Part shown: piece after piece, positions 1 to 64,000 of the stretch
How positions within the stretch are numbered: position 1 is the stretch's first letter
Layout of the letters: each line of letters begins with the position of its first letter
NCBI GenBank assembly: GCA_965219995.1
Contig: CBDCOX010000002.1
Span: forward strand, 4,544,001 to 4,608,000
Length of the DNA: 64,000 nucleotides
Source: Candidatus Latescibacterota bacterium
Lineage (GTDB): Bacteria > Latescibacterota > UBA2968 > GCA-2709665
Direction: 5' to 3'
The notes under the pieces: model-generated
Database searches by the model: none
What the model was told of the DNA's origin: nothing
What the model saw: the letters and a program-made list of their open reading frames with translations, nothing else
Made by a program: the position numbers and the translations under genes

Positions 1-1
1 G

Positions 2-1192
2 AGCGTCCATGCGCGTTCGGCCGACATAGTCATAGGCCGGATCGTCAGAGTGCCGGTCGACCAGTACGCGGTGCGTGCGACCCACGCATTCGGCGGTGAT
101 TTGCGAGGAGATGACGGCCTGGAGGCTGAGGATGCGGTCCAGTCGTTCCCGTTTTTCGTCTTCCGGCACGTCGTCCTCGAGCCGCCCGGCCCGGGTGCCT
201 TCCTCGTGCGAGTAGAGGAAGCCGACCAGCCGGTTGAAACGGATTTCCTCGACGAATTCCAGGAGTTCCCGGACGTGTTCCTCTCTCTCGCCGGGAAAAC
301 CGGCGATGACGGAGGAACGGAGGGTCAGGTCGGGCACCCGGTCTCGCAGTTTTCGAATCAACGCGCGGGTGTTCTTCACGGTCGCGCCGCGATTCATCGC
401 CTTGAGCATGGCATCGGAGGCGTGCTGGATGGGCATGTCCACGTACGCGCACAGCTTTTCCTCTTGCGCCAGGATGTCGATCAGGTCGTCGCGCCAGCCG
501 GTGGGGTACGTGTAGAGCAGGCGGATCCATTCGAGGCCGTCGACGCGGACGAGTTCGCGCAGGAGGTCCATCAGGCGCGGGCTGCCATAGAGGTCCGCGC
601 CGTATCGCATGGTATCCTGGGCGATCAGCGCGATTTCCTTCACGCCGCCTGCGGCCATACGCCAGGCTTCGGCCACCAGAACCTCGATGGATTCGCTGCG
701 GTTCACGCCACGTATGCCGGGGATGGCGCAGAAGGCGCAGGTCCGGTCGCAGCCGTCCGAGATGCGCATGTAAGCCCAGTGACGGGGCGTGAGAAGATGC
801 CTGGCGCCCTCATCGCGGTAGACCCTGGGACGCGAGATGCCCAACAGCCGGTCGCAATGGGAGACGATCTCGCGTTCTCCGGCCAGACCGACGACCATGT
901 CGGCCTCGGGGATTTCCGCTTCGAGTTCGTGCCGGTAGCGTTCAGCCAGACACCCCGTGAGTATCAGACCCTTGCAATTGCCGGTTTCCTTGTAGTCGGC
1001 GGCCTCGAGGGCCGTAGCGATGGATTCGTCTTTGGCCGGCTCGATGAAGCCGCACGTGTTCACAACGATGATGTCCGCCTCATCGGGTTCGTCGGCCACC
1101 ACGTAGTCGTTGGATTCCAGCAGCCGGTGCATTCGTTCCGAGTCGACGGTATTCTTCGGGCATCCAAGCGTAATGAGGTTTACAGACGGCAT
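2..1192 (-). CDS. rimO: Ribosomal protein S12 methylthiotransferase RimO (3' end runs off the window)
   Basis: Manual minus-strand translation from ATG at 1192: MPSVNLITLGCPKNTVDSE...NTCGFIEPAKDES...GCLAERY...ISDGCDRTCAFCAIPGIRG (radical SAM CxxxCxxC). Absent from the ORF track because it has no stop in the window. Confidence 0.93.
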   Translation of the reverse strand, partial: MPSVNLITLGCPKNTVDSERMHRLLESNDYVVADEPDEADIIVVNTCGFIEPAKDESIATALEAADYKETGNCKGLILTGCLAERYRHELEAEIPEADMVVGLAGEREIVSHCDRLLGISRPRVYRDEGARHLLTPRHWAYMRISDGCDRTCAFCAIPGIRGVNRSESIEVLVAEAWRMAAGGVKEIALIAQDTMRYGADLYGSPRLMDLLRELVRVDGLEWIRLLYTYPTGWRDDLIDILAQEEKLCAYVDMPIQHASDAMLKAMNRGATVKNTRALIRKLRDRVPDLTLRSSVIAGFPGEREEHVRELLEFVEEIRFNRLVGFLYSHEEGTRAGRLEDDVPEDEKRERLDRILSLQAVISSQITAECVGRTHRVLVDRHSDDPAYDYVGRTRMDA

Positions 1193-1328
1193 TTGGACGA
1201 CTCCGGCACAGAGGGTGACAAACGGATTCCATCGCTTCCGTCCGAGTTGGCCACGAAGCTTACGGAAAAAATCGTCGATGCGTCGAATTTTGTCAAGCGG
1301 AAGATGGGTTCATAACCGCGAAACACGT

Positions 1329-2555
1329 ATGAGAATTCAGATCCTCCGATGGGTCGTTGCTCCCTGGTTTTTCCTGTTTGCGGAAGGAAAGCCCCTCCAC
1401 GCTCACGGGACGGAAATCGGCTTCGAGCTGACACGAATCGACAGCGGAAAGGCGTCGGTCAGTCCTTTCTGGGGTTACAACGCGCCCAAGCTGGTCTTCG
1501 ACGGCGACCACTATTATACCGTCGGCCGCTGGGGACCGAGCCAGGACGCCGCCAGAGGCGTTGTCTACCGCAGCAGTGCAGACGGATGGGAGGTCTTCTT
1601 CGAATGGGAGGGTCTCCACCATCAACCGGGTATGGTCCTGCTGGACGCCCGGCGGCGCCTCGTCCTCGTCCACGCGCGCCGCGACGACGGCCCCCGGATT
1701 CTGCATCAGCGCCGGCGCGGCGATCCGCGCGGATTCGGGGAGGTCGCTCTGCCGGGCGGGCTGGACCGCGCCGGATATATCGGGGCTGCGATGGACGGGG
1801 ACAGGCTTGTCCTCGGATACATTGGCAGTCCTGGTTCGTATTCCTTCCGGATCGCGTGGGTCGACCTGGATACCGGTCTGTGGTCCGGTCCGTTCGTCCT
1901 GGCTGAAGAGCAGCGGTCGACGGAGCCATGGACGACGTGGTTGTACCCGCTGATCGTACCGGATGGCGACGGTTTCCATCTCGTGGTGAGCAACAATGCC
2001 TACCGCAGTTCATACTACAACCGGATCAACTATCTCTATATACCGTATGGAGATCCCGCGTCCGCCGTTGCGGAAGTCGTCGCCGAGGTTAATCCCTGGA
2101 AGCAGAACATGGCCTTTGCGCAGGCGATGCGGCGGACGGACGACGGCGCGTTGTTCGTCACCGCGACGCGCCGCCACCATGGGGACAGGAACCGGCTGCT
2201 TGTCTACCGGCGGGACCCCGGCGCCCGCCGGTGGGACGCGGTAACGGAAGGGGGGGCGGGAATCGCCGCGGTCTTCGAAGACCCCCGGGAGTCGGACCGG
2301 CTGTGGATGACGAGTACGTCGGGGCCGGCGATACGTCTTTACCGCGGCGAAGATCGTGGGCGGAAGTGGTCCACGGTCGCACTGCGCAGTTTCGAGAAAT
2401 TCGGACTGTGGAGACCCTTCTTCCTGTACGGCATCACACCGGCCAGCGGGAGCCTGATACCCGGCCAACCGTGCGCGGTATTCAGCAGCGGGACCCTTCC
2501 CGACACCGAACTGTGGTTCGTTCGTTTCGAAACCCGGCGTCTGCGTCCGAGGTGA
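1329..2555 (+). CDS. Secreted hypothetical protein, probable BNR/sialidase-like beta-propeller
   Basis: ORF 1110..2555 with likely start at ATG 1329 (MRIQILRWVVAPWFFLFA, signal-like). Trp/Gly-rich strands and Asp-box-like segments (YRSSADGW, EDRGRKW). Confidence 0.55.
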   Translation: MRIQILRWVVAPWFFLFAEGKPLHAHGTEIGFELTRIDSGKASVSPFWGYNAPKLVFDGDHYYTVGRWGPSQDAARGVVYRSSADGWEVFFEWEGLHHQPGMVLLDARRRLVLVHARRDDGPRILHQRRRGDPRGFGEVALPGGLDRAGYIGAAMDGDRLVLGYIGSPGSYSFRIAWVDLDTGLWSGPFVLAEEQRSTEPWTTWLYPLIVPDGDGFHLVVSNNAYRSSYYNRINYLYIPYGDPASAVAEVVAEVNPWKQNMAFAQAMRRTDDGALFVTATRRHHGDRNRLLVYRRDPGARRWDAVTEGGAGIAAVFEDPRESDRLWMTSTSGPAIRLYRGEDRGRKWSTVALRSFEKFGLWRPFFLYGITPASGSLIPGQPCAVFSSGTLPDTELWFVRFETRRLRPR

Positions 2556-2659
2556 CCGGCCGCCCGGATGTGCGTACCGACGAGCCGGCTCGATTTACGA
2601 TGGGGTGAAAGGAGGGACTCCGTGCCCGTGGAGGAGAGGGTCCGATTTCGGGTTCTTTC

Positions 2660-2687
2660 TTGACAAGTGACGCCTTATGGATATATT
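2660..2687 (+). promoter_or_regulatory. Sigma70-type promoter upstream of rpmB
   Basis: TTGACA (2660-2665), 16 nt spacer, TATATT (2682-2687). Confidence 0.6.
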
Positions 2688-2823
2688 TAACCGGAAAAAT
2701 GCGGTGCGTCGCCGAACGGTCGCGCACAATCGGGAAGCGTTTCCGCCCGCCAAAGCGGGGCAGTCTATTCATTCAAAAGATAATTCGACCGGTTCAATTT
2801 TGGATCTCACGGAGGCATCGATT

Positions 2824-3015
2824 ATGGCAGCCAGATGTGACATTTGCGGGAAGGGGCCGATGGTCGGCAATCACGTCAGCCACGCCAACAACAGAAAGAA
2901 GCGGCGATTCAATCCGAACCTGAGACGGGTGCGCGCGCAGGTGGACGGGACCACAAGAAGAATCAAGGTCTGTACGAAGTGCATAAAGCTCGGCCGCGTG
3001 AACAAAGCCGCATAG
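2824..3015 (+). CDS. rpmB: 50S ribosomal protein L28
   Basis: [33 protein letters not shown]...KVCTKCIK; GGAGG RBS upstream of ATG 2824. Confidence 0.97.
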
Positions 3016-3095
3016 GGTCCGGACGCGGCCATCAGATGTCCCCTGTCGGATCCCCGTAGGAGGTTCGGGTCAGACCGTCAGAGGATTCCAGACCG

Positions 3096-3131
3096 AAAAA
3101 ACTCACCTTTTGTTTCCAGGTGGGTTTTTTT
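3096..3131 (+). terminator. Intrinsic terminator after rpmB (possibly bidirectional)
   Basis: AAAAAACTCACCT ... AGGTGGGTTTTTTT stem-loop flanked by A and T tracts. Confidence 0.7.
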
Positions 3132-3236
3132 ATGTTATCGAACCGACACGGGATGGGGCAAGGGAGACGACGCAGGATGACCCTGAAGGCTGAGATTGAA
3201 ATCATACCCGACGTCAATGACGGGAACGCGGTCTGA

Positions 3237-5375
3237 ATGGACTACTCTCGGGGTAAACGCTTCCTGAATACGCTGCAGGACTGGGAGCGGGACGGGACGG
3301 CGGCGGGCACGCCGGACCATTACCTGCCGCGGATGCGGGCCCTCTTGCGGCGGATGGGGAATCCACAGAAGGACTTCGCGTCGGTCATTGTCGGCGGGAC
3401 GAACGGGAAGGGAACGGTGGCCGGCGTCCTGGCCTCCCTGCTGCATGCATGCGGACGCCATACCGGTATCTACACGTCGCCGCACCTGCACACCATCCGC
3501 GAACGCATCCGGATCGACGGCAGGATTCTGGAAAAGGATGACTGGGCGAAGGGGATCGCGGACCTCTACGACCGGACGCGCGGATTCGAAGCGGAGGGGT
3601 ACGGTTCATTCACCAGGTTCGAGGCGTTGACGGCGCTGGCGGCGTCCATGTTCGCACGGGCCCGAGTCGAATTCGGTGTGTTCGAGGTGGGGCTGGGCGG
3701 CCGATATGACGCAACCAATGCGTGGGATGCCGGTGTGGCGGTGCTCACGTCGATCGATCTGGACCACACCGAAGTGCTGGGCAATACGGTGGAGGAGATC
3801 GCGCTCGACAAGCTCGAAATCTCCCGTCCCGGGAGGCCGCTCTTCACCTCCGCCGCGCAGAAGCCCGAAGTGCTCTCGCTGTTGCGGCGGGAGTGTCGTA
3901 AACGGGGCGTGGATCTTCGGGTCGTGTGCGACGGGACGGGCGGAGGCTGGGCGGACATATCGGAGACATTGGCAATTGCGAAGATGCCCGATCGGGGATC
4001 CGTATTCCGGAACAACGCCCGGCTGGCGCTTGCCGTCGGGCGCTATTTGTTGGGAGATGAACTTACGAAACCCCGTATCAGGGAAGCCCTGAGCGGACTC
4101 GAGTTACCGGGGAGATTCGAGGTGGCGCAACAGTCGCCCCGGGTCGTTCTGGACGGCGCTCACAACCCGGCGGGGGCCGCGGCCCTTGCCCACGACCTCG
4201 GCAGAATGTCGAAGCGGTGGACGTTTGTGGTTGGCGTGAACGCGGGCCACGACGCCGGAGGGATACTCGAGGCGATTCGGCCGCTGGCGAAAACGGTGAT
4301 TCTGACACGGTCCGATCACCCGAAGTCGCTGCCCGTCGACGTGTTGCGGCGAAGCCTGCCCGCGGGCGTTTCCGCGTGCTGCGCGCCGGACGTGGTTGAG
4401 GCACTCGGGCGCGCGGGGTTGCGGGAAGGGGATCCCGTCTGTATCATGGGATCGTTGCACCTGGTCGGAAAGGCGCGGGAATCGCTCGGGCTTCCGTGCG
4501 AGCGGGACGGATTCGGGGAAGATCTTCACCGGGAGAGTCTGACGTGCCTCGCGAACGCCTGCGGCAACCTGGGCCTCCGGCTGGAACCGGCTTCCGAAGA
4601 CGGAAATCTGGTCTGCATCCGGCCGCCGGACGGCGGGCCCGTCTATTTTCTGCGCAACAGGCACCCGTTCAACGACTACGTGGCGGCCCGTCTGGCGGAA
4701 GACAAGGCATATCAATACGAACTGTTCACGCGGGCCGGCCTTCCGGTTCCCGATACGATCGTGGCATTCAATCCGTTCGCGGACGAACGGTTTTCGCGTT
4801 ACCGGACCCATGCGTCCGTCGATGCCGTCGTCGAGGACGTTGAACGCCGGCTTTCCTATCCGGTGGTCGTCAAACGAAACCTCGGGTCGCTGGCGCAGGG
4901 GGTATTCCTGGAGCGAGACCGGCGCGCACTGAAGAATCGCCTGCAGACGTTGTTCGAAAACAGCGGATTTCTGGATAATCTGGTCCTGGTCCAGGCCTAT
5001 ACCGCCGGTCCCGAGTATCGGATCCTCGCCGCCAGGGATGAAGTGCTGCTGGCTTACGAGAAAGCCGGCGGTTCTTCGGACGGCGACCTGAACCCGCTTC
5101 ACGGGGCAACGGGGTCTGCGAAGCGTGTGGAGGCGCCGGAACTGGTCGAAGGGCTGTCGGAACTGGCGACGGCCGTATCGGGAGTGATCGGTCTGGGGTT
5201 CTACGCGATCGACGTCATTCAGTCGGCGGCGGGATTCCAGGTGATCGAAATCAACCCGAACCCGATGTGCTATTTTTATAACCTGCACAACGGCCGGACG
5301 GATTTCGTGGACATCTACGAAAGGCTCCTCGGCAGGCATCTTCAGGGATTGAACCCGCCGGCCGCGCAGGAATAG
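3237..5375 (+). CDS. folC: Folylpolyglutamate synthase/dihydrofolate synthase fused to a C-terminal ATP-grasp (RimK-like) domain
   Basis: FolC motifs GTNGKGT, YTSPHL, EVGLGGRYDATN, DHTEVLG, PGRFE, LDGAHNP in the first ~420 aa. ATP-grasp motifs DKAYQY..AGLPVPDT, YPVVVK..GSLAQGV, VQAY..GPEYRI, AIDVI, IEINPNP follow. Confidence 0.85.
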   Translation: MDYSRGKRFLNTLQDWERDGTAAGTPDHYLPRMRALLRRMGNPQKDFASVIVGGTNGKGTVAGVLASLLHACGRHTGIYTSPHLHTIRERIRIDGRILEKDDWAKGIADLYDRTRGFEAEGYGSFTRFEALTALAASMFARARVEFGVFEVGLGGRYDATNAWDAGVAVLTSIDLDHTEVLGNTVEEIALDKLEISRPGRPLFTSAAQKPEVLSLLRRECRKRGVDLRVVCDGTGGGWADISETLAIAKMPDRGSVFRNNARLALAVGRYLLGDELTKPRIREALSGLELPGRFEVAQQSPRVVLDGAHNPAGAAALAHDLGRMSKRWTFVVGVNAGHDAGGILEAIRPLAKTVILTRSDHPKSLPVDVLRRSLPAGVSACCAPDVVEALGRAGLREGDPVCIMGSLHLVGKARESLGLPCERDGFGEDLHRESLTCLANACGNLGLRLEPASEDGNLVCIRPPDGGPVYFLRNRHPFNDYVAARLAEDKAYQYELFTRAGLPVPDTIVAFNPFADERFSRYRTHASVDAVVEDVERRLSYPVVVKRNLGSLAQGVFLERDRRALKNRLQTLFENSGFLDNLVLVQAYTAGPEYRILAARDEVLLAYEKAGGSSDGDLNPLHGATGSAKRVEAPELVEGLSELATAVSGVIGLGFYAIDVIQSAAGFQVIEINPNPMCYFYNLHNGRTDFVDIYERLLGRHLQGLNPPAAQE

Positions 5376-5429
5376 GAATCAGCGGGATTCAGGATCAGGT
5401 GCGGAACGAATACCCGGAAAGGAAACGCC

Positions 5430-6167
5430 ATGCCGCTGACTGGCGCCCAGCTCGAACAGTACCGCGCCGATGGCTTTGCCGTGGGCGGCCGGATTCTCAG
5501 TGACGACGAACTCGCAAGGCTGCGGACAGTACTGGAATCCATCATCGAGAATCTGCCCCGTGATCGAAGGCCCGAGAACATGCCGTCGCTCCACTACGAA
5601 AACGGGTACCTTCGCGATCTGTTCCTGGACGATCGTCTCATCGACGTGGCTGCGCAGATCGTGGGTCCGGACGTCGCGCTGTTCACGTCCTACGTGATCA
5701 GCAAACGCCCGGACGACGGCCTGGCGGTAGACTGGCATCAGGATGCCGCGTTTTTTCCCATCGAGCCGATGGATACGTTCACGCTCTGGCTGGCGGTGGA
5801 CGACTCCGACGTTGAGAACGGCTGCATGCGGGTGCTTCCCGGCACCCACAGGCAGCAGGCCGTTCTGCTGCACAAAGTGGATCTCGACTCCGGCACCACA
5901 CTCCCGATGTCACTGGAAAATCTCGACCATTCAGGGGCCGCGGACGTGGAGCTGCGGGCCGGTGAGTATTCCGTTCACGATCCCTGGATCCTGCATGGGT
6001 CCAATCCCAACACGTCGTCCAGGCGGCGCTGCGGGATCACCTTGAAATACATCTCCACGCGCGCCGAAATCGACCGCACGTTCCGTTCTCCCTCCGGCTT
6101 CGACTGGGACGGGCTCCGTCTCTACCTGGCGCGGGGGAATCCGGGCCGCCACAGCTACGCCAACTGA
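5430..6167 (+). CDS. Phytanoyl-CoA dioxygenase (PhyH) family Fe(II)/2OG dioxygenase
   Basis: WHQD, WLAVDD..VENGCMRVLPGTH and LHGS.PN.S..RR motifs. Confidence 0.92.
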   Translation: MPLTGAQLEQYRADGFAVGGRILSDDELARLRTVLESIIENLPRDRRPENMPSLHYENGYLRDLFLDDRLIDVAAQIVGPDVALFTSYVISKRPDDGLAVDWHQDAAFFPIEPMDTFTLWLAVDDSDVENGCMRVLPGTHRQQAVLLHKVDLDSGTTLPMSLENLDHSGAADVELRAGEYSVHDPWILHGSNPNTSSRRRCGITLKYISTRAEIDRTFRSPSGFDWDGLRLYLARGNPGRHSYAN

Positions 6168-6210
6168 TCTCCAGTGTCCGTGCGGAAACCCGGATCGAAT
6201 TGAACCGGAT

Positions 6211-7869
6211 ATGACGAAGAGCGTTCATCGCTTCATCCTTCTGGCCGATCTCCATCTTTCGGACCACCCGGATACGGCGGCCCACCATGCGCTGCAGTGG
6301 GCCGTCGACCGGGTGAATCTGGAGAGGCCGGATTTTCTGGCCGTGGCCGGGGACGTCACGACCTTTGCAACGGCCGTTTCGGCCAGACGTTGCGTGGAGG
6401 CGCTGGACCGGGTGGAGGTTCCGGTACTCTTCACCCCGGGAAACGCGGACCGGCGGGGTTGGCACGCGATGTCCGTGTTCGAAACCCTGGCGGCGCCCGG
6501 ACGGCGGGCGGCCGTGTTCGGCGACCTGCTGGTTCTTCTGCCCGACACGTCGACCGGAACCCTTCCGGACGACGAACGCTCGTGGCTGAACAGGAACCTC
6601 CGTTCCAACCATGCGGCCCGGCGGCTGGTCGTTACCCACTATCCGCTGGACAGGATGGACGCGGAGGGTCGGCGGTGGCTCTCAGGCTGGCTCACGGAAA
6701 ATGGCGTCGAACTTCTGGTCGCCGGGCACAGTCACGTTCACCGGACCCGCCGTAGAAACGGCTTCGCGGAGGCCGTCGTCCGCGGACTGGATCCCGATAA
6801 AGCGATTGGAGATCTTCCTGGAATCAGTCGCTTCGAGAGTGCGAAAGAGGGGGAATGGACGGAGGTATTCATCCCCTGGTCGCCGGCGATCCGGTTGCTT
6901 CCCTCGGACCTTCCCGACGGCTTGCTTCCCGTAGGCTGGTCGATACAGGGCGACCCGGTGAACGCCGCGCGAGAGACCCTGGAATTCGGCCTGTCCTGTC
7001 TGGAAATCCGGCCGTCGGCGACTGATTTTTCACAACGCGCACTCTCGGGCGCGCTCCGCGCGCTTCGCGACCAGGGTCCCCTGCATCTCTCCTACCATCT
7101 GCCCGACCTGAAGTGGAACCCGGGGACCGGACGCATCGACGGAGGCGAAACGGTACGGACGCACGTGGAACGCGCGATGCACGCGGGCGTGGACAACCTG
7201 ACGGTCCACGTGCCCAGGGCGAGCGCACGCGCGATGGAGCGCGTGCGGGAGGGCCGGCCCGTGCCGACAGCGTGTTTCCTGTCTTTTGCCGAGACTTTCG
7301 CAACCCTCTTCACGGAGCCGGCGCGCTCGGGGGTGGGGATCGCAATCGAGAACATCCACAATCCGGGCAATACGCCGGCAGACTCGCCGGAGCGGGAATT
7401 CGCCACGCGGATCGACGAATATCTGCGATGGATCGACGCCGCGGCGCGTGCAGTGACCGATGTGCCTGGAGCGAAGGTCGGCGCACTGCTGGACGTAGGA
7501 CACGCGAGGAACAACGGGGGCGATCTGGATAATCTGCAGCCCCTGGGCGACTGGTATGCCTGCCTGGGGCGGCGAATTCTGGGATATCACATTCACCAGG
7601 TGGATACGGATCCGGTAAAGGGCGGGCTTACGAACCATCACGAGATTTCCGATCTGTTCGGCAGCAGGATCTCCTTCGCAGGTTTTCTCTGGGCGTGGTC
7701 CACACACCAGATCACACGGGGTCCCCTCTTCGTGGAGGTCCGCGATGACGAAGGCCGGCGCAATACCGTGCGGCGGATCAAACGGCTCTTCGAAGGCGCA
7801 CACAGGATTCGCGAAGCGGCGGACCTGCCCCGGCGGGAACTGGAATCGAGTGATCCGCGTACCCTGTAG
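6211..7869 (+). CDS. Calcineurin-like metallophosphoesterase fused to a xylose-isomerase-like/AP-endonuclease-2 TIM barrel
   Basis: N-terminal DLH, GD, GNAD, TH, GHSH motifs; C-terminal IENIH, LDVGH, HIHQ, VE motifs. Confidence 0.75.
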   Translation: MTKSVHRFILLADLHLSDHPDTAAHHALQWAVDRVNLERPDFLAVAGDVTTFATAVSARRCVEALDRVEVPVLFTPGNADRRGWHAMSVFETLAAPGRRAAVFGDLLVLLPDTSTGTLPDDERSWLNRNLRSNHAARRLVVTHYPLDRMDAEGRRWLSGWLTENGVELLVAGHSHVHRTRRRNGFAEAVVRGLDPDKAIGDLPGISRFESAKEGEWTEVFIPWSPAIRLLPSDLPDGLLPVGWSIQGDPVNAARETLEFGLSCLEIRPSATDFSQRALSGALRALRDQGPLHLSYHLPDLKWNPGTGRIDGGETVRTHVERAMHAGVDNLTVHVPRASARAMERVREGRPVPTACFLSFAETFATLFTEPARSGVGIAIENIHNPGNTPADSPEREFATRIDEYLRWIDAAARAVTDVPGAKVGALLDVGHARNNGGDLDNLQPLGDWYACLGRRILGYHIHQVDTDPVKGGLTNHHEISDLFGSRISFAGFLWAWSTHQITRGPLFVEVRDDEGRRNTVRRIKRLFEGAHRIREAADLPRRELESSDPRTL

Positions 7870-7884
7870 ACGTGGGAGAAAGCG

Positions 7885-8958
7885 ATGATTCCGGAATTTG
7901 AGATCGGGGGCACGCCGTTTCGACGCGGGGAACAGATCGGACGCCGGTTCAGGGCGGAGATTCGGGAAACACTCGCCCGGCTGTCGGGGAACCGCGAAGT
8001 GCGAAACCGGCAGGTTGCCCTGGTGGAGGCGATGCGCGGGCAACTCGAGGCGGAATTCCCCGAGATCGTGGAGGAGATTCGCGGCATTGCGCACGGTGCG
8101 GACATTACGGACGGCGACGCGTTCTTCAAGAGCACCTACAACGCCGTCGGACCGGCGCTGGCGGACAACCTCGGGTGCAGCAGCGTGGCATTCGCCGCCA
8201 GCGACGTCGGGCCCATCCTCGGAAAGACCGACGACGGGAGTTTTCGCCCGGATTCTGATCGCCTGGGAGGTTTGACGATTCTGACGATACGCCCGGAAGA
8301 GGGGTACGACGTATTGTGCGTGAACCAGATCGGCACGGTGTGGACTGAATGCGGGGTGAACGGCAAAGGGCTGTGCATGGGTACGAATTCGGGTCATCCC
8401 ACGATGAAGGGACAGGACGGGTCCGGCGTGCCCCAGCACATCGCGCCCCGCCTTGTGTTACAGCGATGCGCGAACGTCGTGGAGGCCGTCGATCTGCTCA
8501 GGCAGATGACGCTGACGGGCAAAGGCATCAATATTGTATTGGCCGACGCGGAGGGCAACGCGGCCGCCACGGAGAACGCCTGCGCGATGAACGGTGTGCG
8601 CGAGCCGGAGCGCGGGGTCGTCTTCTCGACGAATCACTATTTCAGCGAGGAGATGCAGACCGTATCGTGGCAATGGGATCCCGGGTTCATCAGCACACGG
8701 TATTTCCAGAATTCCCTGAACCGGGTCGCACACCTTTACGGCCGTTTCGGAAACGGCGGCAGAACGCTTACGCTTCAGGAAATGCGGGAGGTCCTGATGG
8801 ATGAACACAATCCCGGGGGCCTTTGCCAGCGACCGCAGAATAACGAAAACAACATGACGACGAATTTCGGCGTGATTCTGGTGTGCCGCGAACGAGTGAT
8901 GTGGCTGAACGAGGGACCCCCTTCTCTCGACCGGTTTCGGCGACACGCACTCGATTGA
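7885..8958 (+). CDS. C45 family autoproteolytic acyltransferase/peptidase (Ntn hydrolase)
   Basis: G.QIG, EEIRGIA.GA, GCSS nucleophile, GVNGKGL, NIVLAD, STNHY motifs. Confidence 0.85.
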   Translation: MIPEFEIGGTPFRRGEQIGRRFRAEIRETLARLSGNREVRNRQVALVEAMRGQLEAEFPEIVEEIRGIAHGADITDGDAFFKSTYNAVGPALADNLGCSSVAFAASDVGPILGKTDDGSFRPDSDRLGGLTILTIRPEEGYDVLCVNQIGTVWTECGVNGKGLCMGTNSGHPTMKGQDGSGVPQHIAPRLVLQRCANVVEAVDLLRQMTLTGKGINIVLADAEGNAAATENACAMNGVREPERGVVFSTNHYFSEEMQTVSWQWDPGFISTRYFQNSLNRVAHLYGRFGNGGRTLTLQEMREVLMDEHNPGGLCQRPQNNENNMTTNFGVILVCRERVMWLNEGPPSLDRFRRHALD

Positions 8959-9154
8959 TCGGACGTCCGGATTCCGCCCGGGAACGACCTGTAATTCGAT
9001 GAGGCGGAGCGCAGGTGCGGTCCATTGCCTTCGCTCGCCGACCTGGCCAGGGCGCTTGTTGGCGTATAGACACCCTTTGAAACTAACCTCTTGGGAGACA
9101 ACGGCTTTATCTCTTCCACCAACTCTCATTTTCTATTCGTCCTTTTCAAAAAGC

Positions 9155-9274
9155 CGTAAGACGTAAGACGGGAGAGATTGCCTGCCCCGTGAGGTTTCAG
9201 CTCAGACCAGAGGCATTGAGGAAGAGCGATTCGGGCAAGGATTTTTTCTACCGTCTACCCTCTCCCGTCTCACC
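9155..9274. repeat. ~120 bp dispersed element with inverted heptamer-tandem ends, copy 1
   Basis: CGTAAGA-CGTAAGA-CGGGAGA ... TCTACCG-TCTACCC-TCTCCCG-TCTCACC; its reverse complement aligns by eye with 32519-32646. Confidence 0.8.
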
Positions 9275-9292
9275 GCCTTTAGGGATTTCTGA

Positions 9293-10105
9293 ATGTCCGG
9301 ATGTTCGTCCGACCCGCTGGCCGTCGTGACCGGCGCCGCCAGCGGCATCGGAAAGGCCACGGTGGAACGCTTCCTCGACGAGGGATTCGTCGTTGCGGCG
9401 CTGGACCGTTCGCAGGAGGGACTGGACGCGCTGAAACGTTCGAAGATGGGCCCGCAGGTCCGTGTCTACCCGTGCGACCTGGCCGAGATCCCCACGCTCA
9501 CCCCGCTCGCCGAACGGATTGTCGCGGATTTCGGTCCGCCGCGCGCGCTGGTCAACAACGCGGGCGTGTGCCTGTACGCGGATATTACAGAGACGACGGA
9601 CGAGATGTGGGAAACCTCGCTGAACACCAATCTCGTCGGGGCGTCCGCGCTGATCCGCGGGTTTGTCCCTGGGATGAAACGGGTGGACGGGGCGGCCATC
9701 GTCAACGTGGCTTCGCGCAACGCCCTGTCGAGCAGCCCGCGCGCGGCGACGTATGACGCCGCCAAGGCCGCTTTGCTGGCGCTCACGCGCACGCTGGCGG
9801 TAGAGCTGGGCGGCGACGGCATCCGCGCAAATGCGGTGCTGCCGGGCTTTGTAGACACACCAATCCACGGGGATCTGCTGAACGACCGGGTCTTCGTGCG
9901 GAACTACCTCAGGCTGATACCGCTCAACCGCATTGGAAAACCTGAAGATATCGCCAACATCATCTTCTTCCTGGCGTCCGACGGAGCCGCATTCATCACC
10001 GGCCAGGGGATCGTGGCCGACGGGGGGCAGATGTCGGGCCAGAACTTCGTCAAGGTGTTCGGGGAACGGGAGTCGTTCCGGGTCAGGCAGGAGACCGATA
10101 CATAG
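9293..10105 (+). CDS. SDR family oxidoreductase
   Basis: TGAASGIG, NNAG, YDAAK, NAVLPG, ITGQ..ADGG. Confidence 0.95.
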   Translation: MSGCSSDPLAVVTGAASGIGKATVERFLDEGFVVAALDRSQEGLDALKRSKMGPQVRVYPCDLAEIPTLTPLAERIVADFGPPRALVNNAGVCLYADITETTDEMWETSLNTNLVGASALIRGFVPGMKRVDGAAIVNVASRNALSSSPRAATYDAAKAALLALTRTLAVELGGDGIRANAVLPGFVDTPIHGDLLNDRVFVRNYLRLIPLNRIGKPEDIANIIFFLASDGAAFITGQGIVADGGQMSGQNFVKVFGERESFRVRQETDT

Positions 10106-10119
10106 GAAGGAAGCGGACC

Positions 10120-11289
10120 GTGGCATCTCCGCCGGTCATCGCACAGGTCAGGGTCTGGGAGATCACCGTGCCCCTGCTTGAGGAATGGGCCGCCAGCCCG
10201 GAATTCGGGTCGAATCCCGCCGGTATCGACGACCGGTTCGTACTTTGCATTACGGACGACGAAGGATTCGAAGGTTGGGGGGAGGCGGTGAGGTCCGGCA
10301 CGCGGTCGTCCGCCGAGGACGCACTGTCGGGCCTTGTGAACAGACCGGTTTCGAGTTTCAGGCTTTCCTTCCTGGACCTGTGGCCCGGAGGTACGCTGTA
10401 TTGGCAACGCCCGCCGCCGCCGTCTCCGTACGCGGCCGATCCGGCCAATCTGCAGCACAGGCTGCGCCACACTTTGCAGGCCCTCGTGGAAATGGCCCTC
10501 GGCGACCTTACCGCCAGGCGTGCCGGTATGCCCCTGTGCGCTTTGTGGGGCGGCGCATGGCGGGACCGCGTGCCCGTGGATTACTGGATGCCGCGCACCA
10601 CCCCCGACCACGCCGTCAGGTGTGTCGAGAGGGGTCAAGCACTCGGCTTTTGCGGCGTTAAGCTCAAGACGGCTCTTGAAGACCCCAATGTCGAGCGGCT
10701 GGCAGCCATCCGGCAGGCGGCGCCGGACTGTAAGGTCACGGTGGACGCCAACGGCCGGTTCTACCGGCTGGACGACGCGGTTTCGGTGCTGCGGGAGATG
10801 GACCGGGTGGGCAACATGGCCATCCTCGAGGATCCGTTTCCCCGGTTTCATCTCGAGGAATTCGCCGAATTGCGCAGACGCATTCAGGCACGGGTAGTCG
10901 TGCACGTCGATCCGCCCGAGTCGCTCTGGAACGTGCTGACGTCGGGCGCCGCGGGCGGCCTCAATATCGACGGCGCCTGCGGTCTGTACAACTGGCGCTT
11001 CCAGGCAGCCGCGGCGGCGCACGCGAACCTGCCGGTCTGGCAGGGCAGCGGGATCGATCTGGGGATCGCCACGGCCGCGCAGCTCCACCTGTCGGCCAGC
11101 GCGCCGAACTGTACGCTTCCCGGGGACCAGGCGGGGCCGTGGCTGCGTGAGTCCCACCTGCTGACGAACGATTTCGATCTCGAAGACGGCCACGTCCTGC
11201 TTCCCGCAGGTCCTGGCACGGGAGTCGAGGTCGATCTCGATGCGGTGGACAGGTATTGTACACACCACCGTGTCTGGCCGGCCGGATGA
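10120..11289 (+). CDS. Enolase superfamily (mandelate racemase/muconate lactonizing-like) protein
   Basis: GWGE, EMALGDL.AR..G.PL..LWGG, KLK, VDAN, EDP, GPGTGVEVD. Confidence 0.88.
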   Translation: MASPPVIAQVRVWEITVPLLEEWAASPEFGSNPAGIDDRFVLCITDDEGFEGWGEAVRSGTRSSAEDALSGLVNRPVSSFRLSFLDLWPGGTLYWQRPPPPSPYAADPANLQHRLRHTLQALVEMALGDLTARRAGMPLCALWGGAWRDRVPVDYWMPRTTPDHAVRCVERGQALGFCGVKLKTALEDPNVERLAAIRQAAPDCKVTVDANGRFYRLDDAVSVLREMDRVGNMAILEDPFPRFHLEEFAELRRRIQARVVVHVDPPESLWNVLTSGAAGGLNIDGACGLYNWRFQAAAAAHANLPVWQGSGIDLGIATAAQLHLSASAPNCTLPGDQAGPWLRESHLLTNDFDLEDGHVLLPAGPGTGVEVDLDAVDRYCTHHRVWPAG

Positions 11290-11310
11290 TCGAGAAACGG
11301 AGGCTTGCAG

Positions 11311-11763
11311 ATGGCGTTTACGAAGGTCCATCACGTCAAGTACACGGTAGGCGACCTGGACAGGTCGCTCGGGTTCTATCGGGATCTGCTCGGGTTTGAA
11401 GTGACCTATGAGGCCTCGCGGGAAGGGCTTGCATCTTACGATACGATCCTGAGTATGCGGGACGTCAGATTGCGGGTGGGCATGCTTCTGCACCGGCCAA
11501 TGGGTTTTGTCGTAGGTCTGGTTCAGTTTCAGAATCCGGCGTCCATTGTGCGGGAGTTGCGTAACAATTACGTGGGGGCCTCCAGCCTGGCGCTGCAGGT
11601 GGAAAACGCGGAGGCCGAATACGGTCGCCTGACTTCGGCGGGGGTGCCCGCAATGAGTTTGCCCACGGAAATCGTCCGAGACGGCAAGGTGGCCGCAATC
11701 GCATTCTACATTCTCGATCCGGACGCGATTCCGATCGAGATCTGGCAGCCCGTCGAAACATGA
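11311..11763 (+). CDS. VOC/glyoxalase family protein
   Basis: HHV..TVGDLDRSLGFYRDLLG...FYILDPD..PIE; GGAGG RBS before ATG 11311. Confidence 0.9.
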   Translation: MAFTKVHHVKYTVGDLDRSLGFYRDLLGFEVTYEASREGLASYDTILSMRDVRLRVGMLLHRPMGFVVGLVQFQNPASIVRELRNNYVGASSLALQVENAEAEYGRLTSAGVPAMSLPTEIVRDGKVAAIAFYILDPDAIPIEIWQPVET

Positions 11764-11799
11764 CAGACCGCCGGAACATCCGGCAACAGGAGGCGAAAG

Positions 11800-13980
11800 G
11801 TGGAAATTCAGGTTCGAGGGCGTGTGATCGACGATTCGTCTGCGCGGGGACTGGCAGGGGTTTGCGTTTCGAACGGAGAGCAGATCGTACGGACGAATGA
11901 CGAAGGCAAGTACGAACTTGCCGTGGAACCCGCCGTTCACCGGTTTGTTTTTGTGACGGTTCCCGATGGCTTTTCGGCAGGGGAAGGCGTTTACCGGTCC
12001 ACGTTGGAATGGTCGGAGTCGCGCGACGGCGTGGATTTTCGTTTGTCTCCGTCTCCCGAACGGTCCGGGCGTTCGTTCACGCTCGCGCAGATTACAGATA
12101 CGCACATCGTCACCGAAGGAGACACGCACACTTCGGGACCCGTACTGGCGGATGCCCTGCAGCAACTCGAACGCGATGTCGAACCCGACCTGATCATTGC
12201 CAGCGGAGACCTGACGGATTGGGGGACTTTAGACCAGCTGACCGCGTTTCGGGATGCGGCGGCGTCGATATCCACCCCGGTCTTTCCGCTGTTCGGCGGG
12301 CACGACGGGAACCAGGAACGCATGGGCGGCATTGCGGTTGAAGAATTCCTGCAGATGAAGGCAGTGCCGAACAATCCCAGGCTGAATGAACTCGTGCGGA
12401 AACAAGAGGGAAATGCGTCCACCCTGCATTACGAAGCGTTGCTTGGGCCAACGTATTACTGTCTTGATTGGGGCGGGCGCCACTTCGTGCTCTGGCCCAA
12501 TGAAGATTCATATTACTCGCCAGCGGGCCTGGAGCGGAAGGAACGGTGGCTGTGGGCCGACCTGGCGCTGCAGCCGGAGGACCGCGAAGTCGTGGTCGTC
12601 GTCCATACGCCGCCGCCAGCTGCGTTTCTGCATGCGCTGAGCCAGTACAACGTTCGCCTCTTGCTGCACGGCCATTGGCATTCCAGCAAAGTCTTTTCGT
12701 ACGGCGATATGGTTGTTGCCGCAGCCCCGCCGGTCTGTTTCGGCGGGATCGATACCTCCCCGAGGGGTTACCGCCTCGTGCGTTTCCGGGAGAAGGACGC
12801 GGTCCTGAGAGCTGGCGTACTCCGCGCCGCCGGAGTTTCGGGAAAATCCAGGGAGGAGTTCCCGCGCGAGATCGGATTCGACGGCGGGCCGCTGCGTCTG
12901 CGATGGGAGCACCGGCTTTCCGGTGGGCTGCACCGCGCGGCGCCCGTATCGTCCGAAGGACGCGTGTTTCTGACTTCGCGTGACGAAGGTTGGCCGGGAC
13001 GCCCGGAAATATGCTGCGTGGATGCGGAGAGCGGGGACACGCTCTGGCATGCCAGGATGGATACAGCGGTAAAGAACAGCGTGGCAGCCTCCGGCAACGT
13101 GTGCGTGGCGGTGTCGGTGGCCGGTCGCCTGCACGTGCTCGAGGCGGATTCGGGCAGCCCGTTGTGGCAGGCGGACCTGCCCGGCTATCCGGAACGCTGG
13201 ATCTATTCCTCTCCGGTAATGGCGGACGGGACCGTGTACGCGGGCGCCAAGGCGGATTACGCGGCCTTCGATCTGAAGTCGGGTCGCCGCCGATGGCACA
13301 CGGGGAATGACGTCAGTGACAATTGGGCCTGTTACGCCAGCCCGCTGGTTTCCGGGGATCTGCTTATCCTCATGGTGCAGCGGACGGGCTTCATGGCGCT
13401 GGACCGCGAGACGGGGGACGTCGTCTGGGAACGCGCGGCGGAGGTGGAGTTTCCTTATGCAAGGCCGGTCCTGTCAGGAAACCTGCTTGTAAGCGGCGGC
13501 GGCTCGTCCGGCCTCCACCATTTCACCGGGGAGGCGTCATTCCTCATCGCGGTCGAGACGAACTCGGGCAGGGTCGCATGGAAGAGACCGGTCCTGCCCT
13601 CCAGGTACCCTTCGGGACTGCTGGTGGACGACAACCGGATCTATGCAACGACGCCGGAAGGCGAAGCTCTCTGTTTCGACCTTGATGAGGGCACATTGTT
13701 ATGGCGGTTCCAGACGGGAGACGACCTCCTGGACATGGTTCCCTATCGCCGGGGCGTGCGGTCGATCCTTGCGGCGCCGGCGAGGTTCGAGGGCTCTCTT
13801 ATCGTTTGCGGATGCGACGGGTCTCTCCACGTTCTGGACCCCGAGTCCGGCGAGTGCCGGGGCACGGTCTCCTTCGGTTCCCCGATAACAGCGCCGCCCT
13901 GCACGGTGGAGGGAGGGCTGGTTTTGGGGACGTTCGACGGGCGGGTCTTCTGTTTTGAACGCGCGGGGAATGCGCGATGA
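11800..13980 (+). CDS. Metallophosphoesterase with N-terminal extension and C-terminal PQQ-like beta-propeller
   Basis: GLAGVCVSNG..IVRTNDEG.Y N-domain; DTH, GDLTD, GGHD, HGHWH; repeated D..SG..LW propeller blades. Confidence 0.85.
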   Translation: MEIQVRGRVIDDSSARGLAGVCVSNGEQIVRTNDEGKYELAVEPAVHRFVFVTVPDGFSAGEGVYRSTLEWSESRDGVDFRLSPSPERSGRSFTLAQITDTHIVTEGDTHTSGPVLADALQQLERDVEPDLIIASGDLTDWGTLDQLTAFRDAAASISTPVFPLFGGHDGNQERMGGIAVEEFLQMKAVPNNPRLNELVRKQEGNASTLHYEALLGPTYYCLDWGGRHFVLWPNEDSYYSPAGLERKERWLWADLALQPEDREVVVVVHTPPPAAFLHALSQYNVRLLLHGHWHSSKVFSYGDMVVAAAPPVCFGGIDTSPRGYRLVRFREKDAVLRAGVLRAAGVSGKSREEFPREIGFDGGPLRLRWEHRLSGGLHRAAPVSSEGRVFLTSRDEGWPGRPEICCVDAESGDTLWHARMDTAVKNSVAASGNVCVAVSVAGRLHVLEADSGSPLWQADLPGYPERWIYSSPVMADGTVYAGAKADYAAFDLKSGRRRWHTGNDVSDNWACYASPLVSGDLLILMVQRTGFMALDRETGDVVWERAAEVEFPYARPVLSGNLLVSGGGSSGLHHFTGEASFLIAVETNSGRVAWKRPVLPSRYPSGLLVDDNRIYATTPEGEALCFDLDEGTLLWRFQTGDDLLDMVPYRRGVRSILAAPARFEGSLIVCGCDGSLHVLDPESGECRGTVSFGSPITAPPCTVEGGLVLGTFDGRVFCFERAGNAR

Positions 13981-14053
13981 ATACGATGGACGCCGTCGGG
14001 GGGCGGATTGATCCCCCGTGGGGACCAGACGTCCGATTGGAGTGAAGTCCCGG

Positions 14054-15214
14054 ATGCAACCGTTTTTTTCGTTTGCGCGATTCGATCGTCTTCTGAACGC
14101 GGCCGGCATGGAGGCGATGCTTTTCTGCCGCCCCTCCTCCTTCTGCTATTTTACGACGTTGCCCTGGTACGAGCGGCTCCACTTTTCCGATATGCCGGGA
14201 CAATATATCCTGCCGATAGCCGGGTATATTCGCGATCGTCCGGACCTGGCCTTCGCCACGGCGTCGGCACAGATGGATTTCCCTGATTTCAAGGCGCAGA
14301 GTATCTGGATTCCGGACATCCGGCCCGGCATGTCGGCGGCGCCGTATGAGCGGCAGGCCGAGCTCATCGTCCGGATTCTCCAGGAAAAGGGCATCAGATC
14401 GGGACGGGTGGGTATAGAACGCGGGACCCTTCCCCACGGACTGGTCGCCGCCCTTGACGGCCTCGCTCCCGAGATTTGCTGGACGGAGTGCCGGGACGTG
14501 CTCTTCAGGCTCCAGGAGTTCAAGTCCGAGGCGGAGCTGGAACGGTTGCGGACGTCCTGCCGGATCACCGAAAAGGGGATGATGCGGGTATTCGACAGGC
14601 TCTCGAGCGGCGTGACCCCCGAGGACCTGATGGACGAATACGTAAAGACCACCGGGGGACTCTATACGGAGCGATTCGGACACTTCTTTTCGGTCCATTT
14701 CAAGGACTTCCACTTTACCGGCGGGGAATTGAAAAGCCCGCCCCTGCAGGCGGAGACGCTCATTCACATCGACGTGTCGTCGATCCACAAGGGACTGATT
14801 TCGGATATCGGGCGGAATTTCTACTTCGGCATGGCGGTCCCTCCGGAAGTGGAGCGGTGCAGTCTGGCCTGCGCAAGAACGGCGCAGGTCGTCTTCGATC
14901 ACCTGAAACCGGGTATCTCCTGCGCAGAAGTGGACAGCCTTTCGAAGGAAGTCCTGTTCGATTTGCTGGGCGATCCGGCCGGCGTGAACGTGGGTTTTCA
15001 CTCCCACGGGATCGGCTGGATCCTGTATAGCTATCCGTTGATTTCTCCCGATCCGGAAGGTGAAATCCTTCCCGGCCATGCGTTTACGCTGGAGTACAAG
15101 GTGAAATTCCCCGGCATCGGACATTTCAAGTGCGAAGACACGTTCGCCATGCACGACGATGGGACCGAGTGCCTCTGCCGGCTCGAGCGGAAGCTCTTCG
15201 TGAAGTCCGGTTGA
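14054..15214 (+). CDS. M24 family (Xaa-Pro peptidase-like) metallopeptidase
   Basis: KSEAELE, HID..SDIGR, HGIG, TLE, CEDT metal ligands; start uncertain. Confidence 0.85.
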   Translation: MQPFFSFARFDRLLNAAGMEAMLFCRPSSFCYFTTLPWYERLHFSDMPGQYILPIAGYIRDRPDLAFATASAQMDFPDFKAQSIWIPDIRPGMSAAPYERQAELIVRILQEKGIRSGRVGIERGTLPHGLVAALDGLAPEICWTECRDVLFRLQEFKSEAELERLRTSCRITEKGMMRVFDRLSSGVTPEDLMDEYVKTTGGLYTERFGHFFSVHFKDFHFTGGELKSPPLQAETLIHIDVSSIHKGLISDIGRNFYFGMAVPPEVERCSLACARTAQVVFDHLKPGISCAEVDSLSKEVLFDLLGDPAGVNVGFHSHGIGWILYSYPLISPDPEGEILPGHAFTLEYKVKFPGIGHFKCEDTFAMHDDGTECLCRLERKLFVKSG

Positions 15215-15269
15215 GTCCCGGAGGGAGGCATTGCCGGGAGGTCCCTTTTTGCAGACGGGATAGGCTGAA

Positions 15270-16712
15270 ATGGAGAAGGCGATATTGTACGCCGGCGCCG
15301 CCCAACGGGTGATCACGCCCCCGGTGGGGGTGTCGATGTCCGGTTGGAACCCGCGGGCATCCGGGGACATCAGGTCGCGCTACGTGCACGACGATCTCTA
15401 TGCAAAGGCGCTGGTTCTGCGCAACGGAAATCGGGCCTGGGCCCTGGTTGCCGTCGATCTCTCGGGCGTGGACGCCGTTGCCACGGAGCAGATTCGCCGG
15501 GGCGCCGCAAAGCGGACCGGGCTGGAGCCCGGGGAGATCATGGTCTGCGCGACACACACGCACTCCGGGCCGGCGTTCTGTCCGGTCGCCACGACGTACA
15601 GTCCTGAGGATATGGCCCGCCTCACCATCGGGAGGGACGGATCGGCGCCGGCCGCCATGGGTGAGGTCACAACCGTCTCGTCCTCGGCCAGTTGGGTGGG
15701 CGAGACGGACCTGGCGTGGAAAGCGTGGTTTGTCGGGCAGGCGATCGAGGTCGTGGATGAGGCCTGTAACGCACTGCGTCCGGCCTCGATGGGATTCGGG
15801 GCGGCCCGGGTCGATGGCGTGGCCAGTTCGAGGCGCGTATTGATGTCGGACGGGAGCTGGGGAGACCCGAGACGGGACCCCGTCGCGGGTGTTCGGGTGA
15901 TTTCGCGTACCCGGATCGATCCACTGGTTCGCGTATTCGCAGTGCGGGAGCGGGGGACGAAAGCACCGCTCGCCGCGGTGATCAACTACGGCACACACCC
16001 CTGGATATTCTGCGGATCGGGCATCTCCGCCGAGATCGCGGGCGCGGCGGCCGGACAGGTGGCGGACGCGTGGGCGGGGGGAGGGAGCGGGCCGCCGGTC
16101 ATTCTCTACACGTCCGGCCCCGAGGGCGACGTTACCACAATCTGGAACGTCGATATCGAAGCGGTCTGGAAGACGCGGCCCGACGAGGATGCCGACGCGA
16201 GCCTTGCAAGAAGGGAACGGGGATTCGAGCGGGAACTGGCGCGTCTGGGCGGGCGGGTGGCGGATGGGTCGATGACGGCGATCCGCGGAATAACGGGCTG
16301 GGACGAGTCTCCGGAGGTATGGGCCCGCCGGCGGGAAGTGGCGATGCCGCTGAAGAAGGGGTACGACCGCGTGGACGACGTCCTTCTGGCCGAATGGCAG
16401 CGAGATGCGCCGGAGTCCCGTCACCTCACTGAGGTACAGGCGCTGGGTGCCGGCGAGGCGGTTGTTCTGGGTCTACCGGGAGAGCCGTTTGTGTCCCTCG
16501 GCACGGAAATCCGCGCCAGGTCCGGATCCGGCAGGCTGATGATTGCCGCGCTGGCGAACGAGTTTGGCGCCATCAGCTACATCGCCGAAAGGGAAGATTT
16601 CAACCTGGGAGGATACGAGACCGCGTTCACGCCGATGGGTCCGGGCGGGGGCGAAGCGCTGGTGGACAGCGCTGTCGCGCTGCTCTTGAAAAAAAAGACA
16701 ATTAACCCTTGA
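15270..16712 (+). CDS. Neutral/alkaline ceramidase-like amidohydrolase
   Basis: ITPPVG, VHDDLYAKALVL, ATHTHSGP, NYGTHP, LPGEPF, GGYE. Confidence 0.85.
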   Translation: MEKAILYAGAAQRVITPPVGVSMSGWNPRASGDIRSRYVHDDLYAKALVLRNGNRAWALVAVDLSGVDAVATEQIRRGAAKRTGLEPGEIMVCATHTHSGPAFCPVATTYSPEDMARLTIGRDGSAPAAMGEVTTVSSSASWVGETDLAWKAWFVGQAIEVVDEACNALRPASMGFGAARVDGVASSRRVLMSDGSWGDPRRDPVAGVRVISRTRIDPLVRVFAVRERGTKAPLAAVINYGTHPWIFCGSGISAEIAGAAAGQVADAWAGGGSGPPVILYTSGPEGDVTTIWNVDIEAVWKTRPDEDADASLARRERGFERELARLGGRVADGSMTAIRGITGWDESPEVWARRREVAMPLKKGYDRVDDVLLAEWQRDAPESRHLTEVQALGAGEAVVLGLPGEPFVSLGTEIRARSGSGRLMIAALANEFGAISYIAEREDFNLGGYETAFTPMGPGGGEALVDSAVALLLKKKTINP

Positions 16713-16737
16713 CAATGCCATAACGGGAATACATAAT
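16709..16737 (+). promoter_or_regulatory. Sigma70-type promoter of the TonB receptor operon
   Basis: TTGACA (16709-16714, overlapping the upstream stop codon), 17 nt spacer, CATAAT (16732-16737); A-tract at 16689-16696. Confidence 0.7.
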
Positions 16738-16913
16738 TAGTGGTGGTAAATTCCGTTATTAGAAGTCGTCCGAAAGGGCATGAAGACGATGGAACGTCGC
16801 ACCTGCGGTACACCAATGCGGTTGCCGGATTTTCGGGTGCAATTCCACCCGATTCCTGTCCTGGCTCCGAATCGTCGTATCTGAACTGTTAATGCGCATG
16901 GAGGATACGGGCT

Positions 16914-19900
16914 ATGTATGGACGGAAGACCGATCTCACCGCTGCGTTCGTGCTTATTGCGGTTCTCGCGATGGCAGGCGCGGCATTGGCCGGTACGACG
17001 GGGAAGATCGTTGGAAAAGTGACCGACGAGAACGGCGAAGCGCTGCCTGGCGCCAGCGTCGTCATCGAAGGAACACGGATGGGCGCTTCCACGGATGCCG
17101 AAGGATTCTACGTGATTATCTCCGTCGATCCTGCCGTATACAAGATGACGGCGTCCATGGTTGGGTACCATCCGGTAACCCAGGAAAAAATCCAGGTGCG
17201 GTCCGACTTCACCACGACGGTGAACTTTCAGCTTCGCGAGACGGAACTGGAGCTTGAGGAAATGGTCGTGGTCGCTGAAGCCCCTCCCGTGGAGCCCGAT
17301 AAGACGGAGAGTCGCTACGTGGTGACCGCCCAGGATATCGCGCGTACTCCGATCCTTAGAGACGCTTCGGAGTTCGTCGCGCTGGAAGCGGGCGTGGCCG
17401 TGGACGGCAGCGGGGTGATCCGCGGCGGGCAGGTGGAAGACAACCTGATTTACGTTGACGGCGTCCGCCTGCAGAACCAGGACGGACGCGCGGGCCCCAC
17501 GTCCTCGGGCAGGCAGTGGTGGGGCGCCAACGTGAAGGCGCTGCAGGAGGTTTCCGTGATTACGGGCGGGATGAACGCCGAATACGGAAACGCACAGGCC
17601 GGGGTGATTCAGATGGTCACGCGGGACGGCGGATCCAGATACCATGGCGAGGCCGAGTATCGGCTGACGCCGGGCGGCAAGAAGCACTGGGGCGCCAACG
17701 TCTACGATGCGCCCGAACACCGCGGGCACATGCGATGGAACGATCCCGCGTGGACGTCGGAAGTGGATCCGGAGACCGGCGCGCTCGTGCACCAGCGGAC
17801 GAACTACACGGACCAGCGGGGTCACTATTTCGACGCCTATCTCGGCGGACCGCTTCTCCCGGAAACGTCCTTTTTCGTGAGCTCGCGGAACCGGCGGGAT
17901 GCCGCCAGATTTCCGGGTGCGTGGTCCGTGCGGCCGTTCAATACCCGGAACACGGCGAAGCTGACCATCCGGGCGCACGACAACGTCAAGATGCAGATCG
18001 GCTGGCTTTACGACCGCTGGAAGTCCTTCAATAACGGAGCGCTGGGCGGGACGACCCCTTCCGTCAGCAACGTGCTGAGGGGCCCGGGCCGCGACATTTT
18101 CCTTCCCGAAGGGTCGCCTGCGGGGGAGACGATCAACACCGAGAGCGTCCTCTACGGTGTGATCACGCATACGATCAGTCCGCGTACTTTCTACGAATTA
18201 AGGCTCTCGCGGTACCAGAGCGATCAGGACACCAGCGGCGTCTCAAATACGACGGCGGACATCGGAACGGATGCGGACGGCTGGTTCTACACGGGCCGGG
18301 GAAGCGTGCGCGCGTATACTTTCGGACAGCAGACCCGGAGCGCGATCAAATTCGACCTGTCGAGCCAGCTTACGAAAACGCACTTTTCGAAGGTCGGGAT
18401 CGACTTTACGGGCTACAGCAATCATTTCACTCGCGAAGGCAACACACCCGGCGATGCGCGGAAACAGATCCTGTATATCGGCAATCCGGAGCCCGGACAG
18501 CCGATAACGCCGAAGCAGTTCGCGGCCTACGTGCAGGACAAGATGGAGTTCGAGGGCTTCATCGTGAACGCGGGCATCCGCTACGACCGTTTCTGGGGCG
18601 CCGACGTTCCGGTGATGGGTGCGCTGCGGGCGTTTCAGTATACGACGATGTCGCGATATCTCACGGCGCCCAGGTTCCCGATGAAGCCCATTGTCAACTG
18701 GAGCCCGCGGCTGGGTATCTCGCACCCCATTACGTACAGGTCGAGCCTGCATTTCTTCTACGGACATTTCTACCAGTTGCCGAGTTTCTACCAGATGTTC
18801 CACGACCAGTGGTTCGGTTCGGGGGACGGGATACCCGGCATCGGTTTCAGTGAATACACCAGCCACTACCGTCCGGCGCCCACGTCCATCTCGAGGCCGA
18901 TATGGGACAATACGGCGCGGACGATCAGCTTCGAGCTGGGCGCAGACTGGAATTTCATATCCGACTATACGCTCGCGCTTGCAACGTTCTACAAGAGTGC
19001 GTCCTTCCAGGAAACCGGAGGCTGGGACGTATTCCTCTATCCGGAGCTCCGCGGGGCGGGCGTCCGCCTGCGTCAGCGTCTCTCCAGCACCCTGTCAAAC
19101 ATCCGCCTCGAAGACACACGCGGCCTGGAATTCAGCCTTAGGAAGGGCTTCAGCCACCACTTCTCGTTCCGCGCCGCCCTCAACGTGGCCTGGAGCGACT
19201 ACAGTCTCGGCGGCGGCGGTACCGTCAGCAACGGCGCCACCGTGATCCCGGACTCGAACTATATCGCCAGCGGCAATTATTTCTTCGCCTGGGAGGTCGC
19301 GGGCGGGTCGGAACGTCCCGTAAACCTGACCGATGAACAGATCCGGATCATCGGGCACGGAGCCAATGAAGCCATAAGAGCCGCACAGGCGGACCGGCGG
19401 GTCGCCGGGGGCTATGTCTACGACTTTTCAACCAACAGGGACGCCATTGTGCCCACCTGGGAGGAAGACTGGCTTTCGGACGCGGCCCGGGAGGGCGCCC
19501 GCGGCCTGTGGATCGTGCACGGACACAGGGCGAATGAGGGTACGGACGTGGGACGGAGAAGCCAGGGCAGCCTCCAGATGTTCCTGTCCACGCCCCAGGA
19601 TTTCGGGATAGGGCCGAAGATCGGCGGCAGCACGATTCTGGGCGGCGTCAATGCCAACCTGATCTACCGGATCTATACCGGATCGCAGTTCACCTATCTG
19701 GTCCTCGACGGGACGCGCCAGATTGCGAGAGGTCCTTTGCGTACCGTCATGGATCTGAACGTACAGAAACGCTTCGAATTGGGCAGCGCCAGCGCCGACG
19801 TGTTCCTGGAGGTCTTCAATCTGTTCAACCAGAGGGACGCGTCGTCCGCGGGGACCGACTATATGTGGTGGGGGCTGCAGAGGCCCCGTCCGAGCGACGC

Positions 19901-19991
19901 GAACTATCTTCAGTTTGGCGATTTCCAGGACCGCAGCCGGTACGTGGGTGATCCCCGTATCACACACGTGGGCATTCGTATGCGGTTCTGA
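16914..19991 (+). CDS. TonB-dependent receptor with N-terminal carboxypeptidase-regulatory-like domain
   Basis: Signal peptide (ALA-GTTGKIVGKVTD), plug motifs IRGG, YVDG, TGGMNAEYGNAQAGVI, QDKMEF..NAGIRYD, SPRLG, NLFN, C-terminal Phe. Confidence 0.93.
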   Translation: MYGRKTDLTAAFVLIAVLAMAGAALAGTTGKIVGKVTDENGEALPGASVVIEGTRMGASTDAEGFYVIISVDPAVYKMTASMVGYHPVTQEKIQVRSDFTTTVNFQLRETELELEEMVVVAEAPPVEPDKTESRYVVTAQDIARTPILRDASEFVALEAGVAVDGSGVIRGGQVEDNLIYVDGVRLQNQDGRAGPTSSGRQWWGANVKALQEVSVITGGMNAEYGNAQAGVIQMVTRDGGSRYHGEAEYRLTPGGKKHWGANVYDAPEHRGHMRWNDPAWTSEVDPETGALVHQRTNYTDQRGHYFDAYLGGPLLPETSFFVSSRNRRDAARFPGAWSVRPFNTRNTAKLTIRAHDNVKMQIGWLYDRWKSFNNGALGGTTPSVSNVLRGPGRDIFLPEGSPAGETINTESVLYGVITHTISPRTFYELRLSRYQSDQDTSGVSNTTADIGTDADGWFYTGRGSVRAYTFGQQTRSAIKFDLSSQLTKTHFSKVGIDFTGYSNHFTREGNTPGDARKQILYIGNPEPGQPITPKQFAAYVQDKMEFEGFIVNAGIRYDRFWGADVPVMGALRAFQYTTMSRYLTAPRFPMKPIVNWSPRLGISHPITYRSSLHFFYGHFYQLPSFYQMFHDQWFGSGDGIPGIGFSEYTSHYRPAPTSISRPIWDNTARTISFELGADWNFISDYTLALATFYKSASFQETGGWDVFLYPELRGAGVRLRQRLSSTLSNIRLEDTRGLEFSLRKGFSHHFSFRAALNVAWSDYSLGGGGTVSNGATVIPDSNYIASGNYFFAWEVAGGSERPVNLTDEQIRIIGHGANEAIRAAQADRRVAGGYVYDFSTNRDAIVPTWEEDWLSDAAREGARGLWIVHGHRANEGTDVGRRSQGSLQMFLSTPQDFGIGPKIGGSTILGGVNANLIYRIYTGSQFTYLVLDGTRQIARGPLRTVMDLNVQKRFELGSASADVFLEVFNLFNQRDASSAGTDYMWWGLQRPRPSDANYLQFGDFQDRSRYVGDPRITHVGIRMRF

Positions 19992-20050
19992 CAGAGCCGG
20001 GCATGGCGTATACCGGAGTCATGGATGCCGACACGAAGGAGACCTTCGAC

Positions 20051-22357
20051 ATGAGCAAGATTCCCAGGATCGAGGCAATGGCAGCGCTTGTTGCGCTGCT
20101 TTTGTGCGTGCCTGACCCCGCGGCGGCGCAGGAGAACCACAGGTTCCAGACGCGTGCAAAGGTGTGGGATATGTTCTGGAACTACGGGACTCAGGGTGTT
20201 TCCGAAGACCCGGACGCCTGGTTGAGCTATTACCGCCAGATGGGCATGCAATATCCGGGCGTATGGACGCGCCAGTATTCCACGGAATTCCAGGACTACT
20301 GGGGAGAGCGGAGCTGGGGCTCCCTTCATCCCGCCTACGCGGCGTTGTTCGAATCGACGGCCACGATGCCGGGTTTCAGCACGTTCATCGCAACCCGGGT
20401 ACCGGACGACCCGGAGGGCGAATACTACGTGTCGATATCGAAGCCCCGCGCCATTACGGACGACATCAGGATGATGTCCTACGATGCGTCCATGGGGCCG
20501 GAGGCGAATATCGGGTACCCGAACTATTCGCCCGTGGGACCCGCGATGGCCAACTGGTGGCCGGGCGAGTCGCCTGTAGAAAGCCGGTACGTCACCGAGA
20601 TTCACAATTACCGGTACGGCCACTATATGGATCCCGATAAAGACAACTTCCCCGAGAGCCTTCTCATTATGCGGTGGACGACGAAGCGGGGGATCACGGT
20701 AACCAAGAAGGTCTATACCTGGAGTTATCCCGATTACGACGACTTCCAGATCATGGAGTACGAATTCGAGAACACCGGGGACTCGGACGGGGACGGTGCG
20801 GCCGACCTGAACGGCGGTGCAGGGTTTCGGCTGAACGACACGTTTTTCGCCTTCTCGGTCCGATTCTTCATCTCGCAGGCCGGTCACGGATGGATGAACT
20901 ACGATGCGTGGTATCGGCGAACCCGGCCGACGGACAACGACGATTGGTTCAAATTCACCGAGGCGGCCAATTACGACGGACCCGCCGCGGGGTTGGGCAT
21001 GAAAATGTGGTACGCCTACGACGGAGACAATCCACTGGCGCCCGGAGACGACATCGGAAAGCCCTATAACCCGTCCGCGGCGAACCCGGGTTACGCGGGG
21101 CGGCCGTCACAGGTGCGGGTGCCGGGAGAGTTGACGGCCTTTCAGTACACAGGTTTCGCGCCCATCGCGTACCTGCCGTCATCCTCGAACGATCCGGGCA
21201 CGTTTTCCTACGACACGAAGGGAGACAACAGCTACGTCGCCCCCAGGATCGAAGACCAGCCCCATACGGTGAGATGGTGGGAATACCGGAACCGCGGCGA
21301 CTTCGACGAACCGGACCAGGACAATCATTCCTTCCGGGAAATCTACGACCAGCTGATCGGCGCAGAATCCGACATCAAGGACAATCCGCCGGTGGTCGGG
21401 GCGTGGCACGGATCCATCGCGTACGGTCCCTACGACCTGGCGCCCGGCGACAAGGCCAAATTCGTCTTCGTCCTGGCGGCGGCCGCGCCCGTGGAGGAGA
21501 ATATCTGGGGTTGGGCCAAGCAGGGCAAGCAGGCGGAGATGCGTACGGACAAGGCGTTCAACAACCTGGTCAAGCACGTCAACAGGGCCAAAGAGGCGTT
21601 TCAGTGGAACTACGACCTTCCCGACGCGCCGCCCGACGTCAAGGTGGACGTGGGCGTGACCACGGAAGGCTTCATTTCACTGGTATGGGACGACACGGCC
21701 GACGACGCGGCGAACCCCGACTACTCGGGCGCCGAGGCCAACGACGTGCTGGGCTACCGGGTCTACCGGTCTCTCTTCAAGCGCGACGACTGGGAGCTGA
21801 TGGTGGAGATCCCGGTGAAGTCGGACATACACTATAGTGGAGGCAAATACGAATTTATCGACAAGAAATCGATCGCGGGATTCCTTTACGATTACAGTGT
21901 CCGCACGTACAGCGATGCACACAACGACTGGAACGGCACGGGCATCGCTATTCCGTCCCTGGAGAGCGGCAACAGCTCACCGGAGCAGTGGGTGAACGGC
22001 GTCAAGGTCTCTACACCCTATGTTCCGTCCACGGCGCAGTCCGATCAACTGGACAGGAAGGTGATTGTGACCCCGAATCCATACCGGGATGACGGCGCCC
22101 ACGCGTATGAGAACAAGGGTCAGATCCGCTTTCTGAACATACCGCGGAAGTGCCAGATCCGGATATACACGGTAGCGGGGGACCTGATCGCCGAGGTCAA
22201 TCACGACGATCAGGGGCGGGGCGAGACCACGTGGAGCCAGACGACCATCGACAACGTGGGTTCGGCATCGGCGGGCGTGTACTTTTACGTGGTTGAATCA
22301 CTGGTGGACGGGACATCCGGAAGAACCCAGCGTGGAATATTCGTGATCAGCAAATGA
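20051..22357 (+). CDS. Secreted protein with FnIII-like domain and T9SS-type C-terminal sorting-like domain
   Basis: AAGGAG RBS and signal peptide; DSDGDGAAD Ca-binding-like loop; FnIII-like LVWDD..GYRVYRS..YDYSV; CTD VTPNPY..IRFLNIP..IRIYTVAGDLI..AGVYFYVVE..GIFVISK. Confidence 0.8.
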   Translation: MSKIPRIEAMAALVALLLCVPDPAAAQENHRFQTRAKVWDMFWNYGTQGVSEDPDAWLSYYRQMGMQYPGVWTRQYSTEFQDYWGERSWGSLHPAYAALFESTATMPGFSTFIATRVPDDPEGEYYVSISKPRAITDDIRMMSYDASMGPEANIGYPNYSPVGPAMANWWPGESPVESRYVTEIHNYRYGHYMDPDKDNFPESLLIMRWTTKRGITVTKKVYTWSYPDYDDFQIMEYEFENTGDSDGDGAADLNGGAGFRLNDTFFAFSVRFFISQAGHGWMNYDAWYRRTRPTDNDDWFKFTEAANYDGPAAGLGMKMWYAYDGDNPLAPGDDIGKPYNPSAANPGYAGRPSQVRVPGELTAFQYTGFAPIAYLPSSSNDPGTFSYDTKGDNSYVAPRIEDQPHTVRWWEYRNRGDFDEPDQDNHSFREIYDQLIGAESDIKDNPPVVGAWHGSIAYGPYDLAPGDKAKFVFVLAAAAPVEENIWGWAKQGKQAEMRTDKAFNNLVKHVNRAKEAFQWNYDLPDAPPDVKVDVGVTTEGFISLVWDDTADDAANPDYSGAEANDVLGYRVYRSLFKRDDWELMVEIPVKSDIHYSGGKYEFIDKKSIAGFLYDYSVRTYSDAHNDWNGTGIAIPSLESGNSSPEQWVNGVKVSTPYVPSTAQSDQLDRKVIVTPNPYRDDGAHAYENKGQIRFLNIPRKCQIRIYTVAGDLIAEVNHDDQGRGETTWSQTTIDNVGSASAGVYFYVVESLVDGTSGRTQRGIFVISK

Positions 22358-22439
22358 GACGGCCGAATTGCCGAGTCAGGGAATCCCGGTTCGCCTTCTC
22401 GTGGAACCCCTCAATCGAAACGGAGAAGGAACAAACCTT

Positions 22440-23393
22440 ATGAAACGGATCTTGTGGATTGGAATCGTGGCGAGCGCAGGATACGCGATGCTGTTTCCCG
22501 GGGTCGCCCGGTGCGACACGCAGAAGCGCCTCGGCCAGGCGGTATTCTCCGTGCACAAGGTGGACCATGGGGCGCGCGTCGCGGGCATGGGCGGGGCGTT
22601 TACGGCCATCGCGGACGACATCAGCACCATCTTCGTGAACCCGGCCGGACTCACCTATATCGAGGAGATGGAGTATACCCTTTCGTACACCCGCTGGCTC
22701 GTCGATACCCGATTTTATTCGGGCGCGTTCGCCTACAATACGGCACGCGGCGTGGTCGGGTTGTCCGTCATGGCATTCTCGGTTCCGGACGTGGAAGAGA
22801 CAACCATCTACCAGCCCATCGGGACCGGCAGGATGCTGGAGATCGGCGATTTCAGCATCGGCGGCTCCTACGCGACGAAATTGACAGACAAGCTCTCGTT
22901 CGGATTTCAGGTACGGTGGACCCAGGAAACCATCGACGTGGACAAGTTGACCGGCGTGGACTTCAATTTCGGCACGACGTTCAATACGGGTTTCAGAAGC
23001 CTCCGCCTGGGGATGGCGTTCAAGAACCTGGGCAGAGACATCGAATCCAGGGAACTCAATTATCAGATGCCTGTCGCGTTCGACTTCGGTTTCGCGGCGG
23101 AAGTCTTCGGTGAAAAGGGCAGCGACCCCACGTACCTGACGGTGACCGGCGAAAGTCACTATGCAACGGATTACTCCGAGCCGCGATATCGCATTGGCGG
23201 CGAACTCTGGCTGCAAAACGCATTCGCTTTGCGCGGCGGCGTCAAGCCCGGGTACGATACGGAGGTGTACAGTCTGGGTCTGGGATTGAAGGTCAAGCCC
23301 GTCGAAGGCAAGGTCGTGCGCGTGGACTTCGCGTACAGCGACGGGAACGACTTCGAACCGCCGCTTCGTTTCAGCCTGAGCGGATCCTTCTGA
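22440..23393 (+). CDS. PorV/PorQ-family outer-membrane beta-barrel
   Basis: Signal peptide, GARVAGMGGAFTAIADD...NPAGL, alternating beta strands, ALRGG, C-terminal Phe. Confidence 0.88.
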   Translation: MKRILWIGIVASAGYAMLFPGVARCDTQKRLGQAVFSVHKVDHGARVAGMGGAFTAIADDISTIFVNPAGLTYIEEMEYTLSYTRWLVDTRFYSGAFAYNTARGVVGLSVMAFSVPDVEETTIYQPIGTGRMLEIGDFSIGGSYATKLTDKLSFGFQVRWTQETIDVDKLTGVDFNFGTTFNTGFRSLRLGMAFKNLGRDIESRELNYQMPVAFDFGFAAEVFGEKGSDPTYLTVTGESHYATDYSEPRYRIGGELWLQNAFALRGGVKPGYDTEVYSLGLGLKVKPVEGKVVRVDFAYSDGNDFEPPLRFSLSGSF

Positions 23394-23441
23394 CGCAGGT
23401 TCGATCCGCCGTTGGCTAGCAGGACAATCGCCAGAAGAATG

Positions 23442-23472
23442 AACACCCCGGTTTTGCCGGGGTGTTTTTTTT
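23442..23472 (+). terminator. Intrinsic terminator after the PorV-like gene
   Basis: AACACCCCGG-TTTTG-CCGGGGTGTT followed by a T run. Confidence 0.85.
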
Positions 23473-23868
23473 ATTGTTGGTAGCCCGGTCGACCGCCAAT
23501 CCAACTGCGGGCCGTGCATACCGAAGGGCGCGACCGATCGCGCTTTTTTGTTGCGAAACGCGCCGATTTTCAACAAAAAATCATCGAAAACAGGCAAAAC
23601 ATCAGCGCGAGTTCAACAGGAAACCCTTATCTTTACCTACGCGGGTGAATTCCTGGATCGAATCGTGAGCCGCTCGCGCATCACCTGTCCGCCACGACAT
23701 CATCCTTTCGTTGCCGGTAGATTCCAAACCCGCGCGTTTCGAGGTCGACCGGCATGGTGGATCACCATCCGCAGGGCAGCGGCTCTTGTCCTGCTCTCTT
23801 GCCCGAAAGAGAGCAACCAGCGACCGGAACTCTAACGGGGATTGTCTCTACACGGAGGGTAGACAGTC

Positions 23869-25725
23869 ATGATGAACACTCGAACATTGCCCGTTTCGGC
23901 ATCCATGATTTCCGTATCCTGCCTGCTCGCGCTGGCCTTCGTTTGTGCCAACCCGCCCCCCGCACTGGCAGCGTGTCCACTTCCTCCCGGCGTGACGCCT
24001 CCTGACGACCTCGCCGTGACGGCGCAACAGGTGGAAGACGGCAGTGCGAGCCTGGGCGAATTCGCGCTGGCCGCGAGAGACTTCCTCAGGAGCGAGTCCC
24101 GGGGACAAACGTCTCTCGAACGAGCGGCATACATCGGGTGTCTCACAAGGCAGGACGATGGAATCTGGCGTTCCGGTTCCATGTACATCGTGAGCCTGAC
24201 GCCCGACGGAAGGGTGTTCATTCACGCGAAGGACATGGCATTGTCGGGCAGGCTGCTCAATCCCGTGATTTATGGAGCGATCCTTTCCGGGCTGGGTGTG
24301 TCCATGAGCGATCTGGCCGATCTGTTATCTCCCGATCCTGCCGTTGCCGCACGGGCGTTCGGCGCCGTCATAAGCACATTGACTCAGGAACCGGCCGGCG
24401 CATTCGATGCGACCGCCCCAATCCCAGGTCTGTCACCAGGCATACCAGGCGCCTCCGGCTATGCCAGCGTCTACTTCTCACTCGGTTTTCAGAGCCCGAT
24501 CCTGCTGCTGGCCGGGTTCGATCTCAATGAAACTCACGTGGTCGAAGAAGACATCGATTACGGCGACCCGTCGGTTACTGCCAGGGACGTCGTCGACCGT
24601 GAAACCTTGAAGGCCTTCGTCACGCAAGCGATGATTCACTTTCGCGCAGCCTATGAAATTGGAGGGTTAAGCGCGATCTCGAAGATCAGGACAGCCTTTC
24701 GGGATCCGAACGGGCCATGGAGACATGATTCGGTGTACCTATACATCCTGGATCGTACCAGCAGAACGATTCTACTTCACGGCGCGTTTCCGAATAGATT
24801 CGAGCTTCAACCTCTGATTGCGACTGTCCGAGATGTGGTGAGCGGACATCTCGTTCTGCCGCAGGTCGTCAATGCGGCGGCCAGCAGCCCGGAAGGCGGC
24901 TTCGTGGAGTATTACTTTGACGACCCCGCTGACGACTCCGACAGAGCCGACGTCCCCAAGGTGGGATACGCCCGCGAGTTCACCGGTGAAATCCGAAGGC
25001 CGGACGGAAGCGTCGTCACAACCCACTACGTCATCGGGTCGGGTTATTATGGGCGCGCGGCCGATGTAGGGACGGGACCTGGTACGGTCGTGGAGGCCAC
25101 GGTCGTGGGCGAAGCGGTCGAGGGGTTGGACGTGGCGTTTTCCCGCGCCGTCTCCGGCCGGCAGTCCGACTACGCGTGGCGCGCCGTCACGGATCCAGCC
25201 GGGCTACTGACTCTGACGATTTCCAACGCGGACGGCGTGAGCGGTTACTATCGGGCCCGGGCGACCAACGCCGATGGCGAGGTCGTGGGCAGCTGGAGCA
25301 GCATTCCGCTGAATGAAGGCCGCCGCCAGGTCCTGGAACTCACGCTGGGCGGCGGTGTGAGGGTTGTACGGGTCGCATCGCTGGCCGCGGCGGAGGCGGT
25401 CGCGGTGGCTGCCGCCAAGCCGGCATTCGCGGCAGAGGCTGCGCCGGAAGCCAGCGGTCTGTCGCCCAATGTGCCGAACCCATTCAACAGCGCCACGCTG
25501 ATCACCTACCACCTGTCCAGCGCGGGTCCTGTGAAGCTGGTGATCTACAACGTGCTGGGCCAACCCGTACGGACGCTGGTGGATGAGTCCAGTGGGGCGG
25601 GCACGTATCAGGTCCGGTGGGATGCGCGCGACGGGGGTGGCGTCTTGCTTTCGACGGGGATCTACATCGCACGACTGAGCTATCCTGGCGGGGTGCAGAC
25701 GCAACGGTTGCTCTACCTCAAGTAG
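23869..25725 (+). CDS. Secreted tandem Cache-like domain protein with Ig-like and T9SS/FlgD-type C-terminal domain, paralogue 1
   Basis: Signal peptide; Cache-like motifs FRDPNGPW..VYLYILD..ILLHG..GGFVEYYF..PKVGY..VIGSGYY; CTD PNPFNSATLITY..IYNVLGQ.VRTLV..WDARD..STGIY..RLLYLK. Confidence 0.8.
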   Translation: MMNTRTLPVSASMISVSCLLALAFVCANPPPALAACPLPPGVTPPDDLAVTAQQVEDGSASLGEFALAARDFLRSESRGQTSLERAAYIGCLTRQDDGIWRSGSMYIVSLTPDGRVFIHAKDMALSGRLLNPVIYGAILSGLGVSMSDLADLLSPDPAVAARAFGAVISTLTQEPAGAFDATAPIPGLSPGIPGASGYASVYFSLGFQSPILLLAGFDLNETHVVEEDIDYGDPSVTARDVVDRETLKAFVTQAMIHFRAAYEIGGLSAISKIRTAFRDPNGPWRHDSVYLYILDRTSRTILLHGAFPNRFELQPLIATVRDVVSGHLVLPQVVNAAASSPEGGFVEYYFDDPADDSDRADVPKVGYAREFTGEIRRPDGSVVTTHYVIGSGYYGRAADVGTGPGTVVEATVVGEAVEGLDVAFSRAVSGRQSDYAWRAVTDPAGLLTLTISNADGVSGYYRARATNADGEVVGSWSSIPLNEGRRQVLELTLGGGVRVVRVASLAAAEAVAVAAAKPAFAAEAAPEASGLSPNVPNPFNSATLITYHLSSAGPVKLVIYNVLGQPVRTLVDESSGAGTYQVRWDARDGGGVLLSTGIYIARLSYPGGVQTQRLLYLK

Positions 25726-25761
25726 CGCCCGCCGAACGGCAGGGCAGGACGCGTTCGACTG

Positions 25762-25832
25762 AGAACCCGTCTGAAAACACCTGTTAGGCCTTGAGCACGA
25801 GGTTTACGGGGTCTTCGGACGGGTTCTTTTTT
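25762..25832 (+). terminator. Long hairpin terminator, paralogue 1
   Basis: AGAACCCGTCTGA...TCGGACGGGTTCT plus T run; homologous copies follow paralogues 2 and 3. Confidence 0.75.
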
Positions 25833-25956
25833 GATTCCCCAAATGCCTCCGTAGGTCTGGAACATAAATTGGGCAACACTCATTTGACAGGTTAAAGAAA
25901 ACACCGCTCGAATTGCATGCAATAACGGGTATGGGATTCTCGACAGAAATTTTTCT

Positions 25957-26090
25957 TTGCATAACCGGTGGATTTTAATTAATATCCCCGATTGAATGAT
26001 CGGTCGTTCGCGATGGACCGATGTCTCAGTGAGAGGGCGACCAGCCGCGGTCGCTCTTGCGACCTTGTCTTTTCGGAAAGGAGAACCGTG
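25957..26090 (+). promoter_or_regulatory. Promoter and structured 5' leader of paralogue 2
   Basis: TTGCAT-N17-TAATAT, then hairpins ATCGGTC/GACCGAT and GAGGGCGACC/GGTCGCTCTT; homologous to 28003-28136. Confidence 0.65.
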
Positions 26091-27899
26091 ATGGTGAGAG
26101 CTCGAACATTGTCCACTCCGGTACGGATGGTCCCAGTAGCCGGGCTTCTCATACTGGCCGCCGTCCTTGCCAACGCGCATCCCGCCCTCGCGCAGTCGGA
26201 TGAAGCCTGCCCGCTTCCTCCAGGCGTGACGCTTCCACCCGCGCCGCAAGTGACGGCGCAACAGGTGGAAGACGGCAGCGCCACCTTGAGTGAATTCGGG
26301 TTGGAAGCGAGAAACCGTTTCAGTCGAGGGACGGATTCTCGTGAGCTGCAGCTGTACGTCGGTTGTGTCATGAGGAGTGACGGGAGCGAGTTGCACTCAG
26401 GTTCCACCTATCTTGTACAATTGACGCCCGATGGAAGGGTGTTTATTCACGCGAAGAATATGGCGCTGTCGGGCAGGTTGCTCAATCGCTTGATTTATGG
26501 CGCGATTCTTCAAGCATTGGAAATCAACGTGGCGGGCTTGCAGGATGATCCTGCCGCGGTAACGGCTGCTTTCATCGAGGCTGCAGGCAGGGATGGGGGC
26601 GAGTTCGATTTACCAGTAATCCCCGGGGCTTCTGGATACGCTGCTGTTTATTTTTCGAGAAATTTCAGATTCCCAATTGTTTTGCTTGCCGGGTTCGACC
26701 TCAACGAATCTCACCTGGCCGAAGAAGAAATCGATTATGGTATGCCCGCCGTCACCGCCGCGGACGTGGTGGACAGGGAAACTCTAAAGGCTTTTGTTAC
26801 GCAAGCAGGGGAGGCCTTTCTCGATCAGCAGAAGGGCGGCGACCTGTCCGCGACCTCGAAGGCCAGGGTGGCCTTGAGAGACCCGAACGGGCCCTGGAGG
26901 CACGGTTCCGTCTACCTTTACGTTCTGGATCTCACGTCGAACATCGTCCTGTTTCACGGTGCGAATCCGGATTTACTCGAACTGCGGCCTCTGGTAGGGA
27001 TTACACGGGACGGCGTTACCGGAGAGCTCATTCTGCCGCAGGTCCTCGAGGCGGCGAAGAGTAGCCCGGAAGGGGGTTTCGTGGAGTACTTCTACGACGA
27101 TCCCAATGACGACACGGACAGCGCCGACGTCCCCAAGGTTGGTTACGCCCGTCAGTTTACCGGTGAACGGCAGCGAGAAGACGGTACCGTGCTTCCCATC
27201 AATTTTGTCGTTGGGTCCGGTTTTTATATGCGTGCGCCTGATATCGCCGCGACGGGTCCTCGTACCGTCGTGGCGGCCAAGATCCTGGGCGACGGCGTCG
27301 GCGGGTTGGACGTCGAGTTTTCCCGGGCGATTGCCGGCCGCCCGTCCAGCTACGAATGGAGCGCCGTCACCAATGCCAATGGCGTATTTACCCTGACCAT
27401 CTCCAGCCCGGACGGGGTGAGCGGCTACTACCGGGCCCGCGCCCGAAACGCCGCCGGCGACGTCGTGGGCCAGTGGCACAGCATTCCTCTCAATCGCAAT
27501 CAACGCCAGATCCTGGAACTGACGCTGGGGGGCGGAATGACGGTCGTACGGGTTGAACCTCTGGCCGCCGGCAAGCTGGCGATCACGGCTGAGCCCGTGG
27601 CGACGCCCGAGACTGAAGTCGTACTCAGCGGTCTGGCGCCCAATTCGCCCAATCCGTTCAACAGCGCCACGGTGATCACCTACCACCTGGCCGTACCCGG
27701 TCCTGTGCAACTGGTGATCTACAACGTGCTGGGCCAGCCGGTACGCACCCTGGTGGATGCGTCCCAGGCCGGCGGCGCCTACCAGGTTCGGTGGGATGCG
27801 CGCGACGGGGGTGGCGTGTTGCTGTCGACGGGGGTCTATATCGCAAGGTTGAGTTATCCTGGTGGTGTGCAGACGCAGCGACTGCTCTACCTCAAGTAG
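26091..27899 (+). CDS. Secreted tandem Cache-like / T9SS-FlgD-type CTD protein, paralogue 2
   Basis: Same architecture and motifs as 23869..25725; AAGGAG RBS before ATG 26091. Confidence 0.8.
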   Translation: MVRARTLSTPVRMVPVAGLLILAAVLANAHPALAQSDEACPLPPGVTLPPAPQVTAQQVEDGSATLSEFGLEARNRFSRGTDSRELQLYVGCVMRSDGSELHSGSTYLVQLTPDGRVFIHAKNMALSGRLLNRLIYGAILQALEINVAGLQDDPAAVTAAFIEAAGRDGGEFDLPVIPGASGYAAVYFSRNFRFPIVLLAGFDLNESHLAEEEIDYGMPAVTAADVVDRETLKAFVTQAGEAFLDQQKGGDLSATSKARVALRDPNGPWRHGSVYLYVLDLTSNIVLFHGANPDLLELRPLVGITRDGVTGELILPQVLEAAKSSPEGGFVEYFYDDPNDDTDSADVPKVGYARQFTGERQREDGTVLPINFVVGSGFYMRAPDIAATGPRTVVAAKILGDGVGGLDVEFSRAIAGRPSSYEWSAVTNANGVFTLTISSPDGVSGYYRARARNAAGDVVGQWHSIPLNRNQRQILELTLGGGMTVVRVEPLAAGKLAITAEPVATPETEVVLSGLAPNSPNPFNSATVITYHLAVPGPVQLVIYNVLGQPVRTLVDASQAGGAYQVRWDARDGGGVLLSTGVYIARLSYPGGVQTQRLLYLK

Positions 27900-27931
27900 C
27901 CCCGAAAGGTCAGTCAGGAAGCCTCAATTCG

Positions 27932-28000
27932 AAAACCCGTCCGGAAACTCCTGAAGAGCCTCTGTCACTGGGCTTACGGCGTTTTCGGACGGTTTTTTTT
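27932..28000 (+). terminator. Long hairpin terminator, paralogue 2
   Basis: AAAACCCGTCCGGAAAC...GTTTTCGGACGGTTTTTTTT. Confidence 0.75.
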
Positions 28001-28002
28001 AT

Positions 28003-28136
28003 TTGCATAGCCGGTCAATATTAATTAATATCCACGTTTGAATGATCGGTCACGGGCGATGGTCTGATGGCTACGAGAGAGCGCAACCATTCGTGGTCGC
28101 TCTTGCGACCTTGTCTCTACGGGAGGGAGAATCGTC
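28003..28136 (+). promoter_or_regulatory. Promoter and structured 5' leader of paralogue 3
   Basis: TTGCAT-N17-TAATAT; leader with AGAGCG..ACCA-TTCG-TGGT-CGCTCT hairpin. Confidence 0.65.
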
Positions 28137-29987
28137 ATGAAAATGGTTCGAACACGATTCGCGAAGGCATACGTGTACCCCGTTGTCGGTCTGCTCGCGC
28201 TGGCCGTCGTCGTTTCTGTTTCACATCCCGCACAGGCGGAGTGTCCTCTCCCTGAGGGCGTGACGCATCCCGATAACCCGACTGTGACGGCGCAGCAGGT
28301 GGAAGACGGAAGCGCTACCGTTGAGGAGTTCGCACTGGCCGTGAGAGAGCGGTCCAGAGAATATGCCCGGGGAACGGCGACCGCCGAGCAGGGAGTATAC
28401 ATCGGATGTATCATTCGGGAGGACGACGGGATCTGGCGTTCCGGTTCCACGTACATCGTGAGCCTGACGCTCGACGGCAGAGTGTACATTCACGCGAAGA
28501 ACATGGCATTGTCCGGTAGACTGCTCAATCCGGTGATCTATGGGACTATCCTTTCCTCGCTGGGCGTACCCGTGACCACCCTGACCGACATGGCATCTAC
28601 CGACCCTGCCACCTCCGCCCAGGCTTTCGGCGCCGTAATTGCCACGTTGTCGCAGGAACCGGACGGCGCATTCGACGCGACCACCCCGATCCCGGGTCTG
28701 TCACCGGGTATACCGGGCGCTAAGGGCCACGCCGCCGTCTACGTCTCGACCAATCTGGGGTCTCCGATTGTGCTGCTCATGGGATTCGATCTCGACGAAT
28801 CTCATGTGGTTGAAGAAGAGATCGATCACGGCGACCCTGCCATCACTGCGAAAGACGTGGTGGACCGGGAGAGCTTGAAGGCCTTCGTCACGCAAGCGGG
28901 AAATTTCGTGCTGGAATTCCTGAGTTCCGGCGATGTAGCCGCCAGCTCGAAATTCAGGATCGCCCTGCGGGACCCTGACGGGCCCTGGCGACACGGTTCC
29001 GTGTATATCTACATCCTGGATATCGCCAGCAACGTCATCCTGTTTCACGCGGTGTTTCCTGACAAATACGAGTATCGGCCGTTGATTCCCACCGTCCTCG
29101 ACGCCGTGACCGGAGAGTTCATCCTGCCTCGGGTCATCGATGCGGCGAAAGGCAGCCCCGAAGGCGGCTTTATAGAGTATCACTTCGACGATCCGACGGA
29201 CGACACCGACCGCGCCGATGTCCCCAAGGTGGGCTACGCCCGCGAATTCGCCGCGGAAATCCGGAGGCCGGACGGCAGCACAGTCCCGGCCGACTTCATT
29301 GTGGGTTCGGGATTCTACGGGCGCGCAGCAGACGTCGCGACGGGCCCCAGCACGGTCGTGGAGGCCACGGTGGTGGGCGACGCGGTCGAGGGGTTGGACG
29401 TGGAGTTTGCACGCGCCATCTCCGGCCGTCAGTCGGACTATGCCTGGAGTACCATCACGGATGCTGCCGGCCTGTTCTCCCTCACCATCTCCGGCGAGGA
29501 TGGGGTGAGTGGATATTATCGGGCTCGCGCCACCAATGCCGATGGCGAGGTCGTGGGCCGCTGGAGCAGCATTCCTCTAAACGAAGGCCGCCGCCAGGTT
29601 CTGGAACTGACGCTGGGCGGCGGTGCGAGGGTTGTCCGCGTCGACCCGTTGGCGACAGCCGAGCCGGTGGCCGCCGCCAAGCCGGCTCTCGCAGGCGAGA
29701 CATTGCCGGAAGCCAGCGGTCTGGCGCCCAATTCGCCCAACCCGTTCAACAGCGCCACCCTGATAACCTACCACCTGGCCGGCCCCGGCCCCGTGAAGCT
29801 GGTGATCTACAACGTGCTGGGCCAACCCGTACGGACGCTGGCGGATGAGTCCCGGGCCGCCGGCTCCTACCAGGTGAAGTGGGACGCGCGCGACGACGGT
29901 GGTGTCCTGCTGTCCACAGGGGTCTACATCGCACGCCTGACTTATCCTGGCGGGGTGCAGACGCAACGGCTGCTCTACCTCAAGTAG
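28137..29987 (+). CDS. Secreted tandem Cache-like / T9SS-FlgD-type CTD protein, paralogue 3
   Basis: Same architecture; Ig-like part very close to paralogue 1. Confidence 0.8.
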   Translation: MKMVRTRFAKAYVYPVVGLLALAVVVSVSHPAQAECPLPEGVTHPDNPTVTAQQVEDGSATVEEFALAVRERSREYARGTATAEQGVYIGCIIREDDGIWRSGSTYIVSLTLDGRVYIHAKNMALSGRLLNPVIYGTILSSLGVPVTTLTDMASTDPATSAQAFGAVIATLSQEPDGAFDATTPIPGLSPGIPGAKGHAAVYVSTNLGSPIVLLMGFDLDESHVVEEEIDHGDPAITAKDVVDRESLKAFVTQAGNFVLEFLSSGDVAASSKFRIALRDPDGPWRHGSVYIYILDIASNVILFHAVFPDKYEYRPLIPTVLDAVTGEFILPRVIDAAKGSPEGGFIEYHFDDPTDDTDRADVPKVGYAREFAAEIRRPDGSTVPADFIVGSGFYGRAADVATGPSTVVEATVVGDAVEGLDVEFARAISGRQSDYAWSTITDAAGLFSLTISGEDGVSGYYRARATNADGEVVGRWSSIPLNEGRRQVLELTLGGGARVVRVDPLATAEPVAAAKPALAGETLPEASGLAPNSPNPFNSATLITYHLAGPGPVKLVIYNVLGQPVRTLADESRAAGSYQVKWDARDDGGVLLSTGVYIARLTYPGGVQTQRLLYLK

Positions 29988-30019
29988 CAGGGTCGGTTGG
30001 CGCAGGACGTGTTCGCCTG

Positions 30020-30090
30020 AGAACCCGTCTGGGAATACCCGTTGAGCCTTGACCACAAGGCTTGCGGGGATCTCAGACGGGTTCTTTTTT
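30020..30090 (+). terminator. Long hairpin terminator, paralogue 3
   Basis: AGAACCCGTCTGGGA...TCTCAGACGGGTTCTTTTTT. Confidence 0.75.
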
Positions 30091-30543
30091 CAATTCAGGA
30101 AGTTCGGCAGCTTCTTCTTCCGCTGACTGACAGTTCATGGTACATTGCGAACCCCGGTCGCGTGGGATCGGGATCGACTTTTCGTTCAACGTACACGCGC
30201 CCGGCCGGATCCTGCAGATGCCGGGCGCAAACATCGCGCACTGGATGACGTCACATGCGATCTTTATGACCGCCGCCGACCGGAGAATGCGCGTACACCC
30301 GTTTCCACTCGACAAAGACAGGTACACTGAAGTCGCCTACCGTGGCTGACCGGCGCATCGCTCCCGCCGGTGCCTACCCGCTCCTGGAACCCTGAATCCG
30401 GAGTCCGCCTTCAGGCAGGCGGAAGCGTCGGTCGATTCGGAATCCGTCCGATATCGTCTCAGAATCACCCACGCGGACGGCGTCATCCCCGCGGTGGTGG
30501 AATGGGTGTGACGCGGTTTCGAAGTGAAGGGACTGGATGAGGG

Positions 30544-32508
30544 ATGAACACCGACCCCGGCTTCCGTGCGCCCGATGAGGATGTCAGGGACGGCCTGACA
30601 CCGCGAGCCTTGCTTATCGGGCTTGTCCTGTGCGTGTTTCTGGGGCTGGTGCTGCCCTACAACCGCATGGTAATCCAGGGCCGGTGGTTGAACGCCTACT
30701 TCATAGACCGCGGCGCGCTGGTGCTCCTGTTCTTTCTGGTTCTCTTCGCCAATCCGCTGATCGCAGCGCTGCGGAAACGATACGCCTTTCACCGTGGCGA
30801 ACTGCTGGCCATTTACGCGATGTTTCTGTTTCTGCTGCCCGTCTCGCAGATGGTCAAGCATCTGATCTCGTACGTGACCGGCGTTACCTATTACGCCTCT
30901 CCCGAGCGTCGGGACCTGGAGGCGGTGCTGCCCAATATCGTCTCCTGGACCGCTCCGCGCGACCTTGAGGTCGTCCGGGGTCTCTACGAGGGGCTGCCCG
31001 ACGGGGTCCCGCCGCCCTGGGGGGCATGGCTCGTCCCCCTCCTCAGTTGGGGCGCATTCCTGCTTGTGCTCCTCGGGGTGCTGATCTGCCTGGCGGTTGT
31101 CATCCGGAAACAATGGGAGGACCACGAACGGTTCGCATTTCCCATCATGCAGGTCCCCCTGGAGGCGAGCGAAACCCGAAGCGGCAGGGTGGGACGCCTC
31201 TTCAGGAACCGCTTGATGTGGGCGGGCTTCGCGATTCCGTTCGTGATCGGGTCGATCAACGCCCTGCACCACTACTTCCATACGGTCCCCCGTGTCGGCC
31301 TGGTCCACGACATCTGGATCTTCGACGGTACGACGCCCTTGCGCCTCAGGCTCCACTTCGCTATTCTGGGGTACTCGTACTTCGTGAATACGGACGTGAG
31401 CCTGAGCATCTGGGTGTTCAACGTCCTCTCCAAGATTGTCCGGGGCGTGCTGGCTGTCCTTGGCGCGGAACGCTACAATGTATCGGGGGTGGTTGGCCGG
31501 TTCAGTTCCCAGGGACACGCGTCTCTGGCCCTGATGGGCATGGGATACATGATCGTCCTGGCCGCGTACAGCCTGTGGGTGGGGCGCGAACACCTGCGGC
31601 AGGTTGCGGCGAGAGCGATGGGAAGACCGTCGCAGGCGGACGACTCAGGCGAAGTGATGTCCTACCGGGCGGCGCTGACCGGAATCGGAGGTGGAACGCT
31701 GTACCTGGGAGGCTGGCTGTATCAGGCCGGGATGTCGCCGCCGGTGATTCTGGTGCTGTTCGCCTCATGCTTTGTGGTGTTTCTGGTGATGGCGCGGATT
31801 GTGAGCGAGACAGGATTCGTGACCGCGTACTCGCCCATCAATCCGGCAGAGTTCGCCGTTTGCATGGTCGGATCATCCGCTTTCAGCCCGCCCGGTCTGG
31901 TAACGCTTGGCTTCGGCTACGCATGGACGATGACGCGGACGAGCACGCTGATGCCCCGCGCCGCGGGCGCACTCTGGCTCGCCCGCAGGATACCGCGCGC
32001 GAAGGGCCTGGTCTGGGCAATGGGTCTTGCCCTGGCCGTGGGCCTGATCACCGCGAGTACGATGACGCTCAAGCTCGGTTATGCCCACGGCGGTCTCAAC
32101 CTGGACCGTCACTTTCTGGATTATGCTCGCCTGCCGTTCGATGCCTTCGTGGGCCGACGCATGCTGGAACCGAGTCCGGTCTTCACCAGAGGGTTCCTGT
32201 ATCTCGGAGTGGGGGCCGCCATTGCGGCGCTTCTGGCAGCGATGCGGGCCCGTTTCGTGTGGTGGCCGCTGCATCCGGTCGCGCTTCCCGTCAGCACGAT
32301 AGCGTATACGGACTATTTCTTTATCAATGTCTTTCTGGCCTGGGGGATCAAGAGCCTGGTGTTGAGGTTCGGAGGCGCCAGGCTCTACCGGTCGACCCGC
32401 CCGCTTTTCATGGGGATTATCCTCGGAGAGGCCGTGTGCACGGGTGTCTGGATCGCTGTCGATTCCATCACCGGAACGGTCTCGAATATGTTTTTCCCAT
32501 ATGCGTAA
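30544..32508 (+). CDS. Polytopic membrane protein, DUF6785/DUF6784-like (putative transporter)
   Basis: 654 aa with many hydrophobic helices; GLTPRALLIG, ELLAIY, PWGAW..PL, QW..HER..FP, WWPLHP, FGG.RLY...PLFMGIILG. Confidence 0.75.
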   Translation: MNTDPGFRAPDEDVRDGLTPRALLIGLVLCVFLGLVLPYNRMVIQGRWLNAYFIDRGALVLLFFLVLFANPLIAALRKRYAFHRGELLAIYAMFLFLLPVSQMVKHLISYVTGVTYYASPERRDLEAVLPNIVSWTAPRDLEVVRGLYEGLPDGVPPPWGAWLVPLLSWGAFLLVLLGVLICLAVVIRKQWEDHERFAFPIMQVPLEASETRSGRVGRLFRNRLMWAGFAIPFVIGSINALHHYFHTVPRVGLVHDIWIFDGTTPLRLRLHFAILGYSYFVNTDVSLSIWVFNVLSKIVRGVLAVLGAERYNVSGVVGRFSSQGHASLALMGMGYMIVLAAYSLWVGREHLRQVAARAMGRPSQADDSGEVMSYRAALTGIGGGTLYLGGWLYQAGMSPPVILVLFASCFVVFLVMARIVSETGFVTAYSPINPAEFAVCMVGSSAFSPPGLVTLGFGYAWTMTRTSTLMPRAAGALWLARRIPRAKGLVWAMGLALAVGLITASTMTLKLGYAHGGLNLDRHFLDYARLPFDAFVGRRMLEPSPVFTRGFLYLGVGAAIAALLAAMRARFVWWPLHPVALPVSTIAYTDYFFINVFLAWGIKSLVLRFGGARLYRSTRPLFMGIILGEAVCTGVWIAVDSITGTVSNMFFPYA

Positions 32509-32518
32509 GGCCGAGACC

Positions 32519-32646
32519 GGTGAGACGTAAGAGGGTAGACGGTAGATGAAATCCTTGCCCGGTTGGTTCTTCCTCTATGCCTCCGGCAAGAGATGATACC
32601 GAGCAGGCACTCACATCATCTCCCGTCTTACGTCTCACGTCTCCCC
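32519..32646. repeat. Dispersed element with inverted heptamer-tandem ends, copy 2 (inverted relative to copy 1)
   Basis: GGTGAGA-CGTAAGA-GGGTAGA-CGGTAGA ... TCTCCCG-TCTTACG-TCTCACG-TCTCCCC; core AAATCCTTGCCCG..TCTTCCTC.ATGCCTC shared with the reverse complement of 9155-9274. Confidence 0.8.
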
Positions 32647-32699
32647 GCCCTTAGCTTATCGCTGTCTTTCGACGACCGGATCACGGAACGGAGGGAAAA

Positions 32700-33467
32700 A
32701 TGAACTCAGTTGAAACCGCAGAACGCAGCGGCGGCACACACGCTGTCGAACTGAATCAGACCTGGGACATGGGCCGCCTGGTTGACCTGACCTGCGATTA
32801 CTTCAACGGCATGCCGGTCGATATGACCGGAACGCTGCCCTCGTTCCAAATGCGTGAACTGGACGAGGAGATGGAGGCCCTTTGCAGAGGCCGCGAGTAC
32901 CGCAGTTACACCCAGGAAGTCCGGATGTGCGTGCAGGCCGGCAACTATCTGGAAACGGGAGCGCACCTCTATCCCGATATGGAGTCGGTGGCCGACGTCG
33001 GCCTGGAACGGCTGTTTGTATCCGCCGTGGTCCTGCATATCCCAAGAGGGAGGGACGAAAAGGTAACCGCCGCCGACCTGGAGGGCGCACTGGCGGCGCT
33101 TGGCGAGACGGTCCAACCGGGGGATGGGATCCTGGTCGCCACGGGATACAACCGATTTGGCAGCAACGATGTTCGCTGCGACCTGACGCCGCACTTCAGC
33201 TACGACGCGATTGACTGGGCGGTGAGTCGAGAGCCTTCGATCCTGGCTTCGGATATGGCCAGTTGGCACGACGGGGAGGAAGAGCCCAGTTTCTGGCCCA
33301 TGCTGATGAGGTCCGGTGTGCTGGTGATCGGGTCGCTGATAAACGTGGCGGAGATAACCGCTTCCCGCATCCGGTTGATCGCCCTGCCGATGAAAATCAG
33401 AGGCGCGTGCGCGGCGCCCTGCAGGCTGATCGCCGTCCTTCCATCGCACAGGGCGGAAACCGACTGA
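32700..33467 (+). CDS. Cyclase (kynurenine formamidase-like) family protein with divergent metal motif
   Basis: LVDLT, QAGNYLETGAH (aligned to HxGTHxDAPxH), PGDGILVATG, LIALPMKI.GACAAPCR. Confidence 0.78.
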   Translation: MNSVETAERSGGTHAVELNQTWDMGRLVDLTCDYFNGMPVDMTGTLPSFQMRELDEEMEALCRGREYRSYTQEVRMCVQAGNYLETGAHLYPDMESVADVGLERLFVSAVVLHIPRGRDEKVTAADLEGALAALGETVQPGDGILVATGYNRFGSNDVRCDLTPHFSYDAIDWAVSREPSILASDMASWHDGEEEPSFWPMLMRSGVLVIGSLINVAEITASRIRLIALPMKIRGACAAPCRLIAVLPSHRAETD

Positions 33468-33528
33468 TTCGCCGGAAAGCACGTAAGCGCGGGTTGGCTA
33501 AAAAACGTCTACAATCGAGGGGCACGCC

Positions 33529-34659
33529 ATGAAAATTGAAAGAATCACCGCCCACCGGCTTCGCGAATGCGAAATCAGCATGGAGAAGTGGACGCATTTC
33601 ACGAAGTGGAAGGCGAGCGAGGACTGGATCGAGGACGAAGACTTCGGCAGGAAGTGGATATCTCCCACGTGCGTCTGTTACAATCCCACCGACGGCCTCG
33701 TGTACGTGGGGCTGACAGCGCTGGACAGGGATATCTTCTACACGTTCGACCCGCGTACCCACACCTGGGAATCCCTGAACTATCCTGGCGAACGGGACCG
33801 GTACGGCAGCAAGATCCACCAGGGCCTCGAGGTGGACGACCAGGGCCGCGTGTACGCGGGGGTCGCCACGCTGGGCGACGCAGATATCTGGCCGAAAGCC
33901 AAGGGCGGTCCGATCTTTCGGTATGACCCCCGGACCAGCGAGTATGAATTTCTGTGTATCCCGATCGAGCACGACTACGTTCAGGGGTTCGTGATGGACC
34001 GCGGCCGCGGCATCATCTACGGAGATACGTTTCCCGGAAGGAAGATGTTCCGGTACGATATCGGAAGCGGCAGCGCACGGGTGCTGACCATGCTGGGCGA
34101 CGTTTCCACCGAGCATCTGGCGCTGGACGCGGACGGAGGCGCCTGGCATACGTACGAACTGATGCAGTGGGCCGGGAGGTATCCGCTTCTGCGCTACGAT
34201 CCGGACCGCGACGAGATCGAATTCACGAACGTGGATCTGCCGGATGTATCGCCCGGAATCAAGGGTTCGAATCAAATGGACACGGCGCTGCTGACGGAGG
34301 ACGGGACGCTGTACATCGGCACATCCGCCGGGGCGCTGGTGCAACTGGACCACCGGGGTCCCGAAGTGAACGTGACGTATCTCGGAAAGCCATACGTCGC
34401 GCCGCGTATGAAGGGATTGGTCGAGGGTCCGGACGGGCTGATCTACGGCGTCAGCGGCGGAGACTACGACACGCACTTCTTCACGTACGACCGCAAGACG
34501 GGGTTGTTCGACGATCTGGGGCCGATCCGGGATACGCGGGACGGGACGCGGTGCTGGCTGGCGCATCATATGTGCATGGTGGACGCGAAGACGTTCATCG
34601 TGGCCGAATCCGACAACCACTTCCGCGCGAGTTTTCTCTTCAAGGTGGAGTTGGAGTAG
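33529..34659 (+). CDS. Hypothetical beta-propeller protein
   Basis: Repeated DG.VY.G / IFRYDP / LYIGT blade motifs. Confidence 0.65.
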   Translation: MKIERITAHRLRECEISMEKWTHFTKWKASEDWIEDEDFGRKWISPTCVCYNPTDGLVYVGLTALDRDIFYTFDPRTHTWESLNYPGERDRYGSKIHQGLEVDDQGRVYAGVATLGDADIWPKAKGGPIFRYDPRTSEYEFLCIPIEHDYVQGFVMDRGRGIIYGDTFPGRKMFRYDIGSGSARVLTMLGDVSTEHLALDADGGAWHTYELMQWAGRYPLLRYDPDRDEIEFTNVDLPDVSPGIKGSNQMDTALLTEDGTLYIGTSAGALVQLDHRGPEVNVTYLGKPYVAPRMKGLVEGPDGLIYGVSGGDYDTHFFTYDRKTGLFDDLGPIRDTRDGTRCWLAHHMCMVDAKTFIVAESDNHFRASFLFKVELE

Positions 34660-34678
34660 GTTCGGAAAGAGGAACCGG

Positions 34679-35239
34679 ATGGTCCTGATTGCGATCGGTG
34701 GATTTCCGGGCGCCGGAAAGACGACGATTTGCCGCAGACTCTCAAATGAATTCAATCTGCCCTGCTTGAGTTCTGATACAATCGGTCGCGCAATAACAGA
34801 GTCGAAGGGTATCGGAGACAGCGGAATCGACGCTTTCCGGGTTGCCTACGACGTCCTCTTTCGCCTATGCGAGGAGTTCGTCCAGTCCTCTGCCAGCGTG
34901 ATTCTCGACCTGACCCTGGGATGGGATTTCCATTGGCGGCGACTTGACGAGATTTTCCGCCGGCATCCCCGTACTTTGTTTCTTCCCGTCATCCTTCGCT
35001 GTCCGCACGAACAGTGTATCGAACGAATCCGGATGAGATACGAGGCGATGCCGCACGCATACGAGGAACCGGAATACTACACCGGCCAGCAAAGGGTACG
35101 GGATATCTGGGATTATCTGGAGGCCATCGATCGACCTGAGGTCCGCTTCGTGGATGCCCGCGGAGAAGAGGAGCAGGTATATCGCGAAGTAAAACAATAT
35201 GTTATGGATCGGATTCAGAAACGGAGCGGAATGCGTTGA
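34679..35239 (+). CDS. Small P-loop kinase (AAA_33-like)
   Basis: GFPGAGKTT Walker A, SSD, VILD, RI..R lid. Confidence 0.8.
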   Translation: MVLIAIGGFPGAGKTTICRRLSNEFNLPCLSSDTIGRAITESKGIGDSGIDAFRVAYDVLFRLCEEFVQSSASVILDLTLGWDFHWRRLDEIFRRHPRTLFLPVILRCPHEQCIERIRMRYEAMPHAYEEPEYYTGQQRVRDIWDYLEAIDRPEVRFVDARGEEEQVYREVKQYVMDRIQKRSGMR

Positions 35240-35430
35240 GTGGTATCCAATGATCGAAAACGCCTCTTGGGGACGCAGAATGCATCGGATGTAAAGGCTT
35301 GAAGTAGATACTTTGCGTGCATGCCGCCGTTCTGATTCGGACGTCTCAAGCGGAGCGCAATCAAAAGCGGGAATCCCGTGGCTCCCGGAAGGGCTGCGGG
35401 ATCTCATTGTTATACATAAACGGGCTGAAA

Positions 35431-35594
35431 GGGTGGGGCAGACATTCCTGTCTGCCGACGTGTGCTGAACCTGTCATCCTGAGAAAGCCGCCGGGGAAAC
35501 GAGGCCTCCGCGCATACGGGTCGGTGAAAGCTTACGCTGCACGTCAAGCCGGGAAGACGGGAGATTCTTCGCTGCGCTCAGAATGACATGTTTT
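35431..35594. repeat. 164 bp composite REP-like repeat, copy 1
   Basis: GTGGGGCAGACATTCCTGTCTGCC palindrome plus TGTCATCCTGAG...CTCAGAATGACA inverted ends; near-identical to 36040-36203. Confidence 0.88.
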
Positions 35595-35818
35595 TACAAT
35601 AGCCATAAGCGGAGAGTTTCGGTCATGCCTTCGCCAAACCTGTCATCCTGAGGAAGCCGTCCTGGCTGCCAGCGATTCATCGGCAGGCAGGCTGACGAAG
35701 GATCTACTGCGGCATCGCTTGATGACCTGACGACTGGCATTCAAACGACGAAATAAGCGGCACGTTTGCGCCCACACAGTCAGCCGAGGTGGCGCGTGTG
35801 TCGATGGGGTCCCGATAT

Positions 35819-35894
35819 ACGGGCATTTCGACATTTCGACAAGCTTACTTCGGCAGGCTCAGCACAAGCAATGCAGGCATGCTCAATGACCACG
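35819..35894. repeat. Nested TTCGACAAGCTCA-family palindromic repeats
   Basis: ACGGGCATTTCGACA...GCTCAATGACCACG is the reverse complement of 52426-52455, interrupted by further partial units. Confidence 0.7.
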
Positions 35895-35962
35895 TTTTGG
35901 TAGGAGTTTCTCAGCGTCGTTTAGAATGTCATGTTGGCCGTTCATTTCCGTCGCGGGAAGCC

Positions 35963-35988
35963 GGGCGCCCACAAGGGACGCCCCTACA
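35963..35988 (-). repeat. GTAG-type REP palindrome
   Basis: Reverse complement reads TGTAGGGGCGTCCCTTGTGGGCGCCC. Confidence 0.65.
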
Positions 35989-36039
35989 CGGGGCAGGGGG
36001 AGTCACGTCCAGGTGGAGACGATGAGGAAGCCGTTGTGA

Positions 36040-36203
36040 GGGTGGGGCAGACATTCCTGTCTGCCGACGTGTGCTGAACCTGTCATCCTGAGGAAGCCGC
36101 CAGGGAAACCAGCCCCCCGCGCATACGGGTCGGTGAAAACTTCCGCTGTACGTCAAGCCGGGAAGACGGGAGATTCTTCGCTCCGCTCAGAATGACATGT
36201 TTT
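36040..36203. repeat. 164 bp composite REP-like repeat, copy 2
   Basis: Direct repeat of 35431-35594 with few substitutions. Confidence 0.88.
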
Positions 36204-36284
36204 GCAATGACCAATGGCAAAACAGAATCCCGCCGCCCGCAGAGGGCCGACGGGATTTAACCTTCCGGCTCAGGTAATCGAGAT

Positions 36285-36539
36285 TCACTTGATGATTTTG
36301 AGTCGCTTCAGGTCGTCTTCCGACCAACCTATGCTATCCAGAATACCCTTCAGGATTTTTGGACCGAAAGTTTCCTTTGGATGATAATGAATAACCACCC
36401 GCTTGCCGTTATGATAAAATGGCCTGGTGGCGCTTCTGCTTCGTTCCTCTTCCCACCCATCCGCCCTCATCGCGCGCATGAGTTTCTCGACCGAAATTGC
36501 CCTTATCTGGCTCCAGACATGCTTGACATAGACGGCCAT
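36285..36539 (-). CDS. HicA-family toxin
   Basis: 85-codon basic protein: LMRAMRADGW..RS.S..FYH.GKRVVIHYHPKETFGPKILKGIL. Confidence 0.78.
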   Translation of the reverse strand: MAVYVKHVWSQIRAISVEKLMRAMRADGWEEERSRSATRPFYHNGKRVVIHYHPKETFGPKILKGILDSIGWSEDDLKRLKIIK

Positions 36540-36832
36540 GTCAATCCTGTCCATTCGTTGGGCCGAGAGTTCGAAGGCTCTCCAATGCTGGCGAAGCCCA
36601 TATCCAGGTCTTCGACCTTTTCAATGATCAAGTCCGGCCCAACAGGCAGGGACTCTCCGTGTCTCTTCAGCGAATCCAAATAGGCCCTGATTCCCTCTCT
36701 TGTTCGCCGCAGGGCTTCCTTTCTGGTTGGCCCGTCTATATGTAGGCCCGGAAGGGCCGGTGCGTGGACGTAGAATTGATCCTCGTCCGGTTCTACGATG
36801 ACCCGGACGCGAATCTTATAGCGGGCGTGCAT
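36503..36832 (-). CDS. HicB-family antitoxin (short form)
   Basis: VIVEPDEDQFYVHAPALPGLHIDG.T.KEAL....EGI.AYL.SL...GE.LP. Confidence 0.85.
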   Translation of the reverse strand: MHARYKIRVRVIVEPDEDQFYVHAPALPGLHIDGPTRKEALRRTREGIRAYLDSLKRHGESLPVGPDLIIEKVEDLDMGFASIGEPSNSRPNEWTGLTWPSMSSMSGAR

Positions 36833-37173
36833 ATTTCACCGTCCTTTGGGCTTTTCATTTCATTCGGGTTCGCGGGAAGTACCTTCTTGCAGGTGTTCGA
36901 TCTTGCGAGACGGAATTCTAATCTTCCATTTCCTTGTGTAGAGAAGTGGCGTGCGATTCAGGTCGGCGGACCGTGTCTTAGACAAATATACCAAATGAAG
37001 GAGCGTGATGTCAATTCTCAGTTTCCCGCGATCCGTGAATCGCACTTGTACCCTTTATTCCACTGTCCCCGAAGCGGGACGTTTTCGTTTGCCGGGAGAA
37101 AGGTTAACGGTTATTTTTATTATGACTTATTCAGTGCATCGTCTTCAATCGTCGCGATCGGAGACCGTTTGAC

Positions 37174-37959
37174 GTGACGACCCTCGAGGCAATTCTACTC
37201 GGAGTGGTGCAGGGGCTGTCGGAATTCCTGCCGGTGAGCAGTTCGGGACATCTCGTCCTGGGACGAGCCCTGCTGGGCGTACAGTCGGGAGACCTGGTGT
37301 TCGAGGTGATCGTCCACTTCGGCACATTGCTCGCCGTGTTTGCGGTTCTCGGCGGTCGGATCCGGGGGCTGGCATCCGGCTGCATCCGGCGGGAAGCGGC
37401 GTCCCTGCGAATGCTGCAGCTGTTGCTGGTCGGCACGGTTCCCGCGGGGGTAGCAGGGTTCTTTTTCGAGGACTATGTCGCACTTGCGTTCGGCAGCCCT
37501 GCCGCGGCGGCTGGATGCCTTGTCGCAACGGGCATCGTGTTGTGGAGCACGCGATTCGTCACGGGAAGACGGAGTGAAATCGGATTTGCCGACGCGCTGC
37601 TGATCGGGCTTGCGCAGGCGCTGGCGATACTGCCCGGGATTTCGCGCTCCGGTCTGACAATCAGCGCGGGCATATGGCGTGGCGTTGACGGCAGGGAGGC
37701 GGCGACTTTTTCGTTTCTGCTGTCGATTCCGGTGATCCTTGGCGCAACCGCGTTGAAGGCCGGCGACCTGATTGCTCATCCGCCGGACTGGAACGTCGTT
37801 GGGCCGCTGGTGGCGGGTCTGGCTGCGGCTTTCGCTTCCGGTGTGTTTGCGATCCGGTGGTTGTTTGCCGTGCTGAGGGGCAGCCGCCTGGACCGGTTTT
37901 CGTATTATTGCTGGGCGATCGGTTTCGTAGCGCTGGCGGTCTTCCGGCTGCATTCGTGA
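37174..37959 (+). CDS. uppP: Undecaprenyl-diphosphate phosphatase
   Basis: GVVQGLSEFLPVSSSGHL, HFGT, PGISRSGLTI, FSFLLSIP. Confidence 0.96.
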   Translation: MTTLEAILLGVVQGLSEFLPVSSSGHLVLGRALLGVQSGDLVFEVIVHFGTLLAVFAVLGGRIRGLASGCIRREAASLRMLQLLLVGTVPAGVAGFFFEDYVALAFGSPAAAAGCLVATGIVLWSTRFVTGRRSEIGFADALLIGLAQALAILPGISRSGLTISAGIWRGVDGREAATFSFLLSIPVILGATALKAGDLIAHPPDWNVVGPLVAGLAAAFASGVFAIRWLFAVLRGSRLDRFSYYCWAIGFVALAVFRLHS

Positions 37960-37970
37960 AGGGACTCCTA

Positions 37971-38366
37971 ATGCGCATTGCAATTTGTCTCACTGCCCTG
38001 GCCGTGATACTGGGGTGTGGAAGGAATTCAAAAGCCCTGGACGCCGAAGAGCTGTCGAATTTGCTCTCCATAACGAATCTGTCCGCGCGGCCGGTGCTCA
38101 ATCAGGACGATCCGCCCCTGATTATCGCGGTGCGTATCGACGCGGACGTGGTCCACGTTGGAGACGTTCCGATCGAAGCGCCCTTTGTCCTGACCTGGCG
38201 TCTGGTGGACGATCAGAACGACACCGTGGGGGAGGCTTCGAAACGACTGGAAGGAAATATGGCGCCCGGCGCCGTCCGGCCCGTCACGCTGACGATTGAA
38301 TTTGAGGCCCGAGAGACTGTCGCCGGGCTGCGGAACGTGGCGACGTTCGATCCGGTTTCATCGTAA
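37971..38366 (+). CDS. Small lipoprotein
   Basis: MRIAICLTALAVILGC lipobox followed by a beta-rich domain. Confidence 0.7.
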   Translation: MRIAICLTALAVILGCGRNSKALDAEELSNLLSITNLSARPVLNQDDPPLIIAVRIDADVVHVGDVPIEAPFVLTWRLVDDQNDTVGEASKRLEGNMAPGAVRPVTLTIEFEARETVAGLRNVATFDPVSS

Positions 38367-38481
38367 CCCAGAATTGCCTTGATTGCCTGCCTGGAATGTC
38401 GTATTTTCCGGTCCGAACTTTTGTTCGGGGACTTCCAATCCGGCATCGCTGCCGGGCTTTTTTTCGCCCGGAAAGGAGCAA

Positions 38482-39225
38482 ATGGAACTCTATATAATCC
38501 GGCATGGTCAGTCGGCGAACAATGCGATGGCCGAAGGAGGTCGGCGGGTTAGCGATCCGCCGCTGACCGATATCGGCGAGGCCCAGGCCGACCGGCTCGC
38601 ACGGTACCTGGCCGCGTCCGGAGACGGCGTTCAGGAAGTCCACGCCGCCGGCATGCAGCAGAATTGCGCGGGGTTCGAGTTCGACCGGATTTTCTCGAGT
38701 CCAATGTTGCGCGCGATGCAGACAGCGGCGCCGGTCGGGCGTGCGCTGGGAGTCCGGCCCGAAATCTGGATCGACATTCATGAAGAGGGCGGGGTCTGGC
38801 TGGACGAGGGCGATGGACGGGGCGAGGTGGGGTATCCTGGACTCACCCGCAGTGAAGTCGCCGCGCGGTTCCCGGAATTTGCAGTTCCCGAAGCGATCAC
38901 GGAAGAAGGCTGGTGGAACCGTCCGCCGGAGATCAAGGCGGAGTGGCGCGCGCGGGCGAGGAGGGTGGCTTCGGTACTGCACGAACGATTCGCGGGCGCC
39001 GGAAGCCAGATCGCGCTGGTGTGCCACGGGGGTTTCGCCAACGACCTGCTCCATGCCGTGTTCGCCGGAATGCCGGACGGCGTCTATTTCGAAAACCCGA
39101 ATACGGCCGTCAGCCGGCTGGATTTCAATGGCAGGGGATGGGTGCAGGTCCGGTATCTGAGCCGCGTCGCCCACCTCCCATCGGAACTGATCACCCCAAT
39201 CGTCGGACGAGGGCGCGCAACCTGA
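38482..39225 (+). CDS. Histidine phosphatase family protein
   Basis: LYIIRHGQS..N, SSPMLRAMQTA, VCHGG, NTAVS; AAGGAG RBS. Confidence 0.92.
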   Translation: MELYIIRHGQSANNAMAEGGRRVSDPPLTDIGEAQADRLARYLAASGDGVQEVHAAGMQQNCAGFEFDRIFSSPMLRAMQTAAPVGRALGVRPEIWIDIHEEGGVWLDEGDGRGEVGYPGLTRSEVAARFPEFAVPEAITEEGWWNRPPEIKAEWRARARRVASVLHERFAGAGSQIALVCHGGFANDLLHAVFAGMPDGVYFENPNTAVSRLDFNGRGWVQVRYLSRVAHLPSELITPIVGRGRAT

Positions 39226-39311
39226 ACGTTAAATTCAGGTTGACCACGAGAATCAATCGAAGACTCCCGCGGTAAGCCACCCATCTTCCTTTTCCATCGA
39301 GGTGTCTCAAT

Positions 39312-40319
39312 ATGGCAAGACCCGAAGTGATTCTATCCGGTTTTGCGGATGAAGGCCCCGTGAGCAAGCGGGCCGAAGAGCAGTTGACGATGATGTCCGC
39401 CCTCGGGCTCTCCTATTACACGATCCGGTTTATCGATCTTGGCAACGGTGTGAAGAACGTCATGGAGCTGTCAGACGAGGAAGTGCATCGGCTCCAGGAT
39501 CTCCACAACGCGTATGGCATAGGGGTCTCGAGCGTCGGCTCTCCGCTGGGCAAGGTCAAGCTGGTGGACGAGGAAGACGGTACACAGAACCGGTACGTCC
39601 CGTTCCAAACCTATCTGCAGAATGACGTGCAACGGGCGATCGATCTGGCGCACGCCTTCAATACCAGACTGCTCCGGGGGTTCAGCTATTACCATCCCCA
39701 CGGGGAGGATCCCTGGCCGTACCTGGATCGGGCGGCGGACCAGCTGGGTCAGATTGTTGAAAGATGCGCGTCTGCAGGCGTGGTCTACGGCATGGAGGTG
39801 GAGGCGGACCTGATCGGCGGTGACGGGGACACGTTGATCGCACTGTTCGAGAAAGTCAACAGTCCCTACGTGTGCATCATTCCGGACGTGGGGAACATGG
39901 AATCCAGCGGTCACAGCCCGGACAGCGCGTACGAGCACTACGTCAAGATGAAGCCGGGTGTGGGCTGGATCCATATCAAGGGGTTCAACAACCCCTCGGA
40001 CCAGGCCATGCTTGATGCCGCCGGGGAGCGGGGACTGACCCGGTTCATCCCCGTGGACCGGGGCGATTCCGGCCACGAGCAGGTATTGCGCGACTTCCGG
40101 TCCCTGGTGCCGGAAATCCAGGAGCGCCTGTCGCCTCTGGGCGTACCGGGGGTTTTCGTGGACCTGGAGCCGCACGTCAAGGGCGGCGGCCAGTTTGGCG
40201 GCGTCAGCGGGGTGGACGGGTTCGGCGTGGCCTTCCGCAGCCTCTGCCGCCTCCTGGATTACCTGGAGTACGACTATCGTCTGACGGGCTACGAGGATAT
40301 CTCCAATCCCGCGTCGTAG
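39312..40319 (+). CDS. Sugar phosphate isomerase/epimerase family TIM barrel
   Basis: SGFADE, GSPLGK, MEVE, DVGN, IHIK, LEPH. Confidence 0.85.
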   Translation: MARPEVILSGFADEGPVSKRAEEQLTMMSALGLSYYTIRFIDLGNGVKNVMELSDEEVHRLQDLHNAYGIGVSSVGSPLGKVKLVDEEDGTQNRYVPFQTYLQNDVQRAIDLAHAFNTRLLRGFSYYHPHGEDPWPYLDRAADQLGQIVERCASAGVVYGMEVEADLIGGDGDTLIALFEKVNSPYVCIIPDVGNMESSGHSPDSAYEHYVKMKPGVGWIHIKGFNNPSDQAMLDAAGERGLTRFIPVDRGDSGHEQVLRDFRSLVPEIQERLSPLGVPGVFVDLEPHVKGGGQFGGVSGVDGFGVAFRSLCRLLDYLEYDYRLTGYEDISNPAS

Positions 40320-40396
40320 ACGTCAACGCGGCCGAATACCACCAGGGGTGCAGTTGACGCGCCCCTGTTCTTTTTGATTTCCAGGCCGAGGTCTCA

Positions 40397-42682
40397 GTGG
40401 CTGTTTCCGCCCATCCACCGGAATCCAACAAGGTTACCTTCGCCCGGAGTCTGGGCTGTTTCGACGCATCGATGATCGGAATCGGCGCGATGATCGGCGC
40501 GGGGATCTTCGTGCTGACCGGAATCGCCGCGGGCGAGGCGGGACCGGCGTCGATCCTGGCGTTTGCCCTCAACGGCCTGGTGACGTTGATGACGGCGTTC
40601 TGCTATGCCGAACTCGCCTCGGCGATTCCCGAGGCCGGCGGCGGATATTCCTTCGTCAAGAAAGCGTTTCCCGGGCCGGTGGGATTCCTGTCCGGATGGA
40701 TGCTCTGGTTCGCCTATACGGTGGCGTGCAGTCTCTACGCGTTGGGATTCGCCGGCTACTTCTGGGAGTTTTTTCACAAGTACATGCCGGACGTCAGCCA
40801 CGCCATTCAGGCGACCGCGGGCGTACAGCCTTCCGTTGCACTTGTGACGGTAATCGTCAGCAGCGTCTTCGTCTGGTTGAACGTCCGCGGCACGGAGGTA
40901 ACGGGCAAGGCGGAGAATGTGATTACCATCTCCAAGATTCTCGTGCTTCTGGTATTTGTCTGGTACGGACTGGCGCACATTTTCGCGGCCCCCGAACAGG
41001 CTGCGAAGAGTTTCTCCCCCTTCTTCCCGAAGGGACTGGGGGGCGTACTGGTGGCCATGGGACTTACGTTTATCGCCTTTGAAGGCTACGATCTGATCGC
41101 GACGGTTGCCGAAGAGATCAAACAGCCCGAAACCAATATCCCAAAGGCCACGTTCATTTCCCTGGGCGTGACCGTTGTGGTATATCTGCTGATCGTTTTT
41201 GTCTCACTGGGCGCGGTTCAACCGGAGGCGACGACGTCGTGGGAGTTTCTGGGCCAGTACCAGGAAACGGCGATTGTGAAAGCGGCGGACAGCTTCATGC
41301 CTGCGTTTGGCGTGGCAACCATCGTATTCGGCGGGCTTCTGTCCACCATGTCCGCACTGAACGCGACCGTGCTGGCCTCCAGCCGCGTGGCGTTCTCCAT
41401 GGGCAGGGACCGCTGGCTGCCGCCGGGCATGGCCAGTATTCATGCGGACAGGCGGACGCCGCACATTGCGATTCTGGTTACGGGCGCGATTCTGACGGGC
41501 ATCGCGCTGCTTCTGCCCATCCACGTTGTGGGGTCCGCGGCCAGCCTCATGTTTCTGCTCACGTTTACGCTCGTAAATCTGTCGCTGCTCGTGCTTCGAC
41601 GCCGGGCGCCGGAAATCACGCGCAGGTACAAAGTACCCCTCTTTCCCTGGCTGCCTCTGGTTGGGGCGGCTTCGAATATGCTTCTGGCGATTTACCAGTT
41701 TCGTTTCGATCCCATGGCCTGGTACGTTGCGCTGGGATGGATTGTGGTGGGGTTCTTCGCGTATACCGTCCATTTCCGGAAGGAGTCGGGTGAGGCCGAG
41801 CCTCACGTGCTGGATGCGCTGCCCCTGGAGACCGCCCGCGCGCCTTACAGGGTTTTGGTACCCGTGGCCAATCCGAATACCATCGAGTCGCTGCTGGATA
41901 TTTCCATTCCCATTGCAAAAGCGAAGAACGGCGATCTGATCGTCAGCACGACCGTGGAGGTGCCGATCCAGCTGCCCATCCAGGAAGGCATGAAATATAT
42001 CAACCACCGGATGCCACTGTTGCGCGCGGCTCAGGCCTATACGCAGAAGCAGGACCTGCGCATCGTGTCGGACATCAGGGTGGCGCACCGGGTGGACGAA
42101 GGGATTCTCTCGGCCGTATCGGATGAGCACGCGGATCTGCTGGTGGTCGGATGGAAGGGGTTTACCACCACGCGCGAGCGGATATTCGGCGAGGTGCTCG
42201 ACAGGGTGGTGAACCGGGCCACGGCCGACGTGGTGGTTGTCAAGCTGCAGGATCAGGCCAGGTTCGATCGCATTTTGCTGCCCACGGCGGGCGGGCCGCA
42301 CACACGGTTCGCCGTTGAGCTGCTCGAACCGATCGTCGCGGCCTACGGTTCTCGTGTCACGGCCTGTTACGTCATCCCCGAAGGTGCGGACGCGGAGCGG
42401 GAAGAGGAGGCCATGGGATGGATGCGGCAGACGCTGCGGGACGCGAATCTGGGTGAGGTGGAGTGCCGCGCGATCCGGTCGCGGTCCGTACCGGCGGGCA
42501 TCGTGAGGGCGGGAGCGGATTTCGATCTGGTCGTGATGGGCGCGGCCAATACGGGTTTATTCCAGCAACTCCTGTTCGGTGAAGTGCCGGACCGGGTGGG
42601 ACGATACGCCAAGACTTCCGTAATGCTGGTCAGAAAGCGCGAAGGACGCGGGAAGGCCTGGCTGAGGCGATTGATGAGTTGA
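40397..42682 (+). CDS. APC amino acid permease with two C-terminal universal stress protein domains
   Basis: GAMIGAGIF, YAELASAIPEAGGGY, FIAFEGY, EEIKQP; USP-like RVLVPVANP and RILLPTAGGP. Confidence 0.9.
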   Translation: MAVSAHPPESNKVTFARSLGCFDASMIGIGAMIGAGIFVLTGIAAGEAGPASILAFALNGLVTLMTAFCYAELASAIPEAGGGYSFVKKAFPGPVGFLSGWMLWFAYTVACSLYALGFAGYFWEFFHKYMPDVSHAIQATAGVQPSVALVTVIVSSVFVWLNVRGTEVTGKAENVITISKILVLLVFVWYGLAHIFAAPEQAAKSFSPFFPKGLGGVLVAMGLTFIAFEGYDLIATVAEEIKQPETNIPKATFISLGVTVVVYLLIVFVSLGAVQPEATTSWEFLGQYQETAIVKAADSFMPAFGVATIVFGGLLSTMSALNATVLASSRVAFSMGRDRWLPPGMASIHADRRTPHIAILVTGAILTGIALLLPIHVVGSAASLMFLLTFTLVNLSLLVLRRRAPEITRRYKVPLFPWLPLVGAASNMLLAIYQFRFDPMAWYVALGWIVVGFFAYTVHFRKESGEAEPHVLDALPLETARAPYRVLVPVANPNTIESLLDISIPIAKAKNGDLIVSTTVEVPIQLPIQEGMKYINHRMPLLRAAQAYTQKQDLRIVSDIRVAHRVDEGILSAVSDEHADLLVVGWKGFTTTRERIFGEVLDRVVNRATADVVVVKLQDQARFDRILLPTAGGPHTRFAVELLEPIVAAYGSRVTACYVIPEGADAEREEEAMGWMRQTLRDANLGEVECRAIRSRSVPAGIVRAGADFDLVVMGAANTGLFQQLLFGEVPDRVGRYAKTSVMLVRKREGRGKAWLRRLMS

Positions 42683-42693
42683 GGGGAGTAACC

Positions 42694-43989
42694 ATGTTGA
42701 ACGGAGGCGCAGTCACCCTGGACATTACGCCGCCGCTGGGGACGTTGATTCCGGGCCTGTTCCACGAACGCAGGGCGGAGGCGGTTCACGATCCGCTGCA
42801 CGTGCGCAGTTTCGTGCTGGAACAGAACGGCGCCGGAATTGCCATTGTCGTCTGCGATCTGGTCGGCGTCGCCCGGGCATACCTGGACCGGGCGAAGGCG
42901 CGGATCGCCGAAACCGCCGGGCTGACGCCCGAGCGGGTGCTGATCTGCTGTACACATACCCACTCCGGCGCCCAGACGGGCGATGACGCGTATACGGAAT
43001 TCCTGCTGGAGCGGATTGCCGATTCCGTACGCTTGGCGTGGCGCGCGCGCGAGGCGGTGTCGGTGGGCTGGGGACGCGCGGAAGAGGGCCGGCCGGTATT
43101 CAACCGGCGTTTTCACATGGCCGACGGAACGGTGCGGACCAACCCCGGGCTCCGCAATCCGGACGTGCTGAAGCCCGCCGGGCCGGTGGACCCCGAGGTG
43201 GGTGTACTCTGCATTCAGAAGCCGGATGGAAAGCCCGTGGGACTGTTGTGCAACTATGCGCTGCATTACGTGGGCGGTGGAGACCACGAGCGGGAGATTT
43301 CCGCGGATTATTTCGGGTATTTTTCGGGTCTCATCCAGCGGATGCGTGGACAACGGTTTACCGCGGCGTTATCCAACGGCGCTTCCGGCGACATCAACAA
43401 CCACGACGTCATCGGAGGAAGCCGGTGTGCGAACGACCGGCACCAGCATTCGGAGCGCGTCGCCGCACTGGTGGCTGCCCACGCCTTCTGGGCGTGGAAT
43501 GAAATGGACTTCGCCGGCGACCTGACGCTCGGCGCTGAAATGGTCGAGGTCGTCCTGCAGCGGAAAGCCGGACCTTCGCCGGCGGATATCGCCCGTGCCC
43601 GTGAAATCGACGAAAAGGGCGGGGGCACCATGGCGGAGCGGGCATACGCACGGCGGATTCTGCGCCGGATGGCGGACGTGCCCGAGGAGACGCGAACCTG
43701 GGTGCAGGCGTTGCGGATCGGAGACCTCGCCCTCGTGGCCGTGCCGGGTGAATTGCTGGTAAGGCTCGGGCTGGAAATCAAGAAACGGTCCCCGTTCGGG
43801 CAGACGATGGTGCTGGAACTGGCGAACGACAGCGTGGGATATCTGCCCGATGAGCAGGCCTTTCGGGAAGGCGGGTACGAACCCGAAGCGGCCCTGTTTG
43901 CGTCGGGTTCTGGCGAAAAGATCGTGGATGCGGCCGTTGATCTGCTGGACCGATTGCATCGCGCGCATGCACCGGACCGGGAACTATAA
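42694..43989 (+). CDS. Neutral/alkaline ceramidase-like amidohydrolase
   Basis: DITPPLG, VHDPL, THTHSG, NYALHY, ISADY, NGASGDIN, VPGE, GGYE. Confidence 0.87.
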   Translation: MLNGGAVTLDITPPLGTLIPGLFHERRAEAVHDPLHVRSFVLEQNGAGIAIVVCDLVGVARAYLDRAKARIAETAGLTPERVLICCTHTHSGAQTGDDAYTEFLLERIADSVRLAWRAREAVSVGWGRAEEGRPVFNRRFHMADGTVRTNPGLRNPDVLKPAGPVDPEVGVLCIQKPDGKPVGLLCNYALHYVGGGDHEREISADYFGYFSGLIQRMRGQRFTAALSNGASGDINNHDVIGGSRCANDRHQHSERVAALVAAHAFWAWNEMDFAGDLTLGAEMVEVVLQRKAGPSPADIARAREIDEKGGGTMAERAYARRILRRMADVPEETRTWVQALRIGDLALVAVPGELLVRLGLEIKKRSPFGQTMVLELANDSVGYLPDEQAFREGGYEPEAALFASGSGEKIVDAAVDLLDRLHRAHAPDREL

Positions 43990-44029
43990 AGAAACGGCCC
44001 TGCCGGGACAGAACACGAAAGGAGGAGAT

Positions 44030-45073
44030 ATGTCGGACACGGTACGCATTGGAGTGATCGGCGCCGGCGGCATTTTCCGGAGCCGTCACTTCCCGGGGCT
44101 GGCGAAGATCGGAAACGCGGAAGTGGTTGCCATCTGCAACCGGAGCGAGGAGAGCGCGGGGGCGATCGCGCGCGAGTTCGGCCTTTCGCCGAGATTGATG
44201 GCCGATCCGTACGCGTTGATCGGAAGCGAGGACGTGGACGCCGTGATGATCGGCACCTGGCCGTACAGGCACTGCGAATACGTGCTGGCGTCCCTGGACG
44301 CCGGAAAGCACGTCTTCGTACAGGCGCGGATGGCGATGAACCTGCGGGAGGCAAAGGCCATGTACGCCAGGGCGCTGGAAACCGGCCTTGTCACGCAGAT
44401 CTGTCCCTCACCGATGGCGATGAAAGGCGACTGGTTCATCCAGCGGCTGATCCGCGAGGGGTACCTGGGCGACGTCTACCATGTCTATACCCGATCGTTC
44501 AGCGGCGACAATTGCGATCCCGAACAACCTCTGCACTGGCGGCAGATCGACCGGTATTCCGGATTGAACGCGCTGAACATGGGCATCCTGGTGGAAATCG
44601 TGCAGCGCTGGGCAGGCCGGATGAAGACGATATCGGCGCACGCGGAGACGTTCATCAAGGTGCGCCCGCTGGCCGGCGGCCAGGGGACGGGACCGGTGGA
44701 GCGCCCCGATACCGTGCATATCATGGGACAGATGGAAAACGGCGCGCAGGCCGCGTTTCTGTTTTCCTCCGTGGCGCGGTTCGGCGTGGATCCGCAGGTG
44801 GAACTGTACGGCAGCGACGGGACCCTGATCTACAAACTTGACAACGACACCATTCTGGGCGGGCGGGCCGGAGAAAGCGGTCTTTCGGAGATTCCCATAC
44901 CGGATGACGAAGTCCGCGAGTGGACCGTGGAGCAGGATTTCGTGAACGCGATCCAGGGCGGCTCTCCCGGGGATACCACCTTCGAGGCGGGCGTAAACTA
45001 TATGGCGTTTACTGAAGCGGTGTTCAGATCCGCGGAACGGGGCGGCGTGGTGCATCTGCCCCTGGTGGATTGA
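44030..45073 (+). CDS. Gfo/Idh/MocA oxidoreductase
   Basis: IGVIGAGG, DVDAVMIGTWP..H, AGKHVFVQARMA; GGAGG RBS. Confidence 0.9.
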   Translation: MSDTVRIGVIGAGGIFRSRHFPGLAKIGNAEVVAICNRSEESAGAIAREFGLSPRLMADPYALIGSEDVDAVMIGTWPYRHCEYVLASLDAGKHVFVQARMAMNLREAKAMYARALETGLVTQICPSPMAMKGDWFIQRLIREGYLGDVYHVYTRSFSGDNCDPEQPLHWRQIDRYSGLNALNMGILVEIVQRWAGRMKTISAHAETFIKVRPLAGGQGTGPVERPDTVHIMGQMENGAQAAFLFSSVARFGVDPQVELYGSDGTLIYKLDNDTILGGRAGESGLSEIPIPDDEVREWTVEQDFVNAIQGGSPGDTTFEAGVNYMAFTEAVFRSAERGGVVHLPLVD

Positions 45074-45099
45074 ACGCACATTCCGAAAGGGTCGGTTTC

Positions 45100-46116
45100 G
45101 TGGCAGGGGAATATCGAATCGCGGTGGCGGGCACGGGGTATATCGGCCTGGAACATATCAAGGCGATTGCCGCGCATCCTGGGGCGAAATTGCGCGCGAT
45201 CTGCGGATCGGAGCGCAGCGCGGGTCAGTTGAAGGATATGAAGGCCGAGTACGGCGCCGACGTGGTGACAACGGACTACGGGGAGATTGTTTCGGACGAT
45301 GCGGTCGACGTGGTCTATCTCTGCACGCCCAACCGGCTGCACGCCGATGAGGCCGTTGCCGCGCTGGAGGCCGGCAAGCACGTGTTCTGCGAAAAGCCCA
45401 TGGCGACCACGCTGCAGGATTGCCGGCGCATGGTTGACGCGGTAGAAAGTTCTGGCCGGCGGCTGATGGTGGGCCACGGCGCGCGTTTCAGGCAGCTGCA
45501 CCGCGCCGTCAAGGACCTGTTCGATTCGGGCAAGCTGGGCGAGGCCTGTTTCTGCGAGTCGGACTACGTCCATTCGCTGGGGCCGTTTCTTCAGGGTCCG
45601 GGTCACCAGTGGTGGCGCCACCCGGAAGAAGGTCAGTTCGCGGTGATAGGCGGGGCGTGCCATCCGCTGGACCTGATGCGATGGATCGTGGGGGAACTGG
45701 AAGAGGTGTCGGCCTATGGCGTCACGAAGGTCCTGCACGACGTGGACTGGCACGATACGGTGATCGCCACATTGAAGTTCAGGAACGGTGCGGTCGGCAA
45801 GTGCCTGGTGTCCGTGGGTGCGCCACGTCCGTATTCGATGACGTTCAATCTGTATGGCACCGAGGGTACGGTGGAAGAGAACCGGCTCTATCTGAGAGAA
45901 TTCGGAGAGATCGAGGCGTTCGCGGAGATCCCGTTTCCGGTGCTGGGCGAAGTGCACGCCTGTCCCGAGGAACTGTCGCATTTTCTGCGCTGCCTGGATA
46001 CGGGCGAGGCGCCGATGATCGACGTGCGGGACGGCGCGCGGACGATGGCGGCGTGTTTCGCGGTGGCGAAATCGATGGAAACCGGCCGGCCCGCGAGGGT
46101 GGTGACGGAATTCTGA
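45100..46116 (+). CDS. Gfo/Idh/MocA oxidoreductase
   Basis: GTGYIG, CTPNRLH, AGKHVFCEKPM, ACHPLD; start uncertain (45070 or 45100). Confidence 0.92.
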   Translation: MAGEYRIAVAGTGYIGLEHIKAIAAHPGAKLRAICGSERSAGQLKDMKAEYGADVVTTDYGEIVSDDAVDVVYLCTPNRLHADEAVAALEAGKHVFCEKPMATTLQDCRRMVDAVESSGRRLMVGHGARFRQLHRAVKDLFDSGKLGEACFCESDYVHSLGPFLQGPGHQWWRHPEEGQFAVIGGACHPLDLMRWIVGELEEVSAYGVTKVLHDVDWHDTVIATLKFRNGAVGKCLVSVGAPRPYSMTFNLYGTEGTVEENRLYLREFGEIEAFAEIPFPVLGEVHACPEELSHFLRCLDTGEAPMIDVRDGARTMAACFAVAKSMETGRPARVVTEF

Positions 46117-46140
46117 GAGGATGGCGGAGGGGTCTGCAGA

Positions 46141-46989
46141 ATGGGTGACGTACGGCTGGTGGCTTTCGACCTGGACGGTACGCTGCTCGACGACCGGGGG
46201 CGGATGTCAGATGCGTCGGTCGAGGCGCTGCGGCGGCTGGCACGGGCCGGCATCGCGCTTGCGTCGATCAGCGGCCGGAACGTGGGAAAGAGCCTGGCGC
46301 CGTTTTCGCACGACCTGAGAGCGGCGCTGCATGTGGGCAGCTACAATGGCGCGATGGTGATGGGAACGGGCGCGGACGGCGAGCGGCCGCTGCTGCACGA
46401 ACAGCGACTGCCGCGGGACGGCCTTCCCGATCTGCTGGAATTTATCGACGACAGCCGGGTGAACTTCATCTATTGCCGGTGCGAGGCGGATGGCGGCGGT
46501 CTCAACGAGGCCTATCTGACGGACGAGGAAACCGTGTGCATCCGCAATCTGGTGCGGATGACCGGAGTAAATATCGTGCTTGAAGCGGATCTGCTGGCCA
46601 GGGCGCGCGACTTCGTTCCGCCGCCAAAGATGATCCTGCTGCCGGGTCCCGCCCGAAGGGAAGCTCTGTTCGAGCGGATGCGGGCGGCGTTCGGACGCCG
46701 GTTCTACCTCGCCCGCACGGGTGACGACCGGATTGAAGTCATGCACACGGAGGTGAACAAGGCGGTGGCTTTGCGGAAGCTCTGCGAGGCCTGCGATGTC
46801 TCACCTTCGCAGGCCATGGCGATTGGCGACGGGGACAATGATCTGCCGATGCTGAGGGAGGCGGGCATTGGCGTGCTGATGGGAAACGCGGACGGACTGA
46901 CCCGGAAATCAGCGGATTCCGCGGGCGTGCGGATGGCCGAGTCGCTTGCGGAAAACGGGTTTTCAAAAGCCGTCGCGAGGTACGTGTAG
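46141..46989 (+). CDS. Cof-type HAD-IIB hydrolase
   Basis: FDLDGTLL, SGR, NGA, VNKA.AL, GDGDNDLPML. Confidence 0.92.
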   Translation: MGDVRLVAFDLDGTLLDDRGRMSDASVEALRRLARAGIALASISGRNVGKSLAPFSHDLRAALHVGSYNGAMVMGTGADGERPLLHEQRLPRDGLPDLLEFIDDSRVNFIYCRCEADGGGLNEAYLTDEETVCIRNLVRMTGVNIVLEADLLARARDFVPPPKMILLPGPARREALFERMRAAFGRRFYLARTGDDRIEVMHTEVNKAVALRKLCEACDVSPSQAMAIGDGDNDLPMLREAGIGVLMGNADGLTRKSADSAGVRMAESLAENGFSKAVARYV

Positions 46990-47008
46990 GGGACCACACA
47001 ACCGCGTT

Positions 47009-47776
47009 CTATTCAAGGCGGCTTCCCGATTCCTCCGCGATCTGCGCGTGAAGGTCCGCGCTGCTGGACAGTATGTGTTCCTCCATGGCCTGCTGCGCGG
47101 CGTCGGCGTCGCCTTTCCGGAGGGCGCGCAGGACTCTCCCGTGCTCGTCCAGGGACATCCGGGCCCGCTCCTCCACCGTGTGGGTTGCGGGATCTGCAAG
47201 GCTGGCCTTGATCCACTGCTGAAGGTAGTTGCGTATCATGACGAGGAGGTTGCGGAGGATCGAATTCTGGGTAGCCCGGGCAATGGCCAGGTGGAACTGA
47301 ACGTCGAATTCCAGGAATTCACCGGGTTGATCGAGAGATGCTTCGATTCCCCGGATTGTCCGGTCGAGTTCCCGGAGATCGGCCTCCGTGGCGCGCGACG
47401 CGGCGAGGAAGGCGTTCCGCGTCTCCAGCATCAGCCGGGTTTCGACGAGATCCTTGACTTCCTTCGGATCCAGCAGCAGTCCCCAACTCAGGGATTTCTC
47501 CAGGTAACGGCCGGTGTCGTCGCTAACGAACGTGCCTTCTCCGACACGGCTTTCCAGGATGCCCATCACGGAGAGCGAGCGGAGCGCTTCCCTGAGAGAG
47601 GTGCGACCGACCTCGAACTGTTTGCACAGGCTTCGTTCGGGCGGCAGCCGATCGCCCGGTTTCAGCACGTCCCGGGAGATGAGGTCGATGATCTGGGAGA
47701 CGATTTCGTCGCTCAGGGACGTCCGTTTGACGGGTGTCATCTGCTCGATGGCCGGGGGAGGGCGTTTCAGGTTCAC
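47009..47776 (-). CDS. FadR/GntR family transcriptional regulator
   Basis: LKPGDRLPPER.L...FEVGRTSLREAL...GEGTFV wHTH; FCD domain FD.QFH, EH; start 47776 (GTG) or 47740. Confidence 0.93.
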   Translation of the reverse strand: MNLKRPPPAIEQMTPVKRTSLSDEIVSQIIDLISRDVLKPGDRLPPERSLCKQFEVGRTSLREALRSLSVMGILESRVGEGTFVSDDTGRYLEKSLSWGLLLDPKEVKDLVETRLMLETRNAFLAASRATEADLRELDRTIRGIEASLDQPGEFLEFDVQFHLAIARATQNSILRNLLVMIRNYLQQWIKASLADPATHTVEERARMSLDEHGRVLRALRKGDADAAQQAMEEHILSSSADLHAQIAEESGSRLE

Positions 47777-47825
47777 GCGAGATTTCCCTTTACAAAGCTG
47801 TGATTTTGGGTTAATCTTATATTTC

Positions 47826-47842
47826 AAATTGGTCTGACCATC
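47826..47842. promoter_or_regulatory. FadR-family operator (LldR/PdhR-like box)
   Basis: AAATTGGTCTGACCATC with palindrome TGGTC-T-GACCA in the divergent intergenic region. Confidence 0.72.
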
Positions 47843-47909
47843 ATCACATCGGTAAAAGAACAGACCGGGTACCACGCTGTCAAGAGAAAACTTGCCGGAG
47901 GATGGCGCG

Positions 47910-48539
47910 ATGGGCCGAACCGTCGATATTGGAACGCGCATCGAACTGGTGCCGATGGATCCGCACTTCCATGAGATCACAATTGGTCTTTACCTGCAGG
48001 AGCACAACGGTGCTCCCGTGTATCGTGTGCACACGTACAGCGGAAAATCGGGCGCCGAGCAACGAATCGCGTTCGTCTCCAACGCAATGGCGGTGTTGGG
48101 CGGAATGCGACAGACAACGGACGGCCTTCTGCGATTTCCGTGCGGCGATGCGCACCTGCTGGCTTGCCGGCGTGTCTTTCTGGAAGCATGCAAGCTGGCC
48201 TCCGGCGGCGAACTCAAAGCCCGGCCCCTGACAATCCTCGACAGGAAGTCGGGATTGAACATAACGGTGTCGAGCGTGGGTGAAGGCGTGTACCGGATTG
48301 GCGCCGAAGGTGAGAGCAAGGACGGCGCGCGGAGGGTTGCGGCGATTGCGGGCGGGCTGGCCAAGCTCGGAGAAATGCAGTCTCGAGGCCCGGACACGGT
48401 CGCTTTCGCGTGCGGGCACGCGCATAACGCCGTGGTGGGGCTTCTTCTGGTTCGTGCACCGAACGTTCGGGCAGCGGTCCGAGAACAGGAAATGGCAGGC
48501 GCACGGGGCGTTCTGGCCGCGCCCAGCGAGCAACGTTAG
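47910..48539 (+). CDS. Hypothetical protein with duplicated FxCGxxH motif, first gene of the corrinoid operon
   Basis: GGAGG RBS; LRFPCGDAH and VAFACGHAH. Confidence 0.7.
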   Translation: MGRTVDIGTRIELVPMDPHFHEITIGLYLQEHNGAPVYRVHTYSGKSGAEQRIAFVSNAMAVLGGMRQTTDGLLRFPCGDAHLLACRRVFLEACKLASGGELKARPLTILDRKSGLNITVSSVGEGVYRIGAEGESKDGARRVAAIAGGLAKLGEMQSRGPDTVAFACGHAHNAVVGLLLVRAPNVRAAVREQEMAGARGVLAAPSEQR

Positions 48540-48574
48540 TCGAAAAACAGGATTCCAGCCGGGAGAATTGAAAT

Positions 48575-49621
48575 ATGGCGACTCAAACAGTGGGCCCGAT
48601 GACCGGCCGTGAGCGGGTTCTGGCGGCGCTGAACCGGGAGCCGGTGGACCGGACGCCGGTATGCAATCCCACGTCCGTGGCGACGGTGGAGCTGATGGAT
48701 CTCGTGGACGCGCCGTTTCCTCACGCGAACAGGAACCCGGAACTGATGGCCCGGCTGGCCGCGACCGGGCACACCGAGTTGGGGTTCGATACGATCATGC
48801 CCGTGTTCACGATCATCCAGGAGTCGTCCGCGCTGGGTTGCAAGATCCAGTGGGAACAGAAGGACAACTGGCCCACGGTGAGGATGCGCGAGCCCATCTG
48901 GGAAGACGTGGACGATATCCGGATTCCGCCCGACCTTCTCACGCACCAGGATACGAAGTGCGTGCTGGATGCGATCCGGATTCTGAAGAAGGAATACGGG
49001 GACGACGTGGCGATTATCGGGAAGACGATGGGCCCGTGGTCGCTGGGATATCACTGCTTCGGGGTGGAGCCCTTTCTGCTCATGTCGCTGGACGACCCGG
49101 ACAAGACGAAGGCGTGCCTGGACAGGATGAAGGAAGCGACGGTGGACTTCGGGGTGGCGCAGATCGAGGCGGGCGCGGACGCGCTCACGCTGCCGGATCA
49201 CGCGACGGGCGACCTGGTGAGCGGGGAGTACTACAAGCGGTATCTGCGCGACCTGCACATCGAATTCGTGGAGCGGATCCCGATTCCGCTGATTCTGCAC
49301 ATCTGCGGACGGACCGTGGATCGGATGGAATATATCGCGCAGACGGGGATGCACGCGTTCCATTACGACTCCAAGAACGAGCCGGAAGAATCCATGGCGG
49401 CGGTCAAGGAGCGGATCTCGCTGGTGGGCAACGTCAACAATCCTGAGACGCTGTTTTCCAAAGGGCCCGAGGCGGTCCGCCAGGAGGTCGTCAACAACCT
49501 GGACGCCGGCGTGCATCTCGTGGGTCCCGAGTGCGCGATCCCGCTGCAGACGTCAATCGAGAACCTGAAGGAGATCCCCGGGGCGGTCCGGGACTGGCAC
49601 CGGGAGCACGCGGCAGGATAA
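48575..49621 (+). CDS. MtaA/CmuA-family (URO-D fold) methyltransferase
   Basis: MTGRERVLAAL....VDR.PV, GPWS, QIEAGAD, LHICG and PECAIP Zn ligands. Confidence 0.9.
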   Translation: MATQTVGPMTGRERVLAALNREPVDRTPVCNPTSVATVELMDLVDAPFPHANRNPELMARLAATGHTELGFDTIMPVFTIIQESSALGCKIQWEQKDNWPTVRMREPIWEDVDDIRIPPDLLTHQDTKCVLDAIRILKKEYGDDVAIIGKTMGPWSLGYHCFGVEPFLLMSLDDPDKTKACLDRMKEATVDFGVAQIEAGADALTLPDHATGDLVSGEYYKRYLRDLHIEFVERIPIPLILHICGRTVDRMEYIAQTGMHAFHYDSKNEPEESMAAVKERISLVGNVNNPETLFSKGPEAVRQEVVNNLDAGVHLVGPECAIPLQTSIENLKEIPGAVRDWHREHAAG

Positions 49622-49637
49622 GGGGGGCAGGAGCGCG

Positions 49638-50408
49638 ATGGCGGAACTCACTGATATCGGTAACGAATTCATCCGTGACGAAATCGAGGAGTTTCTCGAG
49701 CGGGAGGACGAGCGGGAGCGGGCGATCGCCACGTTTGCCGGCGTCACCCCCGATATGCAGGCGATTGCCGCGGCCCTGATCGACGGCGACCATCACGAGG
49801 TGGACGCGCTCACCAAAGAAGCACTGGATGCGGGTACCGGGGCGCTGGAGGTGATGGACGACGGGCTGATCGCGGGAATGGGCATCGTGGGGATCAAATT
49901 CCGGGAGAACTTCATCTTCGTGCCTGAAGTGCTGGCCTGCGCCCGGGCGATGAAGGCCGGGATGGCCTATATCGAGCCCATTCTGTCCGCATCGGGCGTC
50001 GAGCCGATCGGCACGGTCATTATGGGTACGGTAAAGGGCGACCTGCACGATATCGGAAAGAACCTCTGCATCATGATGCTTCGCGGCGCGGGGTTTGTGG
50101 TCCACGATCTGGGGGTGGACACGTCGGAAGACGAATTCCTGGATGCCGTGGAGGAGCACGGCGCGCCGCTGCTGGGGATGTCGGCGCTGCTGACGACGAC
50201 CATGCCCAATATGGGCAAAACGATCGAGGCGTTCATAGACGCGGATTTGCGCGAAGACGTCAAGATCATGGTGGGGGGCGCGCCCGTCACGCAGGAGTTC
50301 GCCGACGATATGGGCGCCGACGGGTACGGCAAAGACGCGATGGCGTGCGTGTCCCTGGCCAAGGACCTGCTCGACGAGACGAAGTCCGAGACCAACCTGA
50401 ATGCGTGA
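49638..50408 (+). CDS. Corrinoid (B12-binding) protein
   Basis: Cap domain LIAGM..VG..F....FVPEVL; GTVKGDLHDIGKNL, SALLTTTM, VGGAP. Confidence 0.95.
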   Translation: MAELTDIGNEFIRDEIEEFLEREDERERAIATFAGVTPDMQAIAAALIDGDHHEVDALTKEALDAGTGALEVMDDGLIAGMGIVGIKFRENFIFVPEVLACARAMKAGMAYIEPILSASGVEPIGTVIMGTVKGDLHDIGKNLCIMMLRGAGFVVHDLGVDTSEDEFLDAVEEHGAPLLGMSALLTTTMPNMGKTIEAFIDADLREDVKIMVGGAPVTQEFADDMGADGYGKDAMACVSLAKDLLDETKSETNLNA

Positions 50409-50692
50409 GCCCTACCGTGCGGAAAATCGACAAAGAGGAATATCAGAAGCGGCTGGACAGGATTACCGAACTGTTCGCAGGCATGATCGCCCACGCGGAT
50501 GAGCTTTCAACCGTACGGTGCCCGTATAAGAACCGTTTCGATGAGTGTACGGCGAAGTTCGGCTGCAGAAACCAGCGGAAGCCCCGCCCGGGCGGGACGC
50601 TGCTGATGTGCGGCGGAGACGACAAGCTCGACTATCGCGGCGCATGGGAGACGGAAGCGAAACCGGGTGCGTACTTCGGCAGCGAGGAGTAG
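50405..50692 (+). CDS. Small four-Cys protein
   Basis: GTGA overlap with the corrinoid gene stop; C-x8-C-x5-C-x14-C. Confidence 0.65.
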   Translation: MSPTVRKIDKEEYQKRLDRITELFAGMIAHADELSTVRCPYKNRFDECTAKFGCRNQRKPRPGGTLLMCGGDDKLDYRGAWETEAKPGAYFGSEE

Positions 50693-50708
50693 CGTGCTGG
50701 AAGGCCCG

Positions 50709-52328
50709 ATGGGTACGATATCTCACGACGGGAAACGGAAGGAGCTTGCAGCCGGCAGGACCATCTTCGACTATGCGGATGAACTGGCGGTCCAGGTGCC
50801 CACCTCGTGCGGCCGCACCGGGCACTGTCACGAGTGCGTGGTTGAAATCAGGCGCGGCATGGACGCGCTGCGGCCCAGGAACGAGGTGGAGTCGTTCCTG
50901 CGGGAGCACTACCGCCTTGCGTGCCAGGCGGTGGTTGAAGACGACCGGGCCGATATCGAATTCTCGCCGTTGAGACGCAAGCCCAAGATTCTGGCAAGTA
51001 CGCTGGAAAAGTCGGTCGATCCGGACCCCCTGGTCACGCGCCGGGGGGACGTTGTCTATTACGACGACGTTGCCGTCGACAGGTATCGGGGCGGCCTTTA
51101 CGGCATCGCGATCGATCTGGGCACGACAACGGTGGTGATGGATCTCGTGGACCTGGAAACGGGGAGGAGCGTCCACGTCAGTTCATTCGAAAACCCGCAG
51201 CGTTTCGGCGGCAGCGACGTGATGCACCGCATCTCCTATGACGGGGAGTTTCAGGGCGAACTGCAGAAGGCGGTGGTCAATGCGATCAACCACGAAATCG
51301 TCGAACTCGGAAAACGCTTCGGCTTTGCCCGCCAGGAGATTTACGAGGTCGTTGTAGCGGGCAACTCCTCGATGCGGGATATCTTCTTCAGGCTGGACGT
51401 GCAAAGCATCGGCCAGCGACCGTACAAATCCGGTGTGGAGCGCGCCTATCTCAACGGCGAGCGGGAGACGACCTCCCTGCTGAAGGGTTCCCGGCGCCTC
51501 GGCGTGCGCGCCAATCCGAGGGCGATGGTCTACGGGATGCCGCTGATCGCCAGCCACGTGGGGGCGGACACCGCGGCCGACCTCGTTGCAATCGACCTGG
51601 CGTCTCAGGATGGTGTGGTGATGCTCGTGGACGTGGGGACCAACACCGAGGTTGTCGTGGGAAGTTCCGGCCGGCTGCTCACAGCCTCCTGTCCCGCCGG
51701 GCCCGCGTTCGAGGGCGGACTGGTCCGGTACGGGATGCCCGGACACGAAGGCGCCATTGAGTCGATCCGGCTGACGGACGACGGCTTCGAGTACCTGACA
51801 ATCGGACGCGTCGAACCGGAGGGAATTTGCGGGTCGGGGCTGATCGATCTGCTCGCGGAACTCCGGCGGCACGACCGAATGGCGCCCAAGGGCATGTTTG
51901 CCGGCAGGTCGTACGAGGTGCCGGTCGTTCCCGAGTACGGGATCACATTGTCCCGTGAAGACGCCAGCAACCTGGCCCAGGCCAAAGCCGCGAATTTCTG
52001 CGGGCAGTTCATCCTGATGCGACACCTCGGGATTGGACCGGAAGACGTAGACACGCTCTACCTGGCCGGCGGATTCGCGAATTACGTGAACGTAAGGAAC
52101 GCGATCGAGATCGGATTTCTGGCGCCGATCGCCGAAGACCGGGTCGTGAAGATCGGGAATGCCGCGGTCCAGGGCGCGCGCGAGGTGCTGCTTTCGCGCG
52201 AAAAACGGGCGTCCGTGGAAGCGCTGGTGAAGAAGATCGAACACGTCGAGCTCGAGACGACGCCGGACTTCTTCGAGGTGTTCGTGGAGGGCTGCCAGTT
52301 CAAGCCGATGCCGACTAGGCTAAATTAA
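50709..52328 (+). CDS. ATP-dependent reductive activator of corrinoid proteins (RACo, ASKHA fold with N-terminal 2Fe-2S domain)
   Basis: SCGRTGHCHEC..RLACQ, DLGTTT, NPQ.FG.DVM.RI, DVGTNTE, AGPAFEG, GICGSG, LAGGF. Confidence 0.93.
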   Translation: MGTISHDGKRKELAAGRTIFDYADELAVQVPTSCGRTGHCHECVVEIRRGMDALRPRNEVESFLREHYRLACQAVVEDDRADIEFSPLRRKPKILASTLEKSVDPDPLVTRRGDVVYYDDVAVDRYRGGLYGIAIDLGTTTVVMDLVDLETGRSVHVSSFENPQRFGGSDVMHRISYDGEFQGELQKAVVNAINHEIVELGKRFGFARQEIYEVVVAGNSSMRDIFFRLDVQSIGQRPYKSGVERAYLNGERETTSLLKGSRRLGVRANPRAMVYGMPLIASHVGADTAADLVAIDLASQDGVVMLVDVGTNTEVVVGSSGRLLTASCPAGPAFEGGLVRYGMPGHEGAIESIRLTDDGFEYLTIGRVEPEGICGSGLIDLLAELRRHDRMAPKGMFAGRSYEVPVVPEYGITLSREDASNLAQAKAANFCGQFILMRHLGIGPEDVDTLYLAGGFANYVNVRNAIEIGFLAPIAEDRVVKIGNAAVQGAREVLLSREKRASVEALVKKIEHVELETTPDFFEVFVEGCQFKPMPTRLN

Positions 52329-52406
52329 AGCGGCGGTATGCTGGGTTGCCTTTGGGGAGAATCTCACGAAAGTCCGAACATTTCGCCCTGTCTGGGAGCG
52401 TCGATG

Positions 52407-52577
52407 TTCGTTGAGCATGTCGATACGTGGTCATTGAGCTTGTCGAAATGCCCGTGTTTCGTCACCCCTTAGAATGGCTCCAGGCGCACCAACGGGTGCC
52501 CTTTGCAGGTTTTCGCCGACCCTTCGACCCTTCGACAAGCTCAGGGCAACGCATGCTCAGGGAGCGGCTCAGGGCAC
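52407..52577. repeat. Cluster of TTCGACAAGCTCA-family palindromic repeats forming an inverted pair
   Basis: GTCATTGAGCTTGTCGAAATG (52430-52450) and CCCTTCGAC-CCTTCGACAAGCTCAGGGC..GCTCAGGGAGCG-GCTCAGGGC. Confidence 0.75.
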
Positions 52578-52715
52578 AGTCGGTTCTTGTGCTTTTTTCA
52601 GACGTTGTACTTAGCTTGTTGACCGGCTGTTGGCCGGTCGACGCGCCGGCCGAATTCAGCGACGCCATATCCGCGACGGAAGACTAAAGTCACAACTAAA
52701 ATCGAGCACATTCGC

Positions 52716-54317
52716 ATGGCGATACATTCTGGAAAATCCGATCCGGACCGAGGGGACGGGGAGAAGCATACCCTGCGGCATCTGCTCGAGGAAACGGACG
52801 AATTTGTCGTCTGCGTGGAACTGGTCAATTCCCGCGGGGTGATCACCGAACGCCGCGGGCGGCAGGTTCTGGATCTCGCGCGGGCGCTTGCCGACCATCC
52901 GGGCGTGCACGCGCTGAGCATCACCGACAATCCGGGCGGAAACGCCACGAACAGTCCGGACACGATGGGGATCGACCTGCTGGGCCGGGGGCAGGAGGTG
53001 ATCATCCACATTTCGTGCAAGGACTGGAACCGGAACGCGTTGCTGAGCAGGGCCTGGGAACTGGCGAGCGGAGGATTCGAAAACGTGCTGGCGCTGTCGG
53101 GCGACTATCCCGCGGACGGATACCGCGGGCAGGCGGACGGCGTGTTCGATACCGATTCGGTGGGTCTGTTGAGGATGTTCTCGGAAATGAATTCGGGGAT
53201 GCGCCTCGGAGGCGGCAGGCGCGATCAGGTATTGCAACCCACACAATTCTTCCCGGGCGCGGTGGTCAACAACCACAAGAAATATGAGCGCGAGGTGATG
53301 CCGCAATATTTCAAACTTGCGAAAAAGATCCGGAACGGCGCCGGATTCATCATCAACCAGATCGGTTACGACGCCCGCAAACAGGACGAGTTGCTGAAGT
53401 ACATGGCCCTTCACGGTCTCCCCACGCCCGTGCTCGCCAACGTCTACGTGCTCAGCCCCGCGGCAGCCAGGTTTTTTCACGCGGACAACATCCCCGGCGT
53501 GATCGTAACCGACGAACTGCTTGCGCTCACGCAGAGGCATGCCCGTTCGCGAGACCGGGGCAGGGCCTTCTTTCTGGAATTCGCCGCCAGGCAGTGCGCC
53601 ATTGCCAGAGGACTGGGATATCGCGGCGTCTATCTTGGGGGACACCTGAAGTTCGAGGACTATGCGCGTATCCTTGAGATTCTTGGCGAATACGGAGACG
53701 AGGACTGGAAGGACTTTGTGGATGGGATTCTCTTCCGTCAGCCCGGGGAGTTCTTCTTCTTCGAACCCGATACGGAAACGAGGCTCAGTTCGAACGAGGT
53801 CAACCGCAAATACCGGCATTCGAAGCAACCCGACGTCCTGCGGGCCGCCAGGAGCCGGGTGTCCGCGGGCTACCGCTTGAATCGATTCGTCCATGAAAAT
53901 GTCTTCGAAAAGGAAAAGCCGGCCTTTCGTATCGGAAGAAAATTATTCGAGGCCATGGACCGCGCCGGAAGCGGCGTCCGGAGGGCCGCGCATGGCGCGG
54001 AGCAGGCGGTGAAGATCCTGGGCTTCGACTGCCGGGACTGCGGCGACTGTTCGCTGCCGGATATCGCGTTTCTCTGTCCCGAGTCGCAGTGCGTCAAGAA
54101 CCAGCGGAACGGACCGTGCGGCGGAACCCGCCGGGGCCGGTGCGAAGTGGGAGAAAAGGAATGCATCTGGTCGCTGGCCTACGAACGGCTCAAGGCATAC
54201 GGAGAGGAAGAGAAGATGCTGGACGGGCCAGTGGTCTTCAAGGACGGCGCCCTGAAAGGCACCAGCGCCTGGGCCAATGTATTTCTGGAGCGGGACCACC
54301 GCGCACGTACCAGATGA
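52716..54317 (+). CDS. metF: Methylenetetrahydrofolate reductase fused to C-terminal MetV-like (MTHFR_C) Cys-rich domain
   Basis: ITDNPGG, HISCKDWNR, LALSGDY, KKI.NGA.F.INQ.GYD; CRDCGDC..CPESQCVKNQRNGPCGG..CEV..CIW. Confidence 0.88.
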   Translation: MAIHSGKSDPDRGDGEKHTLRHLLEETDEFVVCVELVNSRGVITERRGRQVLDLARALADHPGVHALSITDNPGGNATNSPDTMGIDLLGRGQEVIIHISCKDWNRNALLSRAWELASGGFENVLALSGDYPADGYRGQADGVFDTDSVGLLRMFSEMNSGMRLGGGRRDQVLQPTQFFPGAVVNNHKKYEREVMPQYFKLAKKIRNGAGFIINQIGYDARKQDELLKYMALHGLPTPVLANVYVLSPAAARFFHADNIPGVIVTDELLALTQRHARSRDRGRAFFLEFAARQCAIARGLGYRGVYLGGHLKFEDYARILEILGEYGDEDWKDFVDGILFRQPGEFFFFEPDTETRLSSNEVNRKYRHSKQPDVLRAARSRVSAGYRLNRFVHENVFEKEKPAFRIGRKLFEAMDRAGSGVRRAAHGAEQAVKILGFDCRDCGDCSLPDIAFLCPESQCVKNQRNGPCGGTRRGRCEVGEKECIWSLAYERLKAYGEEEKMLDGPVVFKDGALKGTSAWANVFLERDHRARTR

Positions 54318-54327
54318 GGGGAACACT

Positions 54328-55374
54328 ATGCAACTGGATGGCAGGGCCGGCGAATTTGTCGTCATCGGCGAAAACATCCATACCACACGCGTTGTCCTGA
54401 GGAGAGGACGGCTCGTGGTGAAGAAACCCGGTGGAGGGGAGGCGGTCCGATTCTTCGACACACGGAAGCGACGCCGCTTTCTTGCCATTCCCCAGGATAT
54501 CCGGCAGACGCAGGACTACGAGGAGGGTCGGGTCAAACACGTCAAGATTGCCGTGCAGGCGGCGATGTCCGGTCAGTCGCCGCAGGCCGATGACGGGCTG
54601 GCCTATCTGCACCGGATGGTCCAGCGCCAGGTGGACGCGGGAGCGGACTATCTGGATCTGAACGTGGACGAAGTCTCGCTGCGTCTGAAGGAGCAGAAGA
54701 AAGCCATGCGGTGGCTGGTGGGCGTCGTACAGAAGATAAGCCCGATTCCGATATCGGTGGACTCCTCCAACGTGGAAACGATCGGGGACGGGCTCAATGC
54801 CTGCGACGGCCGGGCCGGACGGCCGCTGCTGAATTCGGCCTCGCTGGAGCGACTGGAGGCGCTGGACCTGGCCGTGAGGTACAACGCCCGGGTTGTCGTG
54901 ACCGCCGCAGGCGAAAGCGGGATGCCGCAGGACGCTGCGGACCGCGTCGCGAATGCGTCCCGCATGGTCGACGCGGCGCTGTCCAGGGGGATCGCGATCG
55001 AGGATGTTTTCGTGGATGCCCTGGTCTTTCCCATCTCCGTGGACGGGGGATTCGGCAACCACTGCTTCGAGGCCATCCGGACGCTGCGCGCGAATTTCGG
55101 CCCGGGGATTCACGTGACGGGCGGGTTCAGCAACGTCTCTTTCGGGCTGCCGTGCCGGCGCCTCATCAACGACGTGTTCACGATCCTCGCGGTCGAGGCC
55201 GGGGCGGACAGCGGGATCGTCGACCCGGCCATCAGCAGCCCGGAGCGCGTTTTCTCCATGGACCGGGAGACGGAACCCTACCGGCTTGCGGAAGACATGC
55301 TCCTGGGGCGGGATCGCATGTGCAAGAACTACCTGCGCGCGTATCGAAAGGGTACGCTGGACGCTTACCGTTAA
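54328..55374 (+). CDS. Methyltetrahydrofolate:corrinoid methyltransferase (pterin-binding, MeTr/MetH folate domain)
   Basis: VIGENIH, QVDAGADYLDLNVD, ISVDSS, LLNS, FVDALV, GGFSNVSFGLP..R..IN. Confidence 0.9.
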   Translation: MQLDGRAGEFVVIGENIHTTRVVLRRGRLVVKKPGGGEAVRFFDTRKRRRFLAIPQDIRQTQDYEEGRVKHVKIAVQAAMSGQSPQADDGLAYLHRMVQRQVDAGADYLDLNVDEVSLRLKEQKKAMRWLVGVVQKISPIPISVDSSNVETIGDGLNACDGRAGRPLLNSASLERLEALDLAVRYNARVVVTAAGESGMPQDAADRVANASRMVDAALSRGIAIEDVFVDALVFPISVDGGFGNHCFEAIRTLRANFGPGIHVTGGFSNVSFGLPCRRLINDVFTILAVEAGADSGIVDPAISSPERVFSMDRETEPYRLAEDMLLGRDRMCKNYLRAYRKGTLDAYR

Positions 55375-55399
55375 CGAATCGGGGAGGATCCGGGAGGAG

Positions 55400-56461
55400 A
55401 TGAAGACATTTCTGGACAGGCTGGAAGATTCCAGCCCTATGGTTTACGACGGAGGATTCGGTTCGGAACTGTTCAAAGGGCGTATCGAACTGACGAACAG
55501 CGCGCTCGCAAACGAACTGCATCCGGACGCGGTGGTCGATATCCACTCCGCCTATATCGCAGCGGGAACCGACGTCATCGGGACCAACACTTTCGTGGCG
55601 TCGCCACTGCATCTGGAGATGGCGGGCAAAGCGGGGAACGAGGCCGGCAAGATCGCCGGGCTGGCCGTGGAACACGCGAGAACGGCAATCGAACAGTGCG
55701 GCCGGGGGGTCCATGTTGCGGGCTCCGTCGGTCCGTCGCCGGGCGCTATCGAGTCGGACGCGGGCGATACGGTATTCGGTATTGCGGACAGGAAGGCGAG
55801 GGCGGCGCACGAGCAGGTCATCCATGCGCTGGCGGAGGCGGGGGTAGACCTGATCTGTATCGAGACCATGTTCTCCGCCAAAGAAGCCGCCATTGCGGCG
55901 GACATTGCCAGGAAGACCGGATTGCCCGTCGCAATCAATCTGACGTGCAAATACACGAAAGACCGGAAGACGGGCGAGGTGGTCTACCGGACGGACTGGG
56001 GGCATTCAGCGGATGACCTGCTGGATTTTCTGGGCTCCGGAGAGTTTTCAGGCGGAGAAAACCTGCTGGAGCACGTGCAAATCATCGGGATGAACTGCGG
56101 TGCGGAGACGCGCCGGGTGGAGCATACCGGGATGCCATACGCAATCAACGGGATGCGGCAGTTCACGGATGCAATGTCCGCGCGGGGCGTCAACGGGATC
56201 AGGTTGATGGCCTATCCCAACGCGGGGCTCCCGCAGCTGGAGAGAAAGACAGGACGGACGACGTATTCGCAGACCGAGGAGGAAATGGCGCATTGTGTTC
56301 CGGAATTGATCGGCGCGGGTGCCTTCATCGTCGGAGGGTGTTGCGGGACGGGGCCGTCGCATATCCGCGCTATACACGGGATGTTGAACGGCGGGGCCGC
56401 CAATGACGGAAAAGCCTGGCGTTCGGCTGGCGCCCGAGAACTGACAAATGGGCGGGACTGA
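55400..56461 (+). CDS. Homocysteine S-methyltransferase domain protein (stand-alone MetH N-terminal module)
   Basis: DGGFGSEL, H.AYI.AG.DVI.TNTF, GSVGP, IETM, GMNC, PNAGLP, GGCCGT.P.HI. Confidence 0.92.
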   Translation: MKTFLDRLEDSSPMVYDGGFGSELFKGRIELTNSALANELHPDAVVDIHSAYIAAGTDVIGTNTFVASPLHLEMAGKAGNEAGKIAGLAVEHARTAIEQCGRGVHVAGSVGPSPGAIESDAGDTVFGIADRKARAAHEQVIHALAEAGVDLICIETMFSAKEAAIAADIARKTGLPVAINLTCKYTKDRKTGEVVYRTDWGHSADDLLDFLGSGEFSGGENLLEHVQIIGMNCGAETRRVEHTGMPYAINGMRQFTDAMSARGVNGIRLMAYPNAGLPQLERKTGRTTYSQTEEEMAHCVPELIGAGAFIVGGCCGTGPSHIRAIHGMLNGGAANDGKAWRSAGARELTNGRD

Positions 56462-56482
56462 CAGAGCGCGAAAGGGTGACAC

Positions 56483-56749
56483 GTGGCCGAGTACCAGGTG
56501 CTCTACTGGAAGGAAATCCCCGCCCAGGTGCGGGTTTTCGACGGGAAGCGGCGCGTCGCGCGGCAGATGCCCCCGGAGTTTCAGGAGGCGATCGACCGGC
56601 GGGCGATGCAGGAAGGGCTGGCCGGAACCGACGCGTACCTGGCGCATTGGCAATGGAGTGAACGTCGCGAGCGCCGAGGCGACCCGCAGGAAATCCTGGA
56701 GGCGGTTATGGAAGAACTCGAACGGACGTACGGCGAACGGGCAGGATAA
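56483..56749 (+). CDS. Small 'Virulence_fact'-family protein associated with corrinoid/MetH clusters
   Basis: YWKEIPAQV...FQEAIDRRAM..GL..TDAYL..W. Confidence 0.75.
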   Translation: MAEYQVLYWKEIPAQVRVFDGKRRVARQMPPEFQEAIDRRAMQEGLAGTDAYLAHWQWSERRERRGDPQEILEAVMEELERTYGERAG

Positions 56750-56786
56750 ACCGCAGCGCGCCCGACAGGTTTCTGGAGGCAAGGAG

Positions 56787-56811
56787 AGAGCCGGAGTTTC
56801 CGGCTCTTTTT
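56787..56811 (+). terminator. Intrinsic terminator of the corrinoid cluster
   Basis: AGAGCCGGA-GTT-TCCGGCTCT plus T run. Confidence 0.75.
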
Positions 56812-56835
56812 GTTTAACGGCGAACGTCGTACTCG

Positions 56836-58419
56836 CTACAACACGCCTGCCCCCTGAACGGGAGACGCGACCGTGAGCCTTTCCCGGACCCTGCGTGGCT
56901 CATAGTACCTGCCGCGCATGGCATCGATGATGTCCTGCACGCCGTCAGATCCGACCAGGACCATCATGCTTCCGCCCAGGCCGGCGCCGGATATCTGCGC
57001 GCCCACCGCGCCCGCATCCAGGGCAATGTCGACCATTTCATCGATCTCCGGGATGCTGCAATTGTAGTCGCCCGGTTGCATGTGGAGGTCTTTTGCCGGG
57101 TCGAATCGCGGCGCGTTCATGTCGATGCGGTCGCCGTCGTGCGAGACGTTCATCAACTCGCCGTAGAGGTCCACCCGGTTCCGGTTCAGGACGTCCTTGA
57201 GATCTCTGCTTCGCGCGGATTCGGCGATACCGTAGGCAATGACCATCCGGATATGGTATCCGCCGGCCGGTTCCTCGTGGGTGGCGAACTGCTGCTCGAG
57301 AAACGTCTCTTCGCCCGGCAACCGGCGCAGGAGCTCCCGGCGGTCGATCCGTTCCGGCAGAGACGCTATCAGCGCGTAGATTTCCGGTTGGGCGAGGCAT
57401 TCAACCACGTCGCCCAGGTGGAATTTCTTCTCGACGTCCAGATCCTTTCTGTCCGCCACGACCCTTCGGATCGATTCGGGATGGCGCGCTTCCAGGCCGT
57501 TTCGAAGAAAGACCTCTCCGATCTCGTACGTTGCGGTCTTTTCGTTGAATTTCTGGCCGGCCGATCCGGTCTTGTTGGCCTGGATTCCCGAGTCGAAGAT
57601 GATGATCTGATAGCCGTCCGGAAACGGCAGATAGGCGTCGATCAACAATTCCGGCAGGGTTTTCATATGGGTAATTCTACCCAGCCGGCCGCACTTGATC
57701 GCGGCGTGGTCGCCGAAACCGCCGCGTGTTCCGACGTACCATTCCGAGGTGCCCGCGTATCTCACGAACTGCCCGTCGTCCAGGACGATATCGTTGACGT
57801 GCGTCATGATCTCCGTCGTCGCGACGACAACCGCGGACGAAGAACTCAGGCCGCCCATGTCCGGCAGGCTGCTGCCCATGACTCCGTCGAATCCGCGCAG
57901 TTTCCTGCCGGGATAGCGGGTGTGCAGGTATGCCGGCGGCGCCTGCAGTTTGGTAATCCAGTCCTCGTTGACACCGGCGGCCTTGCGTTCGTCGGTCTTT
58001 TCCTGCGTCCACTCCAGCCACTCGGCATCGGTACGGATCGGCGAGTCCGGGCAGATTTCCGGCAGATGAAAACGACGGGTCCCGTAAGCCGGATCCAGAT
58101 TGTGCACCTCGACCTGATCGTCGTCTCTTCCGGAGTAACAGATGAGAATCTCTTTGTCAAGGGAAATGGGGTTGATGAAGGCGCCCCGGTGGTCGGCGTG
58201 CATCCCAACCGTGTTCAACCGGCCCGGCGCCCTGACGAAACCGACGTCTCTCTCACCGAAGATCTCCCTGAATCGCATCGCGGTCGCCAGGAGGGCGCCG
58301 AGACGTTCTTCGACAAGCTCCTCGCTGTCGCCGTAGACGGACCGAAGGCGGGAGATCAGATCATCGTTCCGGCCCCGAATCGCACGGACCCACTCAGGCG
58401 TGTTCTTCTGTCCGATCAT
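56836..58419 (-). CDS. Galactokinase-like GHMP sugar kinase
   Basis: RAPGRLN..G.H.D, GGLSSSSA, G.LMN.SH, GAQISGAGLGG. Confidence 0.88.
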   Translation of the reverse strand: MIGQKNTPEWVRAIRGRNDDLISRLRSVYGDSEELVEERLGALLATAMRFREIFGERDVGFVRAPGRLNTVGMHADHRGAFINPISLDKEILICYSGRDDDQVEVHNLDPAYGTRRFHLPEICPDSPIRTDAEWLEWTQEKTDERKAAGVNEDWITKLQAPPAYLHTRYPGRKLRGFDGVMGSSLPDMGGLSSSSAVVVATTEIMTHVNDIVLDDGQFVRYAGTSEWYVGTRGGFGDHAAIKCGRLGRITHMKTLPELLIDAYLPFPDGYQIIIFDSGIQANKTGSAGQKFNEKTATYEIGEVFLRNGLEARHPESIRRVVADRKDLDVEKKFHLGDVVECLAQPEIYALIASLPERIDRRELLRRLPGEETFLEQQFATHEEPAGGYHIRMVIAYGIAESARSRDLKDVLNRNRVDLYGELMNVSHDGDRIDMNAPRFDPAKDLHMQPGDYNCSIPEIDEMVDIALDAGAVGAQISGAGLGGSMMVLVGSDGVQDIIDAMRGRYYEPRRVRERLTVASPVQGAGVL

Positions 58420-58604
58420 TCATCCGTCCTTCCGGAATCGGGCGCCTGCAACCGGGTCTGTTTGCGCCGGTGTCCTGGACGCCATCTGACGCGCCATGGG
58501 CTGAGAAGCTGTGAAAAGAGAAAACGACAACGCTTCCAAACCACTCGAGAGGCGTTGCCGTTCTGTTCCGCAAAGATGCCGCCGAACCTCGCCGGGAAAG
58601 CGAA

Positions 58605-59576
58605 TTACAGCTTGTCCGGATCGAAGATGCCTTTCTGCGTGTCCACGACCCGCTCGGACCGGGTCTTGAACATCGTGCCGGCCGGATAATATCCTGCTTT
58701 GACGTAAGCAAGGCCGTAGGAGATGCACATGGGCCCCAGCAATGTGCCGGGATCCGTGAGAGACTCGCAAGCCAGTTGCGTCCTGTCGCCGAGAACGACG
58801 CCCATCTTGGACCCGCCCAGGTCGTACCATTTGTCGTTGATGACGACCTTCAGATTGACGCGTTTGTCGCGTTCCCGAACGCCCTGGATGATGCCCAGGT
58901 TCGCGGCCGTGGCCTGGTTGCCGAAGTGGGTGGCGTACCCGCAGAGACTGTCGCCGAGATACGAGGGATGGGGGAAATTCGCCTCGTCGAGCATGAGGAC
59001 GTTCTTGATTTCGCCCCGAATGGCGTTGTCGCCCTGTTTCTTGTGACCGCCCAGGATGATATTGCCCCGGAGATAGGCGCCCTGTCGGATTTCGTTATTC
59101 GGTCCGATGATCGTGGGTCCCTTGACGCCCGCAGTGGGCTCGATAACGGCGCCCTCCCCGACGTAGACGTCGCCGCCGTCCAGGTAGATGACCGCGCCGA
59201 CCACCTTTGCTCCTCTTGCAACGTATAGCGTGTGGCCCTCGCCGTCGAGGGATCCGTGCACGAAGAGCGGTTCGCAGACGGCGCCGGGCTCGACCAGCAC
59301 CGTGTAGTTTCCGATTCCGGACAGGCCGGTCCGTTCTTCCACGCCCCGGGCGGAACCGATTTTCTCCGCCAGCCATTCCGTGGCGTATTTTTCGATTCCG
59401 TCTTTGCCGATGAGGTCGACGACGGACCTGGCGCCGTCGACCAGCGCCCGGTGCTCGAACGGGTATCTGTCGAGATCGAAGAAGTTGGACGGTCTCAACT
59501 CGCCGGGGACCTCGTCCGCCGCCAGTTCGGTTACAATGACCGGATCGTCCTTCGTGCCGGTTCCATTCATGGCCAT
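58605..59576 (-). CDS. Left-handed beta-helix (GlmU C-terminal-like) transferase
   Basis: VGEGAVIEP...KGPTIIG...IRQGAYLRG, EIKN, HPSYLGDS, K.GVVLGD. Confidence 0.8.
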   Translation of the reverse strand: MAMNGTGTKDDPVIVTELAADEVPGELRPSNFFDLDRYPFEHRALVDGARSVVDLIGKDGIEKYATEWLAEKIGSARGVEERTGLSGIGNYTVLVEPGAVCEPLFVHGSLDGEGHTLYVARGAKVVGAVIYLDGGDVYVGEGAVIEPTAGVKGPTIIGPNNEIRQGAYLRGNIILGGHKKQGDNAIRGEIKNVLMLDEANFPHPSYLGDSLCGYATHFGNQATAANLGIIQGVRERDKRVNLKVVINDKWYDLGGSKMGVVLGDRTQLACESLTDPGTLLGPMCISYGLAYVKAGYYPAGTMFKTRSERVVDTQKGIFDPDKL

Positions 59577-59579
59577 CAC

Positions 59580-60527
59580 TTATTCCTTTCTGCTCTCCGC
59601 GATTTTCTCAAGGGTCTGGTCGTGCAGGGCCTGCGTCCGGCTGACCAGCACGTCGAAGACGGTCTCGTAATCTTCGGTGGGCTTCGGAACGTCGTTTCCG
59701 TCGAAATCGGAGACGACCAGGCCGGCTTCCTCCGCGATCGCAATCCCGGAAAAGACGTCGACGTACGGCTGCTGCCTTGCGAAATAGACGTCGATCTGCC
59801 CGGCCGCCGCCTCCGCAAAGGCGTACGGTCCGCCGTTGGGGTGAAGCATCTTGAAGGCATCGACAACGGTCCGGTATTCATCGATGAGCGGCATGAGGAA
59901 TTTGGCCGGTTTCAGGAGGTACGACTCCACACAGGCGTCGCCAATGTCGGACGCCGGTTCCCCGTGCCGTTCCCTGCGGTAGCTCTCATTCAGCCTCTCC
60001 ACGCCGGTCAGCGCGTTTCCGTCCAGCCTGGCCATAAAGGCGCCGCTGCCGTTGGCGAACGCCAGGTCCCGGTTGAAGACGTCGCCGGTAACGGAGACGA
60101 GGTGATCGAAGTTGGCATTGAACAGCGCAAGGGAACTGTATTGCATGAACGGCAGCCCCCGCTTGTACAGCCAGCTGCCGTCGAACGGATCGGAGACGCC
60201 GTAAATTCTGTCGCCTTCCTTGCCGCCTGTCAGGTCCACCATGCCGGCTTCCTCGGAGAGCAGCACGACAGGATGCGGACTTTCTTTGAGCCGTCCGATA
60301 TAGGCCCCTTCGGCGGCTTCGTCCACACCGAAGATCTCCGCGTCCCAGTCCTTGTAGTCGCCTTCCCGGGTCCGGATGACCCTGGCGCCGCTGGCCTCGC
60401 CCTGCAAATCGTGCAGGATGTCCAGGGTTTCCGCCACGATGGCCAGGCCGAGCGCCGAAAGGTCGTCTACATTATCGGTTCTACTGAAGTTGCCGATTCT
60501 GCTTTCGAAAACCTGATCTTCACCCAT
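59580..60527 (-). CDS. Inositol monophosphatase/FBPase family protein
   Basis: VD..AE, LSEE.G, DPFDGS, A.GQID, D..SG..IAEEAG.VVSD..G. Confidence 0.87.
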   Translation of the reverse strand: MGEDQVFESRIGNFSRTDNVDDLSALGLAIVAETLDILHDLQGEASGARVIRTREGDYKDWDAEIFGVDEAAEGAYIGRLKESPHPVVLLSEEAGMVDLTGGKEGDRIYGVSDPFDGSWLYKRGLPFMQYSSLALFNANFDHLVSVTGDVFNRDLAFANGSGAFMARLDGNALTGVERLNESYRRERHGEPASDIGDACVESYLLKPAKFLMPLIDEYRTVVDAFKMLHPNGGPYAFAEAAAGQIDVYFARQQPYVDVFSGIAIAEEAGLVVSDFDGNDVPKPTEDYETVFDVLVSRTQALHDQTLEKIAESRKE

Positions 60528-60809
60528 TCGGGATTCCTTCCGCCAGAAGTGAGGTAACTTTCTGTTTTTAAGGGACTAACGTACGAAAATAGCATTGAAC
60601 TCGACAAACATTGAGTATACCACATTCACCGAGTGATGTCAAGACAAAACATATTGCGAATTCGCCGGCCGGGTGTTATCGTTAGTCGACAAATCCACCC
60701 GCACACCTCGGACATAGCTATCAGTGTTCGCCGGTCCGAAAAAAACGATAAGCACAGGGCGAAATCCAAAGTCAAAATCCCCTTTTCCCCAAATTCCCTG
60801 CCTCCGGCG

Positions 60810-60838
60810 GGTTCCTTTTGAAGCGACCAAAAGGAACC
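60810..60838. repeat. Perfect 11 bp inverted repeat in the divergent intergenic region
   Basis: GGTTCCTTTTG-AAGCGAC-CAAAAGGAACC. Confidence 0.55.
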
Positions 60839-61106
60839 AAAAGTCGCCGCTGGGCGCGGGGCCTGCTATATGCATAGCGCGAATACCCTCACAGGATGCA
60901 CGTAATTCTCTGCCCTGACACCGTCGGAGGAACATCGAACCGTGTCTCTGGACGGATCAGCGCGCTCTGCTCTGGTGGCCCTCCGGTAAGGGAATTCCTT
61001 TGTAGACCGATTGGCGCCTGTATGATGAGGACATCTGTCGACTTGAAGCAGAGACCGAATCGGTCGACGTCTGCGCCGTGAGTTGCAGGACTGGAACGGG
61101 CGCAGA

Positions 61107-61215
61107 CCTCTCCCCCCGGCCCCCTCTCCTAAAGGAAAGGGGGAGCAAAACCAGGCGTACATCAAGGGATTACAGTTCCCCCCTTCCCCCCGGGAAGGGG
61201 GACAGGGGGTAGGTC
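61107..61215. repeat. Inverted pair of C/G-rich REP-like palindromes
   Basis: CCTCTCCCCCCGGCCCCCTCTCC..GGGGGAG and a downstream CCCCCTTCCC..GGGAAGGGGGACAGGGGGTAGG unit. Confidence 0.7.
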
Positions 61216-61252
61216 GGCCGGGCCCAAGGATAATACATGTAAAGGAGAAACA

Positions 61253-62416
61253 ATGGTTCTTCGCGGGAAGATAGTCGGAACGGAAAAACCCGTATCGGTA
61301 ACGATTGAAGCCGGTCGAATCGAAAGCATCGAAGCCAACGGCGCGGCGGAGCTCGGAGGCGACGAGGTCTGGATTTCACCGGGTTTCTTCGACGTACAGG
61401 TCAACGGCGCCGGCGGGATCAACTTCAGTTCGGGCGACCTGACGGTCGAGAGGGTTCTGCAGGCCTGTGAGTGGCCGTACCGGGCGGGTACCGCGTTGTT
61501 CTGTCCGACGGTGACGACTTCCCCCGTCGAGCAGGCGATTACAGCGCTGAGGACGCTGGCGCGGACCTGCGAGCAATCGGATGCCGCGAATGCGTCGTTT
61601 GTGGGCTTTCACGTGGAGGGACCGTACATCGCCTCCGAAGACGGTCCGCGGGGGGCGCATCCCCTGGAGCATACGCGGGACCCGGACTGGGACGAGTTCC
61701 GCCGCTACCAGGAGGCGGCGGAGGGGCAGATCCGGATACTGACTCTGGCGCCCGAGCGTGACGGATCCCTGGCCTTCATCGAGAAAGCCGCGGAGTCCGG
61801 CGTCATTGTCGCCCTGGGACATACCGGCGCGAGCCGGGCCCGGATCCGCGAGGCGGTGGCGGCGGGGGCGCGAATGTCTACGCACCTGGGCAACGGGGCG
61901 CACGCGGAGATCCCCCGCCACGACAACTATATCTGGGAGCAGCTTGCCGCCGACGAACTCTGGGCGGGGATCATCCCGGACGGGCACCATCTCCCGCCGC
62001 CCGTGCTGAAGAGCTTCTACAGGACCAAACAGAAAGAGCGCATCTGCCTGGTCAGCGACGTGTCGTCCATCGCGGGTCTGCCGCCGGGCGTCTACGGACG
62101 GAGCTACGGGACCGACGAGGTCGAGATTCACGAGAACGGGAAGATCTCCCTGGCGGGCACGCCGTACCTGGCGGGGGCGTCCCTGTTTCTGGACTGCGGG
62201 ATCCCGAACACGGTCGCCTTTACGGATGCCTCGCTGGCCGATGCGGTGGATATGGCCAGTGTAAACCCGGCGCGGCTGCTGGGCGTGGACGACCGGGCGG
62301 GTCGCGTGACGCCCGGGATGGAGGCCAGCCTCACGCTGTTCCGCCGGACAGAAGGACAGCGCGCGCTCTCCATCGAGGCGACCGTCGTCCGGGGCGAGGT
62401 CGTCTTCAAAGCGTAG
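61253..62416 (+). CDS. nagA: N-acetylglucosamine-6-phosphate deacetylase family amidohydrolase
   Basis: PGFFDVQVNG, HVEGPY, RGAH, TLAPE, GHT, THLGN, DGHH, LVSD, LAG, NPA. Confidence 0.88.
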   Translation: MVLRGKIVGTEKPVSVTIEAGRIESIEANGAAELGGDEVWISPGFFDVQVNGAGGINFSSGDLTVERVLQACEWPYRAGTALFCPTVTTSPVEQAITALRTLARTCEQSDAANASFVGFHVEGPYIASEDGPRGAHPLEHTRDPDWDEFRRYQEAAEGQIRILTLAPERDGSLAFIEKAAESGVIVALGHTGASRARIREAVAAGARMSTHLGNGAHAEIPRHDNYIWEQLAADELWAGIIPDGHHLPPPVLKSFYRTKQKERICLVSDVSSIAGLPPGVYGRSYGTDEVEIHENGKISLAGTPYLAGASLFLDCGIPNTVAFTDASLADAVDMASVNPARLLGVDDRAGRVTPGMEASLTLFRRTEGQRALSIEATVVRGEVVFKA

Positions 62417-62462
62417 TCGTCCGGCGCTGAGTGTATTTGTTGTGGATTAAGAGGTCCGGGCT

Positions 62463-64000
62463 ATGGAACGGCTCCAGGGCATTGTGGATCGGATCACGTT
62501 TCAGAGCGAAGAGAGCGGCTACACGGTGGCCAGGTTCCAACCGGAAGGCGCGCGGGAACCGGTCACCGTTGTGGGGACGACGCTTTCGCTGGTTGCCGGG
62601 GAGTGCGTGGCCCTGAAAGGGGAGTGGACGGACCACGCCCGGTACGGCCGCCAGTTCAGGATCGATTCCTACGAGAAGGTAGTTCCATCCACCGTACACG
62701 GGATGCGCAAGTATCTGGGTTCGGGGCTGATCAAGGGTATCGGACCGGTGATGGCCGGGCGAATCGTGGACCATTTCGGGAAAAAGACGCTGGAGGTAAT
62801 CGAGAAGGCCTCGAAACGGCTCGTGGAGGTGGAGGGGCTGGGCCGGAAGCGTGCGACGATGATCGAGGATGCGTGGAAGGAGCAGCGCGAGATCCACAAC
62901 GTGATGCTGTTTCTGCAGTCGCACGACGTGGGTACGGGGCATGCGGTGAAGATCTGGAAGCAATACGGGCAGGACGCCGTTTCACTGATTCAGGAGAATC
63001 CGTACCGGTTGTCTCGCGACGTCTGGGGCATCGGTTTCGCATCCGCCGACCGGATCGCTCAGAAGATGGGGGTGGAATCCCAATCGGAACAACGGGTCCT
63101 TGCGGGTATCCGATATGTACTGGACACCGCGGCGCAATCCGACGGGCACGTCTATCTGCCGGTGACGGAGTTGATGGACCGGTGCGCGGAGACGCTGGAG
63201 GTGTCGCACGAACTGATCGCGCCGTGTATCGACCTGCTTCACCGGGAGCAAGAGGTGGTCGTCGAGGACGACCGGATCTACATTCCCTCACTCTACTTTG
63301 CCGAAAAAGGCGTGGCGACGCGGGTGCATCAGTTCTCCAGCATCGAACGGATTGAAACCGGCGATATCAAACGTGAGATCGCGGCGATCGAGCAACGTGA
63401 CGGGATCCGGTTCGCCTCTCTGCAGAAGGTTGCGCTGGAGAAGGCCCTTTCCCACAGCCTGCTGGTGCTGACCGGCGGTCCGGGGACGGGCAAGACCACG
63501 ACGATCAGGGGTCTGATCGCCCTCTTCGAGGCCAGAGACAAGGACGTACTGCTGGCCGCGCCAACCGGACGGGCGGCCAAACGGATGTCGGAAGCCACGG
63601 GGAAGGACGCAAGAACCATCCACAGGCTGCTCAAGTTCAGCCCCGGCGAGCTGAAGTTCGATATGAACTTCGAGAACCCTCTGAAGTGCGATGCGATCAT
63701 CGTGGACGAAGTCTCAATGGTCGACGTCGCATTGATGAACAGCCTGCTGCAGGCGGTACCGCTCAGCGCGACCGTGGTCCTGGTGGGCGACGTGGACCAG
63801 TTGCCGTCGGTGGGGCCGGGGAATGTCCTGAAGGATATCATCGGCTCCGGGCAGGCGGCTGTCGTTGCGCTGAACGAGATTTTCCGGCAGGCGCGTGAGA
63901 GCCGGATTGTCATCAACGCGCACCGGATCCTGGCCGGCGAAATACCGGAGGTGGACAACAGCCGGGACTCGGATTTCTTTTTCTCGCAGGTGGACGACCC
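62463..64000 (+). CDS. recD2: RecD2-like ATP-dependent DNA helicase (3' end runs off the window)
   Basis: Manual translation from ATG 62463: MERLQGIVDRITFQSEESGYTVARF..YLGSGLIKGIGP..ENPYRL..GIGF..AD..TGGPGTGKTT..APTGRAAKR..TIHRLL..VDEVSM..GDVDQLPSVG..IFRQ. Confidence 0.95.
   Translation, partial: MERLQGIVDRITFQSEESGYTVARFQPEGAREPVTVVGTTLSLVAGECVALKGEWTDHARYGRQFRIDSYEKVVPSTVHGMRKYLGSGLIKGIGPVMAGRIVDHFGKKTLEVIEKASKRLVEVEGLGRKRATMIEDAWKEQREIHNVMLFLQSHDVGTGHAVKIWKQYGQDAVSLIQENPYRLSRDVWGIGFASADRIAQKMGVESQSEQRVLAGIRYVLDTAAQSDGHVYLPVTELMDRCAETLEVSHELIAPCIDLLHREQEVVVEDDRIYIPSLYFAEKGVATRVHQFSSIERIETGDIKREIAAIEQRDGIRFASLQKVALEKALSHSLLVLTGGPGTGKTTTIRGLIALFEARDKDVLLAAPTGRAAKRMSEATGKDARTIHRLLKFSPGELKFDMNFENPLKCDAIIVDEVSMVDVALMNSLLQAVPLSATVVLVGDVDQLPSVGPGNVLKDIIGSGQAAVVALNEIFRQARESRIVINAHRILAGEIPEVDNSRDSDFFFSQVDD

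Follow-up and report, generated by a model that had tools for sequence, protein, structure and literature searches.

The region at 47910-56749 of the window, by which we mean the whole stretch of 64,000 nucleotides analysed here from a Candidatus Latescibacterota bacterium, is a real and conserved bacterial gene cluster that handles methyl groups via a vitamin B12 carrier towards folate and methionine. Compared over 80 related loci, taken up to 10 kb on each side of the gene for an MtaA-like methyltransferase, the cluster falls into two modules. The core module (A) comprises orf215, an MtaA/CmuA-type zinc methyltransferase, a corrinoid protein, a Cys4 module and a RACo activase, and the variable module (B) a MetF-MetV fusion, a pterin methyltransferase, a MetH-type homocysteine methyltransferase and a PF13769 protein. 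Tentatively, and with somewhat less than even confidence, the region can be read as a regulated two-module corrinoid methyl-transfer locus in which a methyl group would pass from a donor to the corrinoid and on to methionine or THF. A shared corrinoid hub has already been published for glycine betaine (MtgBCDE); here the donor enzyme would be of the MtaA/CmuA type, together with orf215.

Gene content of the region

All the genes that an earlier note on this DNA had listed could be recovered, each on the plus strand: the MtaA/CmuA-type enzyme, the corrinoid protein, RACo, the MetF-MetV fusion, the pterin and homocysteine enzymes and three small proteins. The observation made in that note is thereby confirmed. 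Two features directly upstream, a regulator and a palindromic site, were absent from it. The features are as follows.

47009..47740, minus strand: GntR-family regulator with FCD ligand domain, divergent from the operon (Pfam GntR 70.3, FCD 90.3 bits)
47830..47840: palindrome TGGTCTGACCA, candidate operator, about 70 nt upstream of orf215
47910..48539, plus strand: orf215, 209 aa, unnamed family, constant partner of the MtaA-like gene
48575..49621, plus strand: MtaA/CmuA-family zinc methyltransferase, URO-D fold (Pfam URO-D 226.5 bits)
49638..50408, plus strand: corrinoid (B12) carrier, cap and Rossmann domains (Pfam B12-binding_2 78 bits, B12-binding 95.3 bits)
50417..50692, plus strand: Cys4 module, 91 aa, four conserved cysteines (no Pfam match)
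50709..52328, plus strand: RACo/RamA-type ATP-dependent reductive activase with 2Fe-2S ferredoxin, middle and ASKHA domains (Pfam Fer2 34.4, Raco_middle 135.3, RACo_C_ter 220.1 bits)
52716..54317, plus strand: MTHFR with a C-terminal Cys-rich MetV-like domain in one ORF (Pfam MTHFR 41.6, DUF5981, "MTHFR C terminal", 89.1 bits)
54328..55374, plus strand: pterin-binding methyltransferase of the MeTr/AcsE/MetH folate-domain type (Pfam Pterin_bind 86.5 bits)
55403..56461, plus strand: homocysteine-binding zinc methyltransferase of the MetH N-terminal domain type (Pfam S-methyl_trans 180.7 bits)
56483..56749, plus strand: small PF13769 protein ("Virulence factor", Virulence_fact; Pfam 76.9 bits)

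The regulator start at 47740 is the first Met ahead of the HTH domain, and RACo lies in an ORF of 50667-52328 with a likely ATG at 50709. The ORF of the pterin gene opens at 54277 and its start (54328) is an internal Met directly past the MTHFR stop, while the ORF of the homocysteine methyltransferase opens at 55286 with a likely start at 55403. A further ORF (52427-52687), conserved in one of the 80 loci, is probably not a gene. The earlier note had also stated that MtaB/MttB-type enzymes and a SAM reactivation domain are absent, and a Pfam scan of some 50 window ORFs (at least 80 aa long outside 47910-56749) indeed turned up neither MtaB nor MttB nor the SAM reactivation domain Met_synt_B12. 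Homologues of folD and purU and a DUF1638 protein are likewise absent from the window.

The URO-D protein passes the curated NCBIfam cut-offs of TIGR01463 mtaA_cmuA (252.8 vs 235.4) and PRK06252 (265.8 vs 244) and falls under the equivalog cut-offs of MtaA (241.7 vs 400) and MtbA (204.6 vs 600). Its nearest solved relative is MtaA (4ay7, E 1.1e-54, residues 9-337), with which its His-x-Cys...Cys motif aligns, and H242, C244 and C320 are invariant among 40 sequences (mean column identity 90%). To our knowledge, the zinc ligands of such enzymes do not exclude a halide substrate. A His-Cys-Cys zinc sphere is the mark of S-/Se-methyltransferases in this superfamily, O-demethylases having a carboxylate for one Cys (PMC10418091, available part).

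In the corrinoid carrier, which is 74-98% identical across 36 loci, the DxHxxG motif reads D-L-H-D-I-G in the translation. The Cys4 module is a separate gene in the window, its TAG stop at 50690-50692 preceding the RACo ATG (50709) in another frame; in relatives it extends RACo at the N-terminus, and the frame is continuous into RACo in 14/33 loci. RACo itself scores 286.4 bits against NCBIfam AcsV, under the cut-off of 800.

With regard to module B, the MetF-MetV fusion matches NCBIfam PRK08645 (109.8 bits) in its MTHFR half and has no PDB sequence match at E <= 0.001, and the pterin enzyme scores 203.6 bits against PRK07535, under the cut-off of 259. The best solved relatives of the homocysteine methyltransferase are methionine synthases (8g3h, E 1.3e-19), and its translation shows a Cys and a Gly-Gly-Cys-Cys-Gly motif. 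The PF13769 protein gave a confident AlphaFold2 model (pLDDT 92.2) with no PDB fold match at E <= 0.001.

Conservation, orf215 and regulation

The corrinoid gene lies directly downstream of the enzyme gene in 36/80 loci overall and in 23 of the 24 loci outside Poribacteria (five other phyla and unassigned records). Enzyme and corrinoid protein are joined in three natural proteins (619-634 aa; 78-81% identity with the window enzyme), one of which has a C-terminal part 74% identical to the window carrier. These findings favour the view, already put forward in the earlier note, that the MtaA-like enzyme would work on the adjacent corrinoid protein. In comparisons between phyla, identity is 85-90% for the enzyme and 78-87% for the carrier but only 14-47% at fourfold-degenerate sites, close to unrelated sequence, which indicates strong purifying selection and not recent transfer; such conservation would fit proteins with multiple partners.

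The link to methionine synthesis is looser. Genes for the homocysteine methyltransferase, the pterin enzyme and MTHFR lie within 10 kb in 17/80, 25/80 and 27/80 loci, respectively, so that a methyltransferase "wired to a fully split methionine synthase", as the note had it, is an overstatement. Profiles for corrinoid, RACo, pterin, homocysteine and MTHFR genes had no match in any of the six frames in 44/80 loci, searched up to 10 kb per side (less than 4 kb downstream in nine of the 44), and the MtaA-like enzyme can thus persist without this neighbourhood. In Poribacteria, the orf215/MtaA-like pair stands alone in 43/56 loci, among unrelated housekeeping genes. Conservation of the cluster, the check that had been proposed, thus gave a divided answer: since 44/80 loci have none of those partners, the MtaA-like gene occurs without the split MetH genes in most Poribacteria, whereas the same does not hold outside that phylum. 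The cluster has no conserved transporter or substrate-forming enzyme among its neighbours, which counts against the reading favoured here.

The three small proteins noted previously as accessory are real and conserved. The Cys4 module is kept in 33/36 corrinoid-bearing loci, as is RACo (33/36), and the PF13769 protein occurs, with the pterin and homocysteine genes, in 20/80 loci, that is 20/36 of those bearing a corrinoid gene. For orf215, "accessory" is too weak: it was matched by tblastn in 78/80 loci, lies at most 128 nt upstream of the URO-D gene in 66 of these 78, and is the closest partner of the MtaA-like gene, rather than the split MetH genes. It has no Pfam or NCBIfam match. Its two halves, each with one Cys-x3-His pair, align with each other (hhalign probability 96.4%, E 1.3e-9), which identifies an internal duplication, and C78, H82, C168 and H172 are invariant in 40 sequences, suggesting that orf215 may bind a metal. 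The AlphaFold2 model (pLDDT 89.5, pTM 0.87) has a predicted beta-alpha repeat fold, for which Foldseek found no PDB match at E <= 0.001 (best E 0.1, TM at most 0.22 among the matches listed). A search of 1.84 billion proteins gave 274 representatives at E <= 0.001, and a separate one gave 1729 clusters at E <= 1e-5; among the 120 listed of these 1729, those named by their source are all "hypothetical protein" and none carries a precomputed Pfam domain. It can be hypothesized that orf215 is a subunit of the MtaA-like enzyme.

The GntR/FCD regulator is found in 28/36 corrinoid-bearing loci and in 0/44 without a corrinoid protein. The palindrome TGGTCTGACCA is probably an operator of the GntR/FadR type: GGTC-N-GACC is present upstream of orf215 in 28/28 regulator-bearing loci and in 0/50 loci without regulator, and the loci, 1.48 Mb in total, contain 44 such sites altogether. 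Because regulator and palindrome co-occur in this way, the operon looks inducible. A search for riboswitches had no hit, either at the gathering threshold or at E <= 1. By eye, a promoter-like TTTACA / TTAATCT pair can be seen a short distance upstream of the palindrome; a consensus promoter scan gave no call there.

Proposed mechanism and direction of methyl flow

In the donor-to-corrinoid reading, the URO-D-fold enzyme and orf215 would act together in methyl transfer between a small methylated compound and the dedicated corrinoid protein in its Co(I) state, and RACo with the Cys4 module would re-reduce oxidised Co(II) to Co(I) at the expense of ATP and a low-potential electron. Module B would link the same methyl-corrinoid to homocysteine, yielding methionine, and to THF, yielding methyl-THF, which the MetF-MetV reductase could then oxidise to methylene-THF. 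The donor would probably be an S-methyl compound (methylthio-carboxylate, methyl sulfide or sulfonium), with Se-methyl compounds and methyl halides as less likely candidates, and the divergent GntR/FCD repressor would keep expression off until its ligand appears. The sharing of a single carrier by all three methyltransferases, the direction of flow and the class of substrate are what we infer; the interpretation of the earlier note is, overall, partly supported.

Precedents exist for the main steps. In the same family, MtpA demethylates methylmercaptopropionate onto cob(I)alamin, a donor-side precedent (10.1101/548461, available part). The adjoining split MetH parts, RACo/RamA-type activase and MTHFR support the hub logic of the note. 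A shared-carrier hub of this kind has been shown genetically for glycine betaine: in Ruegeria pomeroyi, MtgC and MtgD take part in glycine betaine demethylation as well as in methionine synthesis, and MetF2 lies beside the pterin enzyme (PMC12478193, available part). A split MetH that lacks PF02965 and has a RamA-like activase is an established arrangement (PMC5764234).

Thermodynamics disfavours the transfer of a methyl group from a thioether to cob(I)alamin, according to the available part of 10.1101/548461, and the flow may therefore run in the opposite direction. The pterin enzyme would then load the corrinoid from methyl-THF, and the MtaA-like enzyme with orf215 would methylate a thiol, selenol or metalloid in parallel to homocysteine, in biosynthesis or detoxification. 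The reaction of methyl-corrinoid with thiolate is the favourable direction of the characterised MtaA, MtbA and MtsA, and the nearest solved relative is MtaA; in the known fused forms (CmuA, MtsD/F/H), however, whose architecture the three fusions share, the enzyme is a donor-side methyltransferase, and a ligand-responsive repressor suits a catabolic or salvage operon. MtpA is robust in this reverse direction and poor in the other (10.1101/548461, available part), and ClMlp2 methylates selenide from methylcobalamin (PMC10418091, available part), but MetF-MetV beside the pterin gene resembles the MetF2 of methyl-oxidising pathways (PMC12478193, available part). On balance, we regard reversal as unlikely.

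A lower probability still is given to a self-sufficient module A, in which orf215 would be a new donor-activating methyltransferase in the role of MtaB/MttB, with a Cys2His2 metal site, and the MtaA-like enzyme an acceptor-side thiol methylase. The constancy of orf215 as a neighbour, its invariant Cys/His pairs, its confident predicted fold lacking a PDB match, the absence of an MtaB- or MttB-type gene from the window and the loci where module A has no module B gene within up to 10 kb per side (e.g., L071) all speak for it. Yet a 209-aa beta-alpha repeat is unlike the donor-side methyltransferases known to us, which are all TIM barrels, and its metal site is predicted from conserved residues.

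Equally improbable in our view is a halomethane pathway like that of CmuA/CmuB, in which chloro-, bromo- or iodomethane would methylate the corrinoid, the pterin enzyme would pass the group to THF and MTHFR would oxidise it. The enzyme belongs to the family that NCBI names MtaA/CmuA, its fused relatives have the CmuA domain order, and the adjoining pterin methyltransferase and MTHFR paralogue recall the cmuB, metF2 arrangement. The window lacks a folD or purU homologue, however, its enzyme has a thiol methyltransferase as best solved relative, and the relatives found in 72,556 plasmid records are all below 27% identity.

That the modules are unlinked, module B with corrinoid protein and RACo being a plain split methionine synthase plus MTHFR and the orf215/MtaA-like pair serving another corrinoid system, would suit the solitary pair of most Poribacteria but is very unlikely given the corrinoid gene that follows the pair elsewhere, the enzyme-carrier fusions and the regulator site, which lies ahead of orf215 and thereby of the entire row of genes.

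Comparison with known corrinoid systems

The closest parallels are MtgBCDE from R. pomeroyi (PMC12478193, available part) and the three-part MetH from Phaeobacter inhibens (PMC5764234). Like the window, they have separate proteins for homocysteine binding, for pterin binding and for the corrinoid, a RamA/RACo-type activase instead of a SAM reactivation domain, an MTHFR paralogue adjoining the pterin enzyme, and one carrier proposed to work with a catabolic donor enzyme as well as in methionine synthesis. The donor enzyme differs, being MtgB (MttB superfamily, glycine betaine) there and an MtaA/CmuA-type zinc enzyme with orf215 here; moreover, the MTHFR of the window is fused to a MetV-like domain, there is no DUF1638 protein, and the genes form one row, whereas the R. 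pomeroyi locus tags are scattered (e.g., SPO1863, SPO1884, SPO2041, SPO2160; PMC12478193, available part).

The methanogen enzymes MtaA, MtbA, MtsA and MtpA share fold, family and His-x-Cys...Cys zinc motif with the window enzyme, and each works with a small cognate corrinoid protein kept reduced by an ATP-dependent activase. As in the proposed role, thioethers can be used as methyl source by MtpA and MtsA. Unlike them, the window protein is bacterial, falls under the MtaA/MtbA equivalog cut-offs, has no coenzyme M context seen, has orf215 as a constant partner and is followed by THF and homocysteine enzymes as acceptors.

In the chloromethane pathway of Methylobacterium, CmuA has an MtaA-like domain that acts on a corrinoid domain, the pterin methyltransferase CmuB passes the methyl group to THF, and there is a dedicated MTHFR paralogue. 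These three traits have counterparts in the window, and three relatives of its enzyme have the fused CmuA architecture, although in the window enzyme and carrier are separate genes, folD and purU are not nearby, and a homocysteine methyltransferase, RACo and orf215 are added.

Finally, the Type 1 mlp clusters (Kountz and Balskus, PMC10418091) encode, as far as the available part of that source describes, bacterial coenzyme M methyltransferase homologues with a His-Cys-Cys zinc site, like that of the window. Their proposed role, similar to the one considered here, is to break down methyl-sulfur or methyl-selenium compounds, the methyl group going back to methionine. They require at least two different Mlps, have no THF methyltransferase and occur in strict anaerobes, whereas the window encodes one such enzyme together with the pterin and homocysteine enzymes.

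Gene content and family assignments

Ten genes are found in a single row at 47910-56749, all on the plus strand, next to a regulator gene that is absent from the earlier note on this DNA. Each of the gene families which that note had assigned to the row from sequence alone was confirmed with Pfam, and its statement that neither an MtaB/MttB-type enzyme nor a SAM reactivation domain is present agrees with the Pfam scan of about 50 window ORFs, in which none was matched. The features are as follows.

47009-47740, minus strand: GntR/FCD regulator (Pfam)
47910-48539, plus strand: orf215, a 209-aa protein of an unnamed family
48575-49621, plus strand: URO-D enzyme, MtaA/CmuA-like (Pfam URO-D at residues 11-340, 226.5 bits)
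49638-50408, plus strand: corrinoid carrier (Pfam B12-binding_2 and B12-binding; DxHxxG visible in the translation)
50417-50692, plus strand: Cys4 module, 91 aa
ORF from 50667, start at 50709, to 52328, plus strand: RACo activase (Pfam Fer2, Raco_middle and RACo_C_ter)
52716-54317, plus strand: MTHFR-MetV (Pfam MTHFR and MetV-like DUF5981 in a single ORF)
ORF from 54277, start at 54328, to 55374, plus strand: pterin enzyme (Pfam Pterin_bind)
ORF from 55286, start at 55403, to 56461, plus strand: homocysteine enzyme (Pfam S-methyl_trans)
56483-56749, plus strand: PF13769 protein (Pfam Virulence_fact)

The family placement of the URO-D protein is based on curated HMM cut-offs together with a PDB match. 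Its NCBIfam scores are above the family cut-offs of TIGR01463 (252.8 vs 235.4) and PRK06252 (265.8 vs 244) and below the equivalog cut-offs of MtaA (NF040654, 241.7 vs 400) and MtbA (NF041608, 204.6 vs 600), and among solved structures it is closest to MtaA, the methylcobalamin:coenzyme M methyltransferase (4ay7, E 1.1e-54). The protein is thus a predicted member of the MtaA/CmuA family (TIGR01463) outside MtaA proper and MtbA. The residues H242, C244, and C320 (His-x-Cys ... Cys) are invariant among 40 enzyme sequences and line up with the matching residues of 4ay7; we take them to be the zinc ligands. His-Cys-Cys zinc ligation in such enzymes is described in PMC10418091.

Regarding methionine synthesis, the parts of a split MetH (PF02574, PF00809, and PF02607 with PF02310) are each found on their own protein in the window. 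The homocysteine protein has MetH as its nearest solved relatives, and a Cys and a Cys-Cys motif are visible in its translation. A RamA/RACo-type activase is present in the window, and Met_synt_B12 (PF02965) has no match among the about 50 window ORFs scanned. This domain make-up fits a putative split B12-dependent methionine synthase with a RamA-like activase. The MTHFR domain and MetV (PF12225) share one ORF, which corresponds to a MetFV-type domain make-up; MetFV from C. ljungdahlii is reportedly ferredoxin-dependent.

Related loci and modular organization

Among 6900 candidates scored, 3523 relatives of the URO-D protein were found at E <= 1e-20, the best 120 of these 3523 showing 84-95% identity. 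One genome per species was scanned, yielding 493 encoding stretches, and the closest 80 were kept as loci with flanks of up to 10 kb. According to their record titles, they come from Candidatus Poribacteria (56), Candidatus Latescibacterota (13), Lentisphaerota (3), Acidobacteriota (3), Gemmatimonadota (2), and Pseudomonadota (1), with 2 unassigned; the loci nearest to the window are from Latescibacterota, at 96% identity. Two of the loci, L035 and L036, lie about 60 kb apart on the same Acidobacteriota contig; each holds a copy of the cluster, their URO-D proteins are identical, and one copy sits at the contig end, which reflects either a real duplication or an assembly repeat.

When the 80 loci were searched by tblastn with the window proteins, orf215 was matched in 78, the corrinoid protein in 36, the Cys4 module and RACo in 33 each, the GntR regulator in 28, MTHFR in 27, the pterin enzyme in 25, the PF13769 protein in 20, and the homocysteine enzyme in 17. 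An 86-aa ORF at 52427-52687 was rejected as a gene because it had a tblastn match in just 1 of the 80. With 78 co-occurrences, orf215 is therefore the constant partner of the MtaA-like gene, and it is located at most 128 nt upstream of the enzyme gene in 66 of these 78 loci. The corrinoid gene lies directly downstream of the enzyme in 36 of the 80 loci and, among those from outside Poribacteria, in 23 of 24. It is missing from 44 loci (43 from Poribacteria, 1 unassigned), in which profile HMMs for the corrinoid, RACo, pterin, homocysteine, and MTHFR proteins gave 0 matches in six frames, with 9 of the 44 having less than 4 kb of downstream sequence. The corrinoid-less loci constitute separate Poribacteria clades in the enzyme tree and adjoin unrelated genes, e.g., beta-lactamase-like, beta-propeller, cytochrome bc1, and IMP dehydrogenase genes and a cell-division cluster.

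The order and spacing of the genes from MTHFR onward vary among loci: four other genes are found between RACo and MTHFR in some Poribacteria, and the homocysteine and PF13769 genes are located upstream of orf215 in two loci. Considering this variable layout together with the co-occurrence, we therefore read the region as two modules, namely a core (orf215, enzyme, carrier, Cys4 module, and RACo) and a looser set (MTHFR-MetV, pterin enzyme, homocysteine enzyme, and PF13769 protein). In 10 Poribacteria loci, RACo and MTHFR have a gene for a PhyH-type dioxygenase between them, and an Ldh_2 gene (malate/L-lactate dehydrogenase family 2) occurs between the PF13769 and homocysteine genes in five loci of the sample (L006, L007, L009, L029, and L038, all Poribacteria). 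The PF13769 protein accompanies the pterin and homocysteine methyltransferase genes; its fold is confidently predicted (pLDDT 92.2) and has no PDB match, its Pfam name, 'Virulence factor', gives no hint of a methyltransferase context, and no mention of it was found in the literature searched.

The small ORF between carrier and RACo displays four conserved cysteines. In 19 of 33 loci it is a separate gene, as in the window, where its stop codon precedes the RACo start by 16 nt and belongs to a different frame, while in the other 14 its frame continues directly into RACo as an N-terminal extension; besides 50417-50692 of the window, the observation is documented by loci L004-L011, L014, L029, L032, L038, L062, and L066. 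We regard the Cys4 module as a probable detachable N-terminal part of the activase; to our knowledge, RACo has not been described with an extension of this kind.

Three natural fusions of 619-634 aa, found by searching proteins of 610-2000 residues, combine URO-D, B12-binding_2, and B12-binding domains, as in the domain architecture of CmuA. They share 78-81% identity with the window enzyme, and the C-terminal part of one of them is 74% identical to the window carrier, so that these fusions link enzyme and carrier. In comparisons of the window with loci from other phyla, the enzyme is 85-90% identical, or 79-90% over a set that includes L004, L012, L015, L036, L066, and L073, and the carrier 78-87%; for RACo, MTHFR, orf215, and the pterin enzyme the range is 48-75%. 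A recent horizontal transfer was rejected as the origin of the high cross-phylum identity, given that fourfold-degenerate sites in these comparisons are only 14-47% identical; the protein identity thus points to long and strong purifying selection. On enzyme and carrier this selection is of a strength unusual for metabolic enzymes, and such constraint fits proteins that dock with several partners.

orf215 and the predicted regulatory unit

No Pfam or NCBIfam match was obtained for orf215, Pfam at E <= 1 returning a chance-level match alone, and the ESM Atlas gave no usable match. The family is small, with 274 representatives at E <= 0.001 in a search of 1.84 billion proteins, and among the 120 relatives listed all those named by their source are called 'hypothetical protein'. 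In 40 aligned members, C78, H82, C168, and H172 do not vary at all, and C86 and C94 hardly do. The protein consists of two homologous halves (hhalign probability 96.4%, E 1.3e-9) with one Cys-x3-His in each, these Cys/His pairs forming a putative metal site. The predicted structure is confident (pLDDT 89.5, pTM 0.87), and Foldseek found no PDB entry at E <= 0.001. The order of predicted strands and helices looks alike in the orf215 halves and in PF13769; the idea that each half is a PF13769-like domain was dropped because the profile comparison was negative (probability 0.08%). Nine longer family members were scanned with Pfam for informative fusions and none qualifies, since one is a fragment joined to a URO-D start, one contains a Recombinase domain, and the other seven gave no match.

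That orf215 is so nearly always paired with the enzyme demands an explanation in biochemical terms and singles out an uncharacterized family; this apparent partnership is the most original part of the cluster. It is possible, if doubtful, that orf215 founds a new family of pseudo-dimeric Cys2His2 metalloproteins acting as obligatory subunit or donor-activating enzyme of an unusually conserved MtaA-type methyltransferase. The two proteins would then make up a new entry point by which bacteria of at least six phyla, marine and for the most part associated with hosts, channel methyl groups from an abundant methylated compound directly into methionine and the folate pool.

Between the GntR/FCD regulator gene and orf215 lies the palindrome TGGTCTGACCA (47830-47840), which in Poribacteria and in the window follows, as judged by eye, a similar promoter-like stretch. 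All 28 loci bearing the regulator have a GGTC-N-GACC site upstream of orf215, and none of the 50 without it does, the total being 44 sites in 1.48 Mb of loci. As regulator and palindrome pair across loci, they indicate a predicted repressor-operator unit heading the gene row. FCD-type regulators commonly have small carboxylates as ligands, and we therefore suspect the signal to be a methylated carboxylate or a product of one. A repressor with a defined operator, if confirmed as predicted, offers a practical way to search for the substrate. In 47600-57100, consensus scanning reported 1 promoter-like site, where 2.1 were expected, and 15 weak terminator-like sites, where 7.3 were expected; none was informative. 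Rfam returned no known RNA or riboswitch at the gathering threshold in the whole window, nor at E <= 1 in 47000-57000. A second GGTC-N-GACC copy at window position 3068, far from the cluster, may be due to chance or be a further regulator target.

With regard to the surroundings, an amino-acid permease fused to two universal stress protein domains (40397-42679) is a possible transporter for the system; its family (f39) also precedes the cluster in 7 related loci (6 Latescibacterota, 1 Gemmatimonadota). An unusually long galactokinase-like GHMP kinase of 527 aa (56836-58419, minus strand) is convergent with the cluster end and kept in 5 of the 80 loci. The window also encodes three tandem paralogues of about 620 aa each with a C-terminal FlgD_ig domain (23869-29984), a TonB-dependent-receptor-like gene (CarboxypepD_reg and Plug) upstream of them (16914-19988), and a 712-aa protein combining Mur-ligase and RimK ATP-grasp domains in a cyanophycin-synthetase-like make-up (3237-5372).

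Proposed methyl flow and comparison with known systems

Families, gene order, fusions, and the regulator-site pairing come directly from the present data, and the rest of the scheme is taken from established knowledge of these families. MtaA-type enzymes exchange methyl groups between a corrinoid and zinc-bound sulfur or selenium (a halide for CmuA), pterin enzymes of the MeTr/MetH type exchange them between a corrinoid and THF, PF02574 enzymes pass them to homocysteine, and RACo/RamA restores Co(I) in an ATP-driven manner. On combining this knowledge with the precedents below, we tentatively favor a flow in which the MtaA-like enzyme would transfer the methyl group of an S-methyl donor to the carrier, from which it would pass either to homocysteine, giving methionine, or to THF. 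Genetics in R. pomeroyi has shown that one carrier serves the donor, pterin, and homocysteine enzymes and that MetF2 oxidises methyl-THF (PMC12478193). A split MetH with a RamA-like activase has been demonstrated in P. inhibens, DUF1638 being described there as associated with split MetH and not strictly defining (PMC5764234). The His-Cys-Cys zinc site is said to mark S-/Se-methyltransferases and not O-demethylases, and in that preprint enzymes of this type are proposed to take methylthio compounds apart, the methyl group being returned to methionine (PMC10418091). A precedent for the donor side is MtpA, a family member reported to demethylate methylmercaptopropionate, though against an unfavorable equilibrium (10.1101/548461).

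Of the alternatives, reverse flow along this chain is unlikely, and a self-contained core module with orf215 as a new donor enzyme appears quite improbable. A halomethane pathway is hardly likely either; in the CmuA/CmuB route of chloromethane utilisation, folD and purU are found next to metF2. If the favored flow from an S-methyl donor holds true, hard-to-culture marine bacteria of several phyla would own a B12-dependent route for methyl groups from a sulfur-methyl or similar compound to methionine and one-carbon metabolism, which would raise the demand for B12 in these communities and draw down methylated sulfur or halogen compounds.

No description of the cluster or of orf215 was found in the literature searched; relatives of the locus might be mentioned in supplementary gene lists, e.g., the mlp cluster tables. 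A tblastn search of plasmid records for CmuA or other family members found 10 records, all below 27% identity and unusable for a tree. In methyltransferase I of aromatic O-demethylases, one or both zinc Cys ligands are replaced by a carboxylate or a non-ligand according to PMC10418091, whereas both Cys of the window enzyme are invariant among the 40 sequences. The split MetH of P. inhibens has a DUF1638 (PF07796) protein alongside, unlike the window, where no ORF scanned gave a match. The type 1 mlp cluster is described in PMC10418091 with at least Mlp2 and Mlp3, i.e., two or more URO-D-family genes, and with no THF methyltransferase. The MtgBCDE, CmuAB/MetF2, and mlp clusters have a logic like that of the window locus, which however belongs to none of them, because the donor enzyme MtgB is of another family than the window enzyme, CmuA carries in one polypeptide the methyltransferase and corrinoid domains that are separate genes in the window, folD and purU have no Pfam match in the window, and the two or three URO-D genes of the type 1 mlp cluster contrast with a single one plus a Pterin_bind gene. 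Should the favored flow be correct, the glycine betaine/methionine synthase hub would extend to a second, unrelated class of donor enzymes.
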